From assembly GCA_937928635.1 (NCBI GenBank), contig CALFWM010000048.1:80221-144220 (forward strand): 64,000 nt of DNA. The letters run 5' to 3'. The notes beneath the pieces were generated by a model. That model saw only the letters and a list, made by a program, of their open reading frames with translations. It was not told the DNA's origin and did no database searches. Source of the stretch: an uncultured Sulfitobacter sp. Its GTDB lineage: Bacteria > Pseudomonadota > Alphaproteobacteria > Rhodobacterales > Rhodobacteraceae. This document shows, piece after piece, positions 1-64,000 of the stretch (within the stretch, counting starts at the first letter, position 1; each line of letters begins with the position of its first letter). The translations under genes and the position numbers were made by a program.

Positions 1-1
1 C

Positions 2-1312
2 CTTTTCGCCGCCCCAAGCCAGTCTTTGACGCAGCGCGAACTGGCGGACCACCCGGACTTTCTGCACCTGCTCAAAGAAACGGATCTACTTCCCGATGTC
101 CTTGCGTTGGCCAATTCAATCATAGACACGCTGTTTACGACATTTGGCAGCGATGGCACGGATCACCCCTTGTTTCAACGATTGGGCATTGATGTTGCCA
201 CCTTTAATCAAACCCTAAAACTACATGAGATCAGTGCGCATCGCGGGCCGTCTGCTCTCTCAGATTCCGACCTTGCGCTGATCCTCGCACTGCCTTGTTT
301 GTTAAAGCCCGAGCATATTGGACAAGTGGTTTCCAGTGATCTGAGAGAAAAAATTGTCGGCCTTAGGGTGCGCCATCCAAATGTGCTGTCTGGGCATCTG
401 AGCGATTACTTTCAGCCCCTTTCGACAGACACCTTTTCTGATGGCTTATCCCTGATGGAAAACGCGGTTTTTGGGGTGATCAAAACTGGTATTGGCCAAA
501 GAAAGGACATCCTGACCGATGTTGTCATCGAACTGCTGATCGCACGAAGGTTAAAAGCGGAACTTGCCGCATTGACCCTGGATGAAGAAACCACATTTGG
601 CGGTGCCAATCTGCCGCGCAACGTGGCCGAACGGATCGGGTTTACCCGCGCCTTGATCAAACGGCCGGATATTTTTGTGCTGGATAAGGTGCTGGGCAGT
701 TATGATGATGAAACCCGGTTCAATGCCTCACTGAGGCTGCGACAGGAAATGCCAAACGCAACAATCATCTACCTGGAAGATGCGTTTCGCTACCCCGAAA
801 ATTTTGACCTGTACGTGGAATTGTCCCAAGGAAAAATCACCCAAGGTGCACTGGAACACAGCAACACCAAAGACGATCTGCTGCAAGAACCCGACCTTGC
901 CACCAAACTACAGGCGCTGGAGAAAACTGCGTTTTTTGCCAATCTGGAGCGCCGCCAGCTGCGCCTGCTGGCGTTTTCAGCAAAATGGTTCAACATCAAG
1001 GCGGGTGATGTTGTATTTAACAAAGACGATGATGCCGCGGATGGTGCGTATCTCTTGCAGACCGGTGAGGCTGATTTTACCGCGCCACAAGAGGATGGAA
1101 CGGAGCAGCATATTCGCACGCTTGGCCCCGGAGCACTGGTAGGTGAATTGGCCCTGATCATGAAAGAACCGCGGACCCTGACGATGAGGGCACGCAGTGA
1201 CATCAGTGGCCTGCGCATCGGCGGCGAGGAGTTTCTGACAGTCCTGCAAAATGACCCGCAAGCCGCATTCAAGATGCTACAGGTGATCACCCGCTATCTG
1301 ACCAAAGCCTAG
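2..1312 (+). CDS. ABC-ATPase-like domain with decayed motifs, fused to a C-terminal cyclic-nucleotide-binding domain; 5' end probably cut by the window edge
   Basis: The ORF track gives 26..1312 (TTG), but the frame stays open back to position 2. 'GGANLPRNVAERIGFTRALIKRPDIFVLDKV' resembles a degenerate ABC signature plus Walker B. The C-terminal 'FNIKAGDVVFNKDD...LGPGALVGELALI...RTLTMRA' is a cNMP-binding (Crp/CAP effector domain) pattern. Confidence 0.6.
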   Translation, partial: LFAAPSQSLTQRELADHPDFLHLLKETDLLPDVLALANSIIDTLFTTFGSDGTDHPLFQRLGIDVATFNQTLKLHEISAHRGPSALSDSDLALILALPCLLKPEHIGQVVSSDLREKIVGLRVRHPNVLSGHLSDYFQPLSTDTFSDGLSLMENAVFGVIKTGIGQRKDILTDVVIELLIARRLKAELAALTLDEETTFGGANLPRNVAERIGFTRALIKRPDIFVLDKVLGSYDDETRFNASLRLRQEMPNATIIYLEDAFRYPENFDLYVELSQGKITQGALEHSNTKDDLLQEPDLATKLQALEKTAFFANLERRQLRLLAFSAKWFNIKAGDVVFNKDDDAADGAYLLQTGEADFTAPQEDGTEQHIRTLGPGALVGELALIMKEPRTLTMRARSDISGLRIGGEEFLTVLQNDPQAAFKMLQVITRYLTKA

Positions 1313-1335
1313 AGTCAGGATCACTGGATCCCTCA

Positions 1336-1899
1336 CTATTGGCGTTTCAAAAACGTTTCGATGGTGCGCACTTCGTCACCATTGTTCAGCCGCCGAAACT
1401 CAAGCTGAAGCCCGCCATCCGCCAGAGTGCGGTGATACTCCTGCATTTCGTAGTCCCCTTCTTCATCAATAAACAATGAAAAGACGGTCAGCGTATCACC
1501 AACAATCCGCGCCCAGACAAACGGTTCGCCCTTCAAGGGGTTCAGCGGGACACGCTTGCCAAAGACATTGACCTTCATCGCAGAGGCAAAAATGTTGTCA
1601 CGGTCACTGGGTTGAAATCCGATGGTATAGGTTTTCTCTTTCGTACGTCCGCCGGATTTATGGGTTATGGACGTCCAATTTACGCTAAACCCCTCATCGG
1701 TCTGCGCAATCACCACGCTCATGTCGCGCCGTTTGGTTTCACCGTTATCGTCAAAGTCTGCTTGGCCTTCAAAAGCGCCCAGGAAAGGGTCGATTGATTG
1801 GGCAGCCGCGGGGGCAGCGACCATCAAAAGCACAGCTAAAAGACCGGGCAGAACGTGACGGGTGAACAGGGCAGCAGCAGGCATAAGATTCACTTTCAC
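1336..1899 (-). CDS. hypothetical secreted/periplasmic protein
   Basis: 187-aa ORF with a signal-peptide-like N-terminus 'LPGLLAVLLMVAAPAAAQS'. I do not recognise a family. The start could be an internal ATG. Confidence 0.5.
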   Translation of the reverse strand: MKVNLMPAAALFTRHVLPGLLAVLLMVAAPAAAQSIDPFLGAFEGQADFDDNGETKRRDMSVVIAQTDEGFSVNWTSITHKSGGRTKEKTYTIGFQPSDRDNIFASAMKVNVFGKRVPLNPLKGEPFVWARIVGDTLTVFSLFIDEEGDYEMQEYHRTLADGGLQLEFRRLNNGDEVRTIETFLKRQ

Positions 1900-1966
1900 A
1901 ACATTGACACGAGAGTGCTACCCTAATGCCTATGGTGCCAATCGTCCATGTGTCACAGTGGCCGAC

Positions 1967-4387
1967 CTAATCACGCACGCGTGTCAGGTCAGGGTCGTAC
2001 GGGCCCTGGGGGATAACAGTGCAAGACACCAGGTCGCCCAAAACATCAACGTGCATTTTACTGCCCACGTCGGCCAAGGACGCATCAACAAATGCATAGG
2101 CCAGGTTCATCGCAACACGGTGCCCCCAATCGCCAGATGTCACCGTACCCACAACAGCATCGTTAACCATAACGGAGGCCCCCCCGTGCGCTGGTGCATC
2201 CGCACTGTTCAACTGTAGCGTGACCAGTTTTTTCGCGGGTTCATTCCCTTGGCGGGCCTCTAGCGCGGCCTTGCCAATGAAATCTCCCTTATCCATTTTG
2301 ACAAAGCGGCCAAGCCCAGTCTCAAAGGGATCAAATTCGGTCAGAATGTCCGCCTTCCAATGCAGATACCCTTTTTCCATGCGCATCGATTCCACTGCCC
2401 GGCTGCCAAACAGGCGCAGCCCCAAGGGATCACCCGCGGTGCGTAGTGCCAGATATGCGGCATAAAGCTGGTTGTTGGGCACATGGATCTCATAGGCCAG
2501 TTCGCCGGAAAAGCTGACGGACATGACAATCGCAGGTGCAATCCCGATGTGGGCCGCGCGCACTGACAACCACGGGAAGGCTTGCGCTGACCAATCTCCG
2601 CGGGATGCCGCAGACAACACGTCGCGTGCCTTGGGTCCAGCGAGGACAAGGATGGTATGATCATTGGTCAATGATCTGATCTGGACATCATCATCACTGG
2701 TCAGATGCGCGGTTAGCCAATCCATATCATGAAATTCTGCTGCTGCTGCCGAGCCATACCAGATACGGCCATCAGGCAGGTTTGCCACGGTTGCCTCCCC
2801 TTTCAGCATGCCGTGGTGGTTCAGCAAGTAGCCCAACCCGACCTTTCCCGCTTTGCGTGGCACGCGGCCACAGATCATGCGATCCAGATACTCATGCGCT
2901 CCACTGCCTGTCAGCTCATAGCGGTTAAACCCGCTGACCTCTGTCAAAGCAACAGCGTTCTGCACAGCACTGACCTCGGCAGCGACCAGCGGGAACACGT
3001 TGTTAAAACGAAACCCGTAATCCTCGTGAAAGTCCGGGGCAGGCTTGATGTATTCCATCCGCTCCCATCCATTAACGGTGCCAAATGCGGCACCCTCGGC
3101 GGCGAGGATCGGGGTTAAGGGGGTCGTCTTCATCGGGCGGCCCGCTGGGCGGTGCTCATGCGGGAAATGAAAGCGGAATTCGTTTTGGTAGTCTTCGATG
3201 GCTTTCAGGGCGGTAAGCTCCACATTGGCGTGTCCGGTGAACCGGCGGGGATCAAGGCACCATGTGTCGTAACACGCCTCACCATGTACGATCTGTTGCG
3301 CCAGCAGCCAGCCGTGGCCGCCGCCCTCACCCAGACCGGCGCGCAGCCCAATGATGCAAAACGCGTTGCGCGTGCCGGGGATCGGACCCACCAGCGGTGC
3401 GCCGTCAATAGTGTAGGTAATGGGGCCGTTCACGATGCGCTTGATCCCGACCTCCGCCAGCGCGGGCATGCGTTCAAAAGCGCCTTCCAGCACGTCCATC
3501 ACCCGGTCCAGATCATCCGGGCAAAGATCATTTGAAAACGCCGGGCTGATGCCATCCATGCCCCATGTTTTACAGTCCTGTTCGTAGAATCCCACCAGCA
3601 GACCGTTCTTTTCCTGCCGGGAATAGTAATCCGAGATCGGGCAACGTAGCAGCGGCATACGGTGGCTGGCCTCAATGATCGCGGGGATGTCCTCAGTGAC
3701 GAAATACTGGTGCTCCATTGAGGCGACGGGGTGGTGCACGCCCATCATCGCGCCGATCTCATTCACCCGGTAACCGCCCGCGTTCACCACAATCTCTGCG
3801 TTGATCGTGCCTTTGGGGGTTTCGACCTCCCATGTGTCGTCGGGCAATTGACGCAGGCCGGTGACGGGCGTGTTGCGGTGCACCTCGGCCCCCACTTTAC
3901 GCGCATGGAATGCCAAAGCCTGACACAGCTGGGCGGGGTCAATGTCCCCGTCCTCACCATCCCAGAGCCCGCCCAGCAGATTGTCAGTTGAGATCAGCGG
4001 ATGGCGGCGCGCACATTCTTCGGCGTCGAGTACCTCGTATTCCACCCCCATGCCCCGCGCCATGGAGGCGAAATGGCGGTAGCCCTCCATCTGTTCGGGC
4101 CTGTTGGCCAGCCGGATGCCGCCATCACCATGGTGATAGCCAACGGGATATTCGGGGTCGTCCCGCAGCTTTTTGTACAGCGCGATGGAGTGGCTTTTGA
4201 GGCCAACCATCGTCTGGTTCATGCCAAAGTTCGTGACCTGCGCAGCGGAATGCCATGTGGTGCCGGAGGTCAGCTCATCGCGTTCCAGCAGCATCACGTC
4301 CGACCATCCTTCTTGTGTCAGATGGTACAAGGTTGAGCAGCCAGCAATGCCGCCGCCAATCACGACGACTCGGGTGGTGGTTTTCAT
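1967..4387 (-). CDS. FAD-dependent oxidoreductase with a GcvT-type folate-binding C-terminal domain (dimethylglycine/sarcosine dehydrogenase-like)
   Basis: ORF track 1967..4453. I trimmed to the ATG at 4387 so that 'MKTTTRVVVIGGGIAGCS' (FAD GxGxxG) sits at the N-terminus. The architecture is a DAO-type N-terminal half plus an aminomethyltransferase-like C-terminal half, about 806 aa. Confidence 0.85.
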   Translation of the reverse strand: MKTTTRVVVIGGGIAGCSTLYHLTQEGWSDVMLLERDELTSGTTWHSAAQVTNFGMNQTMVGLKSHSIALYKKLRDDPEYPVGYHHGDGGIRLANRPEQMEGYRHFASMARGMGVEYEVLDAEECARRHPLISTDNLLGGLWDGEDGDIDPAQLCQALAFHARKVGAEVHRNTPVTGLRQLPDDTWEVETPKGTINAEIVVNAGGYRVNEIGAMMGVHHPVASMEHQYFVTEDIPAIIEASHRMPLLRCPISDYYSRQEKNGLLVGFYEQDCKTWGMDGISPAFSNDLCPDDLDRVMDVLEGAFERMPALAEVGIKRIVNGPITYTIDGAPLVGPIPGTRNAFCIIGLRAGLGEGGGHGWLLAQQIVHGEACYDTWCLDPRRFTGHANVELTALKAIEDYQNEFRFHFPHEHRPAGRPMKTTPLTPILAAEGAAFGTVNGWERMEYIKPAPDFHEDYGFRFNNVFPLVAAEVSAVQNAVALTEVSGFNRYELTGSGAHEYLDRMICGRVPRKAGKVGLGYLLNHHGMLKGEATVANLPDGRIWYGSAAAAEFHDMDWLTAHLTSDDDVQIRSLTNDHTILVLAGPKARDVLSAASRGDWSAQAFPWLSVRAAHIGIAPAIVMSVSFSGELAYEIHVPNNQLYAAYLALRTAGDPLGLRLFGSRAVESMRMEKGYLHWKADILTEFDPFETGLGRFVKMDKGDFIGKAALEARQGNEPAKKLVTLQLNSADAPAHGGASVMVNDAVVGTVTSGDWGHRVAMNLAYAFVDASLADVGSKMHVDVLGDLVSCTVIPQGPYDPDLTRVRD

Positions 4388-4479
4388 CGCTTTGGCCCTT
4401 CGAACATGCAGCACTTCTGGACATAAGAGCCGCCATTGCATGGGTCTGGTCAAGGGGTGTGAAACCTATTTCAAAAATC

Positions 4480-4493
4480 GAAACACGTGTTTC
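4480..4493. promoter_or_regulatory. perfect 14-bp palindrome GAAACACGTGTTTC in the divergent intergenic region
   Basis: Read directly from the sequence, about 93 bp upstream of the 4387 start. A related half-site 'TGAAAC' lies at 4459-4464. Candidate operator; the regulator is unknown. Confidence 0.3.
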
Positions 4494-4706
4494 AGCATCA
4501 CCGCAATTGGTTAGGCCAGCCCAGCAGTGCTGGGTGAGGGCCATTTTCTGGGAGGGTGCGCATATGCTGGGCGCGATGGAACGGGACTAATTTTGTCCTG
4601 CCTTGGCGGACCAAACAGCACCGCGTACCTGGATCGAAACGGCTGCGCAGGATCAGGATGTGCGAGCGGCTTTCAGGATTTTGTCTTGACGCGGGCGAGC
4701 TTTTGG

Positions 4707-4732
4707 AAAACTTTACGGGGTAGTAAAGTTTT
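4707..4732 (+). promoter_or_regulatory. 10-bp inverted repeat AAAACTTTAC-N6-GTAAAGTTTT immediately upstream of the RBS and ATG at 4741
   Basis: Read directly. It is followed by 'TTGAAAGG ATG'. It could be an operator or a 5'-UTR hairpin. The stem is AT-rich, so the structure is weak. Confidence 0.3.
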
Positions 4733-4740
4733 TTGAAAGG

Positions 4741-5796
4741 ATGCCGCAGATGATGCAGGAACGGATCGAGGGCAAATGGCTCGCCGCCTTTCGTCGGGTG
4801 TTCAAACTGAACGGGATTGGTGCGGGCACGCAGGTGGCCCTGCTGGCTGAAACCCAATCACGGCCCGTGTTGGTGCATCTGTCTGAACTGGCGCTGTATG
4901 ATCTTGGCGCGCGGTTTTGCATCGTGACCATGCCGACCCCACCACAGACCGCGCCGGTGCCGGTGAAGGGCACAGGCACCTCCATGGCCGTGCAACAGAA
5001 CGCGGCGGCGATTGCGGCGATGAAGCAATGTGAGGTGATTGTGGATTGCACCGTTGAAGGGATGATCCACGCCGCCGAATGGCCCGAGATTGAAGAGGCG
5101 GGCGCGCGGCTGTTGGTCATCACCAATGAGCACCCTGAGATTTTGGAGCGCACGGAGCCGACGGCTGATCTGGGGCCCAAAGTGCAGCACGGGATTGAGA
5201 TGTTGCAGGCGGCCTCAGAGATGCGCGTGACCTCGGCGGCGGGCACCGATCTGATCATTGATCTCAAAGACGCCCCCTGTGGTGGCACCCCCGGCTTTGG
5301 CACCACGCCCGGTGCGGTGGCGCATTGGCCGGGCGGGTTGTGCCTCGCCTTCCCCGGCCCCGGCACGGTGAACGGGCGCATTGTGATGGACGTGGGCGAC
5401 ATGAACCTGACGTTCAAAAGCTACCTTGCCAGCCCGATTGATATCACGGTGGAAGATGACTTTGTCACTGCGATCAAGGGGGACGGTTTGGATGCGATCC
5501 AGATGCGCGAGTACATGGCGGCGTGGGATGACCTGCAGGCCTATGGGATGAGCCATGTGGGTTGGGGCATGAACCCATCCGCGCGTTGGATCAGTGGTGC
5601 GCTTTATGACAAGCGCGACATGCAGGCGGTGGAATTCCGCGCATTTGCCGGAAATTTCCTGTGGTCCACGGGGGCCAACCAATACGCGGGCCGTTTTACC
5701 GAGGGGCATTTTGATCTGCCGATGCGCAACTGCACGATTGCTTTGGATGGGACCATCGTCGTGAAAGCAGGCGTATTACAAGGAGACCTCGCATGA
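4741..5796 (+). CDS. NicX-like non-haem iron ring-cleavage dioxygenase (2,5-dihydroxypyridine 5,6-dioxygenase family, M29-aminopeptidase fold)
   Basis: 351 aa. The C-terminal stretch 'YGMSHVGWGMNP...RAFAGNFLWSTGAN...GHFDLPMRNCTIALDG' matches my recollection of P. putida NicX, including the His/Ser/His/Asp iron-ligand positions. Confidence 0.7.
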   Translation: MPQMMQERIEGKWLAAFRRVFKLNGIGAGTQVALLAETQSRPVLVHLSELALYDLGARFCIVTMPTPPQTAPVPVKGTGTSMAVQQNAAAIAAMKQCEVIVDCTVEGMIHAAEWPEIEEAGARLLVITNEHPEILERTEPTADLGPKVQHGIEMLQAASEMRVTSAAGTDLIIDLKDAPCGGTPGFGTTPGAVAHWPGGLCLAFPGPGTVNGRIVMDVGDMNLTFKSYLASPIDITVEDDFVTAIKGDGLDAIQMREYMAAWDDLQAYGMSHVGWGMNPSARWISGALYDKRDMQAVEFRAFAGNFLWSTGANQYAGRFTEGHFDLPMRNCTIALDGTIVVKAGVLQGDLA

Positions 5797-7103
5797 GTTC
5801 GTTTGAAGATTACTATGACCTGACCCGCGTGCGACCCGAGGTTGCCGCGGTATTGACCCGGATCAATGAGATGGGGCCAAAGTTCGCGGAGCGTGCCTTT
5901 GCCATTGATGAGGCGGCGAGCTTTCCAACGGAGAATTACCGTGACTTGGCCGCCGAAGGGTTTCTGACCCTGACCGTGCCGGAGGAGTATGGCGGGCATG
6001 GGTTTTCGTTGGGCGAATACGCCATGGTCGGGGCCGAGATTGGCAAGTTCTGTGGGGCAACGGCGCTGACATTTAACATGCATAACTCGTCAATGATGTG
6101 GTCGCGATTCATGTATGAAATGCCCCATCTGACAGAAGGCGAGCGGGCCGAGTTTGCGCCCCTGCGGGAACGCCAGTTCCGCCGCGCGGTGAAAGAGCAG
6201 GGTATCTATTCGCAGCCCATATCAGAGGCGGGTCAGAACTGGACCAGCAAGCCAGCGCAGACGCAGTGCCGCAAAACGGATGATGGCTGGGTAATCAACG
6301 GGTTCAAGAAATTCGCCTCGCTGGCGGGGCATTGCGACTATTATTCTATCGTCTGCACGGAGGTGTTTGAGGGTATTGAGCCGCGCCATGAGGACACGAT
6401 GATCTTTGTGGTGCACAAGGATGCGCTGGGGCTTGAGGTGAAGGGTGAGTGGGATCCGCTGGGGATGCGCGGCACCAACTCGCGCGATCTGATTTTGAAG
6501 GATGTGCACGTCACTGAAGAAGACCTGATGATGCCCAAGGGGATCTTCATCAAGACCCTGCCCTATTGGCCGCATATGATGGCGACGCTGTCGCCCACAT
6601 ATATGGGCGTTGCGCAGGGGGCCTATGATTTCACCGTGGCCTATCTGCGGGGCGAGGTGCCCGGCATGCCGCCCGCGGACCGGCGCATGTTCACCACCAA
6701 ACGGCTGGCCGTGGGGCAGATGTATGCGCGTTTGTCAGGCATGCGCGCACTGTGGTGGCAGGCGTTTATGGAGGCGAAGCCGTTTCCCTCTCATGCCGAG
6801 GTGCTGCGGATGTATTCGGCGCAATATAACGTCATGGAAGGGGTGCAGGAAATTGCCGCCCTGGCCATTCGCACCTGTGGCGGGCAGTCGATGCTGAAGT
6901 CTTTGCCGCTGGAACGCATGTACCGTGACAGCCGTTGTGGCGCGCTGATGCTGCCCTATACAACCGAAATCATGGAGGATTACATGTCTGTCCTTGCGCT
7001 CTATGATGCGGATGAGGTGGACGGTGCGCCCGGTGATGATGGAGGCGCGCGGACTTCGATCTGGCGGGGCAACGGCATGGCATTCCAAGAAGCGGCGGAG
7101 TAG
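5793..7103 (+). CDS. acyl-CoA dehydrogenase-fold flavoprotein (could be an ACAD-fold flavin monooxygenase)
   Basis: 436 aa. The start overlaps the upstream stop in an ATGA (5793-5796), and the RBS AAGGAG lies at 5781-5786. ACAD-like 'EEYGGHGFSLGEYAMVGAEIGKFCGATALTFNMH' and C-terminal 'TCGGQSMLKSLPLERMYRDSR'. Confidence 0.8.
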   Translation: MSSFEDYYDLTRVRPEVAAVLTRINEMGPKFAERAFAIDEAASFPTENYRDLAAEGFLTLTVPEEYGGHGFSLGEYAMVGAEIGKFCGATALTFNMHNSSMMWSRFMYEMPHLTEGERAEFAPLRERQFRRAVKEQGIYSQPISEAGQNWTSKPAQTQCRKTDDGWVINGFKKFASLAGHCDYYSIVCTEVFEGIEPRHEDTMIFVVHKDALGLEVKGEWDPLGMRGTNSRDLILKDVHVTEEDLMMPKGIFIKTLPYWPHMMATLSPTYMGVAQGAYDFTVAYLRGEVPGMPPADRRMFTTKRLAVGQMYARLSGMRALWWQAFMEAKPFPSHAEVLRMYSAQYNVMEGVQEIAALAIRTCGGQSMLKSLPLERMYRDSRCGALMLPYTTEIMEDYMSVLALYDADEVDGAPGDDGGARTSIWRGNGMAFQEAAE

Positions 7104-7106
7104 CGC

Positions 7107-8384
7107 GTGGCCGTTGAGACGGTCAAACGCAGCCGTCACGTTGCTGCGGGTCCAGCGTTGATCTGGGCGCGCATACGGGATTTTTGTGCGCCCTGGCATC
7201 CGTTGATTGCAACTATACAGGCTGATGACGGCGGGCAGGTTCGCGCCTTTACCGTCCAAGGAGAAGACACGGTTTATCGTGAACGGTTGACGTGGTTTTC
7301 AGACACGGACATGGCGTTTGGCTATCGGCATTTGCAAGGGATCAACGGTGCGCTCAGCTATGCGGGCGGTATGACGATATCTGCGGCAGAGCGCGGTGGC
7401 AGTGTGATAACCATGAGCGCGGAGATCGAAGCCTTGGCCGCGCGGGCCGGGGATATTGCCGAAGGAACCGCAGCGATTTTTGATATCGGGCTGGCCGCGC
7501 TTGCAGAGCCTTCTGAGCAAATTGAGGTGCCAGCGACGACGCTGGTGGAACAGGTTCCCACAACGCCGCTGACTGTCGATACCTTGCCGCGGCTTGCATT
7601 GGACGTGACGCCAACGCGCCCGGGGCCACTGTGTTTGTTCCTGCATGGGATCGGCGGCAATCGCAGCAATTGGCAGGAACAGATAGGATGGGCAGGGACC
7701 ATTACGCGCGCCGCCGCGTTGGATTTGCGCGGGTATGGCGGGAGCACATTGGGCGCTGCACAATCAACGGTCGAGGATTACTGCGATGACATATTGCGCG
7801 TGGCTGATGTGCTTGGCGCGGAAAAGCTGGTGCTGTGCGGCCTGTCCTATGGTGCTTGGATCGCCACGACATTTGCCGAGAAATACCCGGACAAAATGGC
7901 AGGGCTGATCCTGTCCGGAGGGTGTACAGGCATGTCAGAGGCAGGGCCGAATGAGCGGGATGCCTTTCGCGTCAGCCGTGAGATTCCGCTGGATGCCGAA
8001 CAATCCCCTGCTGATTTTGCGCCTGCGGTGATTGATGTGATTGCCGGGCCAAATGCATCTGGCGAGGCACGCTCCGCTATGCTGGAGTCAATGTCCGATA
8101 TCTCGACAGAGACCTACCGCGATGCCCTGCGGTGTTTTACAAATCCGCTACGGAAATTTGATTTTTCGAAGTTCAACATGCCTGTACTGATGATGACCGG
8201 GGAGCATGACAGGCTTGCCCCGCCTGCTGAGATCAAATCAGTCGCAACGCGCATTCATGAGGCGGCTGCCCACCCTGATGTGCGGTTTGAAGTGATCAAA
8301 GACGCAGGTCACATTTGTAACGTGGAGGCACCTGAACGCTACAACGCGCCCATGATGGAATTCCTGCGCCGGGTGGCGGGGTGA
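7107..8384 (+). CDS. fusion protein: N-terminal SRPBCC (polyketide-cyclase/START-like) domain plus C-terminal alpha/beta hydrolase
   Basis: GTG start. The N-terminal roughly 130 aa ('AGPALIWARIRDFCAPWHP') are SRPBCC-like. The C-terminal half has 'LFLHGIGGNRSNW' and the nucleophile elbow 'GLSYGAW'. Confidence 0.75.
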   Translation: MAVETVKRSRHVAAGPALIWARIRDFCAPWHPLIATIQADDGGQVRAFTVQGEDTVYRERLTWFSDTDMAFGYRHLQGINGALSYAGGMTISAAERGGSVITMSAEIEALAARAGDIAEGTAAIFDIGLAALAEPSEQIEVPATTLVEQVPTTPLTVDTLPRLALDVTPTRPGPLCLFLHGIGGNRSNWQEQIGWAGTITRAAALDLRGYGGSTLGAAQSTVEDYCDDILRVADVLGAEKLVLCGLSYGAWIATTFAEKYPDKMAGLILSGGCTGMSEAGPNERDAFRVSREIPLDAEQSPADFAPAVIDVIAGPNASGEARSAMLESMSDISTETYRDALRCFTNPLRKFDFSKFNMPVLMMTGEHDRLAPPAEIKSVATRIHEAAAHPDVRFEVIKDAGHICNVEAPERYNAPMMEFLRRVAG

Positions 8385-9049
8385 GCGCGCTGAGCCAGCG
8401 GGAACGCAACCGTCAGGCCAATCAGCAAAAGTTGCTGGAAGCGGCGTTGGCCGTGTTTTCTGCCATGGGATATTCCGGCGCGTCGATGGATGCGGTGGCC
8501 GAAGCCGCAGGATTGTCCAAGCCGACATTGTACAAGTATTTTGACAGCAAAGAGACGCTGTTTGCCGCGATGATGCAGGCGCGTCGCGATGATATGCTGA
8601 TGGCCTTTGAGGTTACGCAACCCGGCAATATGGTGCAGCAGTTGCACACCTTTGCCTGGGGGTATGCGCGGACGGTGATGCGCCCGGAGCTGATGACACT
8701 TGCCCGGTTGATCATGGCAGAGGCGCATCGGTTTCCCCAGGTTGGCCGTGCCTATCAGGCATCGGGGCCAGACCGGTTGCTTGAAGGGATGATGACCTAT
8801 CTTGAGGACCAACGCACGGCGGGGTCCTTGGTGTTTCAGGATGCGGAACTGGCGGCGCAGGACCTGTGGGGGTTGATCCTGTCTGCCCCCCGATCCAGAG
8901 CGCTCTATGAACCGGAATGGCAACCGGATGATGCTATTTTGGCGCGCTACATCAACAACGGGCTGCGGGTTTTTTTGCGCGCCTACGCGACAGAGCCAGA
9001 CCAAGTCCTGGCCGCGCTGGAGGCCGAAATCGCTGCATATTCTCAGTAG
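8381..9049 (+). CDS. TetR/AcrR family transcriptional regulator
   Basis: 222 aa. N-terminal HTH 'LLEAALAVFSAMGYSGASMDAVAEAAGLSKPTLYKYFDSKE'. The start overlaps the upstream stop (8381-8384). Confidence 0.85.
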   Translation: MSALSQRERNRQANQQKLLEAALAVFSAMGYSGASMDAVAEAAGLSKPTLYKYFDSKETLFAAMMQARRDDMLMAFEVTQPGNMVQQLHTFAWGYARTVMRPELMTLARLIMAEAHRFPQVGRAYQASGPDRLLEGMMTYLEDQRTAGSLVFQDAELAAQDLWGLILSAPRSRALYEPEWQPDDAILARYINNGLRVFLRAYATEPDQVLAALEAEIAAYSQ

Positions 9050-10482
9050 TGATAAACCGGAGCCCAGTCGGCCCCCCAGATGCCTTTCCAATAGTCCTGC
9101 AACATTGAATTTTGGATCGGCTGTCCGCCGCGCCACAGGTCTGCCTCTGGCCGGGCATGTTGCGTGAAAAAGGCATCAATGCGCGCCGATAAATCAGTGA
9201 CAATCGCCGCCTGATCAGGGTCGTCGGCAAGGTTATGCGTTTCCTCTGGGTCGCGGGCGACATTGTAAAGTGCGTCAGGTATTTCGGGCGCGCCGGGCTG
9301 GTTGAACCGTTTGAAAAACACCCAATCCCTTGTGCGGATGACCCGGGTTTCTTCCTGTTCGGAAAATACCTCATCCGCGCCGGTGGCTGGGGCGTCTCTC
9401 GTTTTGATCCGGCTTGCAAAGGATCGGCTGGGCAATGAGGGATCAGGCGTGCCATCCACGTAGTCGATCAGTGTCGCAAAAAGGTCCATGTTGGAAATGT
9501 AGCGGTCTTGTTTGTGAACCGGAATGTGGCCGGGATGATGTAGGATCATCGGGATCGAATGTGCCGCCAGATGCAGGTTTGACGGAAAGGTTGAGGCCCC
9601 ATGCCCCCAGAACCCGTGATGCCCCAGCGACAGCCCGTGATCTGATGTAAAGATGATTAGGGCATCCGGGTGGGCCGCTTTGATCCGTCCTACGGCCTCA
9701 TCAATCAGCGAAATTTGCGAATAATAATTGCGCAAGGCAGGCAGGTGGTTGGGCGCGCGCATCAGCATCGAAAAATCGAGCCCACCGCCAGAGCCCGCAT
9801 TGACCATGTTGAAATTCGCGACTGCCTCCGGCGAGATGCCACGGCGCGGGACCGTGTTCATCGGGCAGTCATCATACATATCCGCAAATCGGTTGCGTTT
9901 GCCGTCATTGCAGGCGGGCCAATGACCATAAGGGGCCGGGAAGGGGAGGAAGGCAAAAAACGGCTCGTCCTGTGCAGCCATAAACGAAAGCGCCTTGTCG
10001 GTGAAGAAATCGACCGCATGGCCGGGTTCAACGTAGGTCTCACCGTTCTCCATGATTTGATTTTCGTAGAAGGACCGCACATGCCCGTGTTCCATGCTGA
10101 CAAAATCATCCCATCCGGCACCGGGAGTGATGGTTTCGCCCAGATGGTATTTGCCAAACAGCCCCGTGCGGTAGCCTAACTTTTTCATTTCTTCGGGCAG
10201 GGTGTTGAGGCCCGACAAGGCGTGCCAACCCTTTGGCCAATCCGCCATGTTGCGGTCGTCGATCCAGGAATGCACGCCGTGTTGTGACGGCAACATACCT
10301 GTAAGGGTAGAGGCCCGGCAGGGGGAGCAAAAGGAATTTGCGCAAAAAGCGCGCTCAAACTGAACCCCGCCTGCGGCAAGTGCGTCAATGTTTGGGCTGT
10401 GCATTTCGCCATTGCCATAACAACTCAAGGTCGCGGCCTGCTGGTTGTCTGTCATGATCAGGATGACATTGGTGTGGGACAT
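9043..10482 (-). CDS. sulfatase (formylglycine-dependent arylsulfatase family)
   Basis: 479 aa. 'VILIMTDNQ' plus the C-x-P-x-R formylglycine motif 'CSPCRASTLTG'. Its 3' end overlaps the convergent TetR gene by 7 nt. Confidence 0.9.
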   Translation of the reverse strand: MSHTNVILIMTDNQQAATLSCYGNGEMHSPNIDALAAGGVQFERAFCANSFCSPCRASTLTGMLPSQHGVHSWIDDRNMADWPKGWHALSGLNTLPEEMKKLGYRTGLFGKYHLGETITPGAGWDDFVSMEHGHVRSFYENQIMENGETYVEPGHAVDFFTDKALSFMAAQDEPFFAFLPFPAPYGHWPACNDGKRNRFADMYDDCPMNTVPRRGISPEAVANFNMVNAGSGGGLDFSMLMRAPNHLPALRNYYSQISLIDEAVGRIKAAHPDALIIFTSDHGLSLGHHGFWGHGASTFPSNLHLAAHSIPMILHHPGHIPVHKQDRYISNMDLFATLIDYVDGTPDPSLPSRSFASRIKTRDAPATGADEVFSEQEETRVIRTRDWVFFKRFNQPGAPEIPDALYNVARDPEETHNLADDPDQAAIVTDLSARIDAFFTQHARPEADLWRGGQPIQNSMLQDYWKGIWGADWAPVYHY

Positions 10483-10569
10483 CGCAGCGCTCCGCGTTCA
10501 ACAAATTGGTAGGCTCAGAAAACAAGAAACTGAATTCAAATTCTCTACTAGTGGCAATGTCAGCGCAAT

Positions 10570-10587
10570 GGCGGGGTGAACCCCGCC
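10570..10587 (-). terminator. GC-rich hairpin GGCGGGG-TGAA-CCCCGCC directly after the GntR gene stop
   Basis: Read directly; it abuts the TAA stop (10588-10590, minus strand). No clear U-tract follows, so this is only a candidate terminator. Confidence 0.35.
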
Positions 10588-11253
10588 TTACGGACTGCGG
10601 CGAATGCCATCTATATGAAGCTCAAACCCGTCTTGGATATGGGCCGTAAAGGCCTCCAGCGCGTCACCACGGTCCCCTGTGGCCAGCACGTCTACCAGCG
10701 CCATGTGATTGCCAAGGGAACTGGCAATATCAGCATTTTCAATTGCTGCAAACAGGTGAAACGCCATCGCGCGCCCCCAGATCATATCGAACATTTCCAA
10801 CAGGAACCGGTTGCCTGCCATCTCCATAAAGGCGCGGTGGATGGTGCGGTTGGCGATGAAATAATCCTGCGTCGTCGGGTTTGTCAGTTTTTCGTTGTCC
10901 TGAATAATGCCCCGCAAGGCATCAAGCTCGCTTGGGTCATTGCGCGCAGCAAGAATGCGTGCAGCTTGCCCCTCAATTGCGGCGCGGGCCTGATAGAGCT
11001 CTAGTGTCTCTTCTTCGGTGATCTTGGCCAGCCGGAACCCGCCGGAATTCGCCAGATGCAGCACACCTTCCTTTTCGAGCCGCAACAGCGCCTCGCGCAC
11101 CGGCGTGCGGCTGATGTCCAGTTCAGCCGCCAGTTTTTCCTGTACCAACCGGTCATCCGGCCCTATGTCACGCGACATAATGGCGGCGACCAATTGATCG
11201 TAAACCTCATCCGCCAACCGGCGTCGTTGAGTGGTGATGCTGCGCAGAGCCAT
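10588..11253 (-). CDS. GntR family transcriptional regulator with an FCD (FadR C-terminal) ligand-binding domain
   Basis: ORF track 10588..11373. I trimmed to the ATG at 11253 ('MALRSITTQRRRLADEVYDQL...LAAELDISRTPVREALLRLEKEG'). The discarded 40 codons lie over the operator-containing intergenic region. Confidence 0.85.
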   Translation of the reverse strand: MALRSITTQRRRLADEVYDQLVAAIMSRDIGPDDRLVQEKLAAELDISRTPVREALLRLEKEGVLHLANSGGFRLAKITEEETLELYQARAAIEGQAARILAARNDPSELDALRGIIQDNEKLTNPTTQDYFIANRTIHRAFMEMAGNRFLLEMFDMIWGRAMAFHLFAAIENADIASSLGNHMALVDVLATGDRGDALEAFTAHIQDGFELHIDGIRRSP

Positions 11254-11280
11254 GAGAGCCTCATATTCCGTATTCTGAAC

Positions 11281-11300
11281 ACTGTATACAAAAATACAGT
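11281..11300. promoter_or_regulatory. inverted repeat ACTGTAT-N6-ATACAGT (operator candidate, site A)
   Basis: Read directly. It lies in the 118-bp divergent region between the GntR gene and the GlxB-like gene and shares the CTGTATAC core with sites B-D. Confidence 0.5.
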
Positions 11301-11330
11301 AGGTGCAATGAGGCTCTTGCGTTGGACTGA

Positions 11331-11346
11331 ATACTGTATACAGTAT
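11331..11346. promoter_or_regulatory. perfect 16-bp palindrome ATACTGTATACAGTAT (operator candidate, site B)
   Basis: Read directly, 26 bp upstream of the ATG at 11372. The GT...AC-centred palindrome fits the general shape of GntR-family operators. Confidence 0.55.
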
Positions 11347-11371
11347 CCGTAAAGCAAAAGGGAGTCGCCCC

Positions 11372-12316
11372 ATGTGTGGTATCGCAGGACGTATTTTGAA
11401 CGCCCCCGGTCAGGTTGGACGGGACCTTGTTAACTTGATGGATGCGCAAGAGCACCGCGGCGCGGATAGCACCGGATTTGCGGTCTACGGTGCCCCGATG
11501 GAACAAGGCTATGTTTTGCGCGGCATGGGGTTTGACAAGGCGCAGATGGACAGTGATCTGGATGCCTTTCGCCACGTGTTGAAAGACCACGGCAGTGACC
11601 TGATGGGTGACCCACGTATCGTGACGGATGCGGCAAAACATTATTGTTTTCGCATGGAGATCAAAGACCCCAAGAACCTGCAGGCCTGGGTTGCGGATGC
11701 CGACGACCTGACCGACCGGATTGAAGTACAATCCTGCGGACGCTCATTGGAAATTATCAAGGATATCGGTGGCGCAGAGCAGGTCAGCGAAAAGCACAAG
11801 GTGCATGATATGATCGGCACCCATGGGTTGGGCCATGCGCGGCTTGCCACGGAATCAAGTGTCTTGCCCAATGCCAGCCACCCGTTTTGGGCGCGCCCCT
11901 TTTCGGATGTGGCGATTGTGCATAACGGGCAGATCACCGACTACTTTACACAGCGGAATCGGCTGGAGCGGGACGGCTATCGGTTCTTGACGGAAAACGA
12001 CTCTGAATTGATTGCTGTATGGGTGTCAGACCAGATGAAACAGGGCCTGAGCATGCAGCAGGCATTGACCAAGTCGATCAGCGCCATTGATGGTGTCTTT
12101 ACATTCATGATCGCCACGCCGGATGGCATTGGATTTGCCAAAGACCGTTTCGCGATGAAGCCCTTGGTGGTTATCGAACATCCCGGCGAACTGGCCGCCG
12201 CCACCGAAGAACAAGCGGTGCGCCGCGTCTATGTAGATGAAAGTGATGTGATCAATCACGATGGTCCCAGCCTGACGGGCATCTGGGGCGTCGGCAACCG
12301 GAGCATGGCAGCATGA
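11372..12316 (+). CDS. class II (Ntn) glutamine amidotransferase-like subunit, GlxB/MgsA-like (GltB N-terminal domain homologue)
   Basis: 314 aa starting 'MCGIAGR' (N-terminal Cys nucleophile). RBS GGGAG upstream. Confidence 0.85.
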   Translation: MCGIAGRILNAPGQVGRDLVNLMDAQEHRGADSTGFAVYGAPMEQGYVLRGMGFDKAQMDSDLDAFRHVLKDHGSDLMGDPRIVTDAAKHYCFRMEIKDPKNLQAWVADADDLTDRIEVQSCGRSLEIIKDIGGAEQVSEKHKVHDMIGTHGLGHARLATESSVLPNASHPFWARPFSDVAIVHNGQITDYFTQRNRLERDGYRFLTENDSELIAVWVSDQMKQGLSMQQALTKSISAIDGVFTFMIATPDGIGFAKDRFAMKPLVVIEHPGELAAATEEQAVRRVYVDESDVINHDGPSLTGIWGVGNRSMAA

Positions 12317-13005
12317 GCGAGATTGTCATCGACGTTGGCAAACGCCACATCCGCGAGATCAACGAAGAACTGCAAGAGGCCTGCAAGAGTGGCAAGCCGA
12401 TCCGGGTGGTCAATACGCTCAGCCGTCATAACCTTGGGGTCGGTTTGCCCGATGGGGCCGATATCACCTTTGAAGGATCGGTTGGGTACTTTTGTGGCGG
12501 TCTCAATACGGGATCAAAACTCCGCATTGAGCGCAACTCCGGCTGGGCCACGGGCGAGGGCATGGCCAAGGGCCATATCCAGGTCGATGGCCGGGCAGGC
12601 ATGTCCTGCGGTGCGGCAATGATTGGCGGCACGATCCACGTCAAAGGCGACGCAGGGCCGCGGTGTGGTGTGGCCATGAAGGGCGGCAACATCGTGGTTG
12701 AAGGCAAGATTGGCTATCAGTCTGGGTTCATGGCGCATTCCGGCAAAATTATCGCGCTGGGTGGTGCCGGCGAAAGCTGTGCAGATGCCTTGTGGGAAGG
12801 CGAAGTCTGGGTTGCTGGGCCGGTCGAAAGTCTGGGCGTGGATGTAGACGTGGTGGAACCCACCGCCGAAGAGGTGGCTGAGGTGGACGCCATTCTGGAG
12901 CCACTTGGGCTGGTGGATAGCGCGCGGGACTGGCGCAAAATGGTGTCGGGTCAGCGGCTTTGGTATTTTGAAGCGCGCGATGCCAGTGCCTGGCTGATGA
13001 TTTGA
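12313..13005 (+). CDS. GXGXG-motif subunit, GlxC/MgsB-like (GltB C-terminal domain homologue, PF01493-type)
   Basis: 230 aa with repeated 'G.aG...G..m.gG.i.v.G' units ('VDGRAGMSCGAAMIGGTIHVKGDAGPRCGVAMKGGNIVVEG'). ATGA overlap with the upstream gene. Confidence 0.85.
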   Translation: MSEIVIDVGKRHIREINEELQEACKSGKPIRVVNTLSRHNLGVGLPDGADITFEGSVGYFCGGLNTGSKLRIERNSGWATGEGMAKGHIQVDGRAGMSCGAAMIGGTIHVKGDAGPRCGVAMKGGNIVVEGKIGYQSGFMAHSGKIIALGGAGESCADALWEGEVWVAGPVESLGVDVDVVEPTAEEVAEVDAILEPLGLVDSARDWRKMVSGQRLWYFEARDASAWLMI

Positions 13006-13057
13006 ATGGGGCGGTCCGCATGAATGCGCACCCTACGGCAGACGGGGAATCCAAAAC

Positions 13058-14482
13058 ATGAGTGACGATACGAAAAAGCCATATGAATACCCATTCGAAA
13101 TGGCCTCCGAAGATGAAATCCGGTTTCGCGATGCGGGTGCTATTGAGGGCCGCCCTGCCGGTGTGCCTTCCTCTTATGATGAGGGTGGGTCCACCCGCTG
13201 GACCCCTGAAGCCATTTCAGAGGTACACGCGCTGGCACAACTCGGTCGGTATCAGGTGCGCGGGTACAACACGTTTAACAAACAAATGCCGACCTTTGAC
13301 GACCTGACGTTTGTGCCCGCCACCATGACGCGTCTGCCGCTCGAAGGATACCGCGAGAAATGTGAAACTAAAACCATTCTGGGTGGTGGCCGTGGGCTGG
13401 TGGAAAAACCGCTGGAACTGGAAATCCCGATCTACATTGCTTCGATGTCCTTTGGTGCATTGTCTGCATCGGCCAAGGCATCACTTGGTCACGGGGCATC
13501 CAAGGTTGGGACAATGACCTGCACGGGTGAGGGTGGCATGCTGGAGGAAGAACGTGCCGCGTCTTCTCGCTTGCTTTATCAGATGTCGCCCGCGCGCTAC
13601 GGTGTGGATCTTGACCACCTGCGCCGCGCCGATGCGTTGGAAATCGTTGTTGGCCAAGGGGCAAAACCCGGCACGGGCGGGTTGCTGCTGGGGATGAAAG
13701 TTTCCCCGCGGGTGTCCAAAATGCGCACACTGCCTGAGGGGGTTGATCAACGCTCCACCATTCGCCACCCGGACTTTCTGGGCGCTGATGATCTGGCCGT
13801 CAAAATTGAAGAGCTTCGCATCGCGACGAACTATCAGGTGCCTATTTTCATCAAGATGGGCGCAACGCGACCGCGCTTTGACGTGGCCGTGGCAGCCAAG
13901 GCGGGCGCGGATGTTGTTGTGGTGGACGGGGCTGAGGGCGGCACAGGTGCCTCGCCTGAGTTGCTGTTGAACCACACAGGTATTCCGACGATGTCCGCCA
14001 TCCGCGCGGCGCGCGAGGCGCTGGATGAGTGCGGCATGACCGGCAAGGTGTCACTGGTCGCGGCAGGGGGTATCCGCTCTGGTGTGGATGCTGCCAAATG
14101 CATTGCGCTGGGCGCAGATGCGGTGATGATCGGCAATGCGGCGATGGTCGCCATTGGCTGTAACTCGCCCCGCTATGAGGAAGACTACACCGCGCTCGGC
14201 ACCTCCCCCGGCGCATGCCATCACTGCCACACGGGCCGCTGCCCTGTCGGGGTCGCAACACAAGACCCGGAGCTGGAAAAACGTATGGACCCCACAGCTG
14301 GCGCAGAGCGGATCGCGCGCTACCTGACCGCCATGACCATGGAAATCACGGCGCTGGCCAAAGCCTGCGGCAAGTCCTCCGTGCACAACCTTGAGGTTGA
14401 GGATTTGCGCGCGCTGTCCTTGCAGGCGTCGGCGTTTACCGGTGTAAAAATGGCGGGCATTGACCGGGCGTATGACTGGTGA
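13058..14482 (+). CDS. FMN-binding glutamate-synthase-domain subunit, GlxD/MgsC-like (PF01645-type)
   Basis: 474 aa. 'IASMSFGALS', 'VVGQGAKPGTGG', 'VVVDGAEGGTGASP' and 'LVAAGGIRSG' are classic GltB FMN-domain motifs. Confidence 0.85.
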   Translation: MSDDTKKPYEYPFEMASEDEIRFRDAGAIEGRPAGVPSSYDEGGSTRWTPEAISEVHALAQLGRYQVRGYNTFNKQMPTFDDLTFVPATMTRLPLEGYREKCETKTILGGGRGLVEKPLELEIPIYIASMSFGALSASAKASLGHGASKVGTMTCTGEGGMLEEERAASSRLLYQMSPARYGVDLDHLRRADALEIVVGQGAKPGTGGLLLGMKVSPRVSKMRTLPEGVDQRSTIRHPDFLGADDLAVKIEELRIATNYQVPIFIKMGATRPRFDVAVAAKAGADVVVVDGAEGGTGASPELLLNHTGIPTMSAIRAAREALDECGMTGKVSLVAAGGIRSGVDAAKCIALGADAVMIGNAAMVAIGCNSPRYEEDYTALGTSPGACHHCHTGRCPVGVATQDPELEKRMDPTAGAERIARYLTAMTMEITALAKACGKSSVHNLEVEDLRALSLQASAFTGVKMAGIDRAYDW

Positions 14483-15174
14483 AAATCGCGGTTCTGGATC
14501 TGTGTATCTGGCTGCCTGAATATCAGGACGGCCAGCCGAAGTTTGGCGATCTGCTTGCCACATGGGCCGCGCGGGGGCTGCCGGATGCGGCGTTTAGCGT
14601 TGTGGACGTGGTGGAGGGTGAAGCCCTGCCAGCGGTCGATGCCTTTGATGGCTTCATCTTATCAGGATCAGATAAGGGTGTTTATGATGACACGCCGTGG
14701 ATGGGCCCGCTGCGCGATTGGCTGATCAGCGCAAAGGAGGCCGGCAAACCACTCTTTGGGGTCTGTTTTGGGCATCAGCTGATGGCGGATGTTTTTGGTG
14801 GCAAGGCAGAGAAAGTCAGCGCGCCTGAGGTTGGTGTGCGCCGGTTTCAGATCGACGGGCAGGATGTGTCTGGTTATGTCTGGCATCAGGATCAGGTGAC
14901 AAAAGTGCCGCCCGGTGCGTCGGTGATTGGGTCGGCGGATTACTGTCCTGTCGCGGCCCTGTCTTACGATTTTCCAGCGATGTCGGTGCAGTTTCACCCT
15001 GAGTATCCGCCGGAATATGTGTCCGACTTTCTTCGCCGCAGTGGGTCTGAGGTATTGCCGCCGGATTTGACCGGCCCCGCGATCAAACAGTTCGAAGACA
15101 GTGATGTTGAAGCGGATTTGTTTGCCGCTCAGATGGCCGCCTTTTTCAACGAGAGCGTGAACGCAAGCCCTTAA
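14479..15174 (+). CDS. class I glutamine amidotransferase-like protein (candidate gamma-glutamyl-amide hydrolase)
   Basis: 231 aa. The GTG start overlaps the upstream TGA. Nucleophile elbow 'GVCFGHQ' and 'QFHPE' (Cys-His-Glu triad pattern). Confidence 0.8.
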   Translation: MKIAVLDLCIWLPEYQDGQPKFGDLLATWAARGLPDAAFSVVDVVEGEALPAVDAFDGFILSGSDKGVYDDTPWMGPLRDWLISAKEAGKPLFGVCFGHQLMADVFGGKAEKVSAPEVGVRRFQIDGQDVSGYVWHQDQVTKVPPGASVIGSADYCPVAALSYDFPAMSVQFHPEYPPEYVSDFLRRSGSEVLPPDLTGPAIKQFEDSDVEADLFAAQMAAFFNESVNASP

Positions 15175-15322
15175 AGCGTCCGACCGTTACCCTGAAACGT
15201 ACTGTATTGCCGATGTCCCGAGCGCGCGAAGCCTGGCAGGGTATCGGCGATCCAAGTTTAGGGGCGGGCGCAGTTTGTTTAACGGATGGAGCGGCTGCGC
15301 CGCACGCGATTGGTTTTGGAAT

Positions 15323-15339
15323 GAGGGGCGCTGCCCCTC
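15323..15339. terminator. hairpin GAGGGGC-GCT-GCCCCTC between convergent genes
   Basis: Read directly; a 7-bp perfect GC-rich stem in the 15175-15382 convergent gap. There are no strong U-tracts. Confidence 0.3.
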
Positions 15340-15354
15340 AAACTCCCCGGGAAT

Positions 15355-15371
15355 GTTAAGGCCAGAAAGAG
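15355..15371. repeat. 17-nt motif GTTAAGGCCAGAAAGAG, copy 1 (copy 2 at 43121-43137)
   Basis: Exact 17-nt identity read directly. Both copies are in the same orientation, 11-13 nt beyond the stop codon of a minus-strand flavoenzyme gene. Confidence 0.3.
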
Positions 15372-15382
15372 TGGGGGGCCGG

Positions 15383-16525
15383 CTATCGGCCAGAAGGGCT
15401 CTCTTTGGGCGACAGCTTTTTTCGTCCAGCGATCTTGAACCGGTCGGCTGTGCCGTATTCGCCGAGCGCGACGCCAGCGGTGAAGTCGCCAAAAACAGGG
15501 CCGTGTTTGAACAGGTGACCAGAGCAGCCGCCTGCGAGCAGGACGTTTTCATGCTCCGGGTGCCAATCCACGATGAAATGAGTGTCAGGCGTCAGGATGA
15601 CCTGATTGAACTTGCTGTCCACCACCCGTTGTCCTTCCAGCCCTGGCAGCCGGTGGCGGATATATTGGCGGGTCTTAGTCAGCGATGCCTTTTCGATAAG
15701 ACGTTCATCATTGTTGATATCAATCGGTGTGTTGGGGATCACCACGGCGGCTTTGACCCCTGACCCCTCGGACGAGGGAATTCCAAAGCTGCCTTGCCCA
15801 TGGTCAATCCAGCAGGGCATATTTTCCATATCGAACGCATCTGAACCATCCGGGGTAGAGGTATAGAGCACATTGATGCCCATGATCGCAGAGATAGGTT
15901 TAATGGTGCGCGGAAACAGTTCAGCCATCCAGGCACCGGGCGCCATGACGATAACGTCGGCCATGATTGGCCGCCCTTCCAGCATGGGACGTTCCCGTGC
16001 ATCGGTCGTGACGGTGCCGCGTTTAACCACACCGCCTGCGCGTTTGAACAGATCAAGGGCAGTGATCACGCAGCGATGGGCCATCAGTAACCCGGCTTCT
16101 GGCTCAAACAGCGCATAGCTGATCTCGTCCACTTTGAACTGGGGAAAGCGGTCGTGCACCTCATCCGGGGTGAATTTGTAATAGGGCACGCCGACCTTGT
16201 CGAAAGTCTCAGATGTCGCGTCCTCCCAATGGCAATGCCCTTGGGTGGCAAGGATCAGTGCGCCGCATTCATACATCAGATTCTGGCCGCTCTCGGCCTG
16301 TAGCTCCAGCCACATGTCACGGGATTGACGGACCCAGCGTGTGTAAAATTCATCCCGGCCCGAAATTGCCCGGATCACCCGATTGTAGTCAGAGGAGGCC
16401 GCCCGTGCATGGCCCGGTTCCCAACGGTCAATCAGGGTGACCTGTTCGCCGCGCCGCTGCATGTGCAGGGCTGTCATAACCCCGGCAATACCGCCGCCCA
16501 CAACCACACATGTATTTCGTGCCAT
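15383..16525 (-). CDS. DAO-family FAD-dependent oxidoreductase (sarcosine-oxidase-beta / N-alkyl-amino-acid oxidase-like)
   Basis: ORF track 15383..16657. I trimmed to the ATG at 16525 ('MARNTCVVVGGGIAGVMTA', FAD GxGxxG at the N-terminus). RBS AAGGA upstream. Confidence 0.85.
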   Translation of the reverse strand: MARNTCVVVGGGIAGVMTALHMQRRGEQVTLIDRWEPGHARAASSDYNRVIRAISGRDEFYTRWVRQSRDMWLELQAESGQNLMYECGALILATQGHCHWEDATSETFDKVGVPYYKFTPDEVHDRFPQFKVDEISYALFEPEAGLLMAHRCVITALDLFKRAGGVVKRGTVTTDARERPMLEGRPIMADVIVMAPGAWMAELFPRTIKPISAIMGINVLYTSTPDGSDAFDMENMPCWIDHGQGSFGIPSSEGSGVKAAVVIPNTPIDINNDERLIEKASLTKTRQYIRHRLPGLEGQRVVDSKFNQVILTPDTHFIVDWHPEHENVLLAGGCSGHLFKHGPVFGDFTAGVALGEYGTADRFKIAGRKKLSPKESPSGR

Positions 16526-16562
16526 GACGATAATTTTCCTTGCCGAGTCACTGCATTCATGG

Positions 16563-16578
16563 ATACTGTATACAGAAT
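16563..16578. promoter_or_regulatory. ATACTGTATACAGAAT (15/16 match to the palindrome; operator candidate, site C)
   Basis: Read directly. It is centred in the 96-bp divergent region between the FAD oxidoreductase (start 16525) and the GS-like gene (start 16622). Confidence 0.5.
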
Positions 16579-16621
16579 ACACGCAAAGACAATCAGATTC
16601 TCTGACAGGGAGAGGGACGAG

Positions 16622-17914
16622 ATGAGCCAAGATTTCAGCCTGCCGGAAGGCACCCATACCGTCATTCTGGGGTTAGGTGACTTAAACGGCATTATGCGTG
16701 GCAAACGGATACCGGCCTCGCATTGGGAAACGATTTGCAAAGAGGGCAATGCCCTCTCTGCCGCGATGATGGCCATCGACAGCAATTGCGACGTCTGGGA
16801 CACGCCTTATGTCAACTTCGACAACGGGTATCCGGACATGCATATGTTTCCCATGACCAAGCCTGTGGCTGTGCCATGGGAAGAAGGTGTCGCGGTCTGT
16901 TTTGCGCGCGGTGAAGGGATGGATCACAAACCTGTCCCGATTGATCCACGCAATGCGCTGGTGCGCCAGGTGGAACGGGCCCGGGAAATGGGCTTTGACG
17001 TCTCCACCGGGGCCGAATTGGAGTTTTACCTGCTCGACCCGGAAACCGGTCAGCCGCGTGATCAGGGCATTCAGGTCTATGGCCTTGGTCGTGCCGCGCG
17101 GATGGAGCATATCGTTGGGCCAATCCGCCGTCAGATCAATGAATGCGGCATCCCGATTGAGCAATCCAACCCAGAATATGCGCCCGGTCAGGTTGAGGTA
17201 AACATCCGCTACGATGAAGCGTTGCTAAGTGCGGACCGTGTTGTGCTGTTTAAATCACTGGTGCGCCAGTTGGGCATTGCGCATGGTTATCTTGCAACCT
17301 TCATGCCCAAACCGTTCTTTGAACAATCCGGTAATGGTTTCCACGTGCACTATTCGTTGTGGAAAGATGGCAAAAATGCCTTTGCTGATGGTGGTAAACT
17401 CAACGAATTGGGCAAGAACTTTACCGCCGGTCTGCAGAAACGCATGGGAGAGGCGGCGATCTGTGGGTCACCCACACCCAACGGGTTCCGCCGTCGCCAG
17501 GCTTATACCTTCTGCCCTATCAATACGTCCTGGGGTTATGACAACCGCACCGTTGGGCTGCGGATTATCGAAGGGTCGGACACCGCTGTGCGTGTCGAAA
17601 AACGGGATGCAGGAGCGGATGCAAATCCCTACCTGCTCTTGGCCACCGATCTGGCCGCAGGGCTAGATGGCATTGAACAGGGCATGCAGCCGACGGAGCC
17701 AACCCTGGGCAATGCTTATGAAGATTTTAATGGCGATCCTATCCCCACCACGGCACCGGATGCCATTGCGCAGGCACGCGGGTCTGACTGGTTGAAGGAC
17801 GTCATGGGTGAAACCCTTTGGGAACTTTACCTGCAAATGGCCGAGCGCGAAGTTGGCTTTGTTGAAGAGCAGGTCACGCCCGTCGAAACCGCCCGCTATT
17901 TGAGGACCCTGTAG
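16622..17914 (+). CDS. glutamine synthetase-family protein (GmaS/GlnT-like); candidate gamma-glutamyl-amine synthetase
   Basis: ORF track 16325..17914. I trimmed to the ATG at 16622 (RBS GGGAGAGGGA at 16608-16617). GS catalytic-domain pattern: 'ELEFYL', 'EYAPGQVEVNIRY', 'ATFMPKP...SGNGFHVHYSLW', 'RVEKRDAGADANPYL'. Confidence 0.85.
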   Translation: MSQDFSLPEGTHTVILGLGDLNGIMRGKRIPASHWETICKEGNALSAAMMAIDSNCDVWDTPYVNFDNGYPDMHMFPMTKPVAVPWEEGVAVCFARGEGMDHKPVPIDPRNALVRQVERAREMGFDVSTGAELEFYLLDPETGQPRDQGIQVYGLGRAARMEHIVGPIRRQINECGIPIEQSNPEYAPGQVEVNIRYDEALLSADRVVLFKSLVRQLGIAHGYLATFMPKPFFEQSGNGFHVHYSLWKDGKNAFADGGKLNELGKNFTAGLQKRMGEAAICGSPTPNGFRRRQAYTFCPINTSWGYDNRTVGLRIIEGSDTAVRVEKRDAGADANPYLLLATDLAAGLDGIEQGMQPTEPTLGNAYEDFNGDPIPTTAPDAIAQARGSDWLKDVMGETLWELYLQMAEREVGFVEEQVTPVETARYLRTL

Positions 17915-17915
17915 A

Positions 17916-18185
17916 ATGCAGATCGGCCTTGTCAAAGGAACGCTGACTGCGACCGCAAAGGCCGAACGGCTGACGGGACAAAAGCTGATGGTCGTTGACG
18001 TGATCGACGCTGCTGGCAAGGTCATCGTGCCCTCCTTGGTCGCGGTGGACACCTGCGGGGCCGGCGTTGGCGATGGCGTAATGCTGACCCAAGGGTCGGC
18101 TGCGCGTATGGCCGCTGGCTTGTCCGCCGCCCCCATTGACCTGGCAATTATCGCGGTTGTTGACCGCGTCTCTGTTGATACCTGA
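17916..18185 (+). CDS. BMC vertex pentamer, BMC-P (EutN/CcmL/PduN family, PF03319)
   Basis: 89 aa. '[13 protein letters not shown]...KLMVVDVID...[23 protein letters not shown]...[11 protein letters not shown]' aligns along its length with E. coli EutN as I remember it. The ATG lies 1 nt after the GS-like stop. Confidence 0.9.
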
Positions 18186-18217
18186 ACCACTTTAGAACAC
18201 CAAAAAGGAACGAAAAA

Positions 18218-18526
18218 ATGGCAACTCCTGCACCGGGCCAGATGGCCCTTGGAATGATTGAAACACGTGGCCTCATCGGCGCAATTGAAGCGGCGGACGC
18301 CATGGTAAAAGCGGCCAGCGTCACCATCGTGGGCCAGACCAAGGCAGGCGGTGGGTTGGTCACAACCCTTGTGCGCGGCGAAGTGGGTGCCGTCAAAGCG
18401 GCCACCGATGCAGGCGCAACAGCGGCCAACAAGGTCGGTGATGTCGTGAGTGTTCATGTGATCGCGCGCCCCCATGATGAGCTTGAGGCGATCATCGACA
18501 GCCTTGGCGCTGGTTCCGCAGCTTAA
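18218..18526 (+). CDS. BMC shell hexamer, BMC-H (PduA/EutM/CcmK family, PF00936)
   Basis: 102 aa. '[61 protein letters not shown]...VHVIARPH' is near-canonical. The pore loop reads KAGGG. Confidence 0.92.
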
Positions 18527-18542
18527 GCCCTAAGGACACTCC

Positions 18543-19727
18543 ATGCCCGCTGATTTTGAGGATTTCGCACGCGCTGCCTCACGCAGCCGTTCCGACAGCG
18601 TTCCTGCATCCGCTCCCCTGTCAAAGGTTGCGGTGCTGGGCGGCGGTCCGGATGCGCGTTTGCTAGCGGCCTTGTCCTCGGCGGCAGATTGCGAGGTCAC
18701 GCTGTTCTCGGCCTACGGGCGTGAGTTGGAGCTGATGCGGGCATCCTCTGGCATCGCGTTGCGGGGTGCCGGACCCATTGGCAGCTATCAGGTGGACCGC
18801 GGTGCGGCCTCAATTGCCCTGACCGCAGAACTCGACGCGGCGGTACAGGGGGCGGAGGTGATTTTTCTAACCGGGCCCATTCACAAACAACGCACATACG
18901 CGATGGTCCTGGCGGACCATCTGGTAGATGGCCAAATTTTGGTGCTGGCACCGGGGCGGTCATTGGGGGCGGTTGAATCCGCCTGGATGCTGCGATTGGG
19001 TGGTTGCACGGCGGATGTGACCTTGGTTGAGGTACAAGGACTGCCCTATTGGTATGTGACTGAAGGGGCGACTTTGTATTTGTCCAGCTCTGCCCCTATG
19101 GCTGCATCAACCTTGCCCCGTGGTCGCGGTGGCGTGCTGGATCAGCTAAAATCAATCCTGCCAAATATTGTTAGTACAGAATCTGTATTGGCCTCTGGCT
19201 TCAGTGATCTTTCGGCGGCTGTCGAAATCCCGGCACTTGTGCTGGGTGGGGCTGGTCTGGCACAGGGTGGAGTCAATGTTCCGATGGGTGGAACACCATT
19301 GGCGCAGAACCAGACCTTTGCTGCCTTGATCGGGTCTGATCAGTATCGTTTGATTGAAAGTCTCGCAGAAGAACGCCGTGCCGTAGCCCAAGCCTTTGGC
19401 GTGCGTGGTTTGCCGGATAACGATGCCTGGATTGCGACATATGCTGGTGCCGAGAAAGGCGAAGGTGCACGCCCCGTACCGGACCGTGACACTGCCCGTG
19501 CGATGCTGCGGGATGGGGTTATTGGATCGCTTGTGCCGCTTGCGTCAGCAGCGGAACTGGCCGACATCGACGTTCCCCAAACCCGTGCGCTGATGGCCAT
19601 GACAGGGGCGATTCTGGATGCTGATGTTGCGGCATCCGGTCGGCGGCTGGATACGATGGGCATCACGGAGCGCAATCTGGATGCTGCGCGCCGTACCTTT
19701 GATGCGCTCACGGCAGGAGGCCGCTGA
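18543..19727 (+). CDS. opine (octopine/nopaline) dehydrogenase-family protein with atypical motifs and an N-terminal tail
   Basis: 394 aa. 'ILPNIVSTESVLASGFSDLSAAVEIPALVLG', 'AEERRAVAQAFGVRGLP' and 'GSLVPLASAAELADIDVPQTRAL' parallel opine-dehydrogenase family blocks from memory. The Rossmann motif reads 'VLGGGPDA'. Confidence 0.7.
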   Translation: MPADFEDFARAASRSRSDSVPASAPLSKVAVLGGGPDARLLAALSSAADCEVTLFSAYGRELELMRASSGIALRGAGPIGSYQVDRGAASIALTAELDAAVQGAEVIFLTGPIHKQRTYAMVLADHLVDGQILVLAPGRSLGAVESAWMLRLGGCTADVTLVEVQGLPYWYVTEGATLYLSSSAPMAASTLPRGRGGVLDQLKSILPNIVSTESVLASGFSDLSAAVEIPALVLGGAGLAQGGVNVPMGGTPLAQNQTFAALIGSDQYRLIESLAEERRAVAQAFGVRGLPDNDAWIATYAGAEKGEGARPVPDRDTARAMLRDGVIGSLVPLASAAELADIDVPQTRALMAMTGAILDADVAASGRRLDTMGITERNLDAARRTFDALTAGGR

Positions 19728-21103
19728 TGGACAATGACCTTAAATCCATCGCCGCCGCGCGCCGCGCTGCTGAAAGTGCCTTTGACGCCTATCAAAAATT
19801 TCTGGGCACGGACCCTGCCCATGTAGACGCCATCGTTGACGCCATGGCCCGCGCGATTGAACCCGAGGCGGAGCGCCTTGGCCAGCTTGCCGTAGATGAA
19901 ACGGGGTATGGGAACGTGCCGGACAAACGGGTCAAAAACCTGTTCAACTCCCTGTCGGTGGCGGAGTATCTGCGCGACATCACAACCCTAGGCATGCTCT
20001 GGCGCGATGACGCGACCAAGATTGCCGCCTTTGGTGAACCGATGGGCGTTGTGGCAGCCTTGATCCCGGTCACCAATCCGACCTCTACGATTATCTTTAA
20101 AGTGTTGAGCGCGGTGAAGGCAGGCAATGCGATCATCTGCGCGCCCCACCCGCGCGGTGTACGTGCGGGTCTGGAAACAACCAGGATCATGGCGGAGGTG
20201 GCCGAACAGATGGGTGCCCCCAAGGGGCTGATCCAATGTATGGATCAGGTGACCATTCAGGGCACCGCAGAACTGATGCGACACCGACGGATGTCTGTGG
20301 TGATGGCAACCGGCGGGCCCGCGATGGTCAAGGCAGCCTATTCCAGCGGTAAACCCACGTTGGCCGTAGGGGCCGGGAATGTACCCTGCTACGTGCACAA
20401 GTCGAAAAAGAACGACATTGGTGAAGTGGCCGAAATGATCGTCACCTCCAAGAGTTTTGATTATGGGACGGCCTGTGTTTCAGAACAGGCGGTCATTGCA
20501 GACCCCGAGGTCGCGCGTGATTTGCGCCATGAGATGAAACTGAAAGGTGCCTATTTCTGCACGCCCGCGGAAGCTGACCGATTGGCAGCTGTAATTTTTA
20601 CCGGCAAGCAAGCGATGAACCCGGAGCGGGTCGGGCAATCTCCGCAAGCCCTGGCAGATGCCGCAGGATTTTCGATCCCGCCCCGCACGCGGTGTCTGGT
20701 GTCTGAGGAAACCGAGATTGGTTGGGAACGCCCCCTGTCAGCGGAAAAGTTAAACCCGGTTCTGGCCTTTTATGAGGCAAAGAATTCAGAGCACGGTCTG
20801 GAATTGGCGCAACGCATTGCGCGGTTTGAGGGCTGGGGGCATTCGTCTGTTCTGCATAGTGACGACCCTGAAATTGTCGCCAAATTTGCCACCATCCCCA
20901 CCGGGCGCGTGTTGGTGAACACACCCGCAATCATGGGCGGCATGGGGTATTCGACCGATCTAGAGCCGTCATTCATGTTGGGGACAGGCACATGGTCCGG
21001 GTCAATTACCTCTGACAATGTTACAGCACTCCATCTGATCAACATCAAGCGGGTGGCATATGAGAGCCGACCCTGGCGCGACATCTACAAGGAATACGGG
21101 TAG
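19727..21103 (+). CDS. CoA-acylating aldehyde dehydrogenase (EutE/PduP-like metabolosome core AldDH)
   Basis: 458 aa. 'LAVDETGYGNVPDK', 'ATGGPAMVKAAYSSGKP' and the catalytic-Cys context 'FDYGTACVSEQAVIAD'. TGATG overlap with the upstream gene. Confidence 0.85.
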   Translation: MDNDLKSIAAARRAAESAFDAYQKFLGTDPAHVDAIVDAMARAIEPEAERLGQLAVDETGYGNVPDKRVKNLFNSLSVAEYLRDITTLGMLWRDDATKIAAFGEPMGVVAALIPVTNPTSTIIFKVLSAVKAGNAIICAPHPRGVRAGLETTRIMAEVAEQMGAPKGLIQCMDQVTIQGTAELMRHRRMSVVMATGGPAMVKAAYSSGKPTLAVGAGNVPCYVHKSKKNDIGEVAEMIVTSKSFDYGTACVSEQAVIADPEVARDLRHEMKLKGAYFCTPAEADRLAAVIFTGKQAMNPERVGQSPQALADAAGFSIPPRTRCLVSEETEIGWERPLSAEKLNPVLAFYEAKNSEHGLELAQRIARFEGWGHSSVLHSDDPEIVAKFATIPTGRVLVNTPAIMGGMGYSTDLEPSFMLGTGTWSGSITSDNVTALHLINIKRVAYESRPWRDIYKEYG

Positions 21104-21160
21104 GTGACGTGCGCGTTCAGGCGCGACACCCCACCCACCCTCCCATTTTGAGGAACTCAC

Positions 21161-21784
21161 ATGTCTGAAATTACCATTCGCGCGTTGATGCAGATCGACA
21201 ATCTGCAACCCAAATTCGCGGCCTACAATGGGGCCACTGTGCAGGGTTCCGTACCGCTTTCCGGGGATACGGTCCTGATCGGGGAATTTGCGCCGGGCAA
21301 TGGTGTGTTTTCGCTGATTGATCGCGCGCTGAAGGCGTCAAGCGTTGAGGCGACCACGCAGATGGTCGAACGGGAGTTTGGCTTTTTCATCCTCCGTTCC
21401 CCCTCAAACGCTGAGGTCTCCGCCGCGCGCGATGCGATGCTGGCTGAACTGGGTGCGTCGATGTCGGACCGTTTGAAACCAGCGATCACAAACACCCAGA
21501 TCATCACCAGCGTAGAGCCCTATCAGGCACAATTGCTCAACAAATGGCGAAAGGGGTCGCTGTTGGTGCCGGGGCAGACGCTTGGCATTATTGAATGCGC
21601 CCCTGCGGCCTATATTTCCATCGCCGCAAATGAGGCGGAAAAGGCCGCAGATATTGACATGGTTGAGGTCCGCGCGGTGGGTCGTTTTGGACGACTGTTT
21701 ATCTCCGGCACAGAAAATTCAGTGCAGGATGCCATGGACGCCGCCGTAACGGCGATTGAGGCTGTTGAGGGCCGCGCTGAATGA
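21161..21784 (+). CDS. tandem-domain BMC shell protein, BMC-T (EutL/PduB-like topology)
   Basis: 207 aa. There are two BMC-like halves: 'TVLIGEFAPGNGVFSLIDRALKASSVEA...FGFFILRSPSNAEVSAARDAM' and 'TLGIIECAPAAYISIAANEAEKAADIDMVEV...GRLFISGTENSVQDAMDAAVTAIE'. Each is preceded by a roughly 35-aa segment, as in EutL. Confidence 0.8.
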   Translation: MSEITIRALMQIDNLQPKFAAYNGATVQGSVPLSGDTVLIGEFAPGNGVFSLIDRALKASSVEATTQMVEREFGFFILRSPSNAEVSAARDAMLAELGASMSDRLKPAITNTQIITSVEPYQAQLLNKWRKGSLLVPGQTLGIIECAPAAYISIAANEAEKAADIDMVEVRAVGRFGRLFISGTENSVQDAMDAAVTAIEAVEGRAE

Positions 21785-22962
21785 GTACAGGCCGCGTCAT
21801 AGGCACTGACACGGTGGAGGATGCACGCCGTCGCAGCCGGTTGATCGTCGAGGTCATGCCCGGCGATATTGTCACTGCCCTCGCGCGGGAATCAGCCGAA
21901 CGTTTTGGCCTGAAACTGGTCGATGGCCCGGTTGAGATGCCTGCTCCGGTGCGCACAGACGGGGCCACATCCATGCGCCGTACGCTTTATCGGCGTGCAC
22001 CCAAATGGCAAGCCCCCGCACGCCGTCCGCGCAAAGCCCGCCAGTTGGGCAAGCTGGCCCTGATTGGCGCAGGTGGTGTGGGTGGCAACATCGCACATTT
22101 GGCCGCGATGGCGGATATGGCGCAAGAAATTGCGTTGATCGACATCGCGCCGGGTTTGGCGGCAGCGACTGCGTTGGATCTAAACCACGCAAGCGGGATA
22201 ACCGGTGCGGCCGGGCGATGCTTGGGTGGTGAAACGCTCGATCTGGTTGCGGGGGCGGAGGTTGTTGTTGTCACTGCCGGACGCGCACGTGGGCCTGGCA
22301 TGACGCGGGCCGATTTGATTGACGTGAATGCACGTGTGATCCGCGCGGCGGGTGAGGCGATCCGCTCTGAAGCACCAGATGCGGTTGTGATTGTCGTGAC
22401 CAACCCACTGGATGAAATGACCGTTAAGATGTTGCGTGCCACCGGGTTCCCGCGGGAGCGCGTCTTGGGCATGGCAGGTACGCTGGATTCCTCTCGCTTC
22501 CGGCATGCCTTGGCACGTGCGGCAGGGGTTGATCCGGCAGATGTTGATGCGATCACCCTGGGAAGCCATGGCGAAGAAATGGCCCCCATTCCGTCCCGTG
22601 CCACGATCAAGGGGCGACCGCTGGAGGTGTTCCTGAGCACCGATCAGATCGAGACCTGTGTGCAGGACGCGATCACCGGTGGGGGTCAGGTTGTCGCCTT
22701 GAAAAAGATGGGGTCCGCGACCATCGCGCCGGCCCATGCCTCTATCGAGTTGATCGACCACATGCGCGATGCGCGGTCGGGCCCTGTTCCGGTTTCTGTG
22801 ATGCTTGAGGGTGAATATGGGATTGAGGGTGTCGTACTGGGCGTACCGGCACATTTGGGTGCGCGCGGATTTGTTAAGGTTGAGGAATTGCGCCTGACTG
22901 ATTCCGAAACTGCAGGGCTGCATGCCGCAGCAGAAGCGATCCGCGCGCGGTTGGGTTTATGA
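21781..22962 (+). CDS. LDH-like malate dehydrogenase-family enzyme with an about 90-aa N-terminal extension
   Basis: 393 aa. From residue ~91: 'KLALIGAGGVGGNIA', 'VTAGRARGPGMTRADL', 'VVTNPLDEM', 'GTLDSSRFR', 'LGSHGEEM'. Residues 1-88 lie outside the MDH/LDH fold. ATGA overlap with the BMC-T gene. Confidence 0.85.
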   Translation: MSTGRVIGTDTVEDARRRSRLIVEVMPGDIVTALARESAERFGLKLVDGPVEMPAPVRTDGATSMRRTLYRRAPKWQAPARRPRKARQLGKLALIGAGGVGGNIAHLAAMADMAQEIALIDIAPGLAAATALDLNHASGITGAAGRCLGGETLDLVAGAEVVVVTAGRARGPGMTRADLIDVNARVIRAAGEAIRSEAPDAVVIVVTNPLDEMTVKMLRATGFPRERVLGMAGTLDSSRFRHALARAAGVDPADVDAITLGSHGEEMAPIPSRATIKGRPLEVFLSTDQIETCVQDAITGGGQVVALKKMGSATIAPAHASIELIDHMRDARSGPVPVSVMLEGEYGIEGVVLGVPAHLGARGFVKVEELRLTDSETAGLHAAAEAIRARLGL

Positions 22963-23366
22963 GCACGCAAATCCACAAGGCTGGCGGACGGTTTGAAGAA
23001 ATTGGCAGCTATGCGCGCGCCAAACGGATTGGCCCCTTCGTTTGGACAGCTGGCACAACCGCGATCGAACCATCCGGCAAAATCCATGCCCCGGATGATG
23101 GATATGCGCAGACGCGCTACATTCTGAGCCGCATCAAAGAGTTCCTGGGCGAGGTTGGTGCCGAGATGCGGCATGTCGCCCGGGTGCGGGTCTATCTGAC
23201 AGATATGAAACACGCTGCCGGGTTCATCAAGGCGCATGGTGAGGTGTTCAAAGACATTGATCCGGTGCTGACGGCGGTGACGGCGGGGCTGACGCAAACG
23301 GGGCTGGTGGTTGAGATTGACGTTGATGCGGTTATTCATGATACAGACGGCACGATAGCGATCTAG
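22959..23366 (+). CDS. RidA/YjgF/L-PSP family protein (reactive enamine/imine deaminase family)
   Basis: 135 aa. 'GPFVWTAGTTA', 'VRVRVYLTDM' and 'PVLTAVTAGL...LVVEIDVDAV' fit the Rid fold. ATGA overlap with the upstream gene. Confidence 0.8.
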   Translation: MSTQIHKAGGRFEEIGSYARAKRIGPFVWTAGTTAIEPSGKIHAPDDGYAQTRYILSRIKEFLGEVGAEMRHVARVRVYLTDMKHAAGFIKAHGEVFKDIDPVLTAVTAGLTQTGLVVEIDVDAVIHDTDGTIAI

Positions 23367-23446
23367 TGTATTCCGGTCGTGCAATGGCGTGCACCACCTC
23401 TCCTTACGGGTTTCATTTTGAACCACCCCGCTCTAGCCTGTCACAC

Positions 23447-23755
23447 ATGTTGTTCAAAGTTGTTAAAGCCCCCTCCGGCGGGTCGCCGCAGTGGGTCCGT
23501 GATGCCTGGGTCGGTGTTCAATTCCAGGCCCTTCAGGGTGTGCCAGTTACCGTACCTGCCCGGGCATCGGGCGAAGCAGAGGTGACGCAGCGGCGCGGCT
23601 ATCCCGCAAATGCACGTGATTTGCTGGGTTTGCTGGCCCTCGCAAACGAAGACGCTGCACGTTGGTATTTGGACAATGCTCCGCAAATGCTTGACCCGAA
23701 ACAGGTTTTTGTTTTGGACGAACCTTGCTGTGTGGCCATCGCTGAGCTGAACTGA
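23447..23755 (+). CDS. hypothetical small protein (last gene of the BMC operon)
   Basis: ORF track 23366..23755. I prefer the ATG at 23447 ('MLFKVVKAPSGGSPQWVRDAWVG...'). No family recognised and the RBS is weak. Confidence 0.4.
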   Translation: MLFKVVKAPSGGSPQWVRDAWVGVQFQALQGVPVTVPARASGEAEVTQRRGYPANARDLLGLLALANEDAARWYLDNAPQMLDPKQVFVLDEPCCVAIAELN

Positions 23756-23826
23756 GCAACGCCGTATTTGCCCCGGTCACACGCTGTATCGTGTCAAAAT
23801 AAACGTTGATCGGATTGGCAAGCTGT

Positions 23827-23842
23827 GTACTGTATACAGGAT
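23827..23842. promoter_or_regulatory. GTACTGTATACAGGAT (14/16 match to the palindrome; operator candidate, site D)
   Basis: Read directly, 49 bp upstream of the ATG at 23891. It overlaps a possible promoter: TTGATC (23806-23811), 16 nt spacer, TACTGT (23828-23833). Confidence 0.45.
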
Positions 23843-23890
23843 ACAAAAATGATCCCATTCAACCGGGGCACCAACAACTGGGAGAAAAAA

Positions 23891-25171
23891 ATGACATTTG
23901 GACGTAGTATAATAACCGGGCTTGCCGCCTCGCTGTTGGCAAGCACGGCCATGGCTGAGGTGAAAGTTGGCTTTATCGGTTCGTTGAGTTCAGACACCGG
24001 CCTGTCCACCCTACGTGGTGCCGAGATCGCAATTGAAGAGCTGAACGCCGCTGGTGGCATGAACGGCGAGAAAATTGTGCTGGTCAGCGCCGATACCGCA
24101 GAGGATGTGACCGAAGGTGTGAAAGCCTATGAATATCTGGCGGAAACGGAGGAGGTGGACTTTATCATCTCCGGCTCCATTGATGACGTATCTTTGGGTT
24201 GGCTGCCGCGTATGCAGGAATACCAGATCCCGACGCTGGACACCTGGACCAGTTACATCGGCATCATTGACATGGTGGTCGAAGACCCAGAGCTGATGGC
24301 CCCTTATTTCATGAACATCGCCTCTGATGAGGCGCTTGCGACGCTCTATATCAACTTTGGTGCGGATGTGCTCAAGGCTAAAATGGGCTGGGACAGCGTT
24401 GTTATTCTGGCCGAAGACACCGCATTTGGTGAAGCGATCACCGGTCTTGTGACCGAGGCGCTGGGCCCTGTGGCTGGCATCGAGGTCAAGGACATCATCA
24501 CCTATGACGTCGGCACTGTCGATTTCGCACCGCTGTTTTCCAAGGCGCAGGCCTCTGGTGCGGACTTTATCTATCAGGTCTCTTCTGTGAACTCACAGGT
24601 GATCTCCTCACAGTACGTGAAACTGCAGGTGCCCATGGCGATGACAGGTGTGAATGTCTCTGCGCTGGGTCTGGAATATTGGGAAGACACCGGTGGTGCC
24701 GGTGGTGGTATTTCCACACTGTCCCCGATCCCCTCCGTGGGTTTTGAACTGGATCCCGAAAGCCAGAAATTTGTCGATACCTATCAGTCCAAATATGACA
24801 GCCGTCCCAAGATGCCGCACTTTAACGGCTTCAACGCCTATTGGGGTCTGAAACAGGCCATGGCGGCCGCTGAGGCTGCCGGTGGGTTTGAAGATGCCGC
24901 CAAATGGGCCAAAGAGATGGAAAAGCAGGACATCACGCTGAAAAAAGACGGCAAGTTGTGGTTGCGCTATGCCTTCTGGGGCGCAGATGAGGTTGAGGAA
25001 GTGACGGGCCGGACCTACCCGCACAACGCACGTTTTGACCTGACGGCACCCTATGACGATGCGCAGCCTTCCATGGTTGTGATTCAGTGGAAAGAAGACG
25101 GCGGCGTTGGGGTGGTTTATCCACCAGAATACGCGACAACCGACTTCACTGTTCCAAGCTGGGTTAAGTAA
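23891..25171 (+). CDS. ABC transporter periplasmic substrate-binding protein (Leu/Ile/Val/amide-binding type)
   Basis: ORF track 23825..25171. I trimmed to the ATG at 23891 (RBS GGGAGA, signal peptide 'GLAASLLASTAMAEV'). 'KVGFIGSLSSDTGLSTLRGAEIAIEELNAAGG' is typical of this SBP family. Confidence 0.85.
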   Translation: MTFGRSIITGLAASLLASTAMAEVKVGFIGSLSSDTGLSTLRGAEIAIEELNAAGGMNGEKIVLVSADTAEDVTEGVKAYEYLAETEEVDFIISGSIDDVSLGWLPRMQEYQIPTLDTWTSYIGIIDMVVEDPELMAPYFMNIASDEALATLYINFGADVLKAKMGWDSVVILAEDTAFGEAITGLVTEALGPVAGIEVKDIITYDVGTVDFAPLFSKAQASGADFIYQVSSVNSQVISSQYVKLQVPMAMTGVNVSALGLEYWEDTGGAGGGISTLSPIPSVGFELDPESQKFVDTYQSKYDSRPKMPHFNGFNAYWGLKQAMAAAEAAGGFEDAAKWAKEMEKQDITLKKDGKLWLRYAFWGADEVEEVTGRTYPHNARFDLTAPYDDAQPSMVVIQWKEDGGVGVVYPPEYATTDFTVPSWVK

Positions 25172-25178
25172 ACCTGCT

Positions 25179-25206
25179 GTTCAGGGCGGCTGCGGCTGCC
25201 CTGAAC
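25179..25206 (+). promoter_or_regulatory. intra-operon hairpin GTTCAGGGC-N10-GCCCTGAAC between the SBP and permease genes
   Basis: Read directly; a 9-bp perfect stem. Such hairpins after SBP genes commonly stabilise or attenuate transcripts. There is no U-tract. Confidence 0.4.
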
Positions 25207-25231
25207 CACATCCTGAACGGGTCACCTCCCC

Positions 25232-26083
25232 ATGATGCAGATCATTGTCCAAGGGCTGTTGCTGAGCGGCCTTTATGCGCTCATCGCGATGGGTTTTATG
25301 CTGATCTTCTCGATCGGGCGCACGCTGAACCTTGCCTATGGCGCCTACATCATGGTGGGCGGCTATATGTACTTCTGGCTGTCCCAGCAGTTGGGCATGC
25401 CTCAGGTGATCGGCTTTTTGGGCGCGGTCTCTGTGGGTGCGCTGATCGGGTTGCTCAAGCATCGATTGATCGTCAAACCGCTTAAGGGTGACGCGGTCGC
25501 CGTTGAGATTGCGACCCTGATCCTTGCACTCATCACGCAGTTCGCCTTGGTGTTGATCTTTGGTGATGCGTCAAAAATCCTGCTGCCCCTGATCCCTGGT
25601 GTGGTCACGGTGGCGGGTGCGCAAGTCACTTATAACATCCTTGCCGCCACGGTGATGAGCTGGATTATTATCCTTGCGCTGTATGCGTTTGTGCGCGGCA
25701 CTCACACAGGCCGTGCCATGCAGGCCGTGTCGATGGATGAAAAGGGCGCGGCTATCTCCGGGATCGACCCGGATCGGATCAACATGATTACCTGGGGGAT
25801 TTCCGGTGCATTGGGCGCAGCGGGTGGCGTGTTTTTTGCAAGTTATACGCAACTCAGCCCACAGATGTGGCTTGCCCCGGTGATTATCTCTGTAGCGATT
25901 GTGATTGTTGGAGGGATTGGCTCCATCATTGGCACGCTGATCGTAGCACATATCATTGGCTTTCTGGAAATCACTGTGGTTGCCGTATTGGCTCCCGAAC
26001 TGCGCGGCGTACTTACAATGGTGTTGATCATCGGTGTGCTGATCATGCGCCCTCAGGGCCTGTTCGGGCGGGAGGAGCACTAG
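25232..26083 (+). CDS. branched-chain-amino-acid-type ABC permease (LivH-like)
   Basis: 283 aa polytopic membrane protein; 'GLLLSGLYALIAMGFMLIFS' and 'GGIGSIIGTLI' are LivH-family features. Confidence 0.85.
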   Translation: MMQIIVQGLLLSGLYALIAMGFMLIFSIGRTLNLAYGAYIMVGGYMYFWLSQQLGMPQVIGFLGAVSVGALIGLLKHRLIVKPLKGDAVAVEIATLILALITQFALVLIFGDASKILLPLIPGVVTVAGAQVTYNILAATVMSWIIILALYAFVRGTHTGRAMQAVSMDEKGAAISGIDPDRINMITWGISGALGAAGGVFFASYTQLSPQMWLAPVIISVAIVIVGGIGSIIGTLIVAHIIGFLEITVVAVLAPELRGVLTMVLIIGVLIMRPQGLFGREEH

Positions 26084-27081
26084 ATGGACCTACGCCCGCA
26101 TCACTTCATCCTTTGGGGTCTGTTCATCGCAGCCATGCTGCTGATGCCGGAACTGGTCAGCAAGGGCACGCTGCGCACGATGATTTTTGCCTGTTACCTC
26201 GCTATGTTCGCAATCTCTTGGGATATTCTGTCGGGGCGTACCGGGTATATTTCATTTGGGCATCCGTTTCTGATTGGCATTGGGGCCTATACCACCGCGA
26301 TCCTGACACGGCGCTATGGATTTCCAGTGGAGGCCTCAATCCCCATCGCAGTTGTTGTCACCATGTTTGGCGGGTTGATTGTGTTACTGCCTGCCTTGCG
26401 GATCAAAGGCAGCTATTTCGCTCTGGTCACCCTGGCGGTGATGGAGCTGATGCTGCAATTGATCCCTGTCGTTCGCCCCGATCTGACCGCTGGCACGCGG
26501 GGGATCTCTCGTTTGCCCGCTCTGACGCGCGGGGCAGAGGACGGATATTATTTGGCCGTAGGGCTGATGCTGGCGATAGCGCTCTTTGCATGGCTGTTGA
26601 TGCGCACGCGGCTGGGGACGGCGCTTTGGGCGATTGGCATGAATGAGGAAAGCGTGCGCGGCTCTGGCTTGTCCACTACCCGGCTGAAAAGTTTTGCCTT
26701 TCTGGTGTCCGCTGCGATTGCCGGGCTGGCCGGCGCTTTTTACGCGCACCACCTCGGCGCTGTTACACCCCGCTCGATCTTTGATGTAAACCTACTGTTC
26801 CAGATTATTGTGGCCTGTTTGCTAGGGGGGCAGGCACCATTTTTGGACCCATCATTGGCGCATTCTTCATGGTGTTTTTGTTGGCGTACCTGCGTTCGGC
26901 AATCAGCACTGAGATGGTCGAGCTATGGCCATTTCTGGAGCCAGTTCAGTTTGCGCTCAAGGGACAGGGCCGGTTCTTTGTCTATGCGCTGATCGCCTTA
27001 TTGCTCTATATGTATCAACCCAAAGGCATCATGGCGATTGGTGAAAGCCTGTGGACCAAGCTGCGGAGGTCACGCTCATGA
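26084..27081 (+). pseudogene. LivM-like ABC permease interrupted by a -1 frameshift in a G6 run (26825-26830); either a sequencing error or a real inactivation
   Basis: Frame 1 (26084..) reads '...CLLGGQAPFLDPS...' and then becomes nonsense. Shifting by one base at the G-run restores the canonical LivM motif 'LLGG(A)GTIFGPIIGAFFMVFL' and runs to the TGA at 27079-27081. That stop overlaps the next gene's ATG (27078) in an ATGA. Confidence 0.7.
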
Positions 27082-27809
27082 CTGTTGCACTGGAAGTCCG
27101 CAATCTGGTCAAAAAATTTGGCGGTCTGGTCGCCACAAATGATCTGAGCTTTGATCTGGCGGAAGGGGAATCGCTTGGTCTCATTGGCCCGAATGGCGCG
27201 GGCAAGACCACCGTTTTCTCCCAAGTTATGGGCGAATTACGCCAAACCTCTGGCACCATCAAACTGTTTGGCACTGAGATTTCCGGCCTGTCTACCGCGC
27301 AACGCATCGCGCGGGGCGTCAGCCGGACCTATCAGGTGCCGCGCCCCTTTGCAGACCTCAGCGTGCGGGAAAATATCCGGGTTGGCCTGATGCCAGATTC
27401 CTTACGCGCGATGATCTTTGGCGCGGCGGACAAGAACCGCGAGGCGGAGTTGGCGCAATCTATTGGCTTTTCCCCGGCTGACCTGGAGCGGCCGGCCTCA
27501 GAGCTGTCGATGGGCGATCTGCGCAAGCTGGAATTTGCCCGCACGTTGGCCACTGGAGCAAAAGTCCTGCTGCTTGATGAAGTCTTTGCTGGGCTCACCA
27601 CGGGTGAGATTTCCCAGATTGCCGCACTGATTCAGGACCTGCGCGCGCGCGGATTTACCTTTCTGATGGTCAGCCACGACTTGCCCGCGATGGAGCCGCT
27701 GGTGGACCGCGCCCTTGCAATCGAACGCGGCACTTTGCTGGCCCAAGGGCCCTTTGCCGAGGTGCTTTCAGACGCTGCTGTGCGTGCCTCATATCTGGGG
27801 GTCGCGTGA
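27078..27809 (+). CDS. ABC transporter ATP-binding protein (LivG-like)
   Basis: ORF track 27051..27809. I trimmed to the ATG at 27078 ('MTVALEVRNLVKKFGG'). Walker A 'GPNGAGKTT', signature 'LSMGDLRKLE', Walker B 'LLLDE'. Confidence 0.85.
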   Translation: MTVALEVRNLVKKFGGLVATNDLSFDLAEGESLGLIGPNGAGKTTVFSQVMGELRQTSGTIKLFGTEISGLSTAQRIARGVSRTYQVPRPFADLSVRENIRVGLMPDSLRAMIFGAADKNREAELAQSIGFSPADLERPASELSMGDLRKLEFARTLATGAKVLLLDEVFAGLTTGEISQIAALIQDLRARGFTFLMVSHDLPAMEPLVDRALAIERGTLLAQGPFAEVLSDAAVRASYLGVA

Positions 27810-28507
27810 TGATCCGTGTTGAAAATCTCTCAGCATTTTATGGCAAGGCGCAAGCGTTGCGCGACGTGTCGTTGCACGTCGATGAGGGTGAGACGATTGC
27901 GATTGTCGGTGCCAATGGCGCAGGTAAATCCACGCTGCTCGACAGTATTATGGGGCTTGTGCGCAACACGGGCAGCATCACGATGGACGGGCAGGACATT
28001 ACCGGACGCAAGCCCGCCGATATGGTGCGCATGGGCATTGGTTATGCGCCGGAACGGTTCAACCTGTTCCCGCACATGACGGTGCGCGACAACCTGCTGG
28101 TGGGGGCCTATACCGCGCGCGATGAGATTGAAAAAAACATGGCCGCCGTGCACCGCCTGTTCCCGCGATTGGCCGAGCGGGAGGGCCAAGAGACCTCAAC
28201 CCAGTCAGGCGGAGAGCGGCAGATGGTGTCACTGGGCCGTGCTTTGATGACCAACCCGCGTGTGTTGCTGGTGGACGAACCGACCATTGGTCTGGCCCCA
28301 AAAGTTTGCGTTGAGATCGCAGAGGTGCTCAAAAGGCTCAGCGCCGAAAGGGGACTGACCGTGATCGTTACCGAACAGAATACAAATTTCGCGCTATCGC
28401 TGGCCAGTCGTTTGTATGTGCTGGAAGGGGGTCATGTGACAGCCGAAGGAACAGCCGATGAGCTGTCAAAGGACGATCAATTGGCCAAGAGTTACTTCGG
28501 CGCCTGA
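27806..28507 (+). CDS. ABC transporter ATP-binding protein (LivF-like)
   Basis: 233 aa. 'GANGAGKSTLL', 'QSGGERQMVSLGRAL', 'LLVDEPTIGLAP'. ATGA overlap with the upstream gene. Confidence 0.9.
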   Translation: MMIRVENLSAFYGKAQALRDVSLHVDEGETIAIVGANGAGKSTLLDSIMGLVRNTGSITMDGQDITGRKPADMVRMGIGYAPERFNLFPHMTVRDNLLVGAYTARDEIEKNMAAVHRLFPRLAEREGQETSTQSGGERQMVSLGRALMTNPRVLLVDEPTIGLAPKVCVEIAEVLKRLSAERGLTVIVTEQNTNFALSLASRLYVLEGGHVTAEGTADELSKDDQLAKSYFGA

Positions 28508-28509
28508 GA

Positions 28510-29964
28510 TCAGGTGGAAAGCAACGGCGGGGGCACATAGCCACCTATCTCAGCTTCCACCGCGCGCGCAAACGCCAGTGCAGTGTAGTCGCGCCCATGC
28601 CCGGTGATCGCCTGATACCCCACAGGCAATCCGCTGATTTGATCCATCGGACCAACGATCGAGGGCAACCCAACCACCCCGGAATAGCCGGACCAGAACA
28701 GTTGCAGCGGTTCCAGCTGTGGCTTGCCGTTCACCTCAATGAAGCGCATTTGACGCGAGCCAACTTCATCGCGCAAAAATGCAGGACCTGCACAGACGGG
28801 GGCAAGGATCACGTCAAAATCCTCAAAGAACGCATCAAACTTCAGGCGTGCGATGCGGCGTTGATTGTCCAGCGCCATCCATTCCCGGTGGCTGATGGTG
28901 GCGCCCGACATGCGCGTGCCACCCACACGCTGGATGATCGGATCGGCGTCTTTGAACGGCGCTGCGGCGGCTTCTGCTTCTTCATCTGACATACCAAACG
29001 ACAGGGCCGCTCCAAGCAATTTCAGGTAGAGTGAAAAATGTGCCTCGCTGTCGATGTCGGGCAATTGATTGCGCACAACTGTCGCGCCTTGCTTTTCGAG
29101 GGCGTCCGCAAAGAAGGACAATGCATCCAAATAAGCGGATTCCACCGGAGAAGCCGTATCCCCCAACGTCAACGCAATCCTGAAATCCTTGAGCCTGTGG
29201 CGATGGTCAGCGGGCAGGCCCAGCGCATATTGCGACCCCTCAAACCGGGATGGTCCGGCAAGGATATGCGTGGCCAGCGTCAAATCCTCCGCAGTGCGCG
29301 CCAGTGGTCCGCCCACACCAATGTCGATATCGCCAAACCATCCGTCCGGCAGATGGCCCTGCATCGACACAGCATTCCATGTGGGTTTCAGACCAAAAAT
29401 GCCGTTGTAATGCGCTGGGTTGCGGATGGAGGAGCCGATGTCGCTGCCCACTTCCAGTGCGGACATGCCTGTGGTGATCGCCACGCCCGCGCCGCCGGAG
29501 GAGCCGCCGGGCGTGCGGGTTTCATCCCATGGGCTGAGCGTGCTGCCGTAGATTTCGTTAAAGGTCTGCCATTCAACCAGCTTCAGCGGCACGTTGGTTT
29601 TGCCATAGATGATCCCGCCTGCGGCGCGGTAGCGGGCAACGGCATCTGAGTCCGTATCGCGTATGTTATCCGCCCACTCGGGGATGCCCCACGTGGTCGG
29701 GCTGCCCGCCAGATCAAAACTCTCTTTCACGGTGATCGGCACGCCGTGCAGGGGGCCGCGCGATTGGCCTTTGGCAGTCTCTGCATCGCAGGCCTGCGCC
29801 TGCGCCATCGCGCCGTCGCGATTTTGCCAGATCACCGCGTTTAGCTTGGGATTCAAAGCATCAACCCGCGCAAAGGTCTGGGTCAACAGTTCAACGGCCG
29901 AGACCTCACCCGACGCGATAGCCGCCGCTTGCGCAGTGGCCGATGAAAGCAGCAGATCGGACAT
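28510..29964 (-). CDS. amidase (amidase-signature family)
   Basis: 484 aa with the AS signature 'GGSSGGAGVAITTGMSALEVGSDIGSSIRNPA'. Confidence 0.9.
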   Translation of the reverse strand: MSDLLLSSATAQAAAIASGEVSAVELLTQTFARVDALNPKLNAVIWQNRDGAMAQAQACDAETAKGQSRGPLHGVPITVKESFDLAGSPTTWGIPEWADNIRDTDSDAVARYRAAGGIIYGKTNVPLKLVEWQTFNEIYGSTLSPWDETRTPGGSSGGAGVAITTGMSALEVGSDIGSSIRNPAHYNGIFGLKPTWNAVSMQGHLPDGWFGDIDIGVGGPLARTAEDLTLATHILAGPSRFEGSQYALGLPADHRHRLKDFRIALTLGDTASPVESAYLDALSFFADALEKQGATVVRNQLPDIDSEAHFSLYLKLLGAALSFGMSDEEAEAAAAPFKDADPIIQRVGGTRMSGATISHREWMALDNQRRIARLKFDAFFEDFDVILAPVCAGPAFLRDEVGSRQMRFIEVNGKPQLEPLQLFWSGYSGVVGLPSIVGPMDQISGLPVGYQAITGHGRDYTALAFARAVEAEIGGYVPPPLLST

Positions 29965-30035
29965 GGTTCACCCCTTTGACGATGCGTGTCAGTGTCACCG
30001 TACAACGGCAAGACAGGCTGTCAAAGGAATGGAGA

Positions 30036-31337
30036 TCAAAGGTAGCGGTTTACCAGATTTTCGAGGCGTTCCTGACGGCCCGAACGCGGCTCAGGGTTCA
30101 CATTATCCGCGATGACCTGTGCGGTGATGGCGTCCAGATCACTGGCCATCAGGGCCTTGCCCCCTGATGAATCCCAGCCTGCGTAACGGGCATCGCGCGC
30201 GGCTTCCAGCTTGCCGTCTTTCAGCATCGCTGCGGCCGCCTTGAGACCAGCGGCACAGGCATCCATACCACCGACGTGGGCCAGGATCAGATCTTCTGCA
30301 TCCAAAGACTGGCGGCGCAGTTTGGCGTCAAAGTTCGTGCCACCGGTTGTAAACCCACCCGCGCGCAGAACCTCGTAATAGGCCAGCGCCATTTCTGGCA
30401 CGTTGTTGGGGAACTGGTCCGTGTCCCAGCCGGATTGGTAGTCATTCCGGTTCATATCAATAGAGCCAAAGATGCCCAGCTCCCGCGCCAATGCCAGCTC
30501 ATGTTCAAAGCTATGTCCGGCCAAAATCGCATGACCCTGTTCGATGTTGACCTGCACTTCGCCCTCAAGGCCAAAGTCCTTGAGAAAGCCGTACACAGTC
30601 GCCACATCGTAATCATACTGGTGCTTGGTGGGTTCCTGCGGCTTGGGCTCAATCAGGATCGCGCCTTTGAACCCCATCTTGTGTTTGTAATCGACGACCA
30701 TCTGCAACATACGGCCCGCCTGCGCGCGTTCGCGGCCCATGTCAGTATTGAGCAGGGTCTCATAGCCTTCACGTCCGCCCCACAGCACGTAGTTTTCGCC
30801 GCCCAGTTTCATCGTCGCATCCATGCAGGATTTGATGGTGGCGGCAGAGAAAGCAAACACCTCCGGGTCAGGGTTGGTGGCCGCACCGGCCATGAACCGG
30901 CGGTGCGAAAACAGGTTTGCCGTGCCCCAGAGCAGTTTCATGCCAGAGGCGTCCATTTTTTCGCCAAAATAGTCGATGATTTCCTCTAGCCGCGATGTGT
31001 TTTCGGCATAGTTTGCGCCCTCGGGCCGTACATCCGCGTCGTGAAAACAAAAGAACGGCACGCCGAGAATGCGGAACATCTCAAACGCGATATCCGCCTT
31101 GAGCCGGGCGTCGGCCATTGTGTCGCCAAACCAGGGGCGCTCAAAGGTTTGACCACCAAAAGGGTCACCGCCGGGCCAGGCAAATGAGTGCCAATAGGCG
31201 CAGGCAAAGCGCAGGTGATCTGCCATGCTTTTCCCGTCCAGCATTTCAGCGGGGTTGTAGTGGCGGAAGGCAAAGTCATTGTCTGATCCGGTCCCCTCAA
31301 AGGGGATGGCCGGAATGTCTTTGAAAAAATCGGTCAT
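30036..31337 (-). CDS. xylA: xylose isomerase
   Basis: 433 aa. 'FAFRHYNP', '[10 protein letters not shown]', 'FCFHDAD', '[17 protein letters not shown]', 'VNIEQGHA'. Confidence 0.95.
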
Positions 31338-31338
31338 G

Positions 31339-32772
31339 TCAGAGGTCCTTTAGGGCCGCGTAGGCAGATTGATATGTTGTATGCGCCGCCGCAAACGCAT
31401 CAGAAAGATTGCGCTGCGGTTCTATTGTTTTGGCAATGGGGGGCAGCGTGGCAACAGCGGCATCTGCGCCCGTGGCCATCATCCCCAGACGGGCTGCACC
31501 AAGGGCGGCACCAAAATCACCAGCTTCGGGCACGTTGAGCGGAATGTTCAAGGTGGTGGCCAAGAGCGACAGCCAATAATCAGATTTGGAGCCCCCACCA
31601 AGGGCAAGCGCATCGCTGATCTGTGTACCAGTTGCACCCAGGGCCTGTTGGCAATCGGCAAAGGCATAGCTCACGCCTTCCAGCACCGCGCGGGTGGCAG
31701 CGCGGGCGTCCGTTGCGTGATCCAGATGCAGGAACTGCCCACGAATTTGGGCATCGTTATGGGGTGTACGCTCCCCTCCCAGATAGGGCAGGAACAGGGT
31801 CTTGCTTGGCACCTGCAGATCGCCCAGATCAGACGTCAGCGCAGCGGCACTCTGCCCGGTCAGGCGCGAGAGCCATTCAAGTGCATCGGTGGCCGCAAGG
31901 ATCACACCCATCTGGTGCCATGTGTCTGGCACCGCGTGGCAAAAAGTATGCACAGCTGTGGCAGGGTCCGGGCGATAGGCATCATTGGCCGCAAACAAAA
32001 CACCAGAGGTGCCAAGCGACAAAAACGCGGTGCCATCACGCACAACGCCGGCCCCAATGGCGGCGGCTGCATTGTCTCCCGCGCCACCTGCAACGGTCAT
32101 CTGGGGCAGGCCAAGTTTGTCGGCCAAATCTGCGCGCAAGGTGCCGGAGGCCGCAGATCCTTCAACCAGAGCGGGCATATGTTCACGGGTCAGATGGCAT
32201 TTACTCAGCAACTCATCCGACCAATCCCGCGCGCCCGTGTCGAGCCATGCCGTGCCTGCGGCATCCGACATTTCCGAAACATGTTCACCCGTCAGGAACA
32301 GACGCAGATAATCTTTTGGCAAAAGAACCTTGGCGATTTTATCAAATATCTTCGGCTCATTTTCGCGGACCCAATCCACCTTGGGGGCGGTGAATCCAGG
32401 AAAGACAATGTTGCCCGTGGCAGTACGAAAAACAGGATCGTTGTCCATCGCGGCAGCCTGTTGATGGCTGCGCGTGTCGTTCCACAACATGCAAGGGCGC
32501 AGGGGCATGTCATCTGCGCCAATCAACGTCGCACCATGCATATGGCCCGACAGGCCCATGCCGGTCACATCACTGCAATCGACCTTTGCGGACAATGCCA
32601 TCAGGGCTGTAACGGCAGCGGTGCACCAGCTTGCGGGGTCTTGCTCTGACCATCCATCGTGGCGCCGCTCCACGCTAAGTGGTTCGGTATGTTCACCCAA
32701 AACGCATTGCGTCTCGTCGATGACGATCGCCTTTAACGAGGATGTGCCAAGATCAAGCCCGATGTACTTCAC
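31339..32772 (-). CDS. xylB: xylulokinase (FGGY family)
   Basis: 477 aa. '[15 protein letters not shown]' and 'GGGSKSDYW'; adjacent to xylA. Confidence 0.9.
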
Positions 32773-33518
32773 GCCGCATCCTTTGGATTCTTACCAAGAA
32801 TGATCATCGACAGAATATCGTCTTCGGTGACGTCTTCAACCCGCTCTGCACCCACCATCTGACCGTTCTTCATCACTGCAACGCGGTCACAAAGCTCCAT
32901 CATTTCGCGCGTGTCGTGGCTGATCAGAAAGATCCCCAAACCCTGTTTCTTGAGCTCCTGGATCAGTTCGGCAACCATAGCTGTTTCATGCACACCGAGG
33001 GCCGCTGTGGGCTCATCCATGATCAAAATCTTGGCGTTGAAATAAACAGCGCGGGCAATTGCAACGGATTGGCGCTGCCCCCCTGAAAGCGCCGACACCG
33101 GTTCCTTGAGTTTCTTAAAGTTGGGGTTAAGACGCGCCATGATCTTGCGTGTCTCTGCCTCCATCCGGTCATCATCCACAAACCCCAGTGCGGTGGTCAG
33201 CTCACGCCCCAAGAACAGGTTGGAGGCCGCATCGAGATTGTCCGCCAGCGCCAGCGTCTGATAGATGGTTTCAATGTTCTGGTCGCGGGCATCGCGGGGC
33301 GATTGGATGGTGACCTGATTGCCATTAATCCAAATCTCGCCGCTGTCCATCTTGTAGGCGCCCGACAGCATCTTGATCAGCGTCGATTTGCCTGCCCCAT
33401 TGTGGCCCAGCAGGCCAACCACTTCACCTGCGTGCAGCTGGATGGAACAACTGTCGACCGCCTGAACACCACCAAAAGCGATGGAGACGTTTTTCATTTC
33501 TACCAAAGGACTGGTCAT
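32769..33518 (-). CDS. xylG: sugar ABC transporter ATP-binding protein (single-cassette alphaproteobacterial XylG type)
   Basis: 249 aa. 'GHNGAGKSTL', 'LSGGQRQSVAIARA', 'ILIMDEPTAAL'. Confidence 0.85.
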   Translation of the reverse strand: MTSPLVEMKNVSIAFGGVQAVDSCSIQLHAGEVVGLLGHNGAGKSTLIKMLSGAYKMDSGEIWINGNQVTIQSPRDARDQNIETIYQTLALADNLDAASNLFLGRELTTALGFVDDDRMEAETRKIMARLNPNFKKLKEPVSALSGGQRQSVAIARAVYFNAKILIMDEPTAALGVHETAMVAELIQELKKQGLGIFLISHDTREMMELCDRVAVMKNGQMVGAERVEDVTEDDILSMIILGKNPKDAA

Positions 33519-34814
33519 CTACTTTGCTCCCAAACGCTTGCGATATTGAATGTCGATCCAGACAGCAAAGACAAGCACAGAACCCACCACGATGTTTTGC
33601 AGCGGTGCGTCAACGCCCACCATTGCCATGCCCGATTGCAGGGATTGCATGATCAGCGCGCCCAGAATGGCACCATAGATCGTCCCGATACCCCCGGACA
33701 GGGCGGTGCCGCCAATGACAGCTGCCGCAATCACCCGGAGTTCGTCCAAGGTGCCCAGATCGTTGGAGTGGTTGGCCAGACGGCTGGAGGCCACAACCGC
33801 AGAGATGGCACACAGCACACCCATCAGCGCAAAGATTTTGACCGTCAGCATGCGTGTGTTGATGCCCGACAGTTCTGCCGCATCCGGGTTGCCACCCGTT
33901 GCAAAGATGTAGCGGCCAAACCGCGTGCGCCGCGCAATGATCGTCATGACAATCGCAATGGCAAGCAGCAGCAGCACAGAGATTGGCAATCCGTAGACTG
34001 GCGTGCATCCTTCGGCGACCTCGCAGCCGTACTTTGATGGGTCGCGGGCCACCACGCGTTCTGGCACGCTATAGTTGGTCAGGATCGCAATAAACCCGGC
34101 AATCGCAGCAGTGACGATGCCCGCCATCGCAAGTTCTGCCCAGAACGGTTTGACTGGAAAGCCATGCGCGACCTTCACGCGACGGCCATTAAAGATAAGC
34201 GCAATGGCCGCAATGATCGCGACCACGCCAAGTATCCAGCTTAATGTGCCGCCCAATGTGCCGTTGATGCCCCCGAAGGTCATGAACGTCTTATCAAGGG
34301 GGCCAATGGTCTGGCCACTGGTCTGATACCACCCGACATTGCGCCAGATCAGGAAACCACCAAGCGTTACAATAAATGCGGGGATGCCCTGATAGCCAAC
34401 AAGCCAACCATTAAATGCGCCAATCGCGCCACCCAGGACGATGCCGACAGTGATCGCAATCCATGGGATCGCCCAGTGGCCAATCTCCAGCCCCATACCG
34501 GGCAGAAAGCGCACCTGCGTCATCGCCATCAGGGCAGAGCAGGCGGCAAGGATTGCACCCACGGAGAGGTCAATGTGGCGGGTCACGATCACAAACACCA
34601 TGCCGGTTGCCATAATGGCCACGCTTGCGGTCTGGATCGTGAGGTTAAAGATGTTGCGCGGGGTCAGAAAACGCCCATCGGTCAGGATGTTGAATACAAG
34701 TGCGATCAGTACGAACGCACCAATCATTCCCAAGAGGCGCGTGTCGATTTCCAGCGTGTTGAGTAAGCCGCGTTTTGGCGCGGATTTGGGGGCTGAATTT
34801 GTCTGGTCCGACAT
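33519..34814 (-). CDS. xylH: xylose ABC transporter permease
   Basis: 431-aa polytopic membrane protein between xylG and xylF; the length and context fit XylH. Confidence 0.85.
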   Translation of the reverse strand: MSDQTNSAPKSAPKRGLLNTLEIDTRLLGMIGAFVLIALVFNILTDGRFLTPRNIFNLTIQTASVAIMATGMVFVIVTRHIDLSVGAILAACSALMAMTQVRFLPGMGLEIGHWAIPWIAITVGIVLGGAIGAFNGWLVGYQGIPAFIVTLGGFLIWRNVGWYQTSGQTIGPLDKTFMTFGGINGTLGGTLSWILGVVAIIAAIALIFNGRRVKVAHGFPVKPFWAELAMAGIVTAAIAGFIAILTNYSVPERVVARDPSKYGCEVAEGCTPVYGLPISVLLLLAIAIVMTIIARRTRFGRYIFATGGNPDAAELSGINTRMLTVKIFALMGVLCAISAVVASSRLANHSNDLGTLDELRVIAAAVIGGTALSGGIGTIYGAILGALIMQSLQSGMAMVGVDAPLQNIVVGSVLVFAVWIDIQYRKRLGAK

Positions 34815-34926
34815 CGTGCGTCCTCCGTCCGGTGGCCAGGTATCGGCACCGATGGGTCAGGTTAAGAAAAAGAGGAAAGATAAGAGGTTTCCGGCCCGCC
34901 AGTGTTTGGCGGACCGAAAGACAGGC

Positions 34927-35961
34927 TTAGTTACAAGGGGCTGGGCCACCGGTCACGCCGGCGCACAGTTTGTCCTTGGCGATCCAGCCTGCGTCCACAA
35001 CAACAGACAGGTTGTCTTTTGTTACCGGAACAGGTGCCAGGAAGCGTGCTGTCATTTTGGTGCCTGCGGGGGATTTCCACTCGCCTGCGCCAGGAACAGC
35101 TGACATGTCGCCATCGGATTTCGCCAATGAAACGGCGATTTCGCCAGCCGCTTTGCCCAGTTCACGGGCGTCTTTCCAGACGGACACGGTCTGCGTACCA
35201 GCAGCAACACGGTTCAGCGCGGCGTGGTCGCCGTCCTGACCGGAAACGGGCATGCCCTCTAGGCCTTGCGCAGTCAGCGCGGCAACAACACCACCTGCGG
35301 TGCCGTCGTTTGACGCCACAACAGCATCAACACCGTTGTCGTTTGCTGTCAGGATCTGCTCCATGTTGCGCTGTGCATTGGCGGGCAACCAGCCGTCTGT
35401 GTAGGCTTCGTCAACGATGGTGATGTCACCCGCGTCGATCGCCGCTTGCAAGACCTCCTGCTGGCCGCCACGCAGGAAGTCTGCGTTGGGGTCAGTTGGG
35501 GAACCCTTGATCATCACATAGCGGCCTTTTGGCATCGCCTCAAACACGGCGCGCGCCTGCATGCGGCCCACTTCGACGTTGTCGAACGTCAGGTAAAAGG
35601 CACGGTTGTCTTCGATCAGACGGTCATAACCCACCACCGGAATACCTTCGGCAGCGGCGGCATCAACAGCCGGGCCAATGGCGGCGCTGTCTTGTGCAAG
35701 AATGATCAGCGCGTCAACGCCCTGAGCGATCAGGCTTTCTACGTCAGCCAACTGCTTGGCAGATGATGATTGTGCGTCTGCTGAAACATAGTTGGCACCA
35801 GCAGCTTCCAATGCACCCTTGATGGCCGCCTCGTCTGTCTTCCAGCGCTCTTCCTGGAAATTTGACCAGCTTACGCCGACGGTCACGGCATGGCCGTCCG
35901 CAAACAAAGATGTGCCAAAACCGGCAACAGCAACGGCTGCCGCGATCATAAGTTTCTTCAT
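34927..35961 (-). CDS. xylF: D-xylose ABC transporter substrate-binding protein
   Basis: ORF track 34927..36027. I trimmed to the ATG at 35961 (RBS GGGAGG, signal peptide 'MKKLMIAAAVAVAGFGTSLFA'). Periplasmic sugar-binding fold. Confidence 0.85.
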   Translation of the reverse strand: MKKLMIAAAVAVAGFGTSLFADGHAVTVGVSWSNFQEERWKTDEAAIKGALEAAGANYVSADAQSSSAKQLADVESLIAQGVDALIILAQDSAAIGPAVDAAAAEGIPVVGYDRLIEDNRAFYLTFDNVEVGRMQARAVFEAMPKGRYVMIKGSPTDPNADFLRGGQQEVLQAAIDAGDITIVDEAYTDGWLPANAQRNMEQILTANDNGVDAVVASNDGTAGGVVAALTAQGLEGMPVSGQDGDHAALNRVAAGTQTVSVWKDARELGKAAGEIAVSLAKSDGDMSAVPGAGEWKSPAGTKMTARFLAPVPVTKDNLSVVVDAGWIAKDKLCAGVTGGPAPCN

Positions 35962-36036
35962 GTGTTCCTCCCAAAATGGTACGTCCGTACTTCCAGACGC
36001 CTGAGTCGGTTGTCCCGATGGCTTCACAATCTCATA

Positions 36037-36059
36037 TTTATTTCAATTGTCAAAATAAA
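36037..36059. promoter_or_regulatory. AT-rich inverted repeat TTTATTT-CAATTGTCA-AAATAAA in the xylF/ROK divergent region
   Basis: Read directly. It is a candidate operator for the adjacent ROK regulator, based on weak, purely positional evidence. Confidence 0.25.
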
Positions 36060-36183
36060 AAGAACCTAAATATCTGAAAGTCGTAATATTTCACTTCACA
36101 TTCCTGGGGTTTCACCTCAAAATGTTGCGGAGAGTCAGTTGCGAAGGGGTCTCAAAACGATATTTTGTTCAGGTGATGAAATT

Positions 36184-37449
36184 ATGGATGGCAAAGGAAA
36201 TCTAGACGGTGCAGAGATACAGGCGGGTTGCGGCCCACTGCTCTCTGATTCCATGACGGTCCAGAAACCGATGCGACAGCGGATTTTTGAGCACGTCCGT
36301 GCCCAAGGCCAAACCGCCCGGACAGATATCACCCGCGCCCTTGGGATCAGCCCCGGATCAGCGACGACATTGACCGCCGAACTGATTCAACAGGGCTTGC
36401 TGCACGAAGTAAACCAAGCCCACCGAGAGCACGGAAGAGGACGCCCACCAGTGGCGCTCGAAATTATTCCGGGCGCAGGTCATGTGATTGGGATCAAGCT
36501 CTCACATGAGCGGCACACTGGCCTGCTGACGGATTTTGCCGGCAATACGATTGCGCAGACCGAGCTGATAACACCGCTGGGTACGCGGACACTGGATGTT
36601 CTTGTGGAGGAAATTGATCGTCTGATCACGCGCTTGCTGAAACATACAGATCAATCCTTGCAGGACATAAGTGGCGTTGGCATCGGTCTGCCCGGGATCA
36701 TTAGCCACGAGGATGGACAGGTTCGCTGGTCTCCTTTGCTAATGGAGCGGGAGCAGGCGCTTGGCACGGTTTGTACCGAACGTTTTGGTGTACCGATTTG
36801 TCTGGAAAACGATGCCAACATGCTGACATTGGCCGAGCTTTGGTACGGTGCGGGTCGCGCCATGACGGATTTTGCCGTCGTCACAATCGAAAATGGCGTT
36901 GGCATGGGGTTGGTGCTCAACAATCAGCTTTATCGCGGATCCTTTGGTGTTGGGCTGGAACTTGGCCATACCAAGGTGCAAATTGATGGTGCATTGTGCC
37001 GCTGTGGCCAGAGAGGGTGCCTTGAAGCCTATTTGGCAGACTATGCTCTTGCCCGCGAGGCATCCACAGCGCTGAACTATCCGGTCCATCAACAGCATAG
37101 CATGCAGGCCACGGTGGATAATCTGTTTACTGAAGCCCAAGGCGGCAATGACGCCGCGCTCACGATTTTTCGTCGTGCCGGGCGGTACTTGTCTCTGGGG
37201 TTGAGCAACGTCATGCAGCTGTTTGACCCGGCCCTAATCATCCTCTCAGGAGAGCGGATGCGGTACGACTACATGTATGTAGATGCTGTGATGGAGGACG
37301 TTCAGGCGCTGACACTCGCCCGTGGGGAACAGCAATGCCAGGTCAAAATCCACAATTGGGGCGATCAGGCCTGGGCACGGGGCGCAACGGCGCGGGCCTT
37401 GTCTGAAGTCACTGATACAATGTTTGGTCCCGAGGGACGTTTTCAGTGA
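36184..37449 (+). CDS. ROK family transcriptional regulator (XylR-like)
   Basis: ORF track 36139..37449. The ATG at 36184 has the RBS AGGTGA. There is an N-terminal winged HTH ('TARTDITRALGISPGSATTLTAELIQQGLL') and the ROK Cys motif 'CRCGQRGCLE'. Confidence 0.8.
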   Translation: MDGKGNLDGAEIQAGCGPLLSDSMTVQKPMRQRIFEHVRAQGQTARTDITRALGISPGSATTLTAELIQQGLLHEVNQAHREHGRGRPPVALEIIPGAGHVIGIKLSHERHTGLLTDFAGNTIAQTELITPLGTRTLDVLVEEIDRLITRLLKHTDQSLQDISGVGIGLPGIISHEDGQVRWSPLLMEREQALGTVCTERFGVPICLENDANMLTLAELWYGAGRAMTDFAVVTIENGVGMGLVLNNQLYRGSFGVGLELGHTKVQIDGALCRCGQRGCLEAYLADYALAREASTALNYPVHQQHSMQATVDNLFTEAQGGNDAALTIFRRAGRYLSLGLSNVMQLFDPALIILSGERMRYDYMYVDAVMEDVQALTLARGEQQCQVKIHNWGDQAWARGATARALSEVTDTMFGPEGRFQ

Positions 37450-38927
37450 TCAGGACGATTTGCGCCTGCCTTGGCATCGCAGGCAGCGCTATGGCCAATC
37501 CAGCGTTTCAGGATATGTCAGACCGCCTGCCAAGCCACATCTATACCGGCGGTTGGGAGCATTTTGTGGGTGGTGGTGTTGCGTTGTTTGATTGTGACGG
37601 GGATACGCTGCCCGACATTTTTGCCGTTGGCGGTGCAAACCCCGCGCAGTTGTTCCGCAACAGGGGTAATTTCGAATTTGCCGCCAGCGCAGTTCCTGAG
37701 ATCACCGGTGCGACGGGTGCTTATCCGATTGACATGAATGCCGACGGCCTGATGGATTTGTTTGTTCTGCGCGCCGGGCCCAATGTGGTGTTGCAAGGCC
37801 GGCCAGATTGCCAGTTTGAAGATGTCACATCGGCATGGGGTATCCCAACAGCAGACCGCTGGAGCACCGCCTTCACGGCCTGGTGGGATGCAGATCAGGA
37901 CAGGCCCATGCTTGCCATTGGTAACTATGTTGATCGCGCCGATCCCGATGGGCCGTTTGAGGCCTGTGATGTCAATGTGATCCTGCATCCTGAGGGCACA
38001 GGATATCGCGAACAGACCCTAACACCCGCGTATTGCCCGTTGTCGATCCTTGCCGCCAAAGATGCAAGGGGGCGTCAAACGCTGCGCATTTCAAACGACC
38101 GGCATTATTACGTCTCCGGTGGTTATGAACAGATGTGGGACATTCAGGAGCAGCGCTATCTGGATGAGACAGATGGTTGGCCGCAAGTGTCACTGTGGGG
38201 CATGGGCATTGCCACCCGTGATCTGAACGGCGATGGCCGGGACGAGGTCATGCTGACCTCCATGGGTGATCAGCTGCTACAGTTCGCGCAACCCGATGGC
38301 GGCTATGAATCCGCGCCATTCAGCATCGGCACCTATGCACAACGCCCCTACACCGGCGGCGATGGGCGCCCGTCAACCGGATGGCATGCGGAATTTGGTG
38401 ACATTGACAATGATGCCCGCGCTGATCTGTTCATTGCCAAGGGGAACGTTGATCAGATGCCTGGCATGGCCACAAAAGACCCCAACAACCTGCTGATGCA
38501 ACAGCCCGATGGCACATTCAAAGAGGCGGGCCTGAGTGCAGGCATCGCCACGCTCAAACGGTCACGCGGGGGTGGGTTGGCCGATTTTGATCAGGACGGG
38601 CGGCTTGATCTGGTTGTGGTAAACCGCCGTTCCGCGATGGAGCTATATCGGAACGTGACGCCGCAGACCGGCAACTGGATGCAGGTTGATTTGGCACAGC
38701 CCGGTGGCAACCCGAATGCCATTGGCGCGGTGATTGAGGTTGAGACCCCTTCAGGGATGCAGGTGCTGCAAAAACTGATTGGCGGCGGCCACGGGGGCGG
38801 TCAGGCACTGCCGCTTCATGTGGGGCTTGGGTCTGCAACGCAGGCGCAGGTGCGTGTTTTCTGGCCAGATGGGAGCACGCGGGTGGTCACGTTGAATGTA
38901 GGCACCCGTCACCTGATTGAAAAATAA
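37446..38927 (+). CDS. FG-GAP/VCBS-repeat protein with an ASPIC/UnbV-like C-terminus (CRTAC1-like), secreted
   Basis: 493 aa. Repeated 'D.DGD...D' calcium-site-like blades ('DCDGDTLPD', 'DMNADGLMD', 'DLNGDGRDE', 'DFDQDGRLD') and a signal-like N-terminus. Confidence 0.7.
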   Translation: MIRTICACLGIAGSAMANPAFQDMSDRLPSHIYTGGWEHFVGGGVALFDCDGDTLPDIFAVGGANPAQLFRNRGNFEFAASAVPEITGATGAYPIDMNADGLMDLFVLRAGPNVVLQGRPDCQFEDVTSAWGIPTADRWSTAFTAWWDADQDRPMLAIGNYVDRADPDGPFEACDVNVILHPEGTGYREQTLTPAYCPLSILAAKDARGRQTLRISNDRHYYVSGGYEQMWDIQEQRYLDETDGWPQVSLWGMGIATRDLNGDGRDEVMLTSMGDQLLQFAQPDGGYESAPFSIGTYAQRPYTGGDGRPSTGWHAEFGDIDNDARADLFIAKGNVDQMPGMATKDPNNLLMQQPDGTFKEAGLSAGIATLKRSRGGGLADFDQDGRLDLVVVNRRSAMELYRNVTPQTGNWMQVDLAQPGGNPNAIGAVIEVETPSGMQVLQKLIGGGHGGGQALPLHVGLGSATQAQVRVFWPDGSTRVVTLNVGTRHLIEK

Positions 38928-40250
38928 TCACTCCGGGTTTGGCACGGGCAGTCCGCTGGGCACGTCCTTTGGCACACCCAATCGGCCCTCAACCGCGATC
39001 GGATCCGTTAGGGCATTGAGAAATGCCATGATGTCATCAACCTCATCCACGCTGAGCGTTAGCGGGGCGCGGGTCACGGCATCTCCAATGGCCTGGCGTT
39101 CCGCAGGATCGTTCAGGATGTTGAAATCCTCGGCGTCAAAGTCCGGCAACCGCACGCTTGTCCGATCAAAGCGTTTCAGGGCAGTGACCGGATCAAGATG
39201 GTCCATCACAAACGCCCGCAGGTCGGCGTGCGCGCCTGCGTGCCCGTAAGGACCGGTCAGCGCCACGTTGCGCAGTGATGGCGTGCGAAAGGCGTAGCGG
39301 TCCGCAGGATCGCCGGTCACGCGGAACCGGCCATCATCGCGGTTGTGGCTTTCAAAGGTCGCGGCCTTGCCCGGGCCAATCTGGGGGACGGCCATGGCGT
39401 GAAATTGGTGATCCGTCTGGAACGGGCCGCTGTGACAATCACTACAGGCGGCGCGTCCGTAAAACAGGTTCATGCCCCGTTGGCTCTGATCGTCCAGGGC
39501 CGCCAAACCGCGCAAAGACAGGTCAAACGGTGCTGTGTCAGAACGCCATTCAAATGCCATGAAGGCCGCAATGGCGTTGGAAATGTCGGTAAAGGCGATA
39601 TCATCCGGGGTGAGGATTTCGGGGTAAACCCGTGCAAACGTGGTGGCATAATCCGGGATCGCCGCGACCCGTCGCGCAATGATATCCCACGCGCCACCGG
39701 GCCGGGTGATAATGCCCTGACGTACGGCTTTGCCAACGTCGTTTTCGTTGTAGTCCCCGGCCATTTCATCGCGGCTCAGCACCGGGAACATGGTTTGAGC
39801 TGACAAGGCGGACGCAAATCCAACCACCATGTCTGCATCCATCGGGGTGCGAATGCCGTTTGGTGATGTCGGGTCTGCCTCAAGCCGTCCATCATGAAAC
39901 AGCGCGGTAAATTCATGTGCACCGAGGTTGAACAAGGCAGGGGCGTTGCGAGGAATACGCTTTTGGGGCAAATGTTCAGGGTCTAACCGACGATTTTGGC
40001 CCAGACCGATGGCTCCTTCTCCAAGCGCCAATGGAACACCATCCGCGGTGCCAAGGGCCGGATGGTGGCAGGTTGCACAGGCAATATTGCGATTGCCCGA
40101 CAGGATCGGGTCGTAAAACAACAGCTGGCCAAGGGCGGCCTCCTCCTTGTGCACCGGTGCAAAATCCGCATCCGTCAGGGCGCGCGGCAGGCTCGCTGCC
40201 TGTGCGGCACCCAATAAGAAAAACACGGCAATGCATGCGCGCAGGATCAC
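38928..40250 (-). CDS. di-haem cytochrome c peroxidase family protein (CCP/MauG-like)
   Basis: Two CxxCH motifs ('CATCHH', 'CSDCHSG'). ORF track 38928..40262. The GTG at 40250 gives a GTGA overlap with the upstream stop and a clean signal peptide; the ATG at 40262 is the alternative. Confidence 0.85.
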   Translation of the reverse strand: MILRACIAVFFLLGAAQAASLPRALTDADFAPVHKEEAALGQLLFYDPILSGNRNIACATCHHPALGTADGVPLALGEGAIGLGQNRRLDPEHLPQKRIPRNAPALFNLGAHEFTALFHDGRLEADPTSPNGIRTPMDADMVVGFASALSAQTMFPVLSRDEMAGDYNENDVGKAVRQGIITRPGGAWDIIARRVAAIPDYATTFARVYPEILTPDDIAFTDISNAIAAFMAFEWRSDTAPFDLSLRGLAALDDQSQRGMNLFYGRAACSDCHSGPFQTDHQFHAMAVPQIGPGKAATFESHNRDDGRFRVTGDPADRYAFRTPSLRNVALTGPYGHAGAHADLRAFVMDHLDPVTALKRFDRTSVRLPDFDAEDFNILNDPAERQAIGDAVTRAPLTLSVDEVDDIMAFLNALTDPIAVEGRLGVPKDVPSGLPVPNPE

Positions 40251-41032
40251 TTGCCCTTCCACACCGGATCGCGTTTTTCGGCAAAGGCGCGCGCGCCTTC
40301 AAGCTGATCCTCAGAGGCATAAAGACGATCAACCGTGGGCAGCTGGCGTTTGGTGATGCGGTTCATCGCGTCCTGAAAGGTTCTGTCCTCAGCATCGCGC
40401 ACAATTTCCTTGATCGCGGCGTAGACCAGTGGCGGGCCCGAGGCGAGCAGGCGCGCCAGCTCCCACGCGCGGTCCATCAGCTGATCGCCGGGCAGGATTT
40501 CGTTGATTAAGCCCCAGCCTTTGGCCTCAGCCGCGTCAAACCACCGTCCGGTCAGAAGCAACTCCATTGCGATGTGATAGGGGATGCGCTTGGGTAGTTT
40601 GACGGATGCAGCATCTGCCACGGTGCCCGAGCGGATTTCAGGCAAAGCAAAACTGGCGTGATCTGCGGCCAAAATCATGTCGGCTGACAATGCCAGTTCC
40701 AACCCGCCGCCACAGGCGATGCCATTCACTGCGGCGATCACGGGCTTGTTCATGTCGCGCATTTCCTGCAAGCCACCAAAGCCTCCAACGCCATAATCGC
40801 CATCAACCGCATCGCCATCTGCGGCGGCCTTGAGATCCCAGCCGGGGCAAAAGAATTTTTTGCCACCCCCGGTCAGAATGGCCACGCGCAGTTCTGGGTC
40901 ATCACGGAAGGCGGCAAAAACATCGCCCATCACGCGCGATGTTTGCAGGTCGATTGCATTCGCCTTTGGACGATCAAGCGTCACTTCGAGGATCGCACCC
41001 TCGCGGCGGGTTTTGACGGGGCTGTCAGACAT
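40247..41032 (-). CDS. enoyl-CoA hydratase/isomerase (crotonase) family protein
   Basis: 261 aa. 'FCPGWDLK' and 'AAVNGIACGGGLELALSADMILAA' (oxyanion-hole motifs). Confidence 0.9.
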   Translation of the reverse strand: MSDSPVKTRREGAILEVTLDRPKANAIDLQTSRVMGDVFAAFRDDPELRVAILTGGGKKFFCPGWDLKAAADGDAVDGDYGVGGFGGLQEMRDMNKPVIAAVNGIACGGGLELALSADMILAADHASFALPEIRSGTVADAASVKLPKRIPYHIAMELLLTGRWFDAAEAKGWGLINEILPGDQLMDRAWELARLLASGPPLVYAAIKEIVRDAEDRTFQDAMNRITKRQLPTVDRLYASEDQLEGARAFAEKRDPVWKGK

Positions 41033-41044
41033 GGTTGGTTCCTT

Positions 41045-43075
41045 TTAGTCGGCGCGGCGCAGCAGCGCGTCTGCGGCAATCGCCTGTGTCGTGGTGCAGA
41101 TCAACGGATTGATTTCAATTTCTGACAGTCCATCGGCATGCGCAAGCACGTAGTTTTGCACAGCCTCAATCGCGTCAAGGATGGCGGACAGGTTGGCAGC
41201 GGGTTGTCCGCGATAGCCCGCCAGCAGGGGCATGACACGCAAAGTAGCGAGGGAATGTTCGATCTCCTTGCGTGTTGCCGGGATCAGCAAGGACGCGCTG
41301 TCTTGCATCAATTCGGTCAGCGTACCGCCCGCGCCCAGTGTCAGGACATAGCCATGGGCAGCATCACGTGTCACACCAATCAGCAGTTCTGCAACCGTGC
41401 CTGTGATCATCTGCTCCACCAGATAACTTTTGGCAGGCATATCGCGCGCCGCCTGTTCAGCCGCCTCTGTTGACATGATGTTCAGTATAACGGCACCTGC
41501 CTCCGTTTTATGCGCAATGCCTTCGCCCTTGAGCACCAGCGGGTAACTGACTTTTGCCGCAGCGGCTGTCACATCTTCGGGGGAGGTGCAGCGGGCCGCG
41601 CGGGGGACGTTCAGACCAAAGCCGGCAAGGACCTGTTTGGCCGCCGCTTCCGGGATCAGGTCGGGCGCGGTGTCATCACACGGCAGCAAGATCGGCTGCG
41701 CGATAGGTGGCACGGGGGTAGCGGCAAGGGCGCAGGCGGCGATGGATTCCGTCAGGCCACAAAATGGTGTGATGCCCGCGTTCATCAGCCGATGCGCAAC
41801 ATCTTCGGGCATGAGTTCGGGTAAGGTCGCAGCCATCGCATAGCGCGCGCCGGTCTGTTGGGCGGCGGCAATCGTGGCCTCAATCGCGCAATCCCAATCG
41901 GAGGCATCACAATGATCTGCGCGCGGGAAATCAACGATCAAAATGGTGATGGCAATGTCAGGGTCGGCCATGGCGGCAAAGGCACGGGTCATCGCATCCA
42001 CATCGCGCCAAATGTAGGTGTGATAATCTAGCGGATTTGCCAGCGCGACCAATGGGCCAAGCGCGTCACGGAGGTTGCGTTGCTGGGTGTCGTTCAAGGG
42101 CGGGAAGGTAACGTCAAAGCCCATCGCCGTGTCTGCCGCCAAGCTGGCCTCACCACCCGAACAGCTGATGGTGGCGAGCGTGTTCTGCGGCAATCGCCCA
42201 GCGGTGTGGAGCAGTTTGAGTGTTTCCAGAAATGTCGGCAGATCTGCGGCGCGCAGGATACCTAAACGGTGCAAGAGCGCGGTGGCACCTGCGTCCTGCC
42301 CGGCGACGGAGGCCGTGTGAGAGACGGTTGCAGCACGGGCCTGTTCAGAGCGGCCCACCTTGATGGCGACGATGGGTTTGTTCAATTCCCTTCCACGGGC
42401 GGCCAGTGCCTCAAAAGCGCGCAGATCGCCAACGCCCTCGATGTGCAGGCCCAAGGCGGTGACACGGGGGTCTTCCAGCAGTGTCATGCCGATGTCGGAA
42501 ATGCCGGATTGTGCCTGATTGCCCGCCGTTACCACATAGGCCAGCGGCAGGCCGCGCGATTGCATGGTCAGGTTGATGGCCATGTTTGAGCTTTGGGTGA
42601 TGAGTGCGACGCCGCTGCCACAGCGCAGACCACCGTGTTGATCGGGCCAGAGCAATGCACCGTCCAGATAGTTGATATAGCCGTAGCAATTGGGTCCGAG
42701 AATGGGCATGTCACCGGCAGCGTGCAGCAAAGCGTCCTGTCGTTCGCTGCCGATTGCATCCTCCGCCACGGCTTCGGAAAAGCCGGAGGCAAAACAGACC
42801 GCGCCACCTGCGCCCATGCTTGAAAGGCTGTTGATGATGTTGGTGGTTGCATCGCGGTTGACACCGACAAACGTGGCATCGGGTGCGTCGGGCAAATCTT
42901 CGACCGTGCGAAACACAGGTCGCCCGTCAATTTCAGTTGCTTTGGGGTGCACGGGCCAGACGTCTCCCGCAAACCCCATTTTGCGGCATTGCTCTACAAC
43001 CGCGCGGCACCATGCGCCGCCACCGACAACGGCGATGGAACTGGGGCGCAAGAGGCGGGAAAGGTCGCGTGTCAT
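41045..43075 (-). CDS. ADP-forming acyl-CoA synthetase (CoA-binding plus ATP-grasp, acetate-CoA ligase [ADP-forming] family)
   Basis: 676 aa. N-terminal 'PSSIAVVGGGAW' CoA-binding domain, a succinyl-CoA-synthetase-like ligase domain, and a C-terminal ATP-grasp 'YPLVLKGEGIAHKTEAGAV'. Confidence 0.85.
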   Translation of the reverse strand: MTRDLSRLLRPSSIAVVGGGAWCRAVVEQCRKMGFAGDVWPVHPKATEIDGRPVFRTVEDLPDAPDATFVGVNRDATTNIINSLSSMGAGGAVCFASGFSEAVAEDAIGSERQDALLHAAGDMPILGPNCYGYINYLDGALLWPDQHGGLRCGSGVALITQSSNMAINLTMQSRGLPLAYVVTAGNQAQSGISDIGMTLLEDPRVTALGLHIEGVGDLRAFEALAARGRELNKPIVAIKVGRSEQARAATVSHTASVAGQDAGATALLHRLGILRAADLPTFLETLKLLHTAGRLPQNTLATISCSGGEASLAADTAMGFDVTFPPLNDTQQRNLRDALGPLVALANPLDYHTYIWRDVDAMTRAFAAMADPDIAITILIVDFPRADHCDASDWDCAIEATIAAAQQTGARYAMAATLPELMPEDVAHRLMNAGITPFCGLTESIAACALAATPVPPIAQPILLPCDDTAPDLIPEAAAKQVLAGFGLNVPRAARCTSPEDVTAAAAKVSYPLVLKGEGIAHKTEAGAVILNIMSTEAAEQAARDMPAKSYLVEQMITGTVAELLIGVTRDAAHGYVLTLGAGGTLTELMQDSASLLIPATRKEIEHSLATLRVMPLLAGYRGQPAANLSAILDAIEAVQNYVLAHADGLSEIEINPLICTTTQAIAADALLRRAD

Positions 43076-43150
43076 GTTGGGATGGCTCCAAAAGAGATTT
43101 TAAGCCTCCGGCGGGGAAGAGTTAAGGCCAGAAAGAGGGATGGTGCGCGC

Positions 43151-44311
43151 CTATGCCCCGAGAGGGCGCAGGAGGTCGCGGGAGATAATGTGGCGCTGGA
43201 TTTCAGAGGTGCCATCCCAGATGCGTTCCACCCGGGCATCGCGCCAAAAACGTTCAATCGGGAAGTCATCCATCAGGCCCATACCGCCGTAGATTTGCAA
43301 CGTGGTGTCTGTGACTTTTGCCAACGTTTCGGTTGCGTGTACCTTGGCAGAGGCGATTTCGCGGTTGGATGGCATGTTTTGATCGAGCCGCCAGGCGGCG
43401 TTGAGAGTGAGTAGATCGGCGGCGTCAATTTCCGTGATCATGTCTGCGATCTGAAAGCTGACGCCCTGAAATTTACCGATCTGCTGTCCGAATTGTTTGC
43501 GCTCAGCAGCATAGTTTAACGCATAGTCAAAGCAGCGGCGCGCGCGGCCCACCGAAAAGGCCGCAACTGTTAGGCGGGTCGCATAGAGCCATTCATTCAT
43601 CACCGCAAAGCCGCCGTCAACCTCGCCCAGAACCTGGGTATCGGGCAGGCGACAATTGTCAAAATCAAGGATGCAGTTTTTGTAGCCTCGGTGGCTGACG
43701 GAGTTGTAGCCATCGCGTACCTCAAACCCCGGTGTGCCGCGATCCACAAGAAATGTGGTGATGCGTTTTTTGGGGCCTTTGGGGGTGTCGTCCACGCCCG
43801 TGGCGATAAAGACGATAAAGAAATCTGCGTGATCTGCGCCAGAAATGAAGTGTTTAGAGCCATTTACCACCCAATCACCGCAGTCACGTACGGCGGAGCA
43901 TTTCATGCCGCGCACGTCTGATCCCGCGTCAGGTTCTGTCATCGCCAGCGCGTCCATACGTTCGCCACGCACGGCGGGCAACAGATAGCGTTCGCGCTGA
44001 TCCGCGTTGCAGGCCATCAGGATGTTTTGCGGACGTCCAAAGAAGTGGGTGAGCGCCATGGAGCCGCGGCCAAGTTCTCGTTCGACCAAAGTGAAATCGA
44101 GATGCGAAAGACCTGCGCCCCCCACGCTTTCGGGGAAATTGCAGGCGTAAAATCCCAGATCGAGGGTTTTTTGTTTGATGCGCTGGGCAAGGTCATGGGG
44201 CACCGCGCCGGTGCGCTCCACCTCGGCCTCATATGGATAGATTTCGTTTTCCACAAAGCTGCGGACAGTGGAGACGATCATCTCTTGTTCGTCGGAAAGG
44301 CCAAAATGCAT
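43151..44311 (-). CDS. acyl-CoA dehydrogenase
   Basis: 386 aa. 'ALAMTEPDAGSD', 'QIYGGMGLMDDFPIERFWRDARVERIWDGTSEIQR'. Confidence 0.9.
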   Translation of the reverse strand: MHFGLSDEQEMIVSTVRSFVENEIYPYEAEVERTGAVPHDLAQRIKQKTLDLGFYACNFPESVGGAGLSHLDFTLVERELGRGSMALTHFFGRPQNILMACNADQRERYLLPAVRGERMDALAMTEPDAGSDVRGMKCSAVRDCGDWVVNGSKHFISGADHADFFIVFIATGVDDTPKGPKKRITTFLVDRGTPGFEVRDGYNSVSHRGYKNCILDFDNCRLPDTQVLGEVDGGFAVMNEWLYATRLTVAAFSVGRARRCFDYALNYAAERKQFGQQIGKFQGVSFQIADMITEIDAADLLTLNAAWRLDQNMPSNREIASAKVHATETLAKVTDTTLQIYGGMGLMDDFPIERFWRDARVERIWDGTSEIQRHIISRDLLRPLGA

Positions 44312-44693
44312 GAAGGTGCCCTTTCAGGCTGGAAGGTATAAATTTCACGCAGGTTAAGCAGAGTTCCGAAAACCCGGCAAGTGTGAGGAGTTGAATGACC
44401 AATCCGGTAGCTGATCAATCATATCCGCGACGTTTTGACGCCATTTTTAAGATTTCAACTATTGCATGTATCACTTTTGATGGGCGATTGGACCCGCGGG
44501 GTTGGCAGACAACCTGAAAATACACGGTTTCCGCGTAAATTGGGCTGTTTCGTGCAGAAAACAACGTTTCTGAGTGCCTTTTGCCGCTTTGGCGCAAACC
44601 GACCGAACCAGCGTGCGTTGGTTGCTAAAAATTATTGATGGACCTAAAATGCCTTAATAATTTCGGTATGATAGCCTTTTGGGAGATGTTGGT

Positions 44694-47051
44694 ATGGTTC
44701 TTGCTCTTTCAGAAACTTTGGTTGACCCCGGCGAGGGTCAAGTAACGACGCACGCCCATGGCTGTGACTGTAGCGCGTGCCAGGAAAACAAAGCTGAAAA
44801 TATGCAGGTTGGCCCTGTCTCCGAAAGCCGCGAAGAGACTGAGGGCCGGATCGGCGATACGCCGGGCACAGCGGGCAGCATCACGCCGGGTAGCTCTCTT
44901 GTTGGGATCATCGACTACGGCGGCGACACAGATCTCTACCGCGTCACGCTTCAGGCCGGTCAGGTTTATGACATCACCATGACGGGAGGTTCGCTTGGCG
45001 ACCCTCTTCTTCGGCTCTATGATGCGTTTCAGAGACAGGTGGCGTTCAACGATGATTTTGGAGGGTCGTTTGATTCTCAGATCACCTACACGCCAGCCAG
45101 CACCGGAACCTATTACATCTCGGCAGAGGCTTACGACACGTTCTATACCGGCACCTACACTTTGTCGGTTGGTCAAAGCACAAGCCTGCCTGCCCCTGTT
45201 AACGATTGGAGGGATTCGCCCAATTTCACCAGTGCTGCGCTGGATTCGATTTCCTGGGACTCGCGGCTGAGTGATGGAAATATTTCAGTCTATTTTACGC
45301 AGGCGGGAGAAGTGGCAGATGGCGTGACATCCGAAGGGTTCACCAGCTACGAACGTGCCCAATTTCAGCGGGCGTTTGAGATGATCGAGGCGGTGACAAA
45401 CCTGCGTTTCACGGTTGTGAACCGGCCTGACAACGTCGACATGCAGCTTGTTCTGGATACCAACGAAATTGACTTTCTTGGCTATTTTAAACCACCAGGT
45501 GAAACGGGCGGTGGGGTTGGTGTTTTTGCAGGCGATGACTGGGACCGTTCCGCGGGCGGTGATCTGACTGTTGGCGGATATGGTTTTCAAACCATCGTGC
45601 ATGAATTGCTGCATGGTCTGGGTTTGGCCCATCCGCATGATGATGGTGGGTCGTCGATCCGGATGCCGGGCGTGACGTCGAATTTTGATGATTTTGGCAA
45701 CTTTGATCTTAATCAAGGTGTCTACACCACGATGAGCTATAACCGGGGGCTGCTAACCGGTGGGCCCGGGACAGCGCCCGGCAATATTGGCAGCGTCTAT
45801 GGGGTGCAATCGGGCCCGATGGCGTTGGACATCGCAGTTTTGCAGAAATTGTACGGTGAGAACACGACGCACAATTCCGGCAATGACAACTATTATTTGG
45901 ATTCCTCAAATGGTCTGAACACCTATTGGGAGTCGATCTGGGATTCCGGTGGGATTGATGCCATTCGTCATATCGGGCCCGGGGCAGCCAACATTGATCT
46001 GCGCGAAGCAACCTTGCAGGTCGAAGAAGGTGGAGGCGGCTATTTGTCATCCGTCGATGGCATCGCAGGCGGGTTTACCATTGCAAACGGGACCGTCATT
46101 GAACGTGCCTTTGGTGGCGGTGCAAGTGACACGATCCGGGGCAATGCAGCCAACAATGTGCTGGTGGGTGAAGGTGGTTTTGACACGATCTATGGCGGTG
46201 CCGGCGATGATTTCATTAACGGTGGCGCAGGTGCGGACTCGATCTATGCCGAAAACGGCGATGATCAGGTCGTTGGCGGCGACGGCTACGACCAGCTCTA
46301 TGGCGGAAACGGCAATGACACCCTGAATGGCGGTGCAGTGGCAGACGCGCTTTATGGCGGTGCGGGGGATGACCGTTTGGTCGGGGGCACCAATCTGGGG
46401 CTGACACGCGACCAGCTTTATGGTGGCGATGGCACGGATTCGCTTTATGGCGGCGGTGGTTTTGACCTGCTGAATGGTGATGCCGGTGATGATTACATGA
46501 ACGGCGGCCAGCAAGCCGACAATATTTTCGGCGGTAGCGGCAACGATACCATGGTGGGTGAACAGGGTCTGGACCGATTGTTTGGCGGCCTTGGCAATGA
46601 TGTCGGGTTTGGCGGCGACGGCAATGATGGCCTGTTTGGTGCCGAGGGCAACGACACCCTTTATGGGCAACTGGGCAATGACCGCTTTTTTGGCGGCTCC
46701 GGCAACGACCAGCTGTTTGGCAATGCCGGGGCTGACACCATTGGTGGTGGTTCTGGTTTTGATCGAATTGATGGCGGCACTGGCAATGACTTTCTGGTCG
46801 GTAATTTCAACGCGGATGTTTTTGTGTTCGCCAATGGGCATGGCAATGACACCGTCGCTGATTTTGACGCAACCAATCCGGGTGAACGGCTGGACTTTAG
46901 CGCACTAACCACATTGAACAGTGTGGCCGATGTACTGAATGCGGGTGGTGCGGTTGGGGTTAACTACCTGATCCAAACCGGCGGCGGGAATACCATTTTG
47001 CTGGGCCGCGTGAGCGAGAGCGATCTGGACGCAAGCGACTTTATCTTCTGA
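44694..47051 (+). CDS. secreted RTX metalloprotease-like protein: PPC-type domain plus metzincin (serralysin-like) domain plus GGxGxD calcium-binding repeats
   Basis: ORF track 44679..47051. The ATG at 44694 sits 8 nt after GGGAG. Zinc motif 'VHELLHGLGLAHPHD' (HExxHxxGxxH), Met-turn 'TTMSY', more than 15 nonapeptide 'GGAGDDxLxG'-type repeats, and a C-terminal 'DASDFIF'. Confidence 0.85.
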   Translation: MVLALSETLVDPGEGQVTTHAHGCDCSACQENKAENMQVGPVSESREETEGRIGDTPGTAGSITPGSSLVGIIDYGGDTDLYRVTLQAGQVYDITMTGGSLGDPLLRLYDAFQRQVAFNDDFGGSFDSQITYTPASTGTYYISAEAYDTFYTGTYTLSVGQSTSLPAPVNDWRDSPNFTSAALDSISWDSRLSDGNISVYFTQAGEVADGVTSEGFTSYERAQFQRAFEMIEAVTNLRFTVVNRPDNVDMQLVLDTNEIDFLGYFKPPGETGGGVGVFAGDDWDRSAGGDLTVGGYGFQTIVHELLHGLGLAHPHDDGGSSIRMPGVTSNFDDFGNFDLNQGVYTTMSYNRGLLTGGPGTAPGNIGSVYGVQSGPMALDIAVLQKLYGENTTHNSGNDNYYLDSSNGLNTYWESIWDSGGIDAIRHIGPGAANIDLREATLQVEEGGGGYLSSVDGIAGGFTIANGTVIERAFGGGASDTIRGNAANNVLVGEGGFDTIYGGAGDDFINGGAGADSIYAENGDDQVVGGDGYDQLYGGNGNDTLNGGAVADALYGGAGDDRLVGGTNLGLTRDQLYGGDGTDSLYGGGGFDLLNGDAGDDYMNGGQQADNIFGGSGNDTMVGEQGLDRLFGGLGNDVGFGGDGNDGLFGAEGNDTLYGQLGNDRFFGGSGNDQLFGNAGADTIGGGSGFDRIDGGTGNDFLVGNFNADVFVFANGHGNDTVADFDATNPGERLDFSALTTLNSVADVLNAGGAVGVNYLIQTGGGNTILLGRVSESDLDASDFIF

Positions 47052-47077
47052 GGGAAAGCCGCCTGCCTGTATTGTGA

Positions 47078-47920
47078 TCAGCGCGGGGTGGCGATGTAAT
47101 TATTGACGCGCCGCTCAACGGGTTCGACCCGTTTCATATCGTAGTTATGCGCTTCCATCAGCGCCAACACTTCTGGTCTGGTGTGTTTCCAGGCTTCTAT
47201 CATCATATTGGGGCGCGCGCGCGCGATGGTGTCATGCATACCATTCAGACAAGCCAGCTCATGCCCTTCTACGTCCACTTTGATGGCTGTTGGCATAACG
47301 TCGGGCATAAAACTGTCGATTGAAACGGTGCGAATGGTGCGCGTGCCATGCAGGGCAAGCCCCTCTTTGGCGTAGATCGAATTGCCTGTCGCAAGCGCGT
47401 TTTCACTGCGATACAGATTGATTTCTACCGTGCCCTCGCTGTCTGACGCGGCAAAGGCGTGTTGCGTGATCCGTCGGCCCAGACCGTTGAGTTTGATGTT
47501 CACATTGGCCCGCTCAATGACGCGGTCCAAGGGTTCAAACAAGTGAACCTCATTTTCAGGATGGGTGCGGGCGGCGAGCAGAGACATCAGCCCGGTATAG
47601 GCCCCGATGTCCAGGACCACGCCGGGGGATTTACACCAGGACACCCAGGTTTTCACGAACTCAGGCTCATAACCATCTTCGCCCCGCCACAGGTAATCCC
47701 AGACCACCACATCATCATGGGCATGAAACATTACAAATTCCAAACCCGCCGCGCGGCAGGGCATGATCCCAAAGGACGGGTATTTCTTTTTCAATGCAGG
47801 CAACTCGGCCTCTGTGACAGTCCCGTCTTTCAGACCCCGCCGAAAGGCGGCGGCGGCCTTCAGCATGGCGGCGTTGCGGGCTTCGATTTCGGTGATGCGA
47901 ATATTGGCAGGAAACATCAA
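47078..47920 (-). CDS. FkbM family methyltransferase
   Basis: 280 aa. 'VVLDIGAYTGLMS', 'VHLFEP' and 'IKVDVEGHE' are FkbM-type SAM-methyltransferase motifs. Confidence 0.8.
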   Translation of the reverse strand: MMFPANIRITEIEARNAAMLKAAAAFRRGLKDGTVTEAELPALKKKYPSFGIMPCRAAGLEFVMFHAHDDVVVWDYLWRGEDGYEPEFVKTWVSWCKSPGVVLDIGAYTGLMSLLAARTHPENEVHLFEPLDRVIERANVNIKLNGLGRRITQHAFAASDSEGTVEINLYRSENALATGNSIYAKEGLALHGTRTIRTVSIDSFMPDVMPTAIKVDVEGHELACLNGMHDTIARARPNMMIEAWKHTRPEVLALMEAHNYDMKRVEPVERRVNNYIATPR

Positions 47921-48061
47921 AGGTCGCTTTCTTTAAAGTGGCTCAAAAGGCATATCGTTTGGTTTCACGATCACCCCACGATTGCAACTCTTGTTGGATT
48001 GTTGAACCTTTACGTCTGCTGGTCAAAAGGCTACTGCAGAGCGGAATTATCGACAAGGCTG

Positions 48062-48931
48062 GTGGACGTGAGAGTAGACAAAACCTTTTCAAAATTGTTC
48101 CTTAGTGTTGGCGCGATGAAGGCCGGGACAACCTGGCTATATGCCAATCTGTCACGCCATCCAGCGCTGCATTTTGCGATGGAAAAGGAGATTCACTATT
48201 TCTACCATCACTACATCAACAACAACTTCCTGAACGAAGACCGCCGCCTGCGCGAAGCAAAAAACCGATATATTTCCAGGTTTGATCCTGAAAAAGCCAA
48301 CATCGACGCTGTGCGTCAGAACCTACAATGGGTCACCGCGTATCTGGATAGCCCCGTTAACGATACCTGGTTCCGCAACCTGTTTCACCTGCGCCGACGG
48401 CAGATATATGCCTGCGACTTTTCCAACCTGAACTCGCACCTGCCCGCTGCCGCCTGGCAGGACATTGAAGGCAAATGCAGCAAACTGCGTGTGCTTTACA
48501 CCATGCGCGATCCGGTCAAGCGGTTGTGGAGTCATACGAAATTTCAACTGCAACTGATGGGGCAGGTTGAGAACCTTGATACGTGGGGTCCAAAAGAGTT
48601 CCGCAAATTCACCAAGCAGGATCATCTTTGGGTGAATGCAGAATACGGCAAGGCATTGCGTGCCCTTAAGACGGGTTTGGCGCCAGAAACGCTCAAGGTG
48701 ATGTTCTATGAGGACATCCACGCCGACCAGCGCGGCACGCTGCGTCAGATCGAAGAGTTTCTGAACCTCAAACCCTTTGATTACCCGCAAGCGGTGCTCG
48801 ACAAACGGTTCACCGAAAGCGTGAAGCACAAAATGCCGGATTTCTTTCCCGAGCTGTTTGAAAAAGAAATCGCGCGCATCCGTGTGGAGATCGAGGCCGA
48901 GGGTTACACATTACCTGCCTCCTGGGGCTAA
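48062..48931 (+). CDS. sulfotransferase family protein
   Basis: This is the 3' part of ORF 47459..48931. The 5'-PSB-like motif is 'GAMKAGTTWLY' and the 3'-PB-like motif is 'YTMRDPVKRLWSH'. The start (GTG at 48062 or 48068) is uncertain. The upstream 600 nt are antisense to the FkbM gene and were discarded. Confidence 0.7.
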   Translation: MDVRVDKTFSKLFLSVGAMKAGTTWLYANLSRHPALHFAMEKEIHYFYHHYINNNFLNEDRRLREAKNRYISRFDPEKANIDAVRQNLQWVTAYLDSPVNDTWFRNLFHLRRRQIYACDFSNLNSHLPAAAWQDIEGKCSKLRVLYTMRDPVKRLWSHTKFQLQLMGQVENLDTWGPKEFRKFTKQDHLWVNAEYGKALRALKTGLAPETLKVMFYEDIHADQRGTLRQIEEFLNLKPFDYPQAVLDKRFTESVKHKMPDFFPELFEKEIARIRVEIEAEGYTLPASWG

Positions 48932-48941
48932 CCTATCGCCG

Positions 48942-49745
48942 TCACTTGTTCAGAATGTCGCGGTGGTATCTGTTTAGCAGGAAGAGCCCCGAAATGCAGG
49001 CCGTCGCAGACAGCGCAAGCGGATAGACAAATGAGATGTGGTCCGGGCGGTAGAAGGGGTAAAACCCATCCCGCATCAATCCAATGACATGCACCAGTGG
49101 ATTGTACCAAAGATAGTCAGAATAAGGCTGCGGCACGGCCTCAAACAAGAAAAAGATACCTGAAATCAGGAACATAGGCCGCGACAGGATCGCCCAGGCC
49201 GTCTGCCAAAGCGGATAGGCAAGGGTGAGAAAACTGTTCAGCGTGCCAAATCCGATCGCGATTGCAAAAGCCATCAGATAGGCCTGCAGTATGATTGAGA
49301 AATCAAAGGTCGTTTCGGGCCGCTGGTAAAACACAATGAACCCCAAAACCGCAAAGTGTACCAACATATGGGTGGAGGCATTCAGCAAGAACCGTGCAAC
49401 CAGAGCATCCACAAACGTAACCCGCGGATAAGACAGCAAGGATCGGCTGAACTGGACGGTCTGGCCCAGCTTGTTGGTGATGTCCGAATACATCAAAAAG
49501 GGCAGCATGCCAGAGGCGTAAAACAGCGCAAAGTTGGTGCCCAGTGGTGGGGTGCGAAAGCCGACCGAAAAGATCAGCGTCAAAAGAGCGATACCGGCAG
49601 CTGGTTCAAGAATGGCCCAGACATATCCTCCCGGTGAGCGTCCATAGGTTGTCACCATTTCGCGCAGAACCATCGCCGCAATCGCTCTGATCGTGGCACC
49701 ACGGGCCCGCACAGGGCGAAGAACAGCTTGCTTAGGTGATGACAT
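48942..49745 (-). CDS. kpsM: capsule/polysaccharide export ABC-2 permease
   Basis: ORF track 48942..50126. I trimmed to the ATG at 49745 ('MSSPKQAVLRPV...REMVTTYGRSPGGYVWAILEP'), 9 nt after GGGAGG. 267 aa, ABC-2 type. Confidence 0.85.
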   Translation of the reverse strand: MSSPKQAVLRPVRARGATIRAIAAMVLREMVTTYGRSPGGYVWAILEPAAGIALLTLIFSVGFRTPPLGTNFALFYASGMLPFLMYSDITNKLGQTVQFSRSLLSYPRVTFVDALVARFLLNASTHMLVHFAVLGFIVFYQRPETTFDFSIILQAYLMAFAIAIGFGTLNSFLTLAYPLWQTAWAILSRPMFLISGIFFLFEAVPQPYSDYLWYNPLVHVIGLMRDGFYPFYRPDHISFVYPLALSATACISGLFLLNRYHRDILNK

Positions 49746-49837
49746 AGGTCCCATCCTCCCGACTGGATACCTTAACGCAACTGTTGTATCCGTATTCGGT
49801 AGAAGACTATGAATATAGAACAGAAAAGAAGTGCACA

Positions 49838-51226
49838 ATGGCTGATGGAGACTCTGACAAGGGTGATCCGAAGGCGCCACGGCGGCTCTCGCTTGGCGAT
49901 CACACGCGGATAGCACCTGTGAGAGAACCGGGTGCGCCCGCGCGCCCGGCACCCGGTGCAGTTCCTGCGCGTGGTGCGCCAACTGTACCAGCACCGGCCG
50001 CACGGCCAGCTCCCGTGCCCGCGCCCCCCGTCGGTATTGATTTGGACGAACCCGCACCACCCCCACGTGGCGCACCGAATGCGCAAAAATACACGATGAA
50101 GCCACAGGCCCTGCCCGCAAGAACACGCAGGCGACATGTATTTCTGATCTTGTCGTTTCTTTTGCTTGTTGTGTTGCCCGGTGCAGCAGCAGGATATTAT
50201 TTGTATTTTCGAGCGGTGGATCAATACGCCTCTGACGTGGGCTTTTCCGTGCGGACGGAGGAGCAAAGCTCGGCCATTGAACTGTTGGGCGGCATTACAG
50301 AGCTTGCCGGCTCCAGCACCTCTGACACAGATATTTTGTTTGCATATCTCACCAGCCAGGAATTGGTCACACGGGTTGATAACCGGGTTGATCTGCGCGC
50401 GATCTGGTCAAAACCCGGTATGGATGTGGACCCGTTTTTTGCCTATGATCCCGAGGGCACCATCGAGGATTTGGTGAACCACTGGGAACGCAAGGTCACC
50501 ATTATTTACGACAGCGGCACCGGGTTGATTGACCTCAAGGTGCTGGCCTTTGATCCCAAGGATGCCTTTGCCATCACGGAGGTCATTCTGGACGAATGTA
50601 CCCAGATGATTAATGACCTGTCCAATGTCGCACAGGAAGATTCCATCCGCTTTACCCGTGATGAACTGGCCAATGCGGTCGAGCGCCTGAAATCTGCGCG
50701 GCAGGAATTAACCAGATTCCGCAACCGCACACAGATTGTGGACCCAACCATTGATACACAAAACCAGATGGGTGTTTTGGTGTCTTTGCAGTCGCGTTTG
50801 GCCGATGCCTTGGTGGACCTTGATTTCACGCGTGAAGGAAACCCAAATGACCCGCGCATCCTGGAAAAAGAACAGATCGTCGAGGTCATTAACAACCGCA
50901 TCGCGGCTGAGCGCCGTAAGCTGGGGTTGGGTGCTGAGGACAATACGGGCGAGGCATTTGCCAACCTTGTTGGCGAATACGAAGGCTTGGTTGTGGACCG
51001 TGAATTTGCCGAAACAGCCTATGTTGCGTCCCTCGCCGCCCACGACGCGGCCCTTGCAGAAGTGCGCAAGCAAAGCCGCTATCTGGCAGCGCATGTGAAA
51101 CCCACAATGGCCCAAAAGGCGGAGTTCCCGGAGCGGATCAAGATCCTGTCGCTGTTGCTGATGTTTGCGTTCTTTGTCTGGGCGATCCTGTGTCTGGTCT
51201 ATTACAGTGTGCGCGACCGGAGTTAA
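49838..51226 (+). CDS. kpsE: capsule export polysaccharide co-polymerase (KpsE-like) with a Pro/Ala-rich N-terminal extension
   Basis: ORF track 49784..51226; the ATG at 49838 is preferred. 'RRRHVFLILSFLLLVVLPGAAAGYYLYFRAVDQYASDVGFSVR' is the KpsE hallmark, and there is a C-terminal TM segment. Residues ~1-95 are low-complexity P/A/R. Confidence 0.8.
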   Translation: MADGDSDKGDPKAPRRLSLGDHTRIAPVREPGAPARPAPGAVPARGAPTVPAPAARPAPVPAPPVGIDLDEPAPPPRGAPNAQKYTMKPQALPARTRRRHVFLILSFLLLVVLPGAAAGYYLYFRAVDQYASDVGFSVRTEEQSSAIELLGGITELAGSSTSDTDILFAYLTSQELVTRVDNRVDLRAIWSKPGMDVDPFFAYDPEGTIEDLVNHWERKVTIIYDSGTGLIDLKVLAFDPKDAFAITEVILDECTQMINDLSNVAQEDSIRFTRDELANAVERLKSARQELTRFRNRTQIVDPTIDTQNQMGVLVSLQSRLADALVDLDFTREGNPNDPRILEKEQIVEVINNRIAAERRKLGLGAEDNTGEAFANLVGEYEGLVVDREFAETAYVASLAAHDAALAEVRKQSRYLAAHVKPTMAQKAEFPERIKILSLLLMFAFFVWAILCLVYYSVRDRS

Positions 51227-51235
51227 GCGCGCGCC

Positions 51236-51904
51236 ATGATCCATCTGGAAAACCTAACCAAGTTTTACCACACCAGGGGTGGCCGCAAGATGATTGTGGA
51301 CAACCTGACCGCGACCTTTCCCAGCGGGGCGAGCATTGCGTTGTTGGGGCGGAACGGTGCCGGGAAATCCACGCTTTTGCAGCTGATTGCGGGGACGATC
51401 CGGCCAACGTCAGGGCGCATCCTGTCCACCGGTTCCATTTCCTATCCCGTTGGGTTTTCAGGGTCATTTCATCAGGATTTGACCGGCGTTCAAAATACCC
51501 GGTTTGTGGGTCGCCTGTACGGTGTGGACACCGACATGCTGGTTGATTTTGTTGAGGATTTTGCCGAGTTAGGCGCACATTTCCGCATGCCGCTGCGCAC
51601 CTATTCGTCAGGCATGCGCTCGCGGCTGTCCTTTGGGGTGTCCATGGGTATTCCTTTTGACACTTACCTTGTCGATGAAGTGACATCAGTCGGTGATGGA
51701 TCGTTCCGGCAGAAATCAGTGCAGGTGTTTGATCAGCGCATGGAAACCTCCGGGTCGATTGTGGTCACACACTCCCCACCGATGGTGCGTCGCATGTGCG
51801 AGATGGCCGTGGTGTTGGAACGTGGCAAGTTGGTGTTTTACAATGACATTGATGCCGCACTTGAGCATCATGACCGTAATCTTGCCTTGCCGCCTTCAAT
51901 CTAA
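51236..51904 (+). CDS. kpsT: capsule export ABC transporter ATP-binding protein
   Basis: 222 aa. 'GRNGAGKSTLL', 'YSSGMRSRLSFG', 'YLVDE'. Confidence 0.85.
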   Translation: MIHLENLTKFYHTRGGRKMIVDNLTATFPSGASIALLGRNGAGKSTLLQLIAGTIRPTSGRILSTGSISYPVGFSGSFHQDLTGVQNTRFVGRLYGVDTDMLVDFVEDFAELGAHFRMPLRTYSSGMRSRLSFGVSMGIPFDTYLVDEVTSVGDGSFRQKSVQVFDQRMETSGSIVVTHSPPMVRRMCEMAVVLERGKLVFYNDIDAALEHHDRNLALPPSI

Positions 51905-52014
51905 AGCAGAAATCCGTAAATCTGAATCACTTGACGCTGCCTGAAATCAAAGATTTCAACGCGTTGAGTGACGCTCCGCGCTGCAGATTGAACGGATTTC
52001 GCTCTGGACGACCC

Positions 52015-53157
52015 TCAGGTGTGCAGGAGTTTTTGCAGCAAATCACGGCTTTGTTTGGCAAAGACTTCGGCAGACCAGTGACTCTCCCATGCGGCTCGAA
52101 TTGCAGCGCGTGATGCAACCCTGTCTGAATGGTAATGGTCCAACAGTTGGACGATCCTGGCGGCGTCCGCAGCAAGATCGTCAAAATCAAACACCTGTGC
52201 AAAGGGGCTGGATGCCGCCAGATCATTGGCACCCCTGAAGCGGCTTAGGATCACGGGCAATCCGGCCTCAAACGCCTCAAGCGCGCCAATGGGCAAACCT
52301 TCATAACGCGAGCATAACATGTACCCGTCGGCACCCATCAGAGCGTTGCGCACATCGCGCAATGGGCCCGCAAAGCGGATGCGTGCGGCAACATCTGCGG
52401 GCAGGTTCGCGGTGATCTCGCGTTGAAAGGCCGGCTCATCCGTTCCGGCCCCGCAGAGCGTCAGCGTATAGTCCGCTGGTAAGTGCGCCAGCATCTGTGC
52501 GGCCAGGGGGTAGTTCTTTTGCCAGCCAACGCGGCCGGTCATCACCAGCCTGCCGCGCCCCGATGTGGGTTTGGGCAAGGCTCCTAGGTCAGAGCAATTT
52601 GGCAGCACATGACTGTTGTGTTTGGCCATGCGGTGGGGGCCCATCGCCTGTGCCATCTGATCCGCCATCGGCTGGGACAGAAAGATCAGGTCAAGAGGAG
52701 GGCAAAGCGTCAGCAGCAGTTTTTCCAACAGCTTTGAAACACGGCTGTTGCGCGGCTTGTGTCCCGGTCCAAAGGGAAGACCGTGAAAGGTAACCGCAAC
52801 CCGTGCCTTGGGGCGCCATAGCCGCAGCGCAAGCGCAAAGCGGCCCATCAAGACTGGCATGCGGGCGTGCAGCCAGATGAGATCAGCGGGTGCGTGGCGC
52901 AGGTGCTGCAGTAACCCACGCCAGCCACCCCACAGGTGGCGCAGTGATCGTTGGGTTTGCAGCCCGGGGATGGTGATGTGCGTAGCCCCTTTATTAGATG
53001 CAGCGTCAAAGCCCCCTTGGTTTTCATCGCTGATTACCGTGACGTTTGCCACCTCGCGAAAGCTATCCGCCAAATGCATGATGTGACGGGGCACGCCAGA
53101 GTTGCCACCATCCCCGCCAATCAGGGTGATCCGGGGCAAGGGGTTAGATTCGACCAA
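52015..53157 (-). CDS. glycosyltransferase (GT-B fold, GT4-like)
   Basis: ORF track 52015..53214. The TTG at 53157 overlaps the upstream stop by 14 nt and is my preferred start, though it is uncertain. The C-terminal half 'GRVGWQKNY...CSRYEGLPIGALEAFEAGLPVI' is GT4-like. Confidence 0.75.
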   Translation of the reverse strand: MVESNPLPRITLIGGDGGNSGVPRHIMHLADSFREVANVTVISDENQGGFDAASNKGATHITIPGLQTQRSLRHLWGGWRGLLQHLRHAPADLIWLHARMPVLMGRFALALRLWRPKARVAVTFHGLPFGPGHKPRNSRVSKLLEKLLLTLCPPLDLIFLSQPMADQMAQAMGPHRMAKHNSHVLPNCSDLGALPKPTSGRGRLVMTGRVGWQKNYPLAAQMLAHLPADYTLTLCGAGTDEPAFQREITANLPADVAARIRFAGPLRDVRNALMGADGYMLCSRYEGLPIGALEAFEAGLPVILSRFRGANDLAASSPFAQVFDFDDLAADAARIVQLLDHYHSDRVASRAAIRAAWESHWSAEVFAKQSRDLLQKLLHT

Positions 53158-54124
53158 GACAGGCGGCCCCCCAAAACCCAAGATTGCCCATGGTGGTCTG
53201 GCGGTAGGGGCCAATGCGGCGCAGGGCGTTCAGGCGCGGTAAAATCGTGGCTGTGCGGGCCTGCGCGAATGCATCCAATGTCTGTTGGTTTTCAGGTGTC
53301 AGCAAATCCCTGACGGCATCAAGAGCGTGCAGGTTGCTTTTGATCCGGTCCGCAAATGCACCTTGCAGGACTTTCATCTTACGCTGCACCTGTGCGGTCG
53401 CCGTCTGCCCACCGCCAATCGCATTACCCTCATGCTGGCGATAGAGCAGTCCGGGTGCGCCACTGTCAAAACAGACCTTCCCCCCGGCACCCGTGATCAG
53501 AAGGTAAAGCCACCAATCATGGGCAAAAACAGCAGGGCTGCGTTGGGCCGCGCTGCGGGCAAGGCGGGCCGCGGCAGGGTTCAGCATGATGGTGTTGCCG
53601 GTTGCAATGTTTTCAATCAATGCATTTCGAAAGCTGGACGGACGGGTCGGCAGATGTGACGCCACGCGCCGGTCCATGTTTGGATACCAATACCAGCACC
53701 GCACGGAATAAAGCGCTGGTTCCTGCGTCTGACCGCCAAGATGCGCCACGGCGCGGGCAATTTTGTCAGGCTCCCAAATGTCATCCTGATCGGCAAAGCC
53801 AACGTATCCAACACCGGCTGGAAGCCGCGCAATCATCTGTATGAAGTTTGCGGAAAATCCCCGTTTCGGGCCGTTGAGGACACGTACCTGATTTGGGGTG
53901 CTGTCCGCAAAGCGCTGAATGATGTCGCGGCTATCGTCGTCAGACCCATCGTCACTGCACAGCATTTCCCAGTTTTTGTGGCTTTGCGCCGCGATACTTT
54001 TCAGTTGTTCGGGCAGGTGCGCCGCACCATTGCGCACCCCCATCAGAAGCGTGACCTTTTGGTCGGTCAGATTGCTGTCCGGGATTGACACGGGGGGTGG
54101 TTCCACCTGCATTTGATCGTGCAC
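53144..54124 (-). CDS. glycosyltransferase family 2
   Basis: 326 aa. 'VTLLMGVRNGAAHLPEQLKSIAAQSHKNWEMLCSDDGSDDDS' and 'FADQDDIW' (DxD). Confidence 0.85.
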   Translation of the reverse strand: MHDQMQVEPPPVSIPDSNLTDQKVTLLMGVRNGAAHLPEQLKSIAAQSHKNWEMLCSDDGSDDDSRDIIQRFADSTPNQVRVLNGPKRGFSANFIQMIARLPAGVGYVGFADQDDIWEPDKIARAVAHLGGQTQEPALYSVRCWYWYPNMDRRVASHLPTRPSSFRNALIENIATGNTIMLNPAAARLARSAAQRSPAVFAHDWWLYLLITGAGGKVCFDSGAPGLLYRQHEGNAIGGGQTATAQVQRKMKVLQGAFADRIKSNLHALDAVRDLLTPENQQTLDAFAQARTATILPRLNALRRIGPYRQTTMGNLGFWGAACLGRI

Positions 54125-54213
54125 GTCAGCGCGATATATGGTTTATCAGCTTTAGAATTTCGAGTGGAACTAAACTATCCGAGCGACGGCGGAAAGCTCA
54201 AGGAAACTTATTG

Positions 54214-55524
54214 GTGAGACGTATCTTTAGGCTGGCGCTGTTCCGGCGATTTGCAAGCAGCGTGCGCGAAGAAGGCATGGGCGAAGCCATGCGCAAGGCC
54301 CGCACGTTTATTGGGATGCGTCTGCGAAATGCCGCGCCCAGCGCCTTGGGTCTGGCCAAGGGCGGGCCTGTGCGCGATGACGCCTATTTGCACGGGATCT
54401 GGCAGTCTTTGGCGCAGGAAGAAGGGTTTCACATCACCGCAGCACCCGCCCTTGCGCAAGAGCGCCGGCAGGTCGCGTTGATCGGGGATATCAACCTGCC
54501 GCAATGCCGCAAGTACCGTGTTGAACAGCTTGCCGCATTTTGGCGCGAACGGGGTGTGGGGTTTGAATACGCGCATTATCAGGATGTGCCCCGTGCTGCA
54601 CGGATCATGCAGAACGCGACGCATCTGATGGAATACCGCCTGCAAACCACGCCCGTCACAGAAATGCTGCGTTATGAGGCACGCCGTTTGCGGCTGCCGA
54701 TCTGTTTTGATCTGGACGACCCGCTGTTTTCGGTCTCCGCCTATGAAACCTACGGCAATATGAAGGCGGTGGACCCGGGCCTAAAGGCACATTTTCTGGG
54801 TGAAGCACCCAAATATCTCAGCATGATGAACGGTGCGGATATCTTGTCCGTATCTACCCCTGGCATGGCCGAACACACCCGACTTTATACGCAGCGACCC
54901 GTTTTTGTGCGGCGCAATTTTGCAGATGCGGAAACCTTGGATGCGGGCCGTGTCGCCATGGCCGGGCGTGCCCCTGATGATGGTCTGTTTCGCGTGGCGT
55001 TTGCCAGTGGGTCGCAGGGTCACGAGATTGATCTGGCCGAAATCATCGCGCCCCTGACGGCCTTTGTTACCGCTGATCCGAACCGGCGTTTGATGCTGAT
55101 CGGCCATTTTGACCCGGATCACTTGCCGCCCGAACTGCTGCCTCAGGTCGAGGCGATCAAATTTTCTACCTACACCAAATACACCGCCGCGCTGGCCCGG
55201 GCGAATTGCGCGGTGATGCCGTTGTGCGATGATATCTTTAACCGCTGTAAATCTGCGGTGCGTGTCATTGATGCGGCCTCCGTCGGGGTGCCGTCAATTG
55301 TGGGCACCGTGGGCGATTTGCAAAACGTTGTACAGGATGGAAAGACAGGATTTGTTGCCACATCCTCGCCCGCGTGGCAGCGTGCGTTGGAAACCTGCGC
55401 GGCTGATGTGGCGGCGACACGCGCGATGGGCGCAGCGGCACGCGCTGATCTGGAAACCCGTTGGCAAGCGTCAGATGCTGATCACATTATCGCCCCAGAG
55501 CTGATCAAATGGGTTGAGGCATGA
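54214..55524 (+). CDS. glycosyltransferase-like protein (GT-B C-terminal domain)
   Basis: ORF track 54085..55524. Its 5' end overlaps the divergent GT2 gene, so I trimmed to GTG 54214 / TTG 54211 after AAGGAAA. The C-terminal 'CAVMPLCDDIFNRCKSAVRVIDAASVGVPSIV...DGKTGFV' is GT-B-like. Confidence 0.6.
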   Translation: MRRIFRLALFRRFASSVREEGMGEAMRKARTFIGMRLRNAAPSALGLAKGGPVRDDAYLHGIWQSLAQEEGFHITAAPALAQERRQVALIGDINLPQCRKYRVEQLAAFWRERGVGFEYAHYQDVPRAARIMQNATHLMEYRLQTTPVTEMLRYEARRLRLPICFDLDDPLFSVSAYETYGNMKAVDPGLKAHFLGEAPKYLSMMNGADILSVSTPGMAEHTRLYTQRPVFVRRNFADAETLDAGRVAMAGRAPDDGLFRVAFASGSQGHEIDLAEIIAPLTAFVTADPNRRLMLIGHFDPDHLPPELLPQVEAIKFSTYTKYTAALARANCAVMPLCDDIFNRCKSAVRVIDAASVGVPSIVGTVGDLQNVVQDGKTGFVATSSPAWQRALETCAADVAATRAMGAAARADLETRWQASDADHIIAPELIKWVEA

Positions 55525-56738
55525 CCCATAAGCACATTCTGTTGGCGAATGTCTTTTTTGCACCCTATTCCTATGGCGGTGCCACGGTGGTGGCTGAACA
55601 GGTGGCGCATGCGCTGCTGGAGCGTGGCGATTATACCATCACTGCCGTATCGCTGTGCTGTCGTTACGATCTGGCCCCTTATACGCTGGTCAAGACGGAG
55701 CAACACGGGATCACAAACTATCTGATCAACGTGCCGCCTGAACGTGAATATGCGCAGATGTACGACAACCCGGAAGTTACCGAAGTTCTGAAAGAGCTGA
55801 TTGCGTGGACAGAGCCCGATTTGGTGCACGCCCATTGCATTCAGGACATCGGCACCGGCATTCTTGAGGCGGCTGAGGCGCAGGGCGTGCCGTCTATCCT
55901 GAGCGTGCATGATTTTTGGTGGATCTGTGAACGGCAGTTCATGATCCGTATCGACAATACCTATTGTGGGCAAAACCCAATCCGGATTGAGAACTGCAAG
56001 AATTGCGTGGAGAACTTTGAGAGTGCAAGGGCGCGGTTTGCCCATCTGACCAAATCAAGCGCGCTGGCGCAGCATGTGACCTATCCCAGCGCCTTTGCCA
56101 AAGATCTGAGCGAGGCGTCAGGTTTTGCAGTTGGTCGGGGGCTGGTTTGGGAAAATGGTGTGCATCTGCCGGAGCCGGAATTTTTTGAGCAACAAACAGC
56201 ACGACGGGCGCAAAACGGACGGATGACGTTTGGGTTTGTTGGCGGCCCCTCGCAGATCAAGGGCTGGCCATTGATCCGCCGCGCCTTTGGCAATCTGACG
56301 GGTGATGACTTTGATGTTCTTGTGGTTGAGGGCAGCATGGATGAATCCTGGTGGAAGGGTCATACCTTTGATGATCTACCGGGCAATTGGCAGGTTCATC
56401 CACGGTTCAGTCAGGCGCGGATGGACGAATTTTATGCCAAGATTGATGTGTTGTTGTTTATGTCTCAATGGAAAGAAACCTTTGGTCTGGCGATCCGCGA
56501 GGCGTTATCGCGCGGCATCAAAGTGATCCAGACGGACAGTGGCGGGACAACCGAACATGGCACAACGCCCGCCGATCAGCTGATCCCGATTGCCGCACCA
56601 CCCGAGGTTTTGCAAGTTCAGCTGGAGGCGGCATTGGCCGCGCATCCAGCCCCGCAGCCCACCTATAAGGTTGCCAGTTTTGCAGATCAGGCGGCAGCCT
56701 TTGATCAGCTTGTGCAACAGGTGCTTGCCGCGCGCTAG
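55521..56738 (+). CDS. glycosyltransferase family 4
   Basis: 405 aa. 'ILLANVFFAPYSYGGATVVAEQ', 'VHAHCIQD', 'MSQWKETFGLAIREALSRGIKVIQTDSGG'. Confidence 0.8.
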   Translation: MTHKHILLANVFFAPYSYGGATVVAEQVAHALLERGDYTITAVSLCCRYDLAPYTLVKTEQHGITNYLINVPPEREYAQMYDNPEVTEVLKELIAWTEPDLVHAHCIQDIGTGILEAAEAQGVPSILSVHDFWWICERQFMIRIDNTYCGQNPIRIENCKNCVENFESARARFAHLTKSSALAQHVTYPSAFAKDLSEASGFAVGRGLVWENGVHLPEPEFFEQQTARRAQNGRMTFGFVGGPSQIKGWPLIRRAFGNLTGDDFDVLVVEGSMDESWWKGHTFDDLPGNWQVHPRFSQARMDEFYAKIDVLLFMSQWKETFGLAIREALSRGIKVIQTDSGGTTEHGTTPADQLIPIAAPPEVLQVQLEAALAAHPAPQPTYKVASFADQAAAFDQLVQQVLAAR

Positions 56739-59506
56739 AATATGAAATCACTTTCGTCGAGGTCTGTAATGCTGACCCCGGTCAGACGGATCGAGCTGCT
56801 GACGCCCGTCACGATCACGACATCGCCACCCTCTTGGGTCGAAAAGGCGGAGACCGTCGCAAAGCTGTCAATCTGGGTCATGCCGCTTAGGTCAATCCGT
56901 TCCAATGTGTTGAAGGCGTTAAAGTCAGCGATCCGGTCGTGGCCATGGAAATCTGCAAAGACAAATGTGTCGGCGTTAAAGTTGCCAAACAGCAAATCGT
57001 TTCCAGTGCCCCCAATCACCGTGTCAAAATCAGCGCCGGCATAGACAGTGTCATTGCCTGATCCGCCATCAATGATGTCTGCACCAGAGCCGCCAAAGAA
57101 CCGATCATTGCCTGCACCGCCCCAAAGCGTGTCATCGCCCCATTCGCCAAAATGCCCGTCATTACCGTCGCCGCCATACAAGCGGTCATTTTCGGTGCCG
57201 CCAAAGAGACGGTCAAGACCGGCCCCACCCAGCAAAAGATCAGCGCCCGCACGGCCAAACAGGTTGTCGGCCTGCGCGCCTCCGTCAATTGTGTCGTTCC
57301 CTGTGCCGCCGTCCAGAAAATCAAATCCGCCGTCGCCATAAATTACATCGTCACCCGCTTCGCCCCAGACGCCGTCAACGGTCATGCTAAAGTTGCTGCC
57401 CGCGCTGATGAAATCGTTTCCAGCGCCTCCGTACAGCCGATCTGCCGTGGCCCCGCCCCAGATTGAGTCGTCGCCTTGGTCACCAAAAATCTGGTCATAT
57501 CCCAGCCCCCCCAAAATAACATCGTCGCCGCCCCCCGCGAGGATGGAATCCGCCCCGTCACCCCCCGCAATGGTATCCGCGCCACTTTGCGCAATGATCG
57601 TATCAAATCCGGTGCCGCCCATCACGACGTCTGACCCATTGCCCGAATTGATAGCGTCATTCCCTCCGTCGCCGCTCACGCTGTCATTGCCGTCGCCCGA
57701 CCGGATGGTGTCATTGCCGAAAAGACCAAAGATGTAGTTGTTTGCCCCGAACGTCAGGATGTTGTTTGCGGCTGCCGTGCCCAATGTGGTTGCCTGATTC
57801 AGATCCAGCGAAAACCCCGGGCTGGGGCGCCAGCCGTCAAAAACAGGCACAGCGCCGGGCATCTGTGCTTGAAAATTGGGGTCTGGATTAGTGCCGCCAC
57901 CGTCATTGTCTGTGTCGTCAGGTGCATCGGGGTTGCCGGGGTCAGGCTCTGGCACGTAAGTGCCGCGCTCAGGGTAGAGTGACAGGTCAACCTCCACCCG
58001 GCCGCCAATGATCAGATTTTCAGCGGTGAAATCAGTGGCGCGCAGTGGTGCACCGTTTGTAGATCTGACGTCGATCACTTCATCGCCAAACCGCAGTTCC
58101 GCACCCCAACTGCGCGTTGTAACGGCTATGTCACCCGTCCCGCCGATGGAGCCAAATCCGGACAGGTCCAACACATCTTCAAGGGGATCAAAATCCTCGA
58201 TCACATCATCGGCCCCGTCGCGCGCCAATACAAACGTGTCCACACCTGCGCCGCCGCTAAGGGTGTCGGCCCCTTCACCATCCATGACAAAGTCATCGCC
58301 AGATCCGCCGGTGATCAAATCTGCCCCGTCGCCGCCGATCAGGACATCATCACCAGCGGTGCCCTGCATCGTATCGCCCGTGTCATTCGCGAGGTCAGCA
58401 ACACCAAGGTTGTCAAACGAGACTGAGAATTCGGAGAGATAGGGGGCCGCCTCCGTTGAGGCCCAGATGCGAAGCCCACCGGGAATAGCCATGGCCTCCA
58501 ACGCAGTGATGCCATTCAGGGGCGCATCAATGGTTGCCTCAAAGGTTTCGACGTGTTGCAGGCAACCGCCCGGTAACATCACAAACAAGCTCAACCCGTT
58601 GTCTGCACCGGCGGCCAGCACATAGCTTTGATCCGCGATGGTGACACTGGTCACATGGCTGGCGTTGTCAAAGCGGGTGTCACGGGTATCAAGCACGTGA
58701 TCCACCACGGTCATCCCGTCGCCGGTCACGGCCAGCACGCTGAGTGAATCAGTGCCGCTTGCGGCCACCACAACATAAAGACCGCCATCTGCGGCCGTCG
58801 CCACGCTAAGGGCACCGGGGCGGTCCACCCACAGACCCACGTTTGCCGCAACGCTGTCTACATAGGTCAATGAACCATCGCCCTGCTGGCGATACATCGC
58901 GACGGTGTTTTCTGTGCCGTAGCTTGCAAAGGCGTAGGTCTGACCGTTGTGGGTTGTGGTCACAAGGTTGCTGGCCAGGGCAGACGTCAGGCCCGTGCCC
59001 TCGATGATTGGGGTCACGTTCAGGGTATTGCCAGAGCCAAATGAGATGTTGACCAATCCGCCACTGCGCAGTGCAGCGATACCATGATCAGAGGTGCCAA
59101 AAAGCTCCAATTCAGTGAATGTGCTCAGGTTATGGCCCGGTGATGAAACGGAGAGCTGTGTATCAAACAAGGGCCCCTGCCCGTCGTCATGAAGGCGCAA
59201 ACCCCGCATGCCGTTGCCGGCCAGCCCGGCGAGGTAAAGCTCTGGCCCAGCGTCCCCGTTGCGAAACACCAGATCAGTGGTTTCAAGTTGCAGGTATTGT
59301 GCGCTGATTTGCCAAAATCCGGCTTGCGTTGATTGCCCAGCGGCATCGCCCAGGTCAAAGCCGGTCAGGTAACCACCGCCGCGCGCCGTTGCAAAAAGGG
59401 TTGTGCCGCCGCCGGTTTCCACCAGCTGCAAATCATTCAACCCAACCAGTCCATCCGTTCGCGTTGAAACAAGCGACTCCTGAACAGTAAAAACTGCCCT
59501 GACCAT
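56735..59506 (-). CDS. large RTX calcium-binding protein with an N-terminal beta-propeller-like region
   Basis: ORF track 56735..59521; the ATG at 59506 ('MVRAVFTV') is an alternative start. The N-terminal roughly 370 aa have repeated 'G..Y.fa....n.v..y' blade-like segments. The C-terminal half carries more than 20 GGxGxD repeats and ends 'DESDFIF'. Confidence 0.8.
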   Translation of the reverse strand: MVRAVFTVQESLVSTRTDGLVGLNDLQLVETGGGTTLFATARGGGYLTGFDLGDAAGQSTQAGFWQISAQYLQLETTDLVFRNGDAGPELYLAGLAGNGMRGLRLHDDGQGPLFDTQLSVSSPGHNLSTFTELELFGTSDHGIAALRSGGLVNISFGSGNTLNVTPIIEGTGLTSALASNLVTTTHNGQTYAFASYGTENTVAMYRQQGDGSLTYVDSVAANVGLWVDRPGALSVATAADGGLYVVVAASGTDSLSVLAVTGDGMTVVDHVLDTRDTRFDNASHVTSVTIADQSYVLAAGADNGLSLFVMLPGGCLQHVETFEATIDAPLNGITALEAMAIPGGLRIWASTEAAPYLSEFSVSFDNLGVADLANDTGDTMQGTAGDDVLIGGDGADLITGGSGDDFVMDGEGADTLSGGAGVDTFVLARDGADDVIEDFDPLEDVLDLSGFGSIGGTGDIAVTTRSWGAELRFGDEVIDVRSTNGAPLRATDFTAENLIIGGRVEVDLSLYPERGTYVPEPDPGNPDAPDDTDNDGGGTNPDPNFQAQMPGAVPVFDGWRPSPGFSLDLNQATTLGTAAANNILTFGANNYIFGLFGNDTIRSGDGNDSVSGDGGNDAINSGNGSDVVMGGTGFDTIIAQSGADTIAGGDGADSILAGGGDDVILGGLGYDQIFGDQGDDSIWGGATADRLYGGAGNDFISAGSNFSMTVDGVWGEAGDDVIYGDGGFDFLDGGTGNDTIDGGAQADNLFGRAGADLLLGGAGLDRLFGGTENDRLYGGDGNDGHFGEWGDDTLWGGAGNDRFFGGSGADIIDGGSGNDTVYAGADFDTVIGGTGNDLLFGNFNADTFVFADFHGHDRIADFNAFNTLERIDLSGMTQIDSFATVSAFSTQEGGDVVIVTGVSSSIRLTGVSITDLDESDFIF

Positions 59507-59723
59507 TGCACCGCACTCCACAATCCCGGTTGGGTTGTCGCGCAGCGTAGGGGCGCGGGCCGTGATGGGAATGCGGCGATTTTGTGACCCCTGTCGTCAA
59601 TTTTAGAAACAATGCGTTGCCTGTGACCCAAATGTTGCGCGCGCATACGTAGGGGCGGTTTTACCTTTGCGTCACAACTTGCGCGTCAGCCGCTATTGCA
59701 CCCACCAAAAAAGGACGCCTTTC

Positions 59724-60770
59724 ATGCCAGAACTTTCGCCTATTCTGTCGTTGCCCTATTTGCAGCCCGCACAGGCCCAGAAACACGTTACCCACAATGA
59801 GGCGCTGCGCATTCTGGATGCCCTGACCCAGCTCAGCGTGATCGACATCGCCCTCAGTACGCCTCCCGCTACGCCAAACAACGGTGACCGCTATGTGGTT
59901 GGTCCCGCCGCCACTGATGCCTGGCAGGGTCAGGAAAACGCCATCGCCCTGTGGGCCGAAACGGGTTGGGTGTTTTACGCGCCAGGCACAGGCTGGCGGG
60001 TTGATGTGGCCGCCACCGGTCAGGTGCAGCGTTTTGACGGGACCAATTGGGTGTCACCGGGCGCGTCAGATGTGCAGAATGTGCCGCTTGTCGGGGTCAA
60101 TACCACGGCGGATATAACCAACCGGCTGGCTGTTTCATCAGACGCAACATTGTTGAACAACGCAGGCGGCGGGCATCAGCTAAAGTTGAACAAAGCCAAC
60201 GTGGCTGATACGGTAAGCCTTTTGTTTCAAACGGGATTTTCAGGCCGCGCAGAAATGGGCACGGCAGGAACTGATGGGTTTTTCATTAAGGTGAGCGCTG
60301 ATGGCAGCACCTTTGAAAACGCGCTTGAGGTGGATGAAGTCACGGGAACAGCCACCGTGAAAAAGCGGTTCTTTGCCGCCGGCCTGCTGAGCGATCAAAC
60401 CGGGGTCAGCAACCAGCTGCAATCGCCAGTCCTGTTTGACAGCGCACCACAGAACGATGACAGCATGGTGAATCTGGGCAATGGACAATTGACGCCCCCT
60501 GCTGGCGCGGTGTCAGCCGTGGCAGGGGTGCGGGTCACGGATGTGATCAGCAATGGAAATTGCTCCATCAGCATTTGGAAAAACGGTGCGCTCCTGATGC
60601 AAAAAGGGGGCATTGCGAACAGCACGGGCGAGATCAGCCTGGATGTCACGTTACACGATATTTGCACCGGAAGTGACACCTACGCGGTGCGGGTATTTTT
60701 GAATACTGCAACCACGGGCACATTGGACAGCAATCCGGCCAATACCTACTTCCGCGGCTTTCATCACTGA
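59724..60770 (+). CDS. DUF2793 domain-containing protein (fibre/tail-fibre-like)
   Basis: ORF track 59667..60770. I trimmed to the ATG at 59724 (RBS AAGGA). The N-terminus 'LSLPYLQPAQAQKHVTHNEALRILD...GDRYVV...W.GQENAIA' is the DUF2793 signature as I recall it. Confidence 0.7.
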   Translation: MPELSPILSLPYLQPAQAQKHVTHNEALRILDALTQLSVIDIALSTPPATPNNGDRYVVGPAATDAWQGQENAIALWAETGWVFYAPGTGWRVDVAATGQVQRFDGTNWVSPGASDVQNVPLVGVNTTADITNRLAVSSDATLLNNAGGGHQLKLNKANVADTVSLLFQTGFSGRAEMGTAGTDGFFIKVSADGSTFENALEVDEVTGTATVKKRFFAAGLLSDQTGVSNQLQSPVLFDSAPQNDDSMVNLGNGQLTPPAGAVSAVAGVRVTDVISNGNCSISIWKNGALLMQKGGIANSTGEISLDVTLHDICTGSDTYAVRVFLNTATTGTLDSNPANTYFRGFHH

Positions 60771-60859
60771 GAAAAGCGCATGTAATGGCGGCATTCGCTC
60801 CGTGACATTCCTGACTTTGCTTGATAAAGCCCAGCCAGGAATTACCACGGAGCGCTTGC

Positions 60860-61426
60860 GTGAAAATTACAGAGACAGCCCTAAGCGGTGTATTGCTGCT
60901 TGAACCGGCGCGGTTTGGCGACGCGCGCGGATTTTTTTCAGAAAGCTGGAATCGGAAGACCCTTGCGGATCAGGGGGTTGCGTATGACTTTGTACAAGAT
61001 AACCATTCCCTTTCTGCCGCTATGGGCACCGTACGTGGGTTGCATTTTCAATCCCCGCCCCATGCCCAGGATAAGCTGGTCCGTTGCGGGCGGGGCGCGT
61101 TGTTTGACGTGGCCGTTGATATCCGCAAGGGCAGCCCGACCTTTGGCCAATGGGTCGGCTATGAGCTGACCGCAGAAAACGGTTTGCAGCTTTTGGTGCC
61201 TGCCGGATTTTTGCATGGGTTTGCCACCCGCGCCCCAAATACCGAAATTGTATACAAATGTACCGATTACTATGCGCCGGAGTGCGATGGGGCGGTGCGG
61301 TTTGATGACCCTGATCTTGGAATTGATTGGGGCATTGAAGGCGATGCTGTGCTGTCTGAGAAAGACGCCAAAGCAACGCTGATGGCTGATTTTGACAGCC
61401 CGTTCATTTACGAGGAAATTGCATGA
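60860..61426 (+). CDS. rmlC: dTDP-4-dehydrorhamnose 3,5-epimerase
   Basis: ORF track 60821..61426; the GTG at 60860 follows ACGGAG. '[10 protein letters not shown]', '[16 protein letters not shown]', '[16 protein letters not shown]'. Confidence 0.9.
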
Positions 61427-62463
61427 AAATCTTGGTAACCGGCGGTGCCGGGTTTATTGGCTCTGCCGTGGTGCGGCTGGCCATTTCGCGCGGGCATTCC
61501 GTGGTGAACGTGGATGCAATGACCTATGCAGGCTGTGCAGAAAACGTCGCCAGTGTTGCCGACAGCCCGCTTTACGCGTTTGAACAAACGGACATCCGCG
61601 ACCGCGCAGCATTGGACGCCGTCTTTGCCAAGCATGAACCGGATTCTGTGATGCATCTGGCAGCAGAGAGCCATGTGGACCGTTCCATCGACGGCCCCGG
61701 TGATTTTATCGAAACCAACATCACCGGCACCTACAACATGCTGGAGGTCGCGCGCGCCTATTGGGAGAGCATCGACAAGGCGGAGACCTTTCGCTTTCAT
61801 CATATCTCCACGGATGAGGTTTTTGGCTCTTTGGGTGACACCGGCATGTTCACCGAAGACACGCCTTATGATCCACGTTCACCCTATTCTGCGTCCAAAG
61901 CCTCCAGTGATCATCTGGTGCGTGCCTGGCATGAAACCTATGACTTGCCCGTTGTCTTGACCAATTGTTCCAACAACTACGGGCCCTATCACTTCCCTGA
62001 AAAGCTCGTGCCGGTGGTGATTCTGAACGCGCTGGCGGGTAAAGACATTCCGGTCTACGGCGAGGGCCTGAACGTCCGTGATTGGCTTTATGTTGAGGAC
62101 CACGCAGATGCGCTGTTGCTGGTCATGCAAAAGGGTGTCAGCGGCCGCAGCTATAACATCGGCGGCGAGAACGAGGCGCGCAACATTGATCTGGTGAAAA
62201 CCATCTGCGCGATCCTCGATGAAAAGCGCCCCAAGAACGCCAAGTACGAAGAGCAAATCACCTTTGTCGCGGATCGTGCGGGCCATGATCTGCGCTATGC
62301 GATTGATCCCACGCGCATCCGGGATGAGCTGGGCTGGCGTCCTTCTGTCACCGTTGAAGAAGGGCTGGAGCGCACCGTGCAATGGTATCTCGACAATGAG
62401 GACTGGTGGCGCGCGCTGCAAAACCGGGACGGCGTGGGCATGCGTCTGGGCGTGAAGACCTGA
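61423..62463 (+). CDS. rmlB: dTDP-glucose 4,6-dehydratase
   Basis: 346 aa. '[14 protein letters not shown]', '[12 protein letters not shown]', '[15 protein letters not shown]'. Confidence 0.95.
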
Positions 62464-62480
62464 ACAGGGGGCAGTTAGCC

Positions 62481-63332
62481 GTGAATATTCTTGTTTTCGG
62501 GAAGAACGGTCAGGTCGCAACCGAACTGGCTGCTTTGGAGGGCGTGACCTGTCTGGGTCGTGATGTTGCGGACCTGAGCGATCCGTCCGCCTGTGCGGCT
62601 GCCATCGCGCAGCATGCGCCTGGCGCGGTGATCAACGCAGCGGCCTATACGGCTGTGGACAAGGCCGAAAGCGAAGAGCCGCTTGCGCAAGTGATCAACG
62701 GGCAGGCCCCCGGCGCGATGGCGCGGGCCTGCGCATCGCAGGGCATTCCGCTGGTGCATATCTCAACCGATTACGTGTTTGCTGGCGACGGCACGACGCC
62801 TTGGCAGCCGAGTGATCCGACGGGACCTTTAGGCGCTTATGGCCGTACCAAGCTGGCGGGCGAAGAAGCTGTGCGCGCCGCTGGTGCCACTCATGCGATT
62901 TTGCGGACCTCTTGGGTGGTGTCGGCGCATGGAAATAATTTTGTCAAAACCATGCTGCGCCTCGGGGCGGAGCGGGACGGGCTGACAGTCGTTGGCGATC
63001 AAATCGGTGGACCAACAGGTGCGCGTGAAATTGCAGCGGCCTGTCACACCATCGCGCAGCAGCTGGCGACCGATTCCACCAAATCTGGCATTTATCATTT
63101 CTCCGGCACGCCAGATTGCAGCTGGGCCGATTTTGCGCGCGAAATTTTTGCACAATCCGGGGTCGTCTGTGATGTCACAGATATCTCCACAACTGACTTT
63201 CCCACGCCCGCCAAAAGACCGCCCAATTCTCGTATGGATTGCAGTCATACCCAAGCCACATTTGGGGTGCAAAGACCGGACTGGAAAACGAGCCTGTCTG
63301 GCATTCTAAAGGATCTTGGAGCAGTGAAATGA
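62481..63332 (+). CDS. rmlD: dTDP-4-dehydrorhamnose reductase
   Basis: ORF track 62406..63332. I trimmed to the GTG at 62481 (RBS AGGGGG). '[12 protein letters not shown]', '[13 protein letters not shown]', 'YGRTKLAGE'. Confidence 0.9.
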
Positions 63333-64000
63333 CCAATCGCAAAGGCATCATTCTGGCCGGGGGGTCTGGCACCCGTTTGTACCCGATCACCATGGGCGTC
63401 AGCAAACAGCTGTTGCCGATCTATGACAAGCCGATGGTCTATTACCCGATTTCTGTGCTGATGCTGGCGGGCATTCGCGAGATTGCGATGATCACCACAC
63501 CGCAGGATCAGGATCAGTTCAAGCGCACCCTTGGCGACGGCAGCCAATGGGGCATTTCACTGACCTACATCACCCAACCCAGCCCTGATGGATTGGCGCA
63601 AGCCTACATTCTGGCTGAGGATTTTCTCGATGGCGCCCCGTCTGCGATGGTACTGGGCGACAATATCTTTTTTGGTCATGGCCTGCCCGATACGCTGGCC
63701 GCAGCCGATGCGCATGAAAGGGGCGGCACAGTGTTCGGCTATCATGTGGCAGACCCGGAACGCTACGGCGTTGTAGGTTTTGACAAGGACGGCATCGCCC
63801 GCCAGATCATTGAAAAACCGGAGGTGCCCCCGTCAAATTACGCGGTGACGGGGCTGTATTTTCTGGATGCCGATGCGCCCAAGCTGGCAAAGCAAGTCAA
63901 ACCATCCCCGCGTGGTGAGCTGGAAATCACCTCGCTGCTTGAGATGTATCTGGAAGCGGGCACTCTGCGGGTTGAGCGTATGGGCCGTGGCTTTGCCTGG
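63329..64000 (+). CDS. rmlA: glucose-1-phosphate thymidylyltransferase (3' end beyond the window)
   Basis: It is absent from the ORF track because it has no stop within the window. My own translation from the ATG at 63329 (ATGA overlap with rmlD) gives '[52 protein letters not shown]...'. The frame is open to position 64000 (224 codons). Confidence 0.9.

Follow-up and report, generated by a model that had tools for sequence, protein, structure and literature searches.

What does a protein with an opine-dehydrogenase fold do in a microcompartment locus of the MIC2 type? Since 2014 and 2021, MIC1 and MIC2 have stood on record under the label "incomplete core, no signature enzyme, function unknown". 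The window, the whole 64,000-nucleotide stretch of DNA that we analysed, contains all of the MIC2 locus components in order (Table 1), and this set is conserved in 80 loci. In the catalogue of Sutter et al. (2021, Nat Commun 12:3809, Suppl. Data 2), the MIC2 entry '6-phosphogluconate-dehydrogenase-like superfamily protein' corresponds to the family of the protein studied here, which we call the ODH-like protein. The same catalogue mentions a short N-terminal extension with a possible helical encapsulation peptide of ~10 aa, gives the aldehyde dehydrogenase (AldDH) of MIC2 as lacking such a peptide and comments on the extension of the malate-dehydrogenase-like (MDH-like) protein. The Ruegeria sp. 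ANG-R locus (RA27_04045), typed as MIC2 in that catalogue, holds an orthologue of the ODH-like protein, P0062 (RA27_04055). A preliminary description of this DNA had recognized a protein with a possible targeting tail in a BMC operon, which stands, but it had missed that both the locus type and the putative peptide were already catalogued. The catalogue gives the entry no function, and the words 'opine' and 'pfam02317' were not found in its supplements in the searches made. A literature search for microcompartments together with opine/octopine dehydrogenase, gamma-glutamyl/GS or MIC2 found no functional study. New here are the placement in the opine-dehydrogenase family, the substitution of the catalytic residues, the conservation of the tail in two phyla, a His-retaining sister group and the links to MgsABC-like genes, a co-occurring flavoenzyme and RidA.

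Locus, fold and N-terminal tail

Table 1. Genes of the MIC2 locus and segments of the ODH-like protein, in window coordinates.
Feature	Position	Strand	Basis
Three genes resembling N-methylglutamate synthase MgsABC (GATase_6, GXGXG and Glu_synthase domains)	11372..14482	+	Pfam
Monomeric sarcosine-oxidase/N-methyltryptophan-oxidase-like FAD enzyme (flavoenzyme), ~380 aa from Met45 of the ORF	15383..16525	-	Pfam DAO
Glutamine-synthetase-like (GS-like) gamma-glutamyl-amide synthetase, GmaS/PuuA-like	16622..17914	+	Pfam Gln-synt_C
BMC-P shell gene	17916-18185	+	Pfam EutN_CcmL
BMC-H shell gene	18218-18526	+	Pfam BMC
ODH-like protein (opine-dehydrogenase fold), 394 aa	18543..19727	+	ORF, PDB sequence matches, AF2 model, Foldseek
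Putative encapsulation peptide, amphipathic helix, residues 3-13, ADFEDFARAAS	18549..18581	+	Hydrophobic moment, AF2, conservation
Variable Ser/Pro/Ala-rich linker, residues 14-27	18582..18623	+	pLDDT <50 at 12-21; columns unconserved
Gly-rich dinucleotide motif GGGPDA, residues 33-38, fits GxGxxA	18639..18656	+	Subfamily conservation
Block TGPIHKQRTY, residues 110-119, MIC2-subfamily-specific, in place of VPAxAH	18870..18899	+	Conservation
Arg139, at octopine-DH Gln118 position	18957..18959	+	Alignment
Glu163, equivalent of octopine-DH Glu142	19029..19031	+	Conserved family-wide
Helix segment DLSAAVE, D222-E228: Asp222 for Asn196, Glu228 for His202	19206..19226	+	Pairwise, profile and multiple alignments
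Segment RAMLRDG, residues 319-325, aligned to CENDH R292-D297 (RYFFED)	19497..19517	+	Profile, MAFFT, phmmer
Acylating aldehyde dehydrogenase (AldDH), EutE-like, without encapsulation peptide	19727..21103	+	Pfam, NCBIfam
BMC-T shell gene, tandem-domain, CsoS1D-like	21161..21784	+	Pfam BMC; orthologues CsoS1D_N + BMC
Malate/lactate-dehydrogenase-like (MDH-like) enzyme, N-terminal extension ~90 aa	21781..22962	+	NCBIfam, catalytic-residue inspection
RidA-family imine/enamine deaminase	22959..23366	+	Pfam, NCBIfam

The ODH-like reading frame begins with an ATG, with an AAGGA ribosome-binding site 8 nt on its 5' side, and its stop codon, TGA, shares one nucleotide with the AldDH start codon, ATG (GGAGGCCGCTGATG); the two genes are translationally coupled. 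Among the loci compared, this 1-nt overlap recurs in 50/81, and in 79/81 stop and start are no more than 11 nt apart. The GS-like gene is present in 80/80 loci; its product matches the NCBIfam type III GS and gamma-glutamylputrescine-synthetase-like models, both below their cut-offs. The MgsABC-like genes lie no more than 10 kb away in 46-48 of the 80 loci and also occur in the actinobacterial loci. The flavoenzyme gene is divergently transcribed, with a start inferred from homologue lengths, and scores 188 bits against the NCBIfam N-methyl-L-tryptophan oxidase model, below the cut-off of 257. The MDH-like protein belongs to an NCBIfam malate dehydrogenase subfamily (306 bits, cut-off 283) and keeps its catalytic residues intact (R-x6-R loop, D/R pair and His); it is a probable NAD+ recycler in the lumen.

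The preliminary description had placed the ODH-like protein in the opine-dehydrogenase family, and real alignments together with the AF2 model bear this out. In a phmmer search of the PDB, residues 31-376 aligned with CENDH (1bg6; E 4e-15). The match to octopine dehydrogenase (3c7a) had an E value of 7e-5, and that of the subfamily profile to 1bg6 one of 8e-24. The AF2 model (pLDDT 88.7, pTM 0.87) gave 1bg6 as its best Foldseek match (E 7e-21, TM 0.84), then 3c7a, 3c7d and 3iqd; the structural matches after 1bg6 are octopine dehydrogenase, ketopantoate reductases and staphylopine dehydrogenase. Identities as a 3-hydroxyacyl-CoA dehydrogenase, ketopantoate reductase or glycerol-3-phosphate dehydrogenase were rejected, these being more distant fold matches only. 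Like CENDH and octopine dehydrogenase, the protein consists of an N-terminal Rossmann domain and a C-terminal helical domain, and it retains the Gly-rich loop, Gln131, Glu163, the E277-R278 pair and R367. Unlike them, it has a 27-residue N-terminal helix and linker, GPxHKQRTY where the canonical VPAxAH stands, Asp at position 5 of the Gly motif and substitutions at all of the His202, Arg292, Asp297, Lys156 and Asn196 positions, and its gene lies inside a microcompartment operon. The Pfam Octopine_DH (PF02317) score is also below the gathering threshold, at 21.6 bits against 30 (E 2e-4), and the match covers residues 261-357 only. The alignment with this HMM and with crystallised members, which had been proposed as a check, thus found the catalytic positions substituted and the family match below threshold. 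The protein is a MIC2 cargo with an opine-dehydrogenase fold, as judged from sequence and model, and its targeting to the lumen is predicted.

The reading frame and the three oddities that had been pointed out in it (the tail, GGGPDA and Glu for His) are all found in the sequence, and residues 1-27 read exactly as quoted in the preliminary description. The hydrophobic moment of the whole protein peaks in the tail at 0.78, in the 11-mers that start from residues 4 and 5 (residues 4-15), and AF2 models a helix at 3-13 with disorder at 12-21 (pLDDT <50). F5 and F8 are invariant among 120 orthologues, and a [DE]-F-x-x-[FLV]-x-x-A-[LVA] helix persists to ~30% identity in Actinobacteria. Conservation in orthologues, on which the description of the tail as resembling an encapsulation peptide had been made to depend, was therefore found. 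No encapsulation peptide is visible in the sequences of the flavoenzyme, RidA or the GS-like protein, for all of which we rejected this feature, and no terminal extension is visible in that of AldDH. The ODH-like protein is the sole protein of the locus with a clear, putative encapsulation peptide. It is very improbable that the tail is not a targeting signal and that the protein is an ordinary cytosolic enzyme which merely lies within the operon. The helix is admittedly short (~10 residues) and modelled with low confidence (pLDDT ~50), and shell targeting is predicted only; however, the helix is kept across two phyla while the linker drifts. Ordinary family members begin at the Rossmann strand, with an N-terminal extension of 0-7 residues in most canonical representatives versus 26-38 in the microcompartment clade. 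Relatives of the P0425 type, from a locus without shell genes, have a Pro-rich tail from which the helix is absent, and in most of the loci sampled the ODH-like gene directly adjoins the shell genes, as a rule with BMC-H on one side and AldDH on the other.

Substitutions at the canonical catalytic positions

The residues of the canonical catalytic set were compared between the MIC2 subfamily (n=48) and canonical relatives (n=51). Arg292 and Asp297 of CENDH, the catalytic partners of His202, are present in 51/51 and 49/51 of the canonical relatives, and Lys156 in 41/51; in the MIC2 subfamily these three positions are variable or occupied by Gly/Ala. The alignment of the Arg292 region depends on the method. 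The profile and MAFFT pair R292 with A320 and D297 with G325, and phmmer instead pairs R292 with R319 and D297 with D324; the Arg292 equivalent is variable in the MIC2 subfamily under either alignment. No such ambiguity affects Glu228, which is aligned to His202 by the pairwise, profile and multiple alignments alike, confirming the Glu that had been reported in place of the catalytic His. His202 is the equivalent of His212, which acts as the catalytic His in octopine dehydrogenase (PMC6033044). Its position is acidic in 47/48 of the MIC2 subfamily (E in 40, D in 7) and His in 49/51 of the canonical relatives, and the Asn196 position is D in 46/48 and N in 43/51, respectively. Judged by these alignments, the ODH-like protein has lost residues that are essential to catalysis in the opine-dehydrogenase family.

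The loss extends beyond the proteobacterial group. In the actinobacterial His-less branch, position 202 is A/G/S/T/N/D/H/V/Y, and across much of the His-less clade it is A/G/S/T; the D...D/E pair is common to the proteobacterial group and one actinobacterial subgroup. The active-site columns are strongly conserved in the canonical and His-retaining tagged groups (p<0.001). In the actinobacterial His-less branch they are not more conserved than the background (entropy 1.58 vs 1.44), and the MIC2 subfamily is intermediate (1.37 vs 1.64, p ~0.13). The protein as a whole also evolves rapidly. The median ODH-like/AldDH divergence ratio is 2.46 for MIC2 (n=76) and 0.84 for the His-retaining loci; relative to AldDH, the MIC2 proteins thus evolve about threefold faster than those of the intact sister group. 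Between the window and the actinobacterial His-less loci, the ODH-like protein is the least conserved component, at 31-33% versus 61-74% for AldDH, BMC-T and MgsC.

GGGPDA had been described as a departure from GxGxxG/A; the motif is there, but formally it is GxGxxA, and we reject the idea that it breaks the Rossmann motif. In the MIC2 subfamily, G33 is found in 48/48, G35 in 39/48, D/E37 in 44/48 and A/G38 in 47/48. The actual oddity is the Asp/Glu at position 5, which is Gly in canonical relatives and Val in the actinobacterial His-less group. Conservation covers both the Gly-rich loop and the S-x-[YF]-x-x-E motif of beta2, the latter shared with the intact sister group, and these motifs make dinucleotide binding by the ODH-like protein plausible.

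Other residues of the cleft are retained or specific to the subfamily. The block at residues 110-119 is conserved in MIC2 at H114 (85%), K115 (94%), Q116 (92%) and R117 (100%), and at the Q116 position a canonical His is 90% conserved outside the subfamily. Pro112 is conserved as well. Gln118 of octopine dehydrogenase binds the keto-acid carboxylate (PMC6033044); the residue at this position, Arg139, is Arg in 44/48 of MIC2, 72/73 of the actinobacterial His-less proteins and 120/120 of the His-retaining tagged proteins. Glu163 is conserved to at least 96% in all groups, and its octopine-dehydrogenase equivalent, Glu142, contacts the amino-acid substrate. Across MIC2 sequences of 36-100% identity, the near-invariant residues are Asp222 (46/48), Ser224, Glu/Asp228 (47/48), Arg139, Glu145, Glu163, the H-K-Q-R block and Arg323.

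The His-retaining sister group and its loci

Actinobacterial tagged opine dehydrogenases of the P0197 family retain His202, Lys156 and Asn196 in 120/120 and pass Pfam Octopine_DH, and they themselves carry R292N/Y293H. Their loci resemble that of the ODH-like protein in having GS-like, MgsABC-like, BMC-P/H/Tdp, acylating AldDH and LDH/MDH-like genes. The proteins also have an N-terminal amphipathic helix and linker, and they share the derived residues S56, E61, D98, Y119 and R139 with the ODH-like protein. These shared residues and the synteny are the evidence that points to a common origin of the His-less and His-retaining tagged groups. A neighbour-joining tree places the His-less proteins in a single clade and resolves the His-retaining clade, without fixing the position of either relative to ordinary family members. 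We infer that the sampled actinobacterial loci are of the MIC type. A metagenome scan with P0197 gave two short, distant loci only, both without shell genes.

The two groups of loci differ in their other enzymes. The flavoenzyme is found in 82/84 His-less loci (78/80 proteobacterial and 4/4 actinobacterial) versus 0/7 His-retaining loci, and RidA in 73/84 (69/80 and 4/4) versus 0/7. Since the His-less proteins form a single clade, this co-occurrence counts as one event, and Fisher p-values overstate its independence. In the His-retaining tagged loci there is no other candidate for the N-alkylglutamate cleavage step, and the opine dehydrogenases of the P0197 family, unlike the MIC2 proteins, evolve more slowly than their own AldDH. 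The two lineages provide a natural experiment, an intact tagged enzyme without the flavoenzyme against a degenerate tagged protein with it, and their comparison can show how the cargo of a protein organelle comes to change its role.

For the ODH-like protein, the comparison tips modestly towards canonical catalysis having been lost, because the catalytic set is gone, evolution is about threefold faster and the flavoenzyme and RidA co-occur. The interpretation given in the preliminary description is partly supported. An N-alkylglutamate-cleaving enzyme is a very good fit for the His-retaining sister group, but the protein of the window leans the other way. A catalytically dead scaffold agrees with the lost catalytic set and the rapid evolution, but the conserved Gly loop, beta2 motif and HKQR block, together with the conserved Asp222, Glu228, Arg139 and Glu163, leave room for an active, remodelled enzyme.

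A proposed pathway and a proposed role for the ODH-like protein

The N-methylglutamate pathway of methylamine use consists of GmaS, MgsABC and MgdABCD, and putrescine is used by the Puu pathway. Like these pathways, the MIC2 locus has a GS-like ligase (for the context of GmaS, see PMC7948447), three MgsABC-like genes and a class-I amidotransferase-like hydrolase. Unlike the N-methylglutamate pathway it has no MgdABCD, in place of which stand an opine-dehydrogenase-fold protein and/or a monomeric sarcosine-oxidase-like enzyme, and unlike both pathways the aldehyde-handling part of the system would be enclosed in a shell. We propose that a small primary amine would be imported via a Liv-type ABC transporter and gamma-glutamylated by the GS-like ligase, and that the MgsABC-like enzymes would convert the gamma-glutamyl amide to an N-alkylglutamate. 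Oxidative cleavage of the latter would release glutamate and an aldehyde. Inside the shell, the acylating AldDH would turn the aldehyde into acyl-CoA, and the MDH-like enzyme would recycle NAD+. In the sister lineage, the cleavage enzyme is most likely the opine dehydrogenase tagged with an encapsulation peptide and bearing the intact His/Lys/Asn site; in the lineage of the window, C-N oxidation may have been taken over by the flavoenzyme. The ODH-like protein keeps its putative encapsulation peptide and probably the binding of NAD(H) and ligand, and as the tagged partner it is likely to draw AldDH, which is tag-less and translationally coupled to it, and possibly other cargo into the shell. 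Its persistence would then be due to non-catalytic roles.

We give a probability of roughly 0.45 to our main reading, that the ODH-like protein is a non-canonical remnant of an N-alkylglutamate dehydrogenase, retained as a tagged and probably NAD(H)-binding partner of the tag-less AldDH. The further generalization, that MIC-type organelles break down alkylamines with a tagged N-alkylglutamate dehydrogenase as their original signature enzyme, and that in the lineage of the window this enzyme was displaced by a flavin oxidase and RidA and became an inert AldDH adaptor, is rather unlikely to hold in full. Several points weigh against the remnant. Its complex with AldDH and its binding of NAD are predictions, and the near-invariant cleft looks remodelled, not decayed, which accords less well with a dead scaffold than with a new site for catalysis or ligand binding. 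A second source of aldehyde in the lumen is not apparent; the flavoenzyme and RidA have no encapsulation peptide, and were they cytosolic, aldehyde formation would take place outside the shell, against the logic of a microcompartment. There is also mechanistic precedent for activity, since imine reductases function with varied or absent acid/base residues and engineered CENDH variants with K156T/R292V/Y293H, which lack Lys156 and Arg292, are still active.

These points lend substance to the reading, a real though minority possibility, that the ODH-like protein continues to work as an NAD(P)-dependent secondary-amine dehydrogenase with a remodelled site, the aldehyde-forming signature enzyme of the lumen. 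Glu228/Asp222 would act as the base, Arg139, Glu163 and Glu145 would hold the glutamate moiety, and the HKQR block would line the cofactor/substrate site. The imine would be hydrolysed spontaneously or by RidA, and the flavoenzyme would serve a different step or substrate. Such an enzyme would explain the conserved cleft, Gly loop, beta2 motif and Pro112, the retained Arg and Glu at the octopine-dehydrogenase Gln118 and Glu142 positions and the D...D/E pair shared with one actinobacterial subgroup. It would also explain why this protein carries the sole clear encapsulation peptide of the locus, as a metabolosome needs a luminal aldehyde source. The absence of Lys156 and Arg292 would fit a carbonyl partner that lacks a carboxylate, and both the active CENDH variants and the R292N/Y293H of the intact sister group agree with this. 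However, all groups that are demonstrably canonical, the tagged sister group among them, have His202 as an invariant residue (49/51 in canonical relatives), and its position is A/G/S/T in much of the same His-less clade; evolution has accelerated, and a flavoenzyme of the same reaction class co-occurs. An improbable alternative is that the protein runs reductively as a luminal NAD+ regenerator, standing in for the missing alcohol dehydrogenase. Aldehyde, glutamate (as the pre-formed imine) and NADH would give an N-alkylglutamate, which would exit the shell and be re-oxidised by the O2-dependent flavoenzyme. Opine-dehydrogenase equilibria favour reductive condensation, MIC-type loci have neither alcohol dehydrogenase nor phosphotransacylase, and the flavoenzyme accompanies the His-less proteins; moreover, with aldehydes the imine arises spontaneously, which would lessen the need for the His/Lys/Arg machinery. 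Against this, the intact MDH-like enzyme with its microcompartment-specific extension already offers NAD+ recycling, and the cycle would be partly futile.

For the remnant as an AldDH partner, the closest concept comes from the beta-carboxysome, in which CcmN and CcmM are non-catalytic, enzyme-derived adaptors, one of them carrying an encapsulation peptide. The ODH-like protein would resemble them in concept only, as an enzyme fold without catalysis that links cargo to the shell via a terminal amphipathic helix; the fold and the type of organelle differ, and its adaptor role is a proposal. If true, no pseudoenzyme adaptor of enzymatic descent would have been described before it in a catabolic microcompartment, and the short unit of helix and fold would be a candidate means of cargo loading for engineered shells. 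The intact relatives point to a job for MIC2, the breakdown of small amines via N-alkylglutamate. The present analysis connects the "6PGDH-like" protein, hitherto unexplained, with the opine-dehydrogenase family as well as with a GmaS/MgsABC-like module, and it gives a testable route from amine to gamma-glutamyl amide, N-alkylglutamate, aldehyde and acyl-CoA. The MIC2 ODH-like locus occurs in at least 178 species genomes, and its best 80 matches are almost all from marine Alpha- and Gammaproteobacteria; thus, it may touch on marine amine and nitrogen cycling.

Family membership and gene neighbourhood

By sequence, the ODH-like protein is clearly homologous to the solved opine dehydrogenases. 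It matches N-(1-D-carboxyethyl)-L-norvaline dehydrogenase (CENDH; PDB entry 1bg6) with an E value of 4e-15 as a single-sequence query and 8e-24 as a subfamily profile, and octopine dehydrogenase (3c7a) with an E value of about 1e-5; the Pfam Octopine_DH match, at 21.6 bits, lies under the cut-off of 30. The AlphaFold2 model, for which 120 orthologues served as input, is of high confidence, with a pLDDT of 88.7 and a pTM of 0.87. Its top PDB match is 1bg6 (TM 0.84), followed by octopine dehydrogenase, ketopantoate reductases, D-mandelate dehydrogenases and staphylopine/pseudopaline dehydrogenases. The family proposed in the preliminary description is therefore upheld.

The gene is part of one long operon and has a ribosome-binding site, AAGGA, 8 nt upstream of its ATG. 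Its TGA stop overlaps by one base the ATG that opens the following gene (GGAGGCCGCTGATG), which encodes the acylating aldehyde dehydrogenase (AldDH). This one-base overlap recurs in 50 of 81 loci, and the two genes are at most 11 nt apart in 79 of the 81; such closeness indicates that their predicted translational coupling is conserved. The locus belongs to type MIC2 of the 2021 microcompartment catalogue (PMC8217296, Suppl. Data 2), whose MIC2-typed Ruegeria sp. ANG-R locus holds an orthologue (P0062).

We detected 593 relatives, the best 120 of which are 60–86% identical and about 394 aa long; wherever a source is named, it is Sulfitobacter, Ruegeria, Aliishimia or a related genus. Among species-representative genomes, a scan turned up relatives in 178. 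With few exceptions, the best 80 belong to marine Alphaproteobacteria (Paracoccaceae, Rhizobiaceae, Ahrensia, Nitratireductor) and Gammaproteobacteria (Granulosicoccaceae, Halioglobus, Chromatiales). Many of the gene absences among their loci arise because contig ends cut the locus.

Features of the locus in window coordinates, with the number of loci holding each gene among the best 80 of the 178 genomes
Order	Feature	Coordinates	Strand	Loci of 80	Remarks
1	GntR regulator
2	Three genes like N-methylglutamate synthase MgsABC			46–48
3	Class-I amidotransferase-like hydrolase	14479–15174	+	40
4	Monomeric sarcosine-oxidase/N-methyltryptophan-oxidase-like FAD enzyme (flavoenzyme)	15383–16657	− (opposite)	78	ORF has 44 codons upstream of likely start (MARNTCVVVGGGIAG, nt 16525)
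5	Glutamine-synthetase-like (GS-like) ligase			80
6–7	Shell genes BMC-P, BMC-H			74, 80
8	ODH-like gene	18543–19727	+		ATG start, 394 aa
9	EutE-like acylating AldDH			77
10	Tandem-domain BMC-T shell gene			73
11	Malate/lactate-dehydrogenase-like (MDH-like) gene	21781–22962	+	69	N-terminal extension of ~90 residues
12	RidA			69
	129-aa ORF between RidA and transporter genes	23366–23755	+	9
13	Liv-type ABC transporter
	Amidase	28510–29964	−	1

N-terminal tail and catalytic positions

The three strings quoted in the preliminary description correspond to residues 1–27, 33–38 and 213–232. Its helix-plus-linker tail is well founded and conserved in orthologues: residues 4–15 have the top helical hydrophobic moment anywhere in the protein, the model places a helix at residues 3–13 followed by a disordered stretch, and Phe5 and Phe8 are invariant across orthologues, with a drifting linker. 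In a library-wide search, full-length relatives keep a [DE]-F-x-x-[FLV]-x-x-A-[LVA] helix and a linker of 15–25 residues down to ~30% identity. The N-terminus of ordinary family members lies directly at the Rossmann strand, without helix or linker. As read from sequence and model, the tail anatomy is standard for an encapsulation peptide, with a putative targeting role.

The dinucleotide motif, GGGPDA, had been regarded as irregular. It does fit GxGxxA, and the oddity is confined to the fifth position, which is Asp or Glu in 44 of 48 members of the window's subfamily and Gly in canonical relatives. The suspected Glu-for-His replacement proved correct: pairwise, profile and multiple alignments alike place Glu228 at CENDH His202. 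The other positions were counted in the same two groups.

Residues at catalytic and substrate-binding positions in 51 ordinary relatives and 48 members of the window's subfamily
Position	Ordinary	Subfamily
CENDH His202	His 49/51	Glu 40, Asp 7 of 48
CENDH Arg292	Arg 51/51	variable
CENDH Asp297	Asp 49/51	Gly/Ala
CENDH Lys156	Lys 41/51	variable
CENDH Asn196	Asn 43/51	Asp 46/48
His of VPAxAH	His 46/51	Gln 44/48, inside invariant GPxHKQRTY block
CENDH Ala111 (octopine-DH Gln118)	Arg 23/51	Arg 44/48
CENDH Glu134 (octopine-DH Glu142)	Glu 49/51	Glu 46/48

Three residues of octopine dehydrogenase bear on substrate binding (PMC6033044): Gln118 for the carboxylate of pyruvate, Glu142 for the amino-acid substrate, and His212, which touches both the carbonyl of pyruvate and the carboxylate of arginine. 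Glu142 is kept in the window's protein as Glu163, and the Gln118 position is occupied by an invariant Arg139.

Tagged actinobacterial relatives

Two tagged groups occur in actinobacteria. The His-less group (Nocardioides, Solirubrobacterales and others) shows the gene order of the window: MgsABC-like, flavoenzyme on the opposite strand, GS-like, BMC-P, BMC-H, ODH-like, AldDH, BMC-Tdp and LDH-like genes, with RidA nearby; the GS-like gene is missing from two loci. Its proteins keep a clean GAGPVG motif, but at position 202 even close relatives differ: A, G, S, T, N, D, H, V and Y all occur there. The His-retaining family is large, with 1225 hits in Actinomycetota, Acidimicrobiia and Gaiellales, and combines a classic encapsulation helix (e.g. 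MSDPRVDAIVAAVMKEL) with a long Pro/Ala linker. His202, Lys156, Asn196, Arg139 and Glu163 are all kept in 120 of 120 sequences; Arg292 is replaced by Asn or His, and Tyr293 by His. CENDH engineered at positions 292 and 293 accepts carbonyl partners without a carboxylate.

Six sampled His-retaining loci (L085–L090; e.g. ODH at L086 8001–9317 and L087 10001–11317) hold the same microcompartment system. In the seventh (L091 10001–11254, P0425 type), the protein has a Pro-rich tail without an amphipathic helix, the neighbours are MgsABC-like, GS-like, diol-dehydratase and 2-oxoacid-dehydrogenase genes, and no shell genes lie within 10 kb; it looks like a shell-less form of the same pathway module. 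The derived residues S56, E61, D98, Y119 and R139, common to the tagged groups, link these to each other. In several His-retaining loci, AldDH (60–63% identity), BMC-T (65–75%) and MgsC (73–77%) match those of the window as well as the His-less actinobacterial ones do, whereas the ODH is just 25–28% identical. Neither the flavoenzyme nor RidA turned up in any of the 7 His-retaining loci by Pfam listing or tblastn; among His-less loci, the flavoenzyme is present in 82 of 84 (Fisher 4e-9, kinship ignored) and RidA in 73 of 84 (Fisher 4e-6, kinship ignored). The His-less proteins form one clade; therefore, this pattern is effectively a single ancient event rather than many independent ones.

Proposed pathway and role

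We infer a pathway in which an amine would be imported, gamma-glutamylated by the GS-like ligase and converted to an N-alkylglutamate via the MgsABC-like enzymes. Cleavage would yield glutamate and an aldehyde, which the shell would hold for conversion to acyl-CoA by AldDH; the MDH-like enzyme, whose catalytic Arg/Arg/Asp/Arg/His residues are intact, would regenerate NAD+. For the cleavage step, the His-retaining lineage offers no candidate but the tagged ODH. This protein is a candidate N-alkylglutamate dehydrogenase and appears to be the signature enzyme that has long been missing for MIC-type microcompartments.

In the window's lineage, the loss of the canonical catalytic set coincides with the arrival of a sarcosine-oxidase-like enzyme and RidA in the locus. 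We favour, with a probability of about 0.45, the reading that the flavoenzyme took over and that the ODH-like protein has been kept because it bears the tag and partners the tag-less, translationally coupled AldDH, probably still binding NAD(H). Compared with the rest-of-protein background in each group, active-site columns are more conserved in ordinary relatives (entropy 1.10 versus 2.08, p<0.001) and in the His-retaining group (0.37 versus 1.11, p<0.001), not more conserved in the actinobacterial His-less group (1.58 versus 1.44) and weakly so in the window's subfamily (1.37 versus 1.64, p about 0.13). No enzyme-like protein of the locus evolves faster than the ODH-like one: its divergence is a median 2.46-fold that of its own AldDH in MIC2 loci (n=76), against 0.84-fold in His-retaining loci (10 pairs, 5 loci), and 1.2- to 1.7-fold above that of RidA, the MDH-like enzyme, the GS-like ligase and the flavoenzyme.

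The main rival, only somewhat less probable, is that the protein is still an active dehydrogenase with a remodelled cleft and Glu228/Asp222 as the base. This would also solve the missing targeting peptide of the flavoenzyme and RidA, none being visible in either sequence. Asp222, Ser224, Glu228, Arg139, Glu145, Glu163, His114–Arg117 and Arg323 are nearly invariant in the window's subfamily and, in our reading of the model, sit in segments lining the inter-domain cleft; together with the kept Gly loop and beta2 motif, they are signs of retained function. That the protein works reductively, recycling NAD+, is unlikely, and a cytosolic, non-targeted protein is less likely still, to the point of being hardly credible beside the conserved tail.

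The locus type, the protein's presence and a possible encapsulation peptide were already on record (PMC8217296); we found no later functional work in the literature, nor a proposed function. New are the opine-dehydrogenase identity, the catalytic-set loss confirmed by real alignments, a tag that is conserved across phyla and that relatives away from shell loci lack, the tagged sister group with its intact site, and the mutually exclusive pattern of the latter with flavoenzyme and RidA. The pathway hypothesis for MIC-type microcompartments results from these findings.

Several minor observations concern the neighbours. Flavoenzyme homologues are 379–393 aa long, and no amphipathic helix was found at either end of the window's flavoenzyme. 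The MDH-like extension reads MSTGRVIGTDTVEDARRR...DIVTALARESAERFGLKLV..., is labelled EutQ/cupin-like in the catalogue (PMC8217296) and may be that enzyme's own way into the shell. The 129-aa ORF has no Pfam match; its tblastn occurrences are mainly Sulfitobacter-like. The amidase and the amidotransferase-like hydrolase flank the system; the former is not conserved in related proteobacterial loci, although the Nocardioides locus does have an amidase. The window's GS-like and BMC-P genes are one base apart (17914/17916). In Nocardioides sp. TF02-7 (L081 7991–9655), the ligase and BMC-P (EutN) are called as one 554-aa product, either a real fusion tying ligase to shell vertex or a frameshift or gene-calling artefact. 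The flanks of two His-less actinobacterial loci (L082 and L092; 1–4800, 14300–21100) encode a P450, a zinc alcohol dehydrogenase, an SDR, an aminoglycoside-phosphotransferase-like kinase, a class-III aminotransferase, a second aldehyde dehydrogenase and gamma-glutamyl hydrolases. This set is reminiscent of the pathways for isopropylamine (ipu) and amino alcohols (RMM) and gives a hint that the substrates may be small alkylamines or amino alcohols. Within the opine-dehydrogenase family, P0229 has two tandem AAAIAAEVGG helix copies, like a doubled encapsulation peptide, and P0187, P0215 and P0230 are fused to a ~150-residue N-terminal domain with the look of a PTS EIIA-type regulatory domain.

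Follow-up and report, generated by a model that had tools for sequence, protein, structure and literature searches.

The window, that is, the whole stretch of 64,000 nucleotides analysed here, comes from an uncultured Sulfitobacter sp. of the Rhodobacteraceae and contains a BMC locus (Table 1). Within it, a gene for a lactate/malate dehydrogenase-like (MDH-like) protein lies between the genes for a BMC-T shell protein and a RidA-family protein. The stop codon of the BMC-T gene and the start codon of the MDH-like gene overlap in an ATGA, and an identical ATGA joins the stop of the MDH-like gene to the start of the RidA gene. The MDH-like gene is translationally coupled to both neighbours. The public annotation of its product is “malate dehydrogenase”.

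The acylating aldehyde dehydrogenase (AldDH), residues 2–456 of which align to model positions 1–454, has no encapsulation peptide (EP). AldDH makes NADH, and neither an alcohol dehydrogenase nor another obvious NADH consumer was found among the genes of the locus. The 6PGDH/opine-dehydrogenase-like protein begins with an EP-like FE(D/E)F helix followed by a variable linker, an arrangement that is conserved. This enzyme could equally be the reductase, a point counted against cofactor recycling by the MDH-like protein. The glutamine-synthetase-like (GS-like) gene probably starts near 16622 rather than at the TTG at 16325.

Table 1. Features of the BMC locus and of the MDH-like protein, in positions of the window
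Feature	Position	Strand	Basis or remark
GntR/FCD regulator	10588..11373	-	divergently transcribed
N-methylglutamate-synthase-like trio (GATase_6, GXGXG, Glu_synthase) and class-I GATase/peptidase C26	11372..15174	+	
FAD amine oxidase (monomeric sarcosine oxidase / N-methyl-Trp oxidase / PuuB-like)	15383..16519	-	conserved with the locus
Glutamine-synthetase-like gamma-glutamyl ligase	16622..17914	+	
BMC-P (EutN/CcmL) vertex protein	17916..18185	+	
BMC-H shell protein	18218..18526	+	
6PGDH/opine-dehydrogenase-like oxidoreductase	18543..19727	+	N-terminal EP-like helix
Acylating aldehyde dehydrogenase (EutE/AdhE-N type)	19727..21103	+	
BMC-T(dp) shell protein, CcmP-like	21161..21784	+	
LDH/MDH-like protein, 393 aa, ATG start	21781..22962	+	ORF list, Pfam
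Extension module 1, aa 4–50, small alpha/beta unit, homologue of EutQ 1–53	21790..21930	+	HMM, hhalign, AF2
Extension module 2, aa 58–80, conserved basic motif TDGxTxxRRxLYRRSPKWxAP	21952..22020	+	predicted helix 61–71
LDH-like malate dehydrogenase catalytic domain, aa 91–389, NAD-type	22051..22947	+	Pfam, alignment; Asp121 = Asp53 equivalent
Mobile substrate loop TAGRARGPGMTRADL	22273..22317	+	R170 = R102, R176 = R109 equivalents
RidA/Rid-family protein	22959..23366	+	conserved beside the MDH-like gene
Liv-type ABC transporter (binding protein, two permeases, two ATPases)	23825..28507	+	downstream in most loci

A locus of the MIC2 type

The locus is of the MIC2 type described by Sutter et al. 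2021, in which MIC denotes a “metabolosome with incomplete core”. Its shell genes are the minimal MIC2 set of one BMC-H (18218–18526), one BMC-P (17916–18185), and one BMC-Tdp (21161–21784). The MIC2 cargo is likewise present, namely an EP-less AldDH, a 6PGDH-like protein that starts with a short EP, a GS-like pfam00120 gene, and a pfam02866 protein whose N-terminal extension is BMC-specific and homologous to EutQ. A syntenic locus (L019), whose MDH-like protein is 80% identical, is found in Ruegeria sp. ANG-R, a MIC2 genome of the catalogue (Sutter et al. 2021, Nat Commun 12:3809). With the same locus composition as the catalogued MIC2/MIC1 LDH/MDH genes (pfam02866), the present gene adds one member to the group, from a roseobacter resembling Sulfitobacter. 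In the literature, we found neither a roseobacter BMC nor a link of BMCs to N-methylglutamate or gamma-glutamyl pathways.

The preliminary description of this DNA had presented an MDH-type enzyme as a new solution to cofactor recycling in a BMC, a claim to novelty that does not hold. The MIC2 LDH/MDH protein, its BMC-specific extension of about 70 residues, and the EutQ homology of that extension were already recorded by Sutter et al. 2021 (Supplementary Data 2), and LDH/MDH-pfam proteins had been put forward as the NAD+ regenerators of PVM and MIC1 BMCs (Axen et al. 2014). As the catalogue flagged the feature earlier, the present work confirms what was known and adds detail to it, and is not a discovery. 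In contrast to the “about 70 aa” of the catalogue, the extension here has about 88 residues and two conserved modules.

Relatives are encoded in 568 candidate stretches, the best 80 loci of which belong to Alpha- and Gammaproteobacteria of sea and soil. The extension is kept in all of these 80 loci, down to 59% identity, and wherever the flanking sequence suffices, the BMC-T, AldDH, 6PGDH-like, BMC-H, and BMC-P genes adjoin the gene. A plasmid collection contained canonical mdh genes only and no copy of the MDH-like protein.

The N-terminal extension and its relation to EutQ

Residues 1–88 are translated and are not an artefact of a true start codon farther downstream, a possibility that the preliminary description had considered. 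Over these residues, omega is 0.10–0.18, with synonymous sites saturated, which indicates purifying selection. Every sequence string quoted in that description was located in the 393-residue protein: IGAGGVGGNIA at 95–105, TAGRARGPGMTRADL at 165–179, TNPLD at 207–211, DSSRF at 236–240, GSHGE at 261–265, and the EutQ-like string of the extension at 4–50.

The first module is predicted to be a beta-alpha-beta-alpha-beta unit of roughly 50 residues, with helices at 9–17 and 33–42 in an AF2 model of the extension (pLDDT 82.7). Its likeness to the N-terminus of EutQ had been proposed from a quoted EutQ string, which agrees with the real E. coli EutQ. Profile-profile comparison bears the proposal out, as hhalign aligns extension residues 3–54 with EutQ residues 1–53 at a probability of 95.4% (E 1.7e-8). 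On EutQ, the extension HMM reaches 25.9 bits (E 2.7e-10 for a single comparison), far above the maximum of 10.4 bits in 5000 shuffles and the next best score of 6.3 bits among 1833 six-frame ORFs used as decoys. An exhaustive phmmer search with the extension against 1.84 billion representatives returned LDH/MDH N-termini and two low-complexity false matches but no EutQ, so the relation is detectable at the profile level only. A word-indexed homologue search with the 88 residues alone gave three short fragments and nothing else, and Pfam gave no match to residues 1–90 at E <= 10. No solved structure of module 1 was found in the PDB, where neither a sequence-profile search nor Foldseek with the extension model gave a significant match.

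The EutQ segment in question binds the Eut shell. EutQ residues 1–99 are enough to send GFP to the Eut BMC, and helices H1/H2 (residues 9–41) bind the shell at the EutM/EutL interface (Sci Adv 2025, PMC12487888). In EutQ and in the MDH-like protein, the module occupies the extreme N-terminus, and a flexible, Pro-rich stretch separates it from an enzyme domain. The enzyme domains differ, however, with an LDH/MDH domain in the C-terminal part of the MDH-like protein and no Pfam match to the cupin/acetate kinase domain of EutQ (PF06249). The EP-binding helices H3/H4 of EutQ also lack a detectable counterpart. By sequence criteria, the MDH-like protein has one module in common with EutQ and does not belong to the EutQ family. 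The shell proteins that would be its partners are different as well, a CcmP-like BMC-T standing in place of EutL; that MIC2 shells have no EutM or EutL orthologue shown to bind module 1 was counted against the favoured reading set out below. A canonical BMC encapsulation peptide, a single amphipathic helix of ~18 residues with a poorly conserved linker, does not describe module 1, which is ~50 residues long and is followed by a conserved segment.

That segment had been described as a basic Pro/Arg-rich linker. It is instead a second strongly conserved motif, TDGxTxxRRxLYRRSPKWxAP, in which R67 and R72 are invariant and W76 is present in 84 of 85 members, a conservation as strong as that of the catalytic core. 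Residues 53–90 carry a net charge of +10. An assignment of module 2 to EutQ H3/H4 was rejected; the module 2 HMM scores -2.1 bits on EutQ, and the hhalign alignment ends at residue 54. Nor did module 2 co-vary with the peptide at the N-terminus of the 6PGDH-like protein; it is constant even where that peptide differs. The full-length AlphaFold model is poor (pLDDT 62.8) and was set aside for judging how the extension docks.

The catalytic domain and a lineage that has lost four of its catalytic residues

The remainder of the protein is the complete LDH-like MDH domain that had been claimed, with Ldh_1_N at 91–230 (2.9e-33) followed by Ldh_1_C at 234–389 (2.3e-23) and every catalytic residue present. 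Across residues 88–391, it is ~45% identical to solved LDH-like MDHs. Alignment with the Chloroflexus MDH gives the equivalences D121 = D53, R176 = R109, N208 = N140, D236 = D168, R239 = R171, and H263 = H195. The Arg said to mark malate over lactate specificity is indeed at that position, as the second Arg of the loop sequence GRARG, R170, aligns with R102. The other, R168, is an extra, family-specific Arg at loop position 100, where Arg is present in 78 of 85 members.

The type 3 MDHs of Chloroflexus aurantiacus (1GUY/1UXG) and Methylobacterium extorquens (4ROS), at ~40–45% identity, share with the MDH-like protein the fold, the domain order, NAD specificity (Asp53), and R102/R109/N140/D168/R171/H195. 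They differ from it in its 88-residue extension, its GRARxPGM loop, its score below the equivalog cut-off, and its restriction to BMC loci. In the NCBIfam models, the protein passes the broad subfamily cut-off (NF004863, 306 against 283) and falls below that of the MDH equivalog (TIGR01763, 265 against 352), which a control roseobacter mdh passes at 425. It is 39% identical to this canonical, sucC-linked mdh, which has no extension, and is not of the housekeeping type. Its substrate loop reads GRARxPGM, in contrast to GxPRKPGM in canonical MDHs; given this loop and its additional Arg at position 100, the enzyme may in fact act on a substrate other than oxaloacetate.

Of 85 members from Alpha- and Gammaproteobacteria, 84 keep the equivalents of D53, R102, R109, N140, D168, R171, and H195 unchanged, which places catalysis under selection in that lineage. 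A divergent lineage (P0155, loci L084 and L085) has lost R102, R109, N140, and D168 while keeping both extension modules and an intact AldDH in an otherwise intact locus. With its active site lost, the MDH-like protein of this lineage cannot recycle NAD+. Since the extension is nonetheless kept, NAD+ recycling cannot be the universal conserved role, and the lineage points to a possible scaffold role on top of catalysis.

The role of the protein in the compartment

The reading we favour, at a probability of about one half, is that the MDH-like protein is the LDH/MDH cargo of the MIC2 compartment, docked on the shell by module 1 and regenerating NAD+ by reduction of a 2-oxo-dicarboxylate. Module 1, resembling EutQ H1/H2, would dock the enzyme, which like other LDH-like MDHs is presumably tetrameric, on the side of the shell that faces the lumen. 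Its catalytic part, an intact 2-hydroxyacid dehydrogenase of the NAD type with Arg at position 102, most likely oxidizes NADH with oxaloacetate or a close 2-oxo-dicarboxylate. NAD+ would thereby be regenerated for AldDH in the same shell, and possibly also for the EP-bearing 6PGDH/opine-DH-like enzyme, and the reducing equivalents would exit the shell as malate. The recycling role and the dicarboxylate substrate are plausible. The analysis shows the domain architecture, the intact catalytic residues, the relation of module 1 to EutQ 1–53, the purifying selection on the extension, and the strict co-occurrence with BMC genes; shell binding, lumenal location, reaction direction, and substrate identity are inferred.

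The same protein could instead serve mainly as a structural hub, playing in MIC2 the part that EutQ plays in the Eut compartment. Its oligomer would show several shell-binding modules and its basic motif would recruit other cargo, such as the EP-less AldDH or the 6PGDH-like enzyme through its acidic FE(D/E)F peptide, with catalysis secondary or dispensable. The correspondence of module 1 to EutQ H1/H2, the strong conservation and positive charge of module 2, and the retention of both modules at an intact locus after loss of the active site are consistent with this, as are the lack of an EP on AldDH and EutQ itself, which likewise joins a linker role to an enzyme domain. Set against the catalytic residues kept by 84 of 85 proteobacterial members and the dissimilarity of module 2 to EP-binding H3/H4, a hub without an important catalytic role is rather unlikely. 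A tentative combination is possible, in which the protein would be the EutQ equivalent of MIC2 and MIC1, placing its H1/H2-like module on the shell, holding cargo with the basic motif, and running an oxaloacetate/malate shuttle that exports lumenal reducing equivalents, with the organiser role alone left in at least one lineage.

It is also doubtful, though worth weighing, that the protein is a pathway enzyme and not a cofactor recycler, acting on a 2-hydroxy- or 2-oxo-dicarboxylate intermediate of an amine or gamma-glutamyl pathway encoded at the locus. The gene is kept alongside those for the GS-like, N-methylglutamate-synthase-like, FAD amine oxidase, opine-DH-like, and RidA proteins, and dicarboxylates of the glutamate/2-oxoglutarate type are the intermediates expected in such a pathway; the score below the MDH equivalog cut-off and the frequent Arg at loop position 100 argue in the same direction. 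However, this gene content names no specific intermediate, R102 together with R171/H195/D168 is the classic oxaloacetate signature, and the loss of the active site in one lineage suggests that the pathway can do without the step. That the extension serves to bind a ligand or to regulate the enzyme, and not as a means of targeting, is improbable. Sutter et al. 2021 tentatively described it as “possibly interacting with a ligand”, and it is predicted to fold as a compact alpha/beta unit, but its homologue in EutQ is not part of the ligand-binding cupin domain and, as later work showed, attaches to the shell (PMC12487888), and the extension is seen in BMC contexts only. An ordinary cytosolic housekeeping malate dehydrogenase that merely adjoins BMC genes would explain the public annotation and the broad subfamily score. 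The low identity to the sucC-linked enzyme, the place of the gene inside a BMC operon, where it overlaps its neighbours at the start and stop codons, and its occurrence in BMC loci only make this very improbable.

MIC compartments are widespread, and the MDH-like protein is the best candidate for their NAD+ step. Its EutQ-type module offers a testable handle on cargo loading into a minimal three-protein shell and, should that part in loading prove true, might be used in engineering as a tag that can be moved to other proteins. A comparable role has been proposed for the LDH/MDH protein of the PVM BMC, likewise as the NAD+-regenerating core enzyme of a metabolosome without a canonical alcohol dehydrogenase (Erbilgin et al. 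2014, as cited in Axen 2014). In contrast to the 2-oxo-dicarboxylate suggested here, the PVM protein presumably reduces lactaldehyde, and it belongs to a separate HMM group of the catalogue (pvmeut as opposed to mic12).

Setting and catalytic domain of the MDH-like protein

The 393-aa malate dehydrogenase (MDH)-like protein is encoded within a bacterial microcompartment (BMC) operon that runs on the forward strand from a BMC-P gene to an ABC transporter. The gene is translationally coupled on both sides, since its ATG shares bases with the BMC-T stop just upstream (ATGA) and its stop codon with the start of the RidA gene.

Features of the locus (window coordinates unless another locus is named)
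Feature	Coordinates	Strand	Position or remark
N-methylglutamate-synthase-like trio			upstream of BMC genes
Class-I GATase/peptidase C26			upstream of BMC genes
GntR regulator			upstream of BMC genes
FAD amine oxidase, monomeric-sarcosine-oxidase/PuuB-like			upstream; divergently oriented
GS-like ligase	16325-17914		upstream of BMC operon; mechanical ORF
BMC-P	17916-18185	+	first in + strand order
BMC-H	18218-18526	+	after BMC-P
6PGDH/opine-DH-like oxidoreductase	18543-19727	+	after BMC-H
Its N-terminal helix	18543-18650		
Acylating EutE-type aldehyde dehydrogenase (AldDH)	19727-21103	+	after 6PGDH-like gene
CcmP-like BMC-T	21161-21784	+	directly before MDH-like gene
MDH-like gene	21781-22962	+	between BMC-T and RidA
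Its module 2 (residues 58-80)	21952-22020		
RidA	22959-23366	+	after MDH-like gene
129-aa ORF	23366-23755		between RidA and ABC-transporter binding protein
Liv-type ABC transporter		+	downstream of RidA
Amidase	28510-29964	-	directly after ABC transporter
MDH-like gene of lineage P0155, locus L084	10001-11188		
MDH-like gene of lineage P0155, locus L085	7658-8845		

Exactly this gene content defines the MIC2 type of BMC (Sutter et al. 2021, Supplementary Data 2, PMC8217296). In that survey the MIC2 pfam02866 protein has a ~70-aa N-terminal extension found only in a BMC context, with detectable EutQ homology and present in MIC1 also, and Ruegeria sp. ANG-R is listed as MIC2; the locus of this strain is syntenic with the window, and the MDH-like proteins are 80% identical. 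An LDH/MDH-pfam protein had been proposed as the NAD+ regenerator of PVM and MIC1 metabolosomes (Axen et al. 2014, PMC4207490). Because of these two studies, the main observation and the broad lines of its interpretation were already known, and the "new cofactor-recycling solution" of the preliminary description is not new. Overall, the observation is confirmed, its interpretation is partly supported, and the feature is not novel. Added to the published catalogue are a measured homology to EutQ that is confined to the shell-binding helices H1/H2, a conserved second motif in the extension, a wide distribution with strict BMC linkage, and an apparent pseudoenzyme lineage.

The catalytic part comprises Ldh_1_N (residues 91-230) and Ldh_1_C (234-389) by Pfam. 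Against solved structures, the match begins at residue 88-91, with ~45% identity to LDH-like malate dehydrogenases, among them Chloroflexus MDH. Alignment to the latter gives D121=D53, R170=R102, R176=R109, N208=N140, D236=D168, R239=R171, and H263=H195 (standard numbering second). The motifs quoted in the preliminary description all lie where it placed them, and its Arg at the position discriminating malate from lactate is correct, being R170 (R102). Of 85 aligned sequences, 84 have all seven of these functional residues unchanged, which indicates selection for catalysis within the proteobacterial clade. The substrate loop of the family reads GRARxPGM[TS]R, whereas canonical MDH has GxPRKPGMSR; an extra Arg occupies loop position 100 in 78 of the 85.

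Its scores clear the NCBIfam threshold for the MDH subfamily model (306 > 283) and fall short of that for the MDH equivalog model (265 < 352). A canonical sucC-linked roseobacter mdh, from TM1040, passes the equivalog model at 425 bits, lacks the extension, and is only 39% identical. For these reasons the window protein is, judged by sequence, not the housekeeping enzyme but a diverged paralogue.

The N-terminal extension

Pfam gave no match for residues 1-90, with E values of up to 10 allowed. In Sulfitobacter, Ruegeria, Tropicibacter, and relatives, more than 100 clusters all have 393 aa and align from residue 1. A scan of one genome per species yielded 568 candidate stretches that encode relatives. 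Rhodobacterales, Hyphomicrobiales, Granulosicoccaceae, SUP05, and Arenicellales are represented among the best 80 (59-89% identity), all of which keep the extension, with every match starting at residue 1-6. Between the window and nine of these 80 loci, synonymous sites are saturated and nonsynonymous change is low, with omega at 0.10-0.18 for the extension and 0.04-0.075 for the catalytic domain. Since relatives match from residue 1-6 and omega stays low, the downstream start codon that had been considered is excluded; by these comparisons the extension is real and translated.

Its first module (residues 4-50) had been likened to the EutQ N-terminus, which comparison with the real E. coli sequence (NC_000913) bears out. 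Pairwise BLASTP of extension against EutQ gave E = 0.002. A profile built from residues 3-52 of 28 diverse extensions gave EutQ residues 5-44 a score of 25.9 bits (single comparison, E 2.7e-10), against a maximum of 10.4 bits over 5000 EutQ shuffles. With 1833 six-frame ORFs of the window and three further loci as decoys, EutQ was the sole non-self match (E 6e-7; next best 6.3 bits). Profile-profile comparison aligned extension 3-54 with EutQ 1-53 at 95.4% probability (E 1.7e-8). Modelled by AlphaFold on its own, the extension (pLDDT 82.7) is predicted to form a beta-alpha-beta-alpha-beta unit whose helices span residues 9-17 and 33-42, followed by another helix at 61-71.

EutQ 1-99 suffices to target GFP into the Eut compartment, with helices H1/H2 (residues 9-41) binding the shell at the EutM/EutL interface and H3/H4 (62-99) binding cargo encapsulation peptides (2025 study, PMC12487888). 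Because the EutQ segment homologous to the MDH-like extension is H1/H2, the best-supported reading of module 1 is a shell-docking device, and targeting to the compartment via the extension is, by homology, likely.

The remainder, described previously as a Pro/Arg linker, instead holds a strongly conserved motif, TDGxTxxRRxLYRRSPKWxAP, spanning the predicted helix 61-71. In this motif R67 and R72 never vary and W76 is kept in 84 of 85 sequences; the net charge over residues 53-90 is +10. No similarity of this module to EutQ H3/H4 was detected, and a PDB search found nothing similar.

Possible cofactor recycling or structural role

A lumenal oxaloacetate reductase could serve as an NAD+ recycler. 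This role is plausible for the MDH-like protein because the BMC locus has no alcohol dehydrogenase and AldDH, possibly together with the 6PGDH-like enzyme, would produce NADH. One divergent lineage (protein P0155, 63.7% GC) points elsewhere. It has the same locus organisation, and its neighbouring AldDH retains the catalytic Cys, yet its MDH-like protein has lost R102, R109, N140, and D168, reaches only 158 bits with the MDH subfamily model, and keeps both extension modules. On its residues this protein cannot be an NAD+ recycler and looks like a pseudoenzyme kept for a non-catalytic role. Conservation of extension and fold in the face of lost catalytic residues suggests that the protein has an EutQ-like structural role; EutQ, too, joins a linker to an enzyme domain.

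Companion proteins and locus function

At the start of the 6PGDH-like protein a conserved helix, FE(D/E)F(A/T)xA, is joined to the Rossmann motif by a variable linker of 15-25 aa; this combination is the hallmark of an encapsulation peptide, and the N-terminus reads as a typical one. The peptide is acidic where module 2 of the MDH-like protein is basic. AldDH has no extension at either end.

Where flanks allow, the MDH-like gene co-occurs with the shell, AldDH, 6PGDH-like, GS-like, FAD amine oxidase, and RidA genes, and in most loci with the N-methylglutamate-synthase-like trio and ABC transporter. The GS-like, synthase-like, GATase/C26, and oxidase genes (window 11372-17914) accompany the BMC genes in both Alpha- and Gammaproteobacteria (L002-L083), which suggests a primary amine processed via gamma-glutamyl or N-alkylglutamate intermediates as the MIC2 substrate. 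Together the co-occurring genes are similar to those of the N-methylglutamate and Puu (gamma-glutamyl) amine pathways, which suggests, as a lead, that the aldehyde handled by MIC2 is formed from a gamma-glutamylated or N-alkylglutamate amine. A literature search for a BMC link to either pathway found none.

The mechanical GS-like ORF, 529 aa from a TTG start, runs into the oxidase gene on the opposite strand; because the Ruegeria orthologue has 430 aa, the real start is probably an ATG near 16622. The 129-aa ORF has no Pfam or NCBIfam match and is found only in a few Sulfitobacter-like or related loci (L004, L006, L014, L035), being missing from Ruegeria. The amidase gene, seen in just two related loci by tblastn, is probably outside the conserved system. 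The BMC-H pore loop, TKAGGGL, has Ala at a position that is usually Ile in PduA/EutM-type hexamers, and the pore might be slightly different, suited to charged metabolites. The metagenomic representative P0146, a 456-aa prediction, is a frameshifted read-through from an MDH-like gene into a RidA gene; the adjacency of the two therefore exists also in a distant high-GC lineage.
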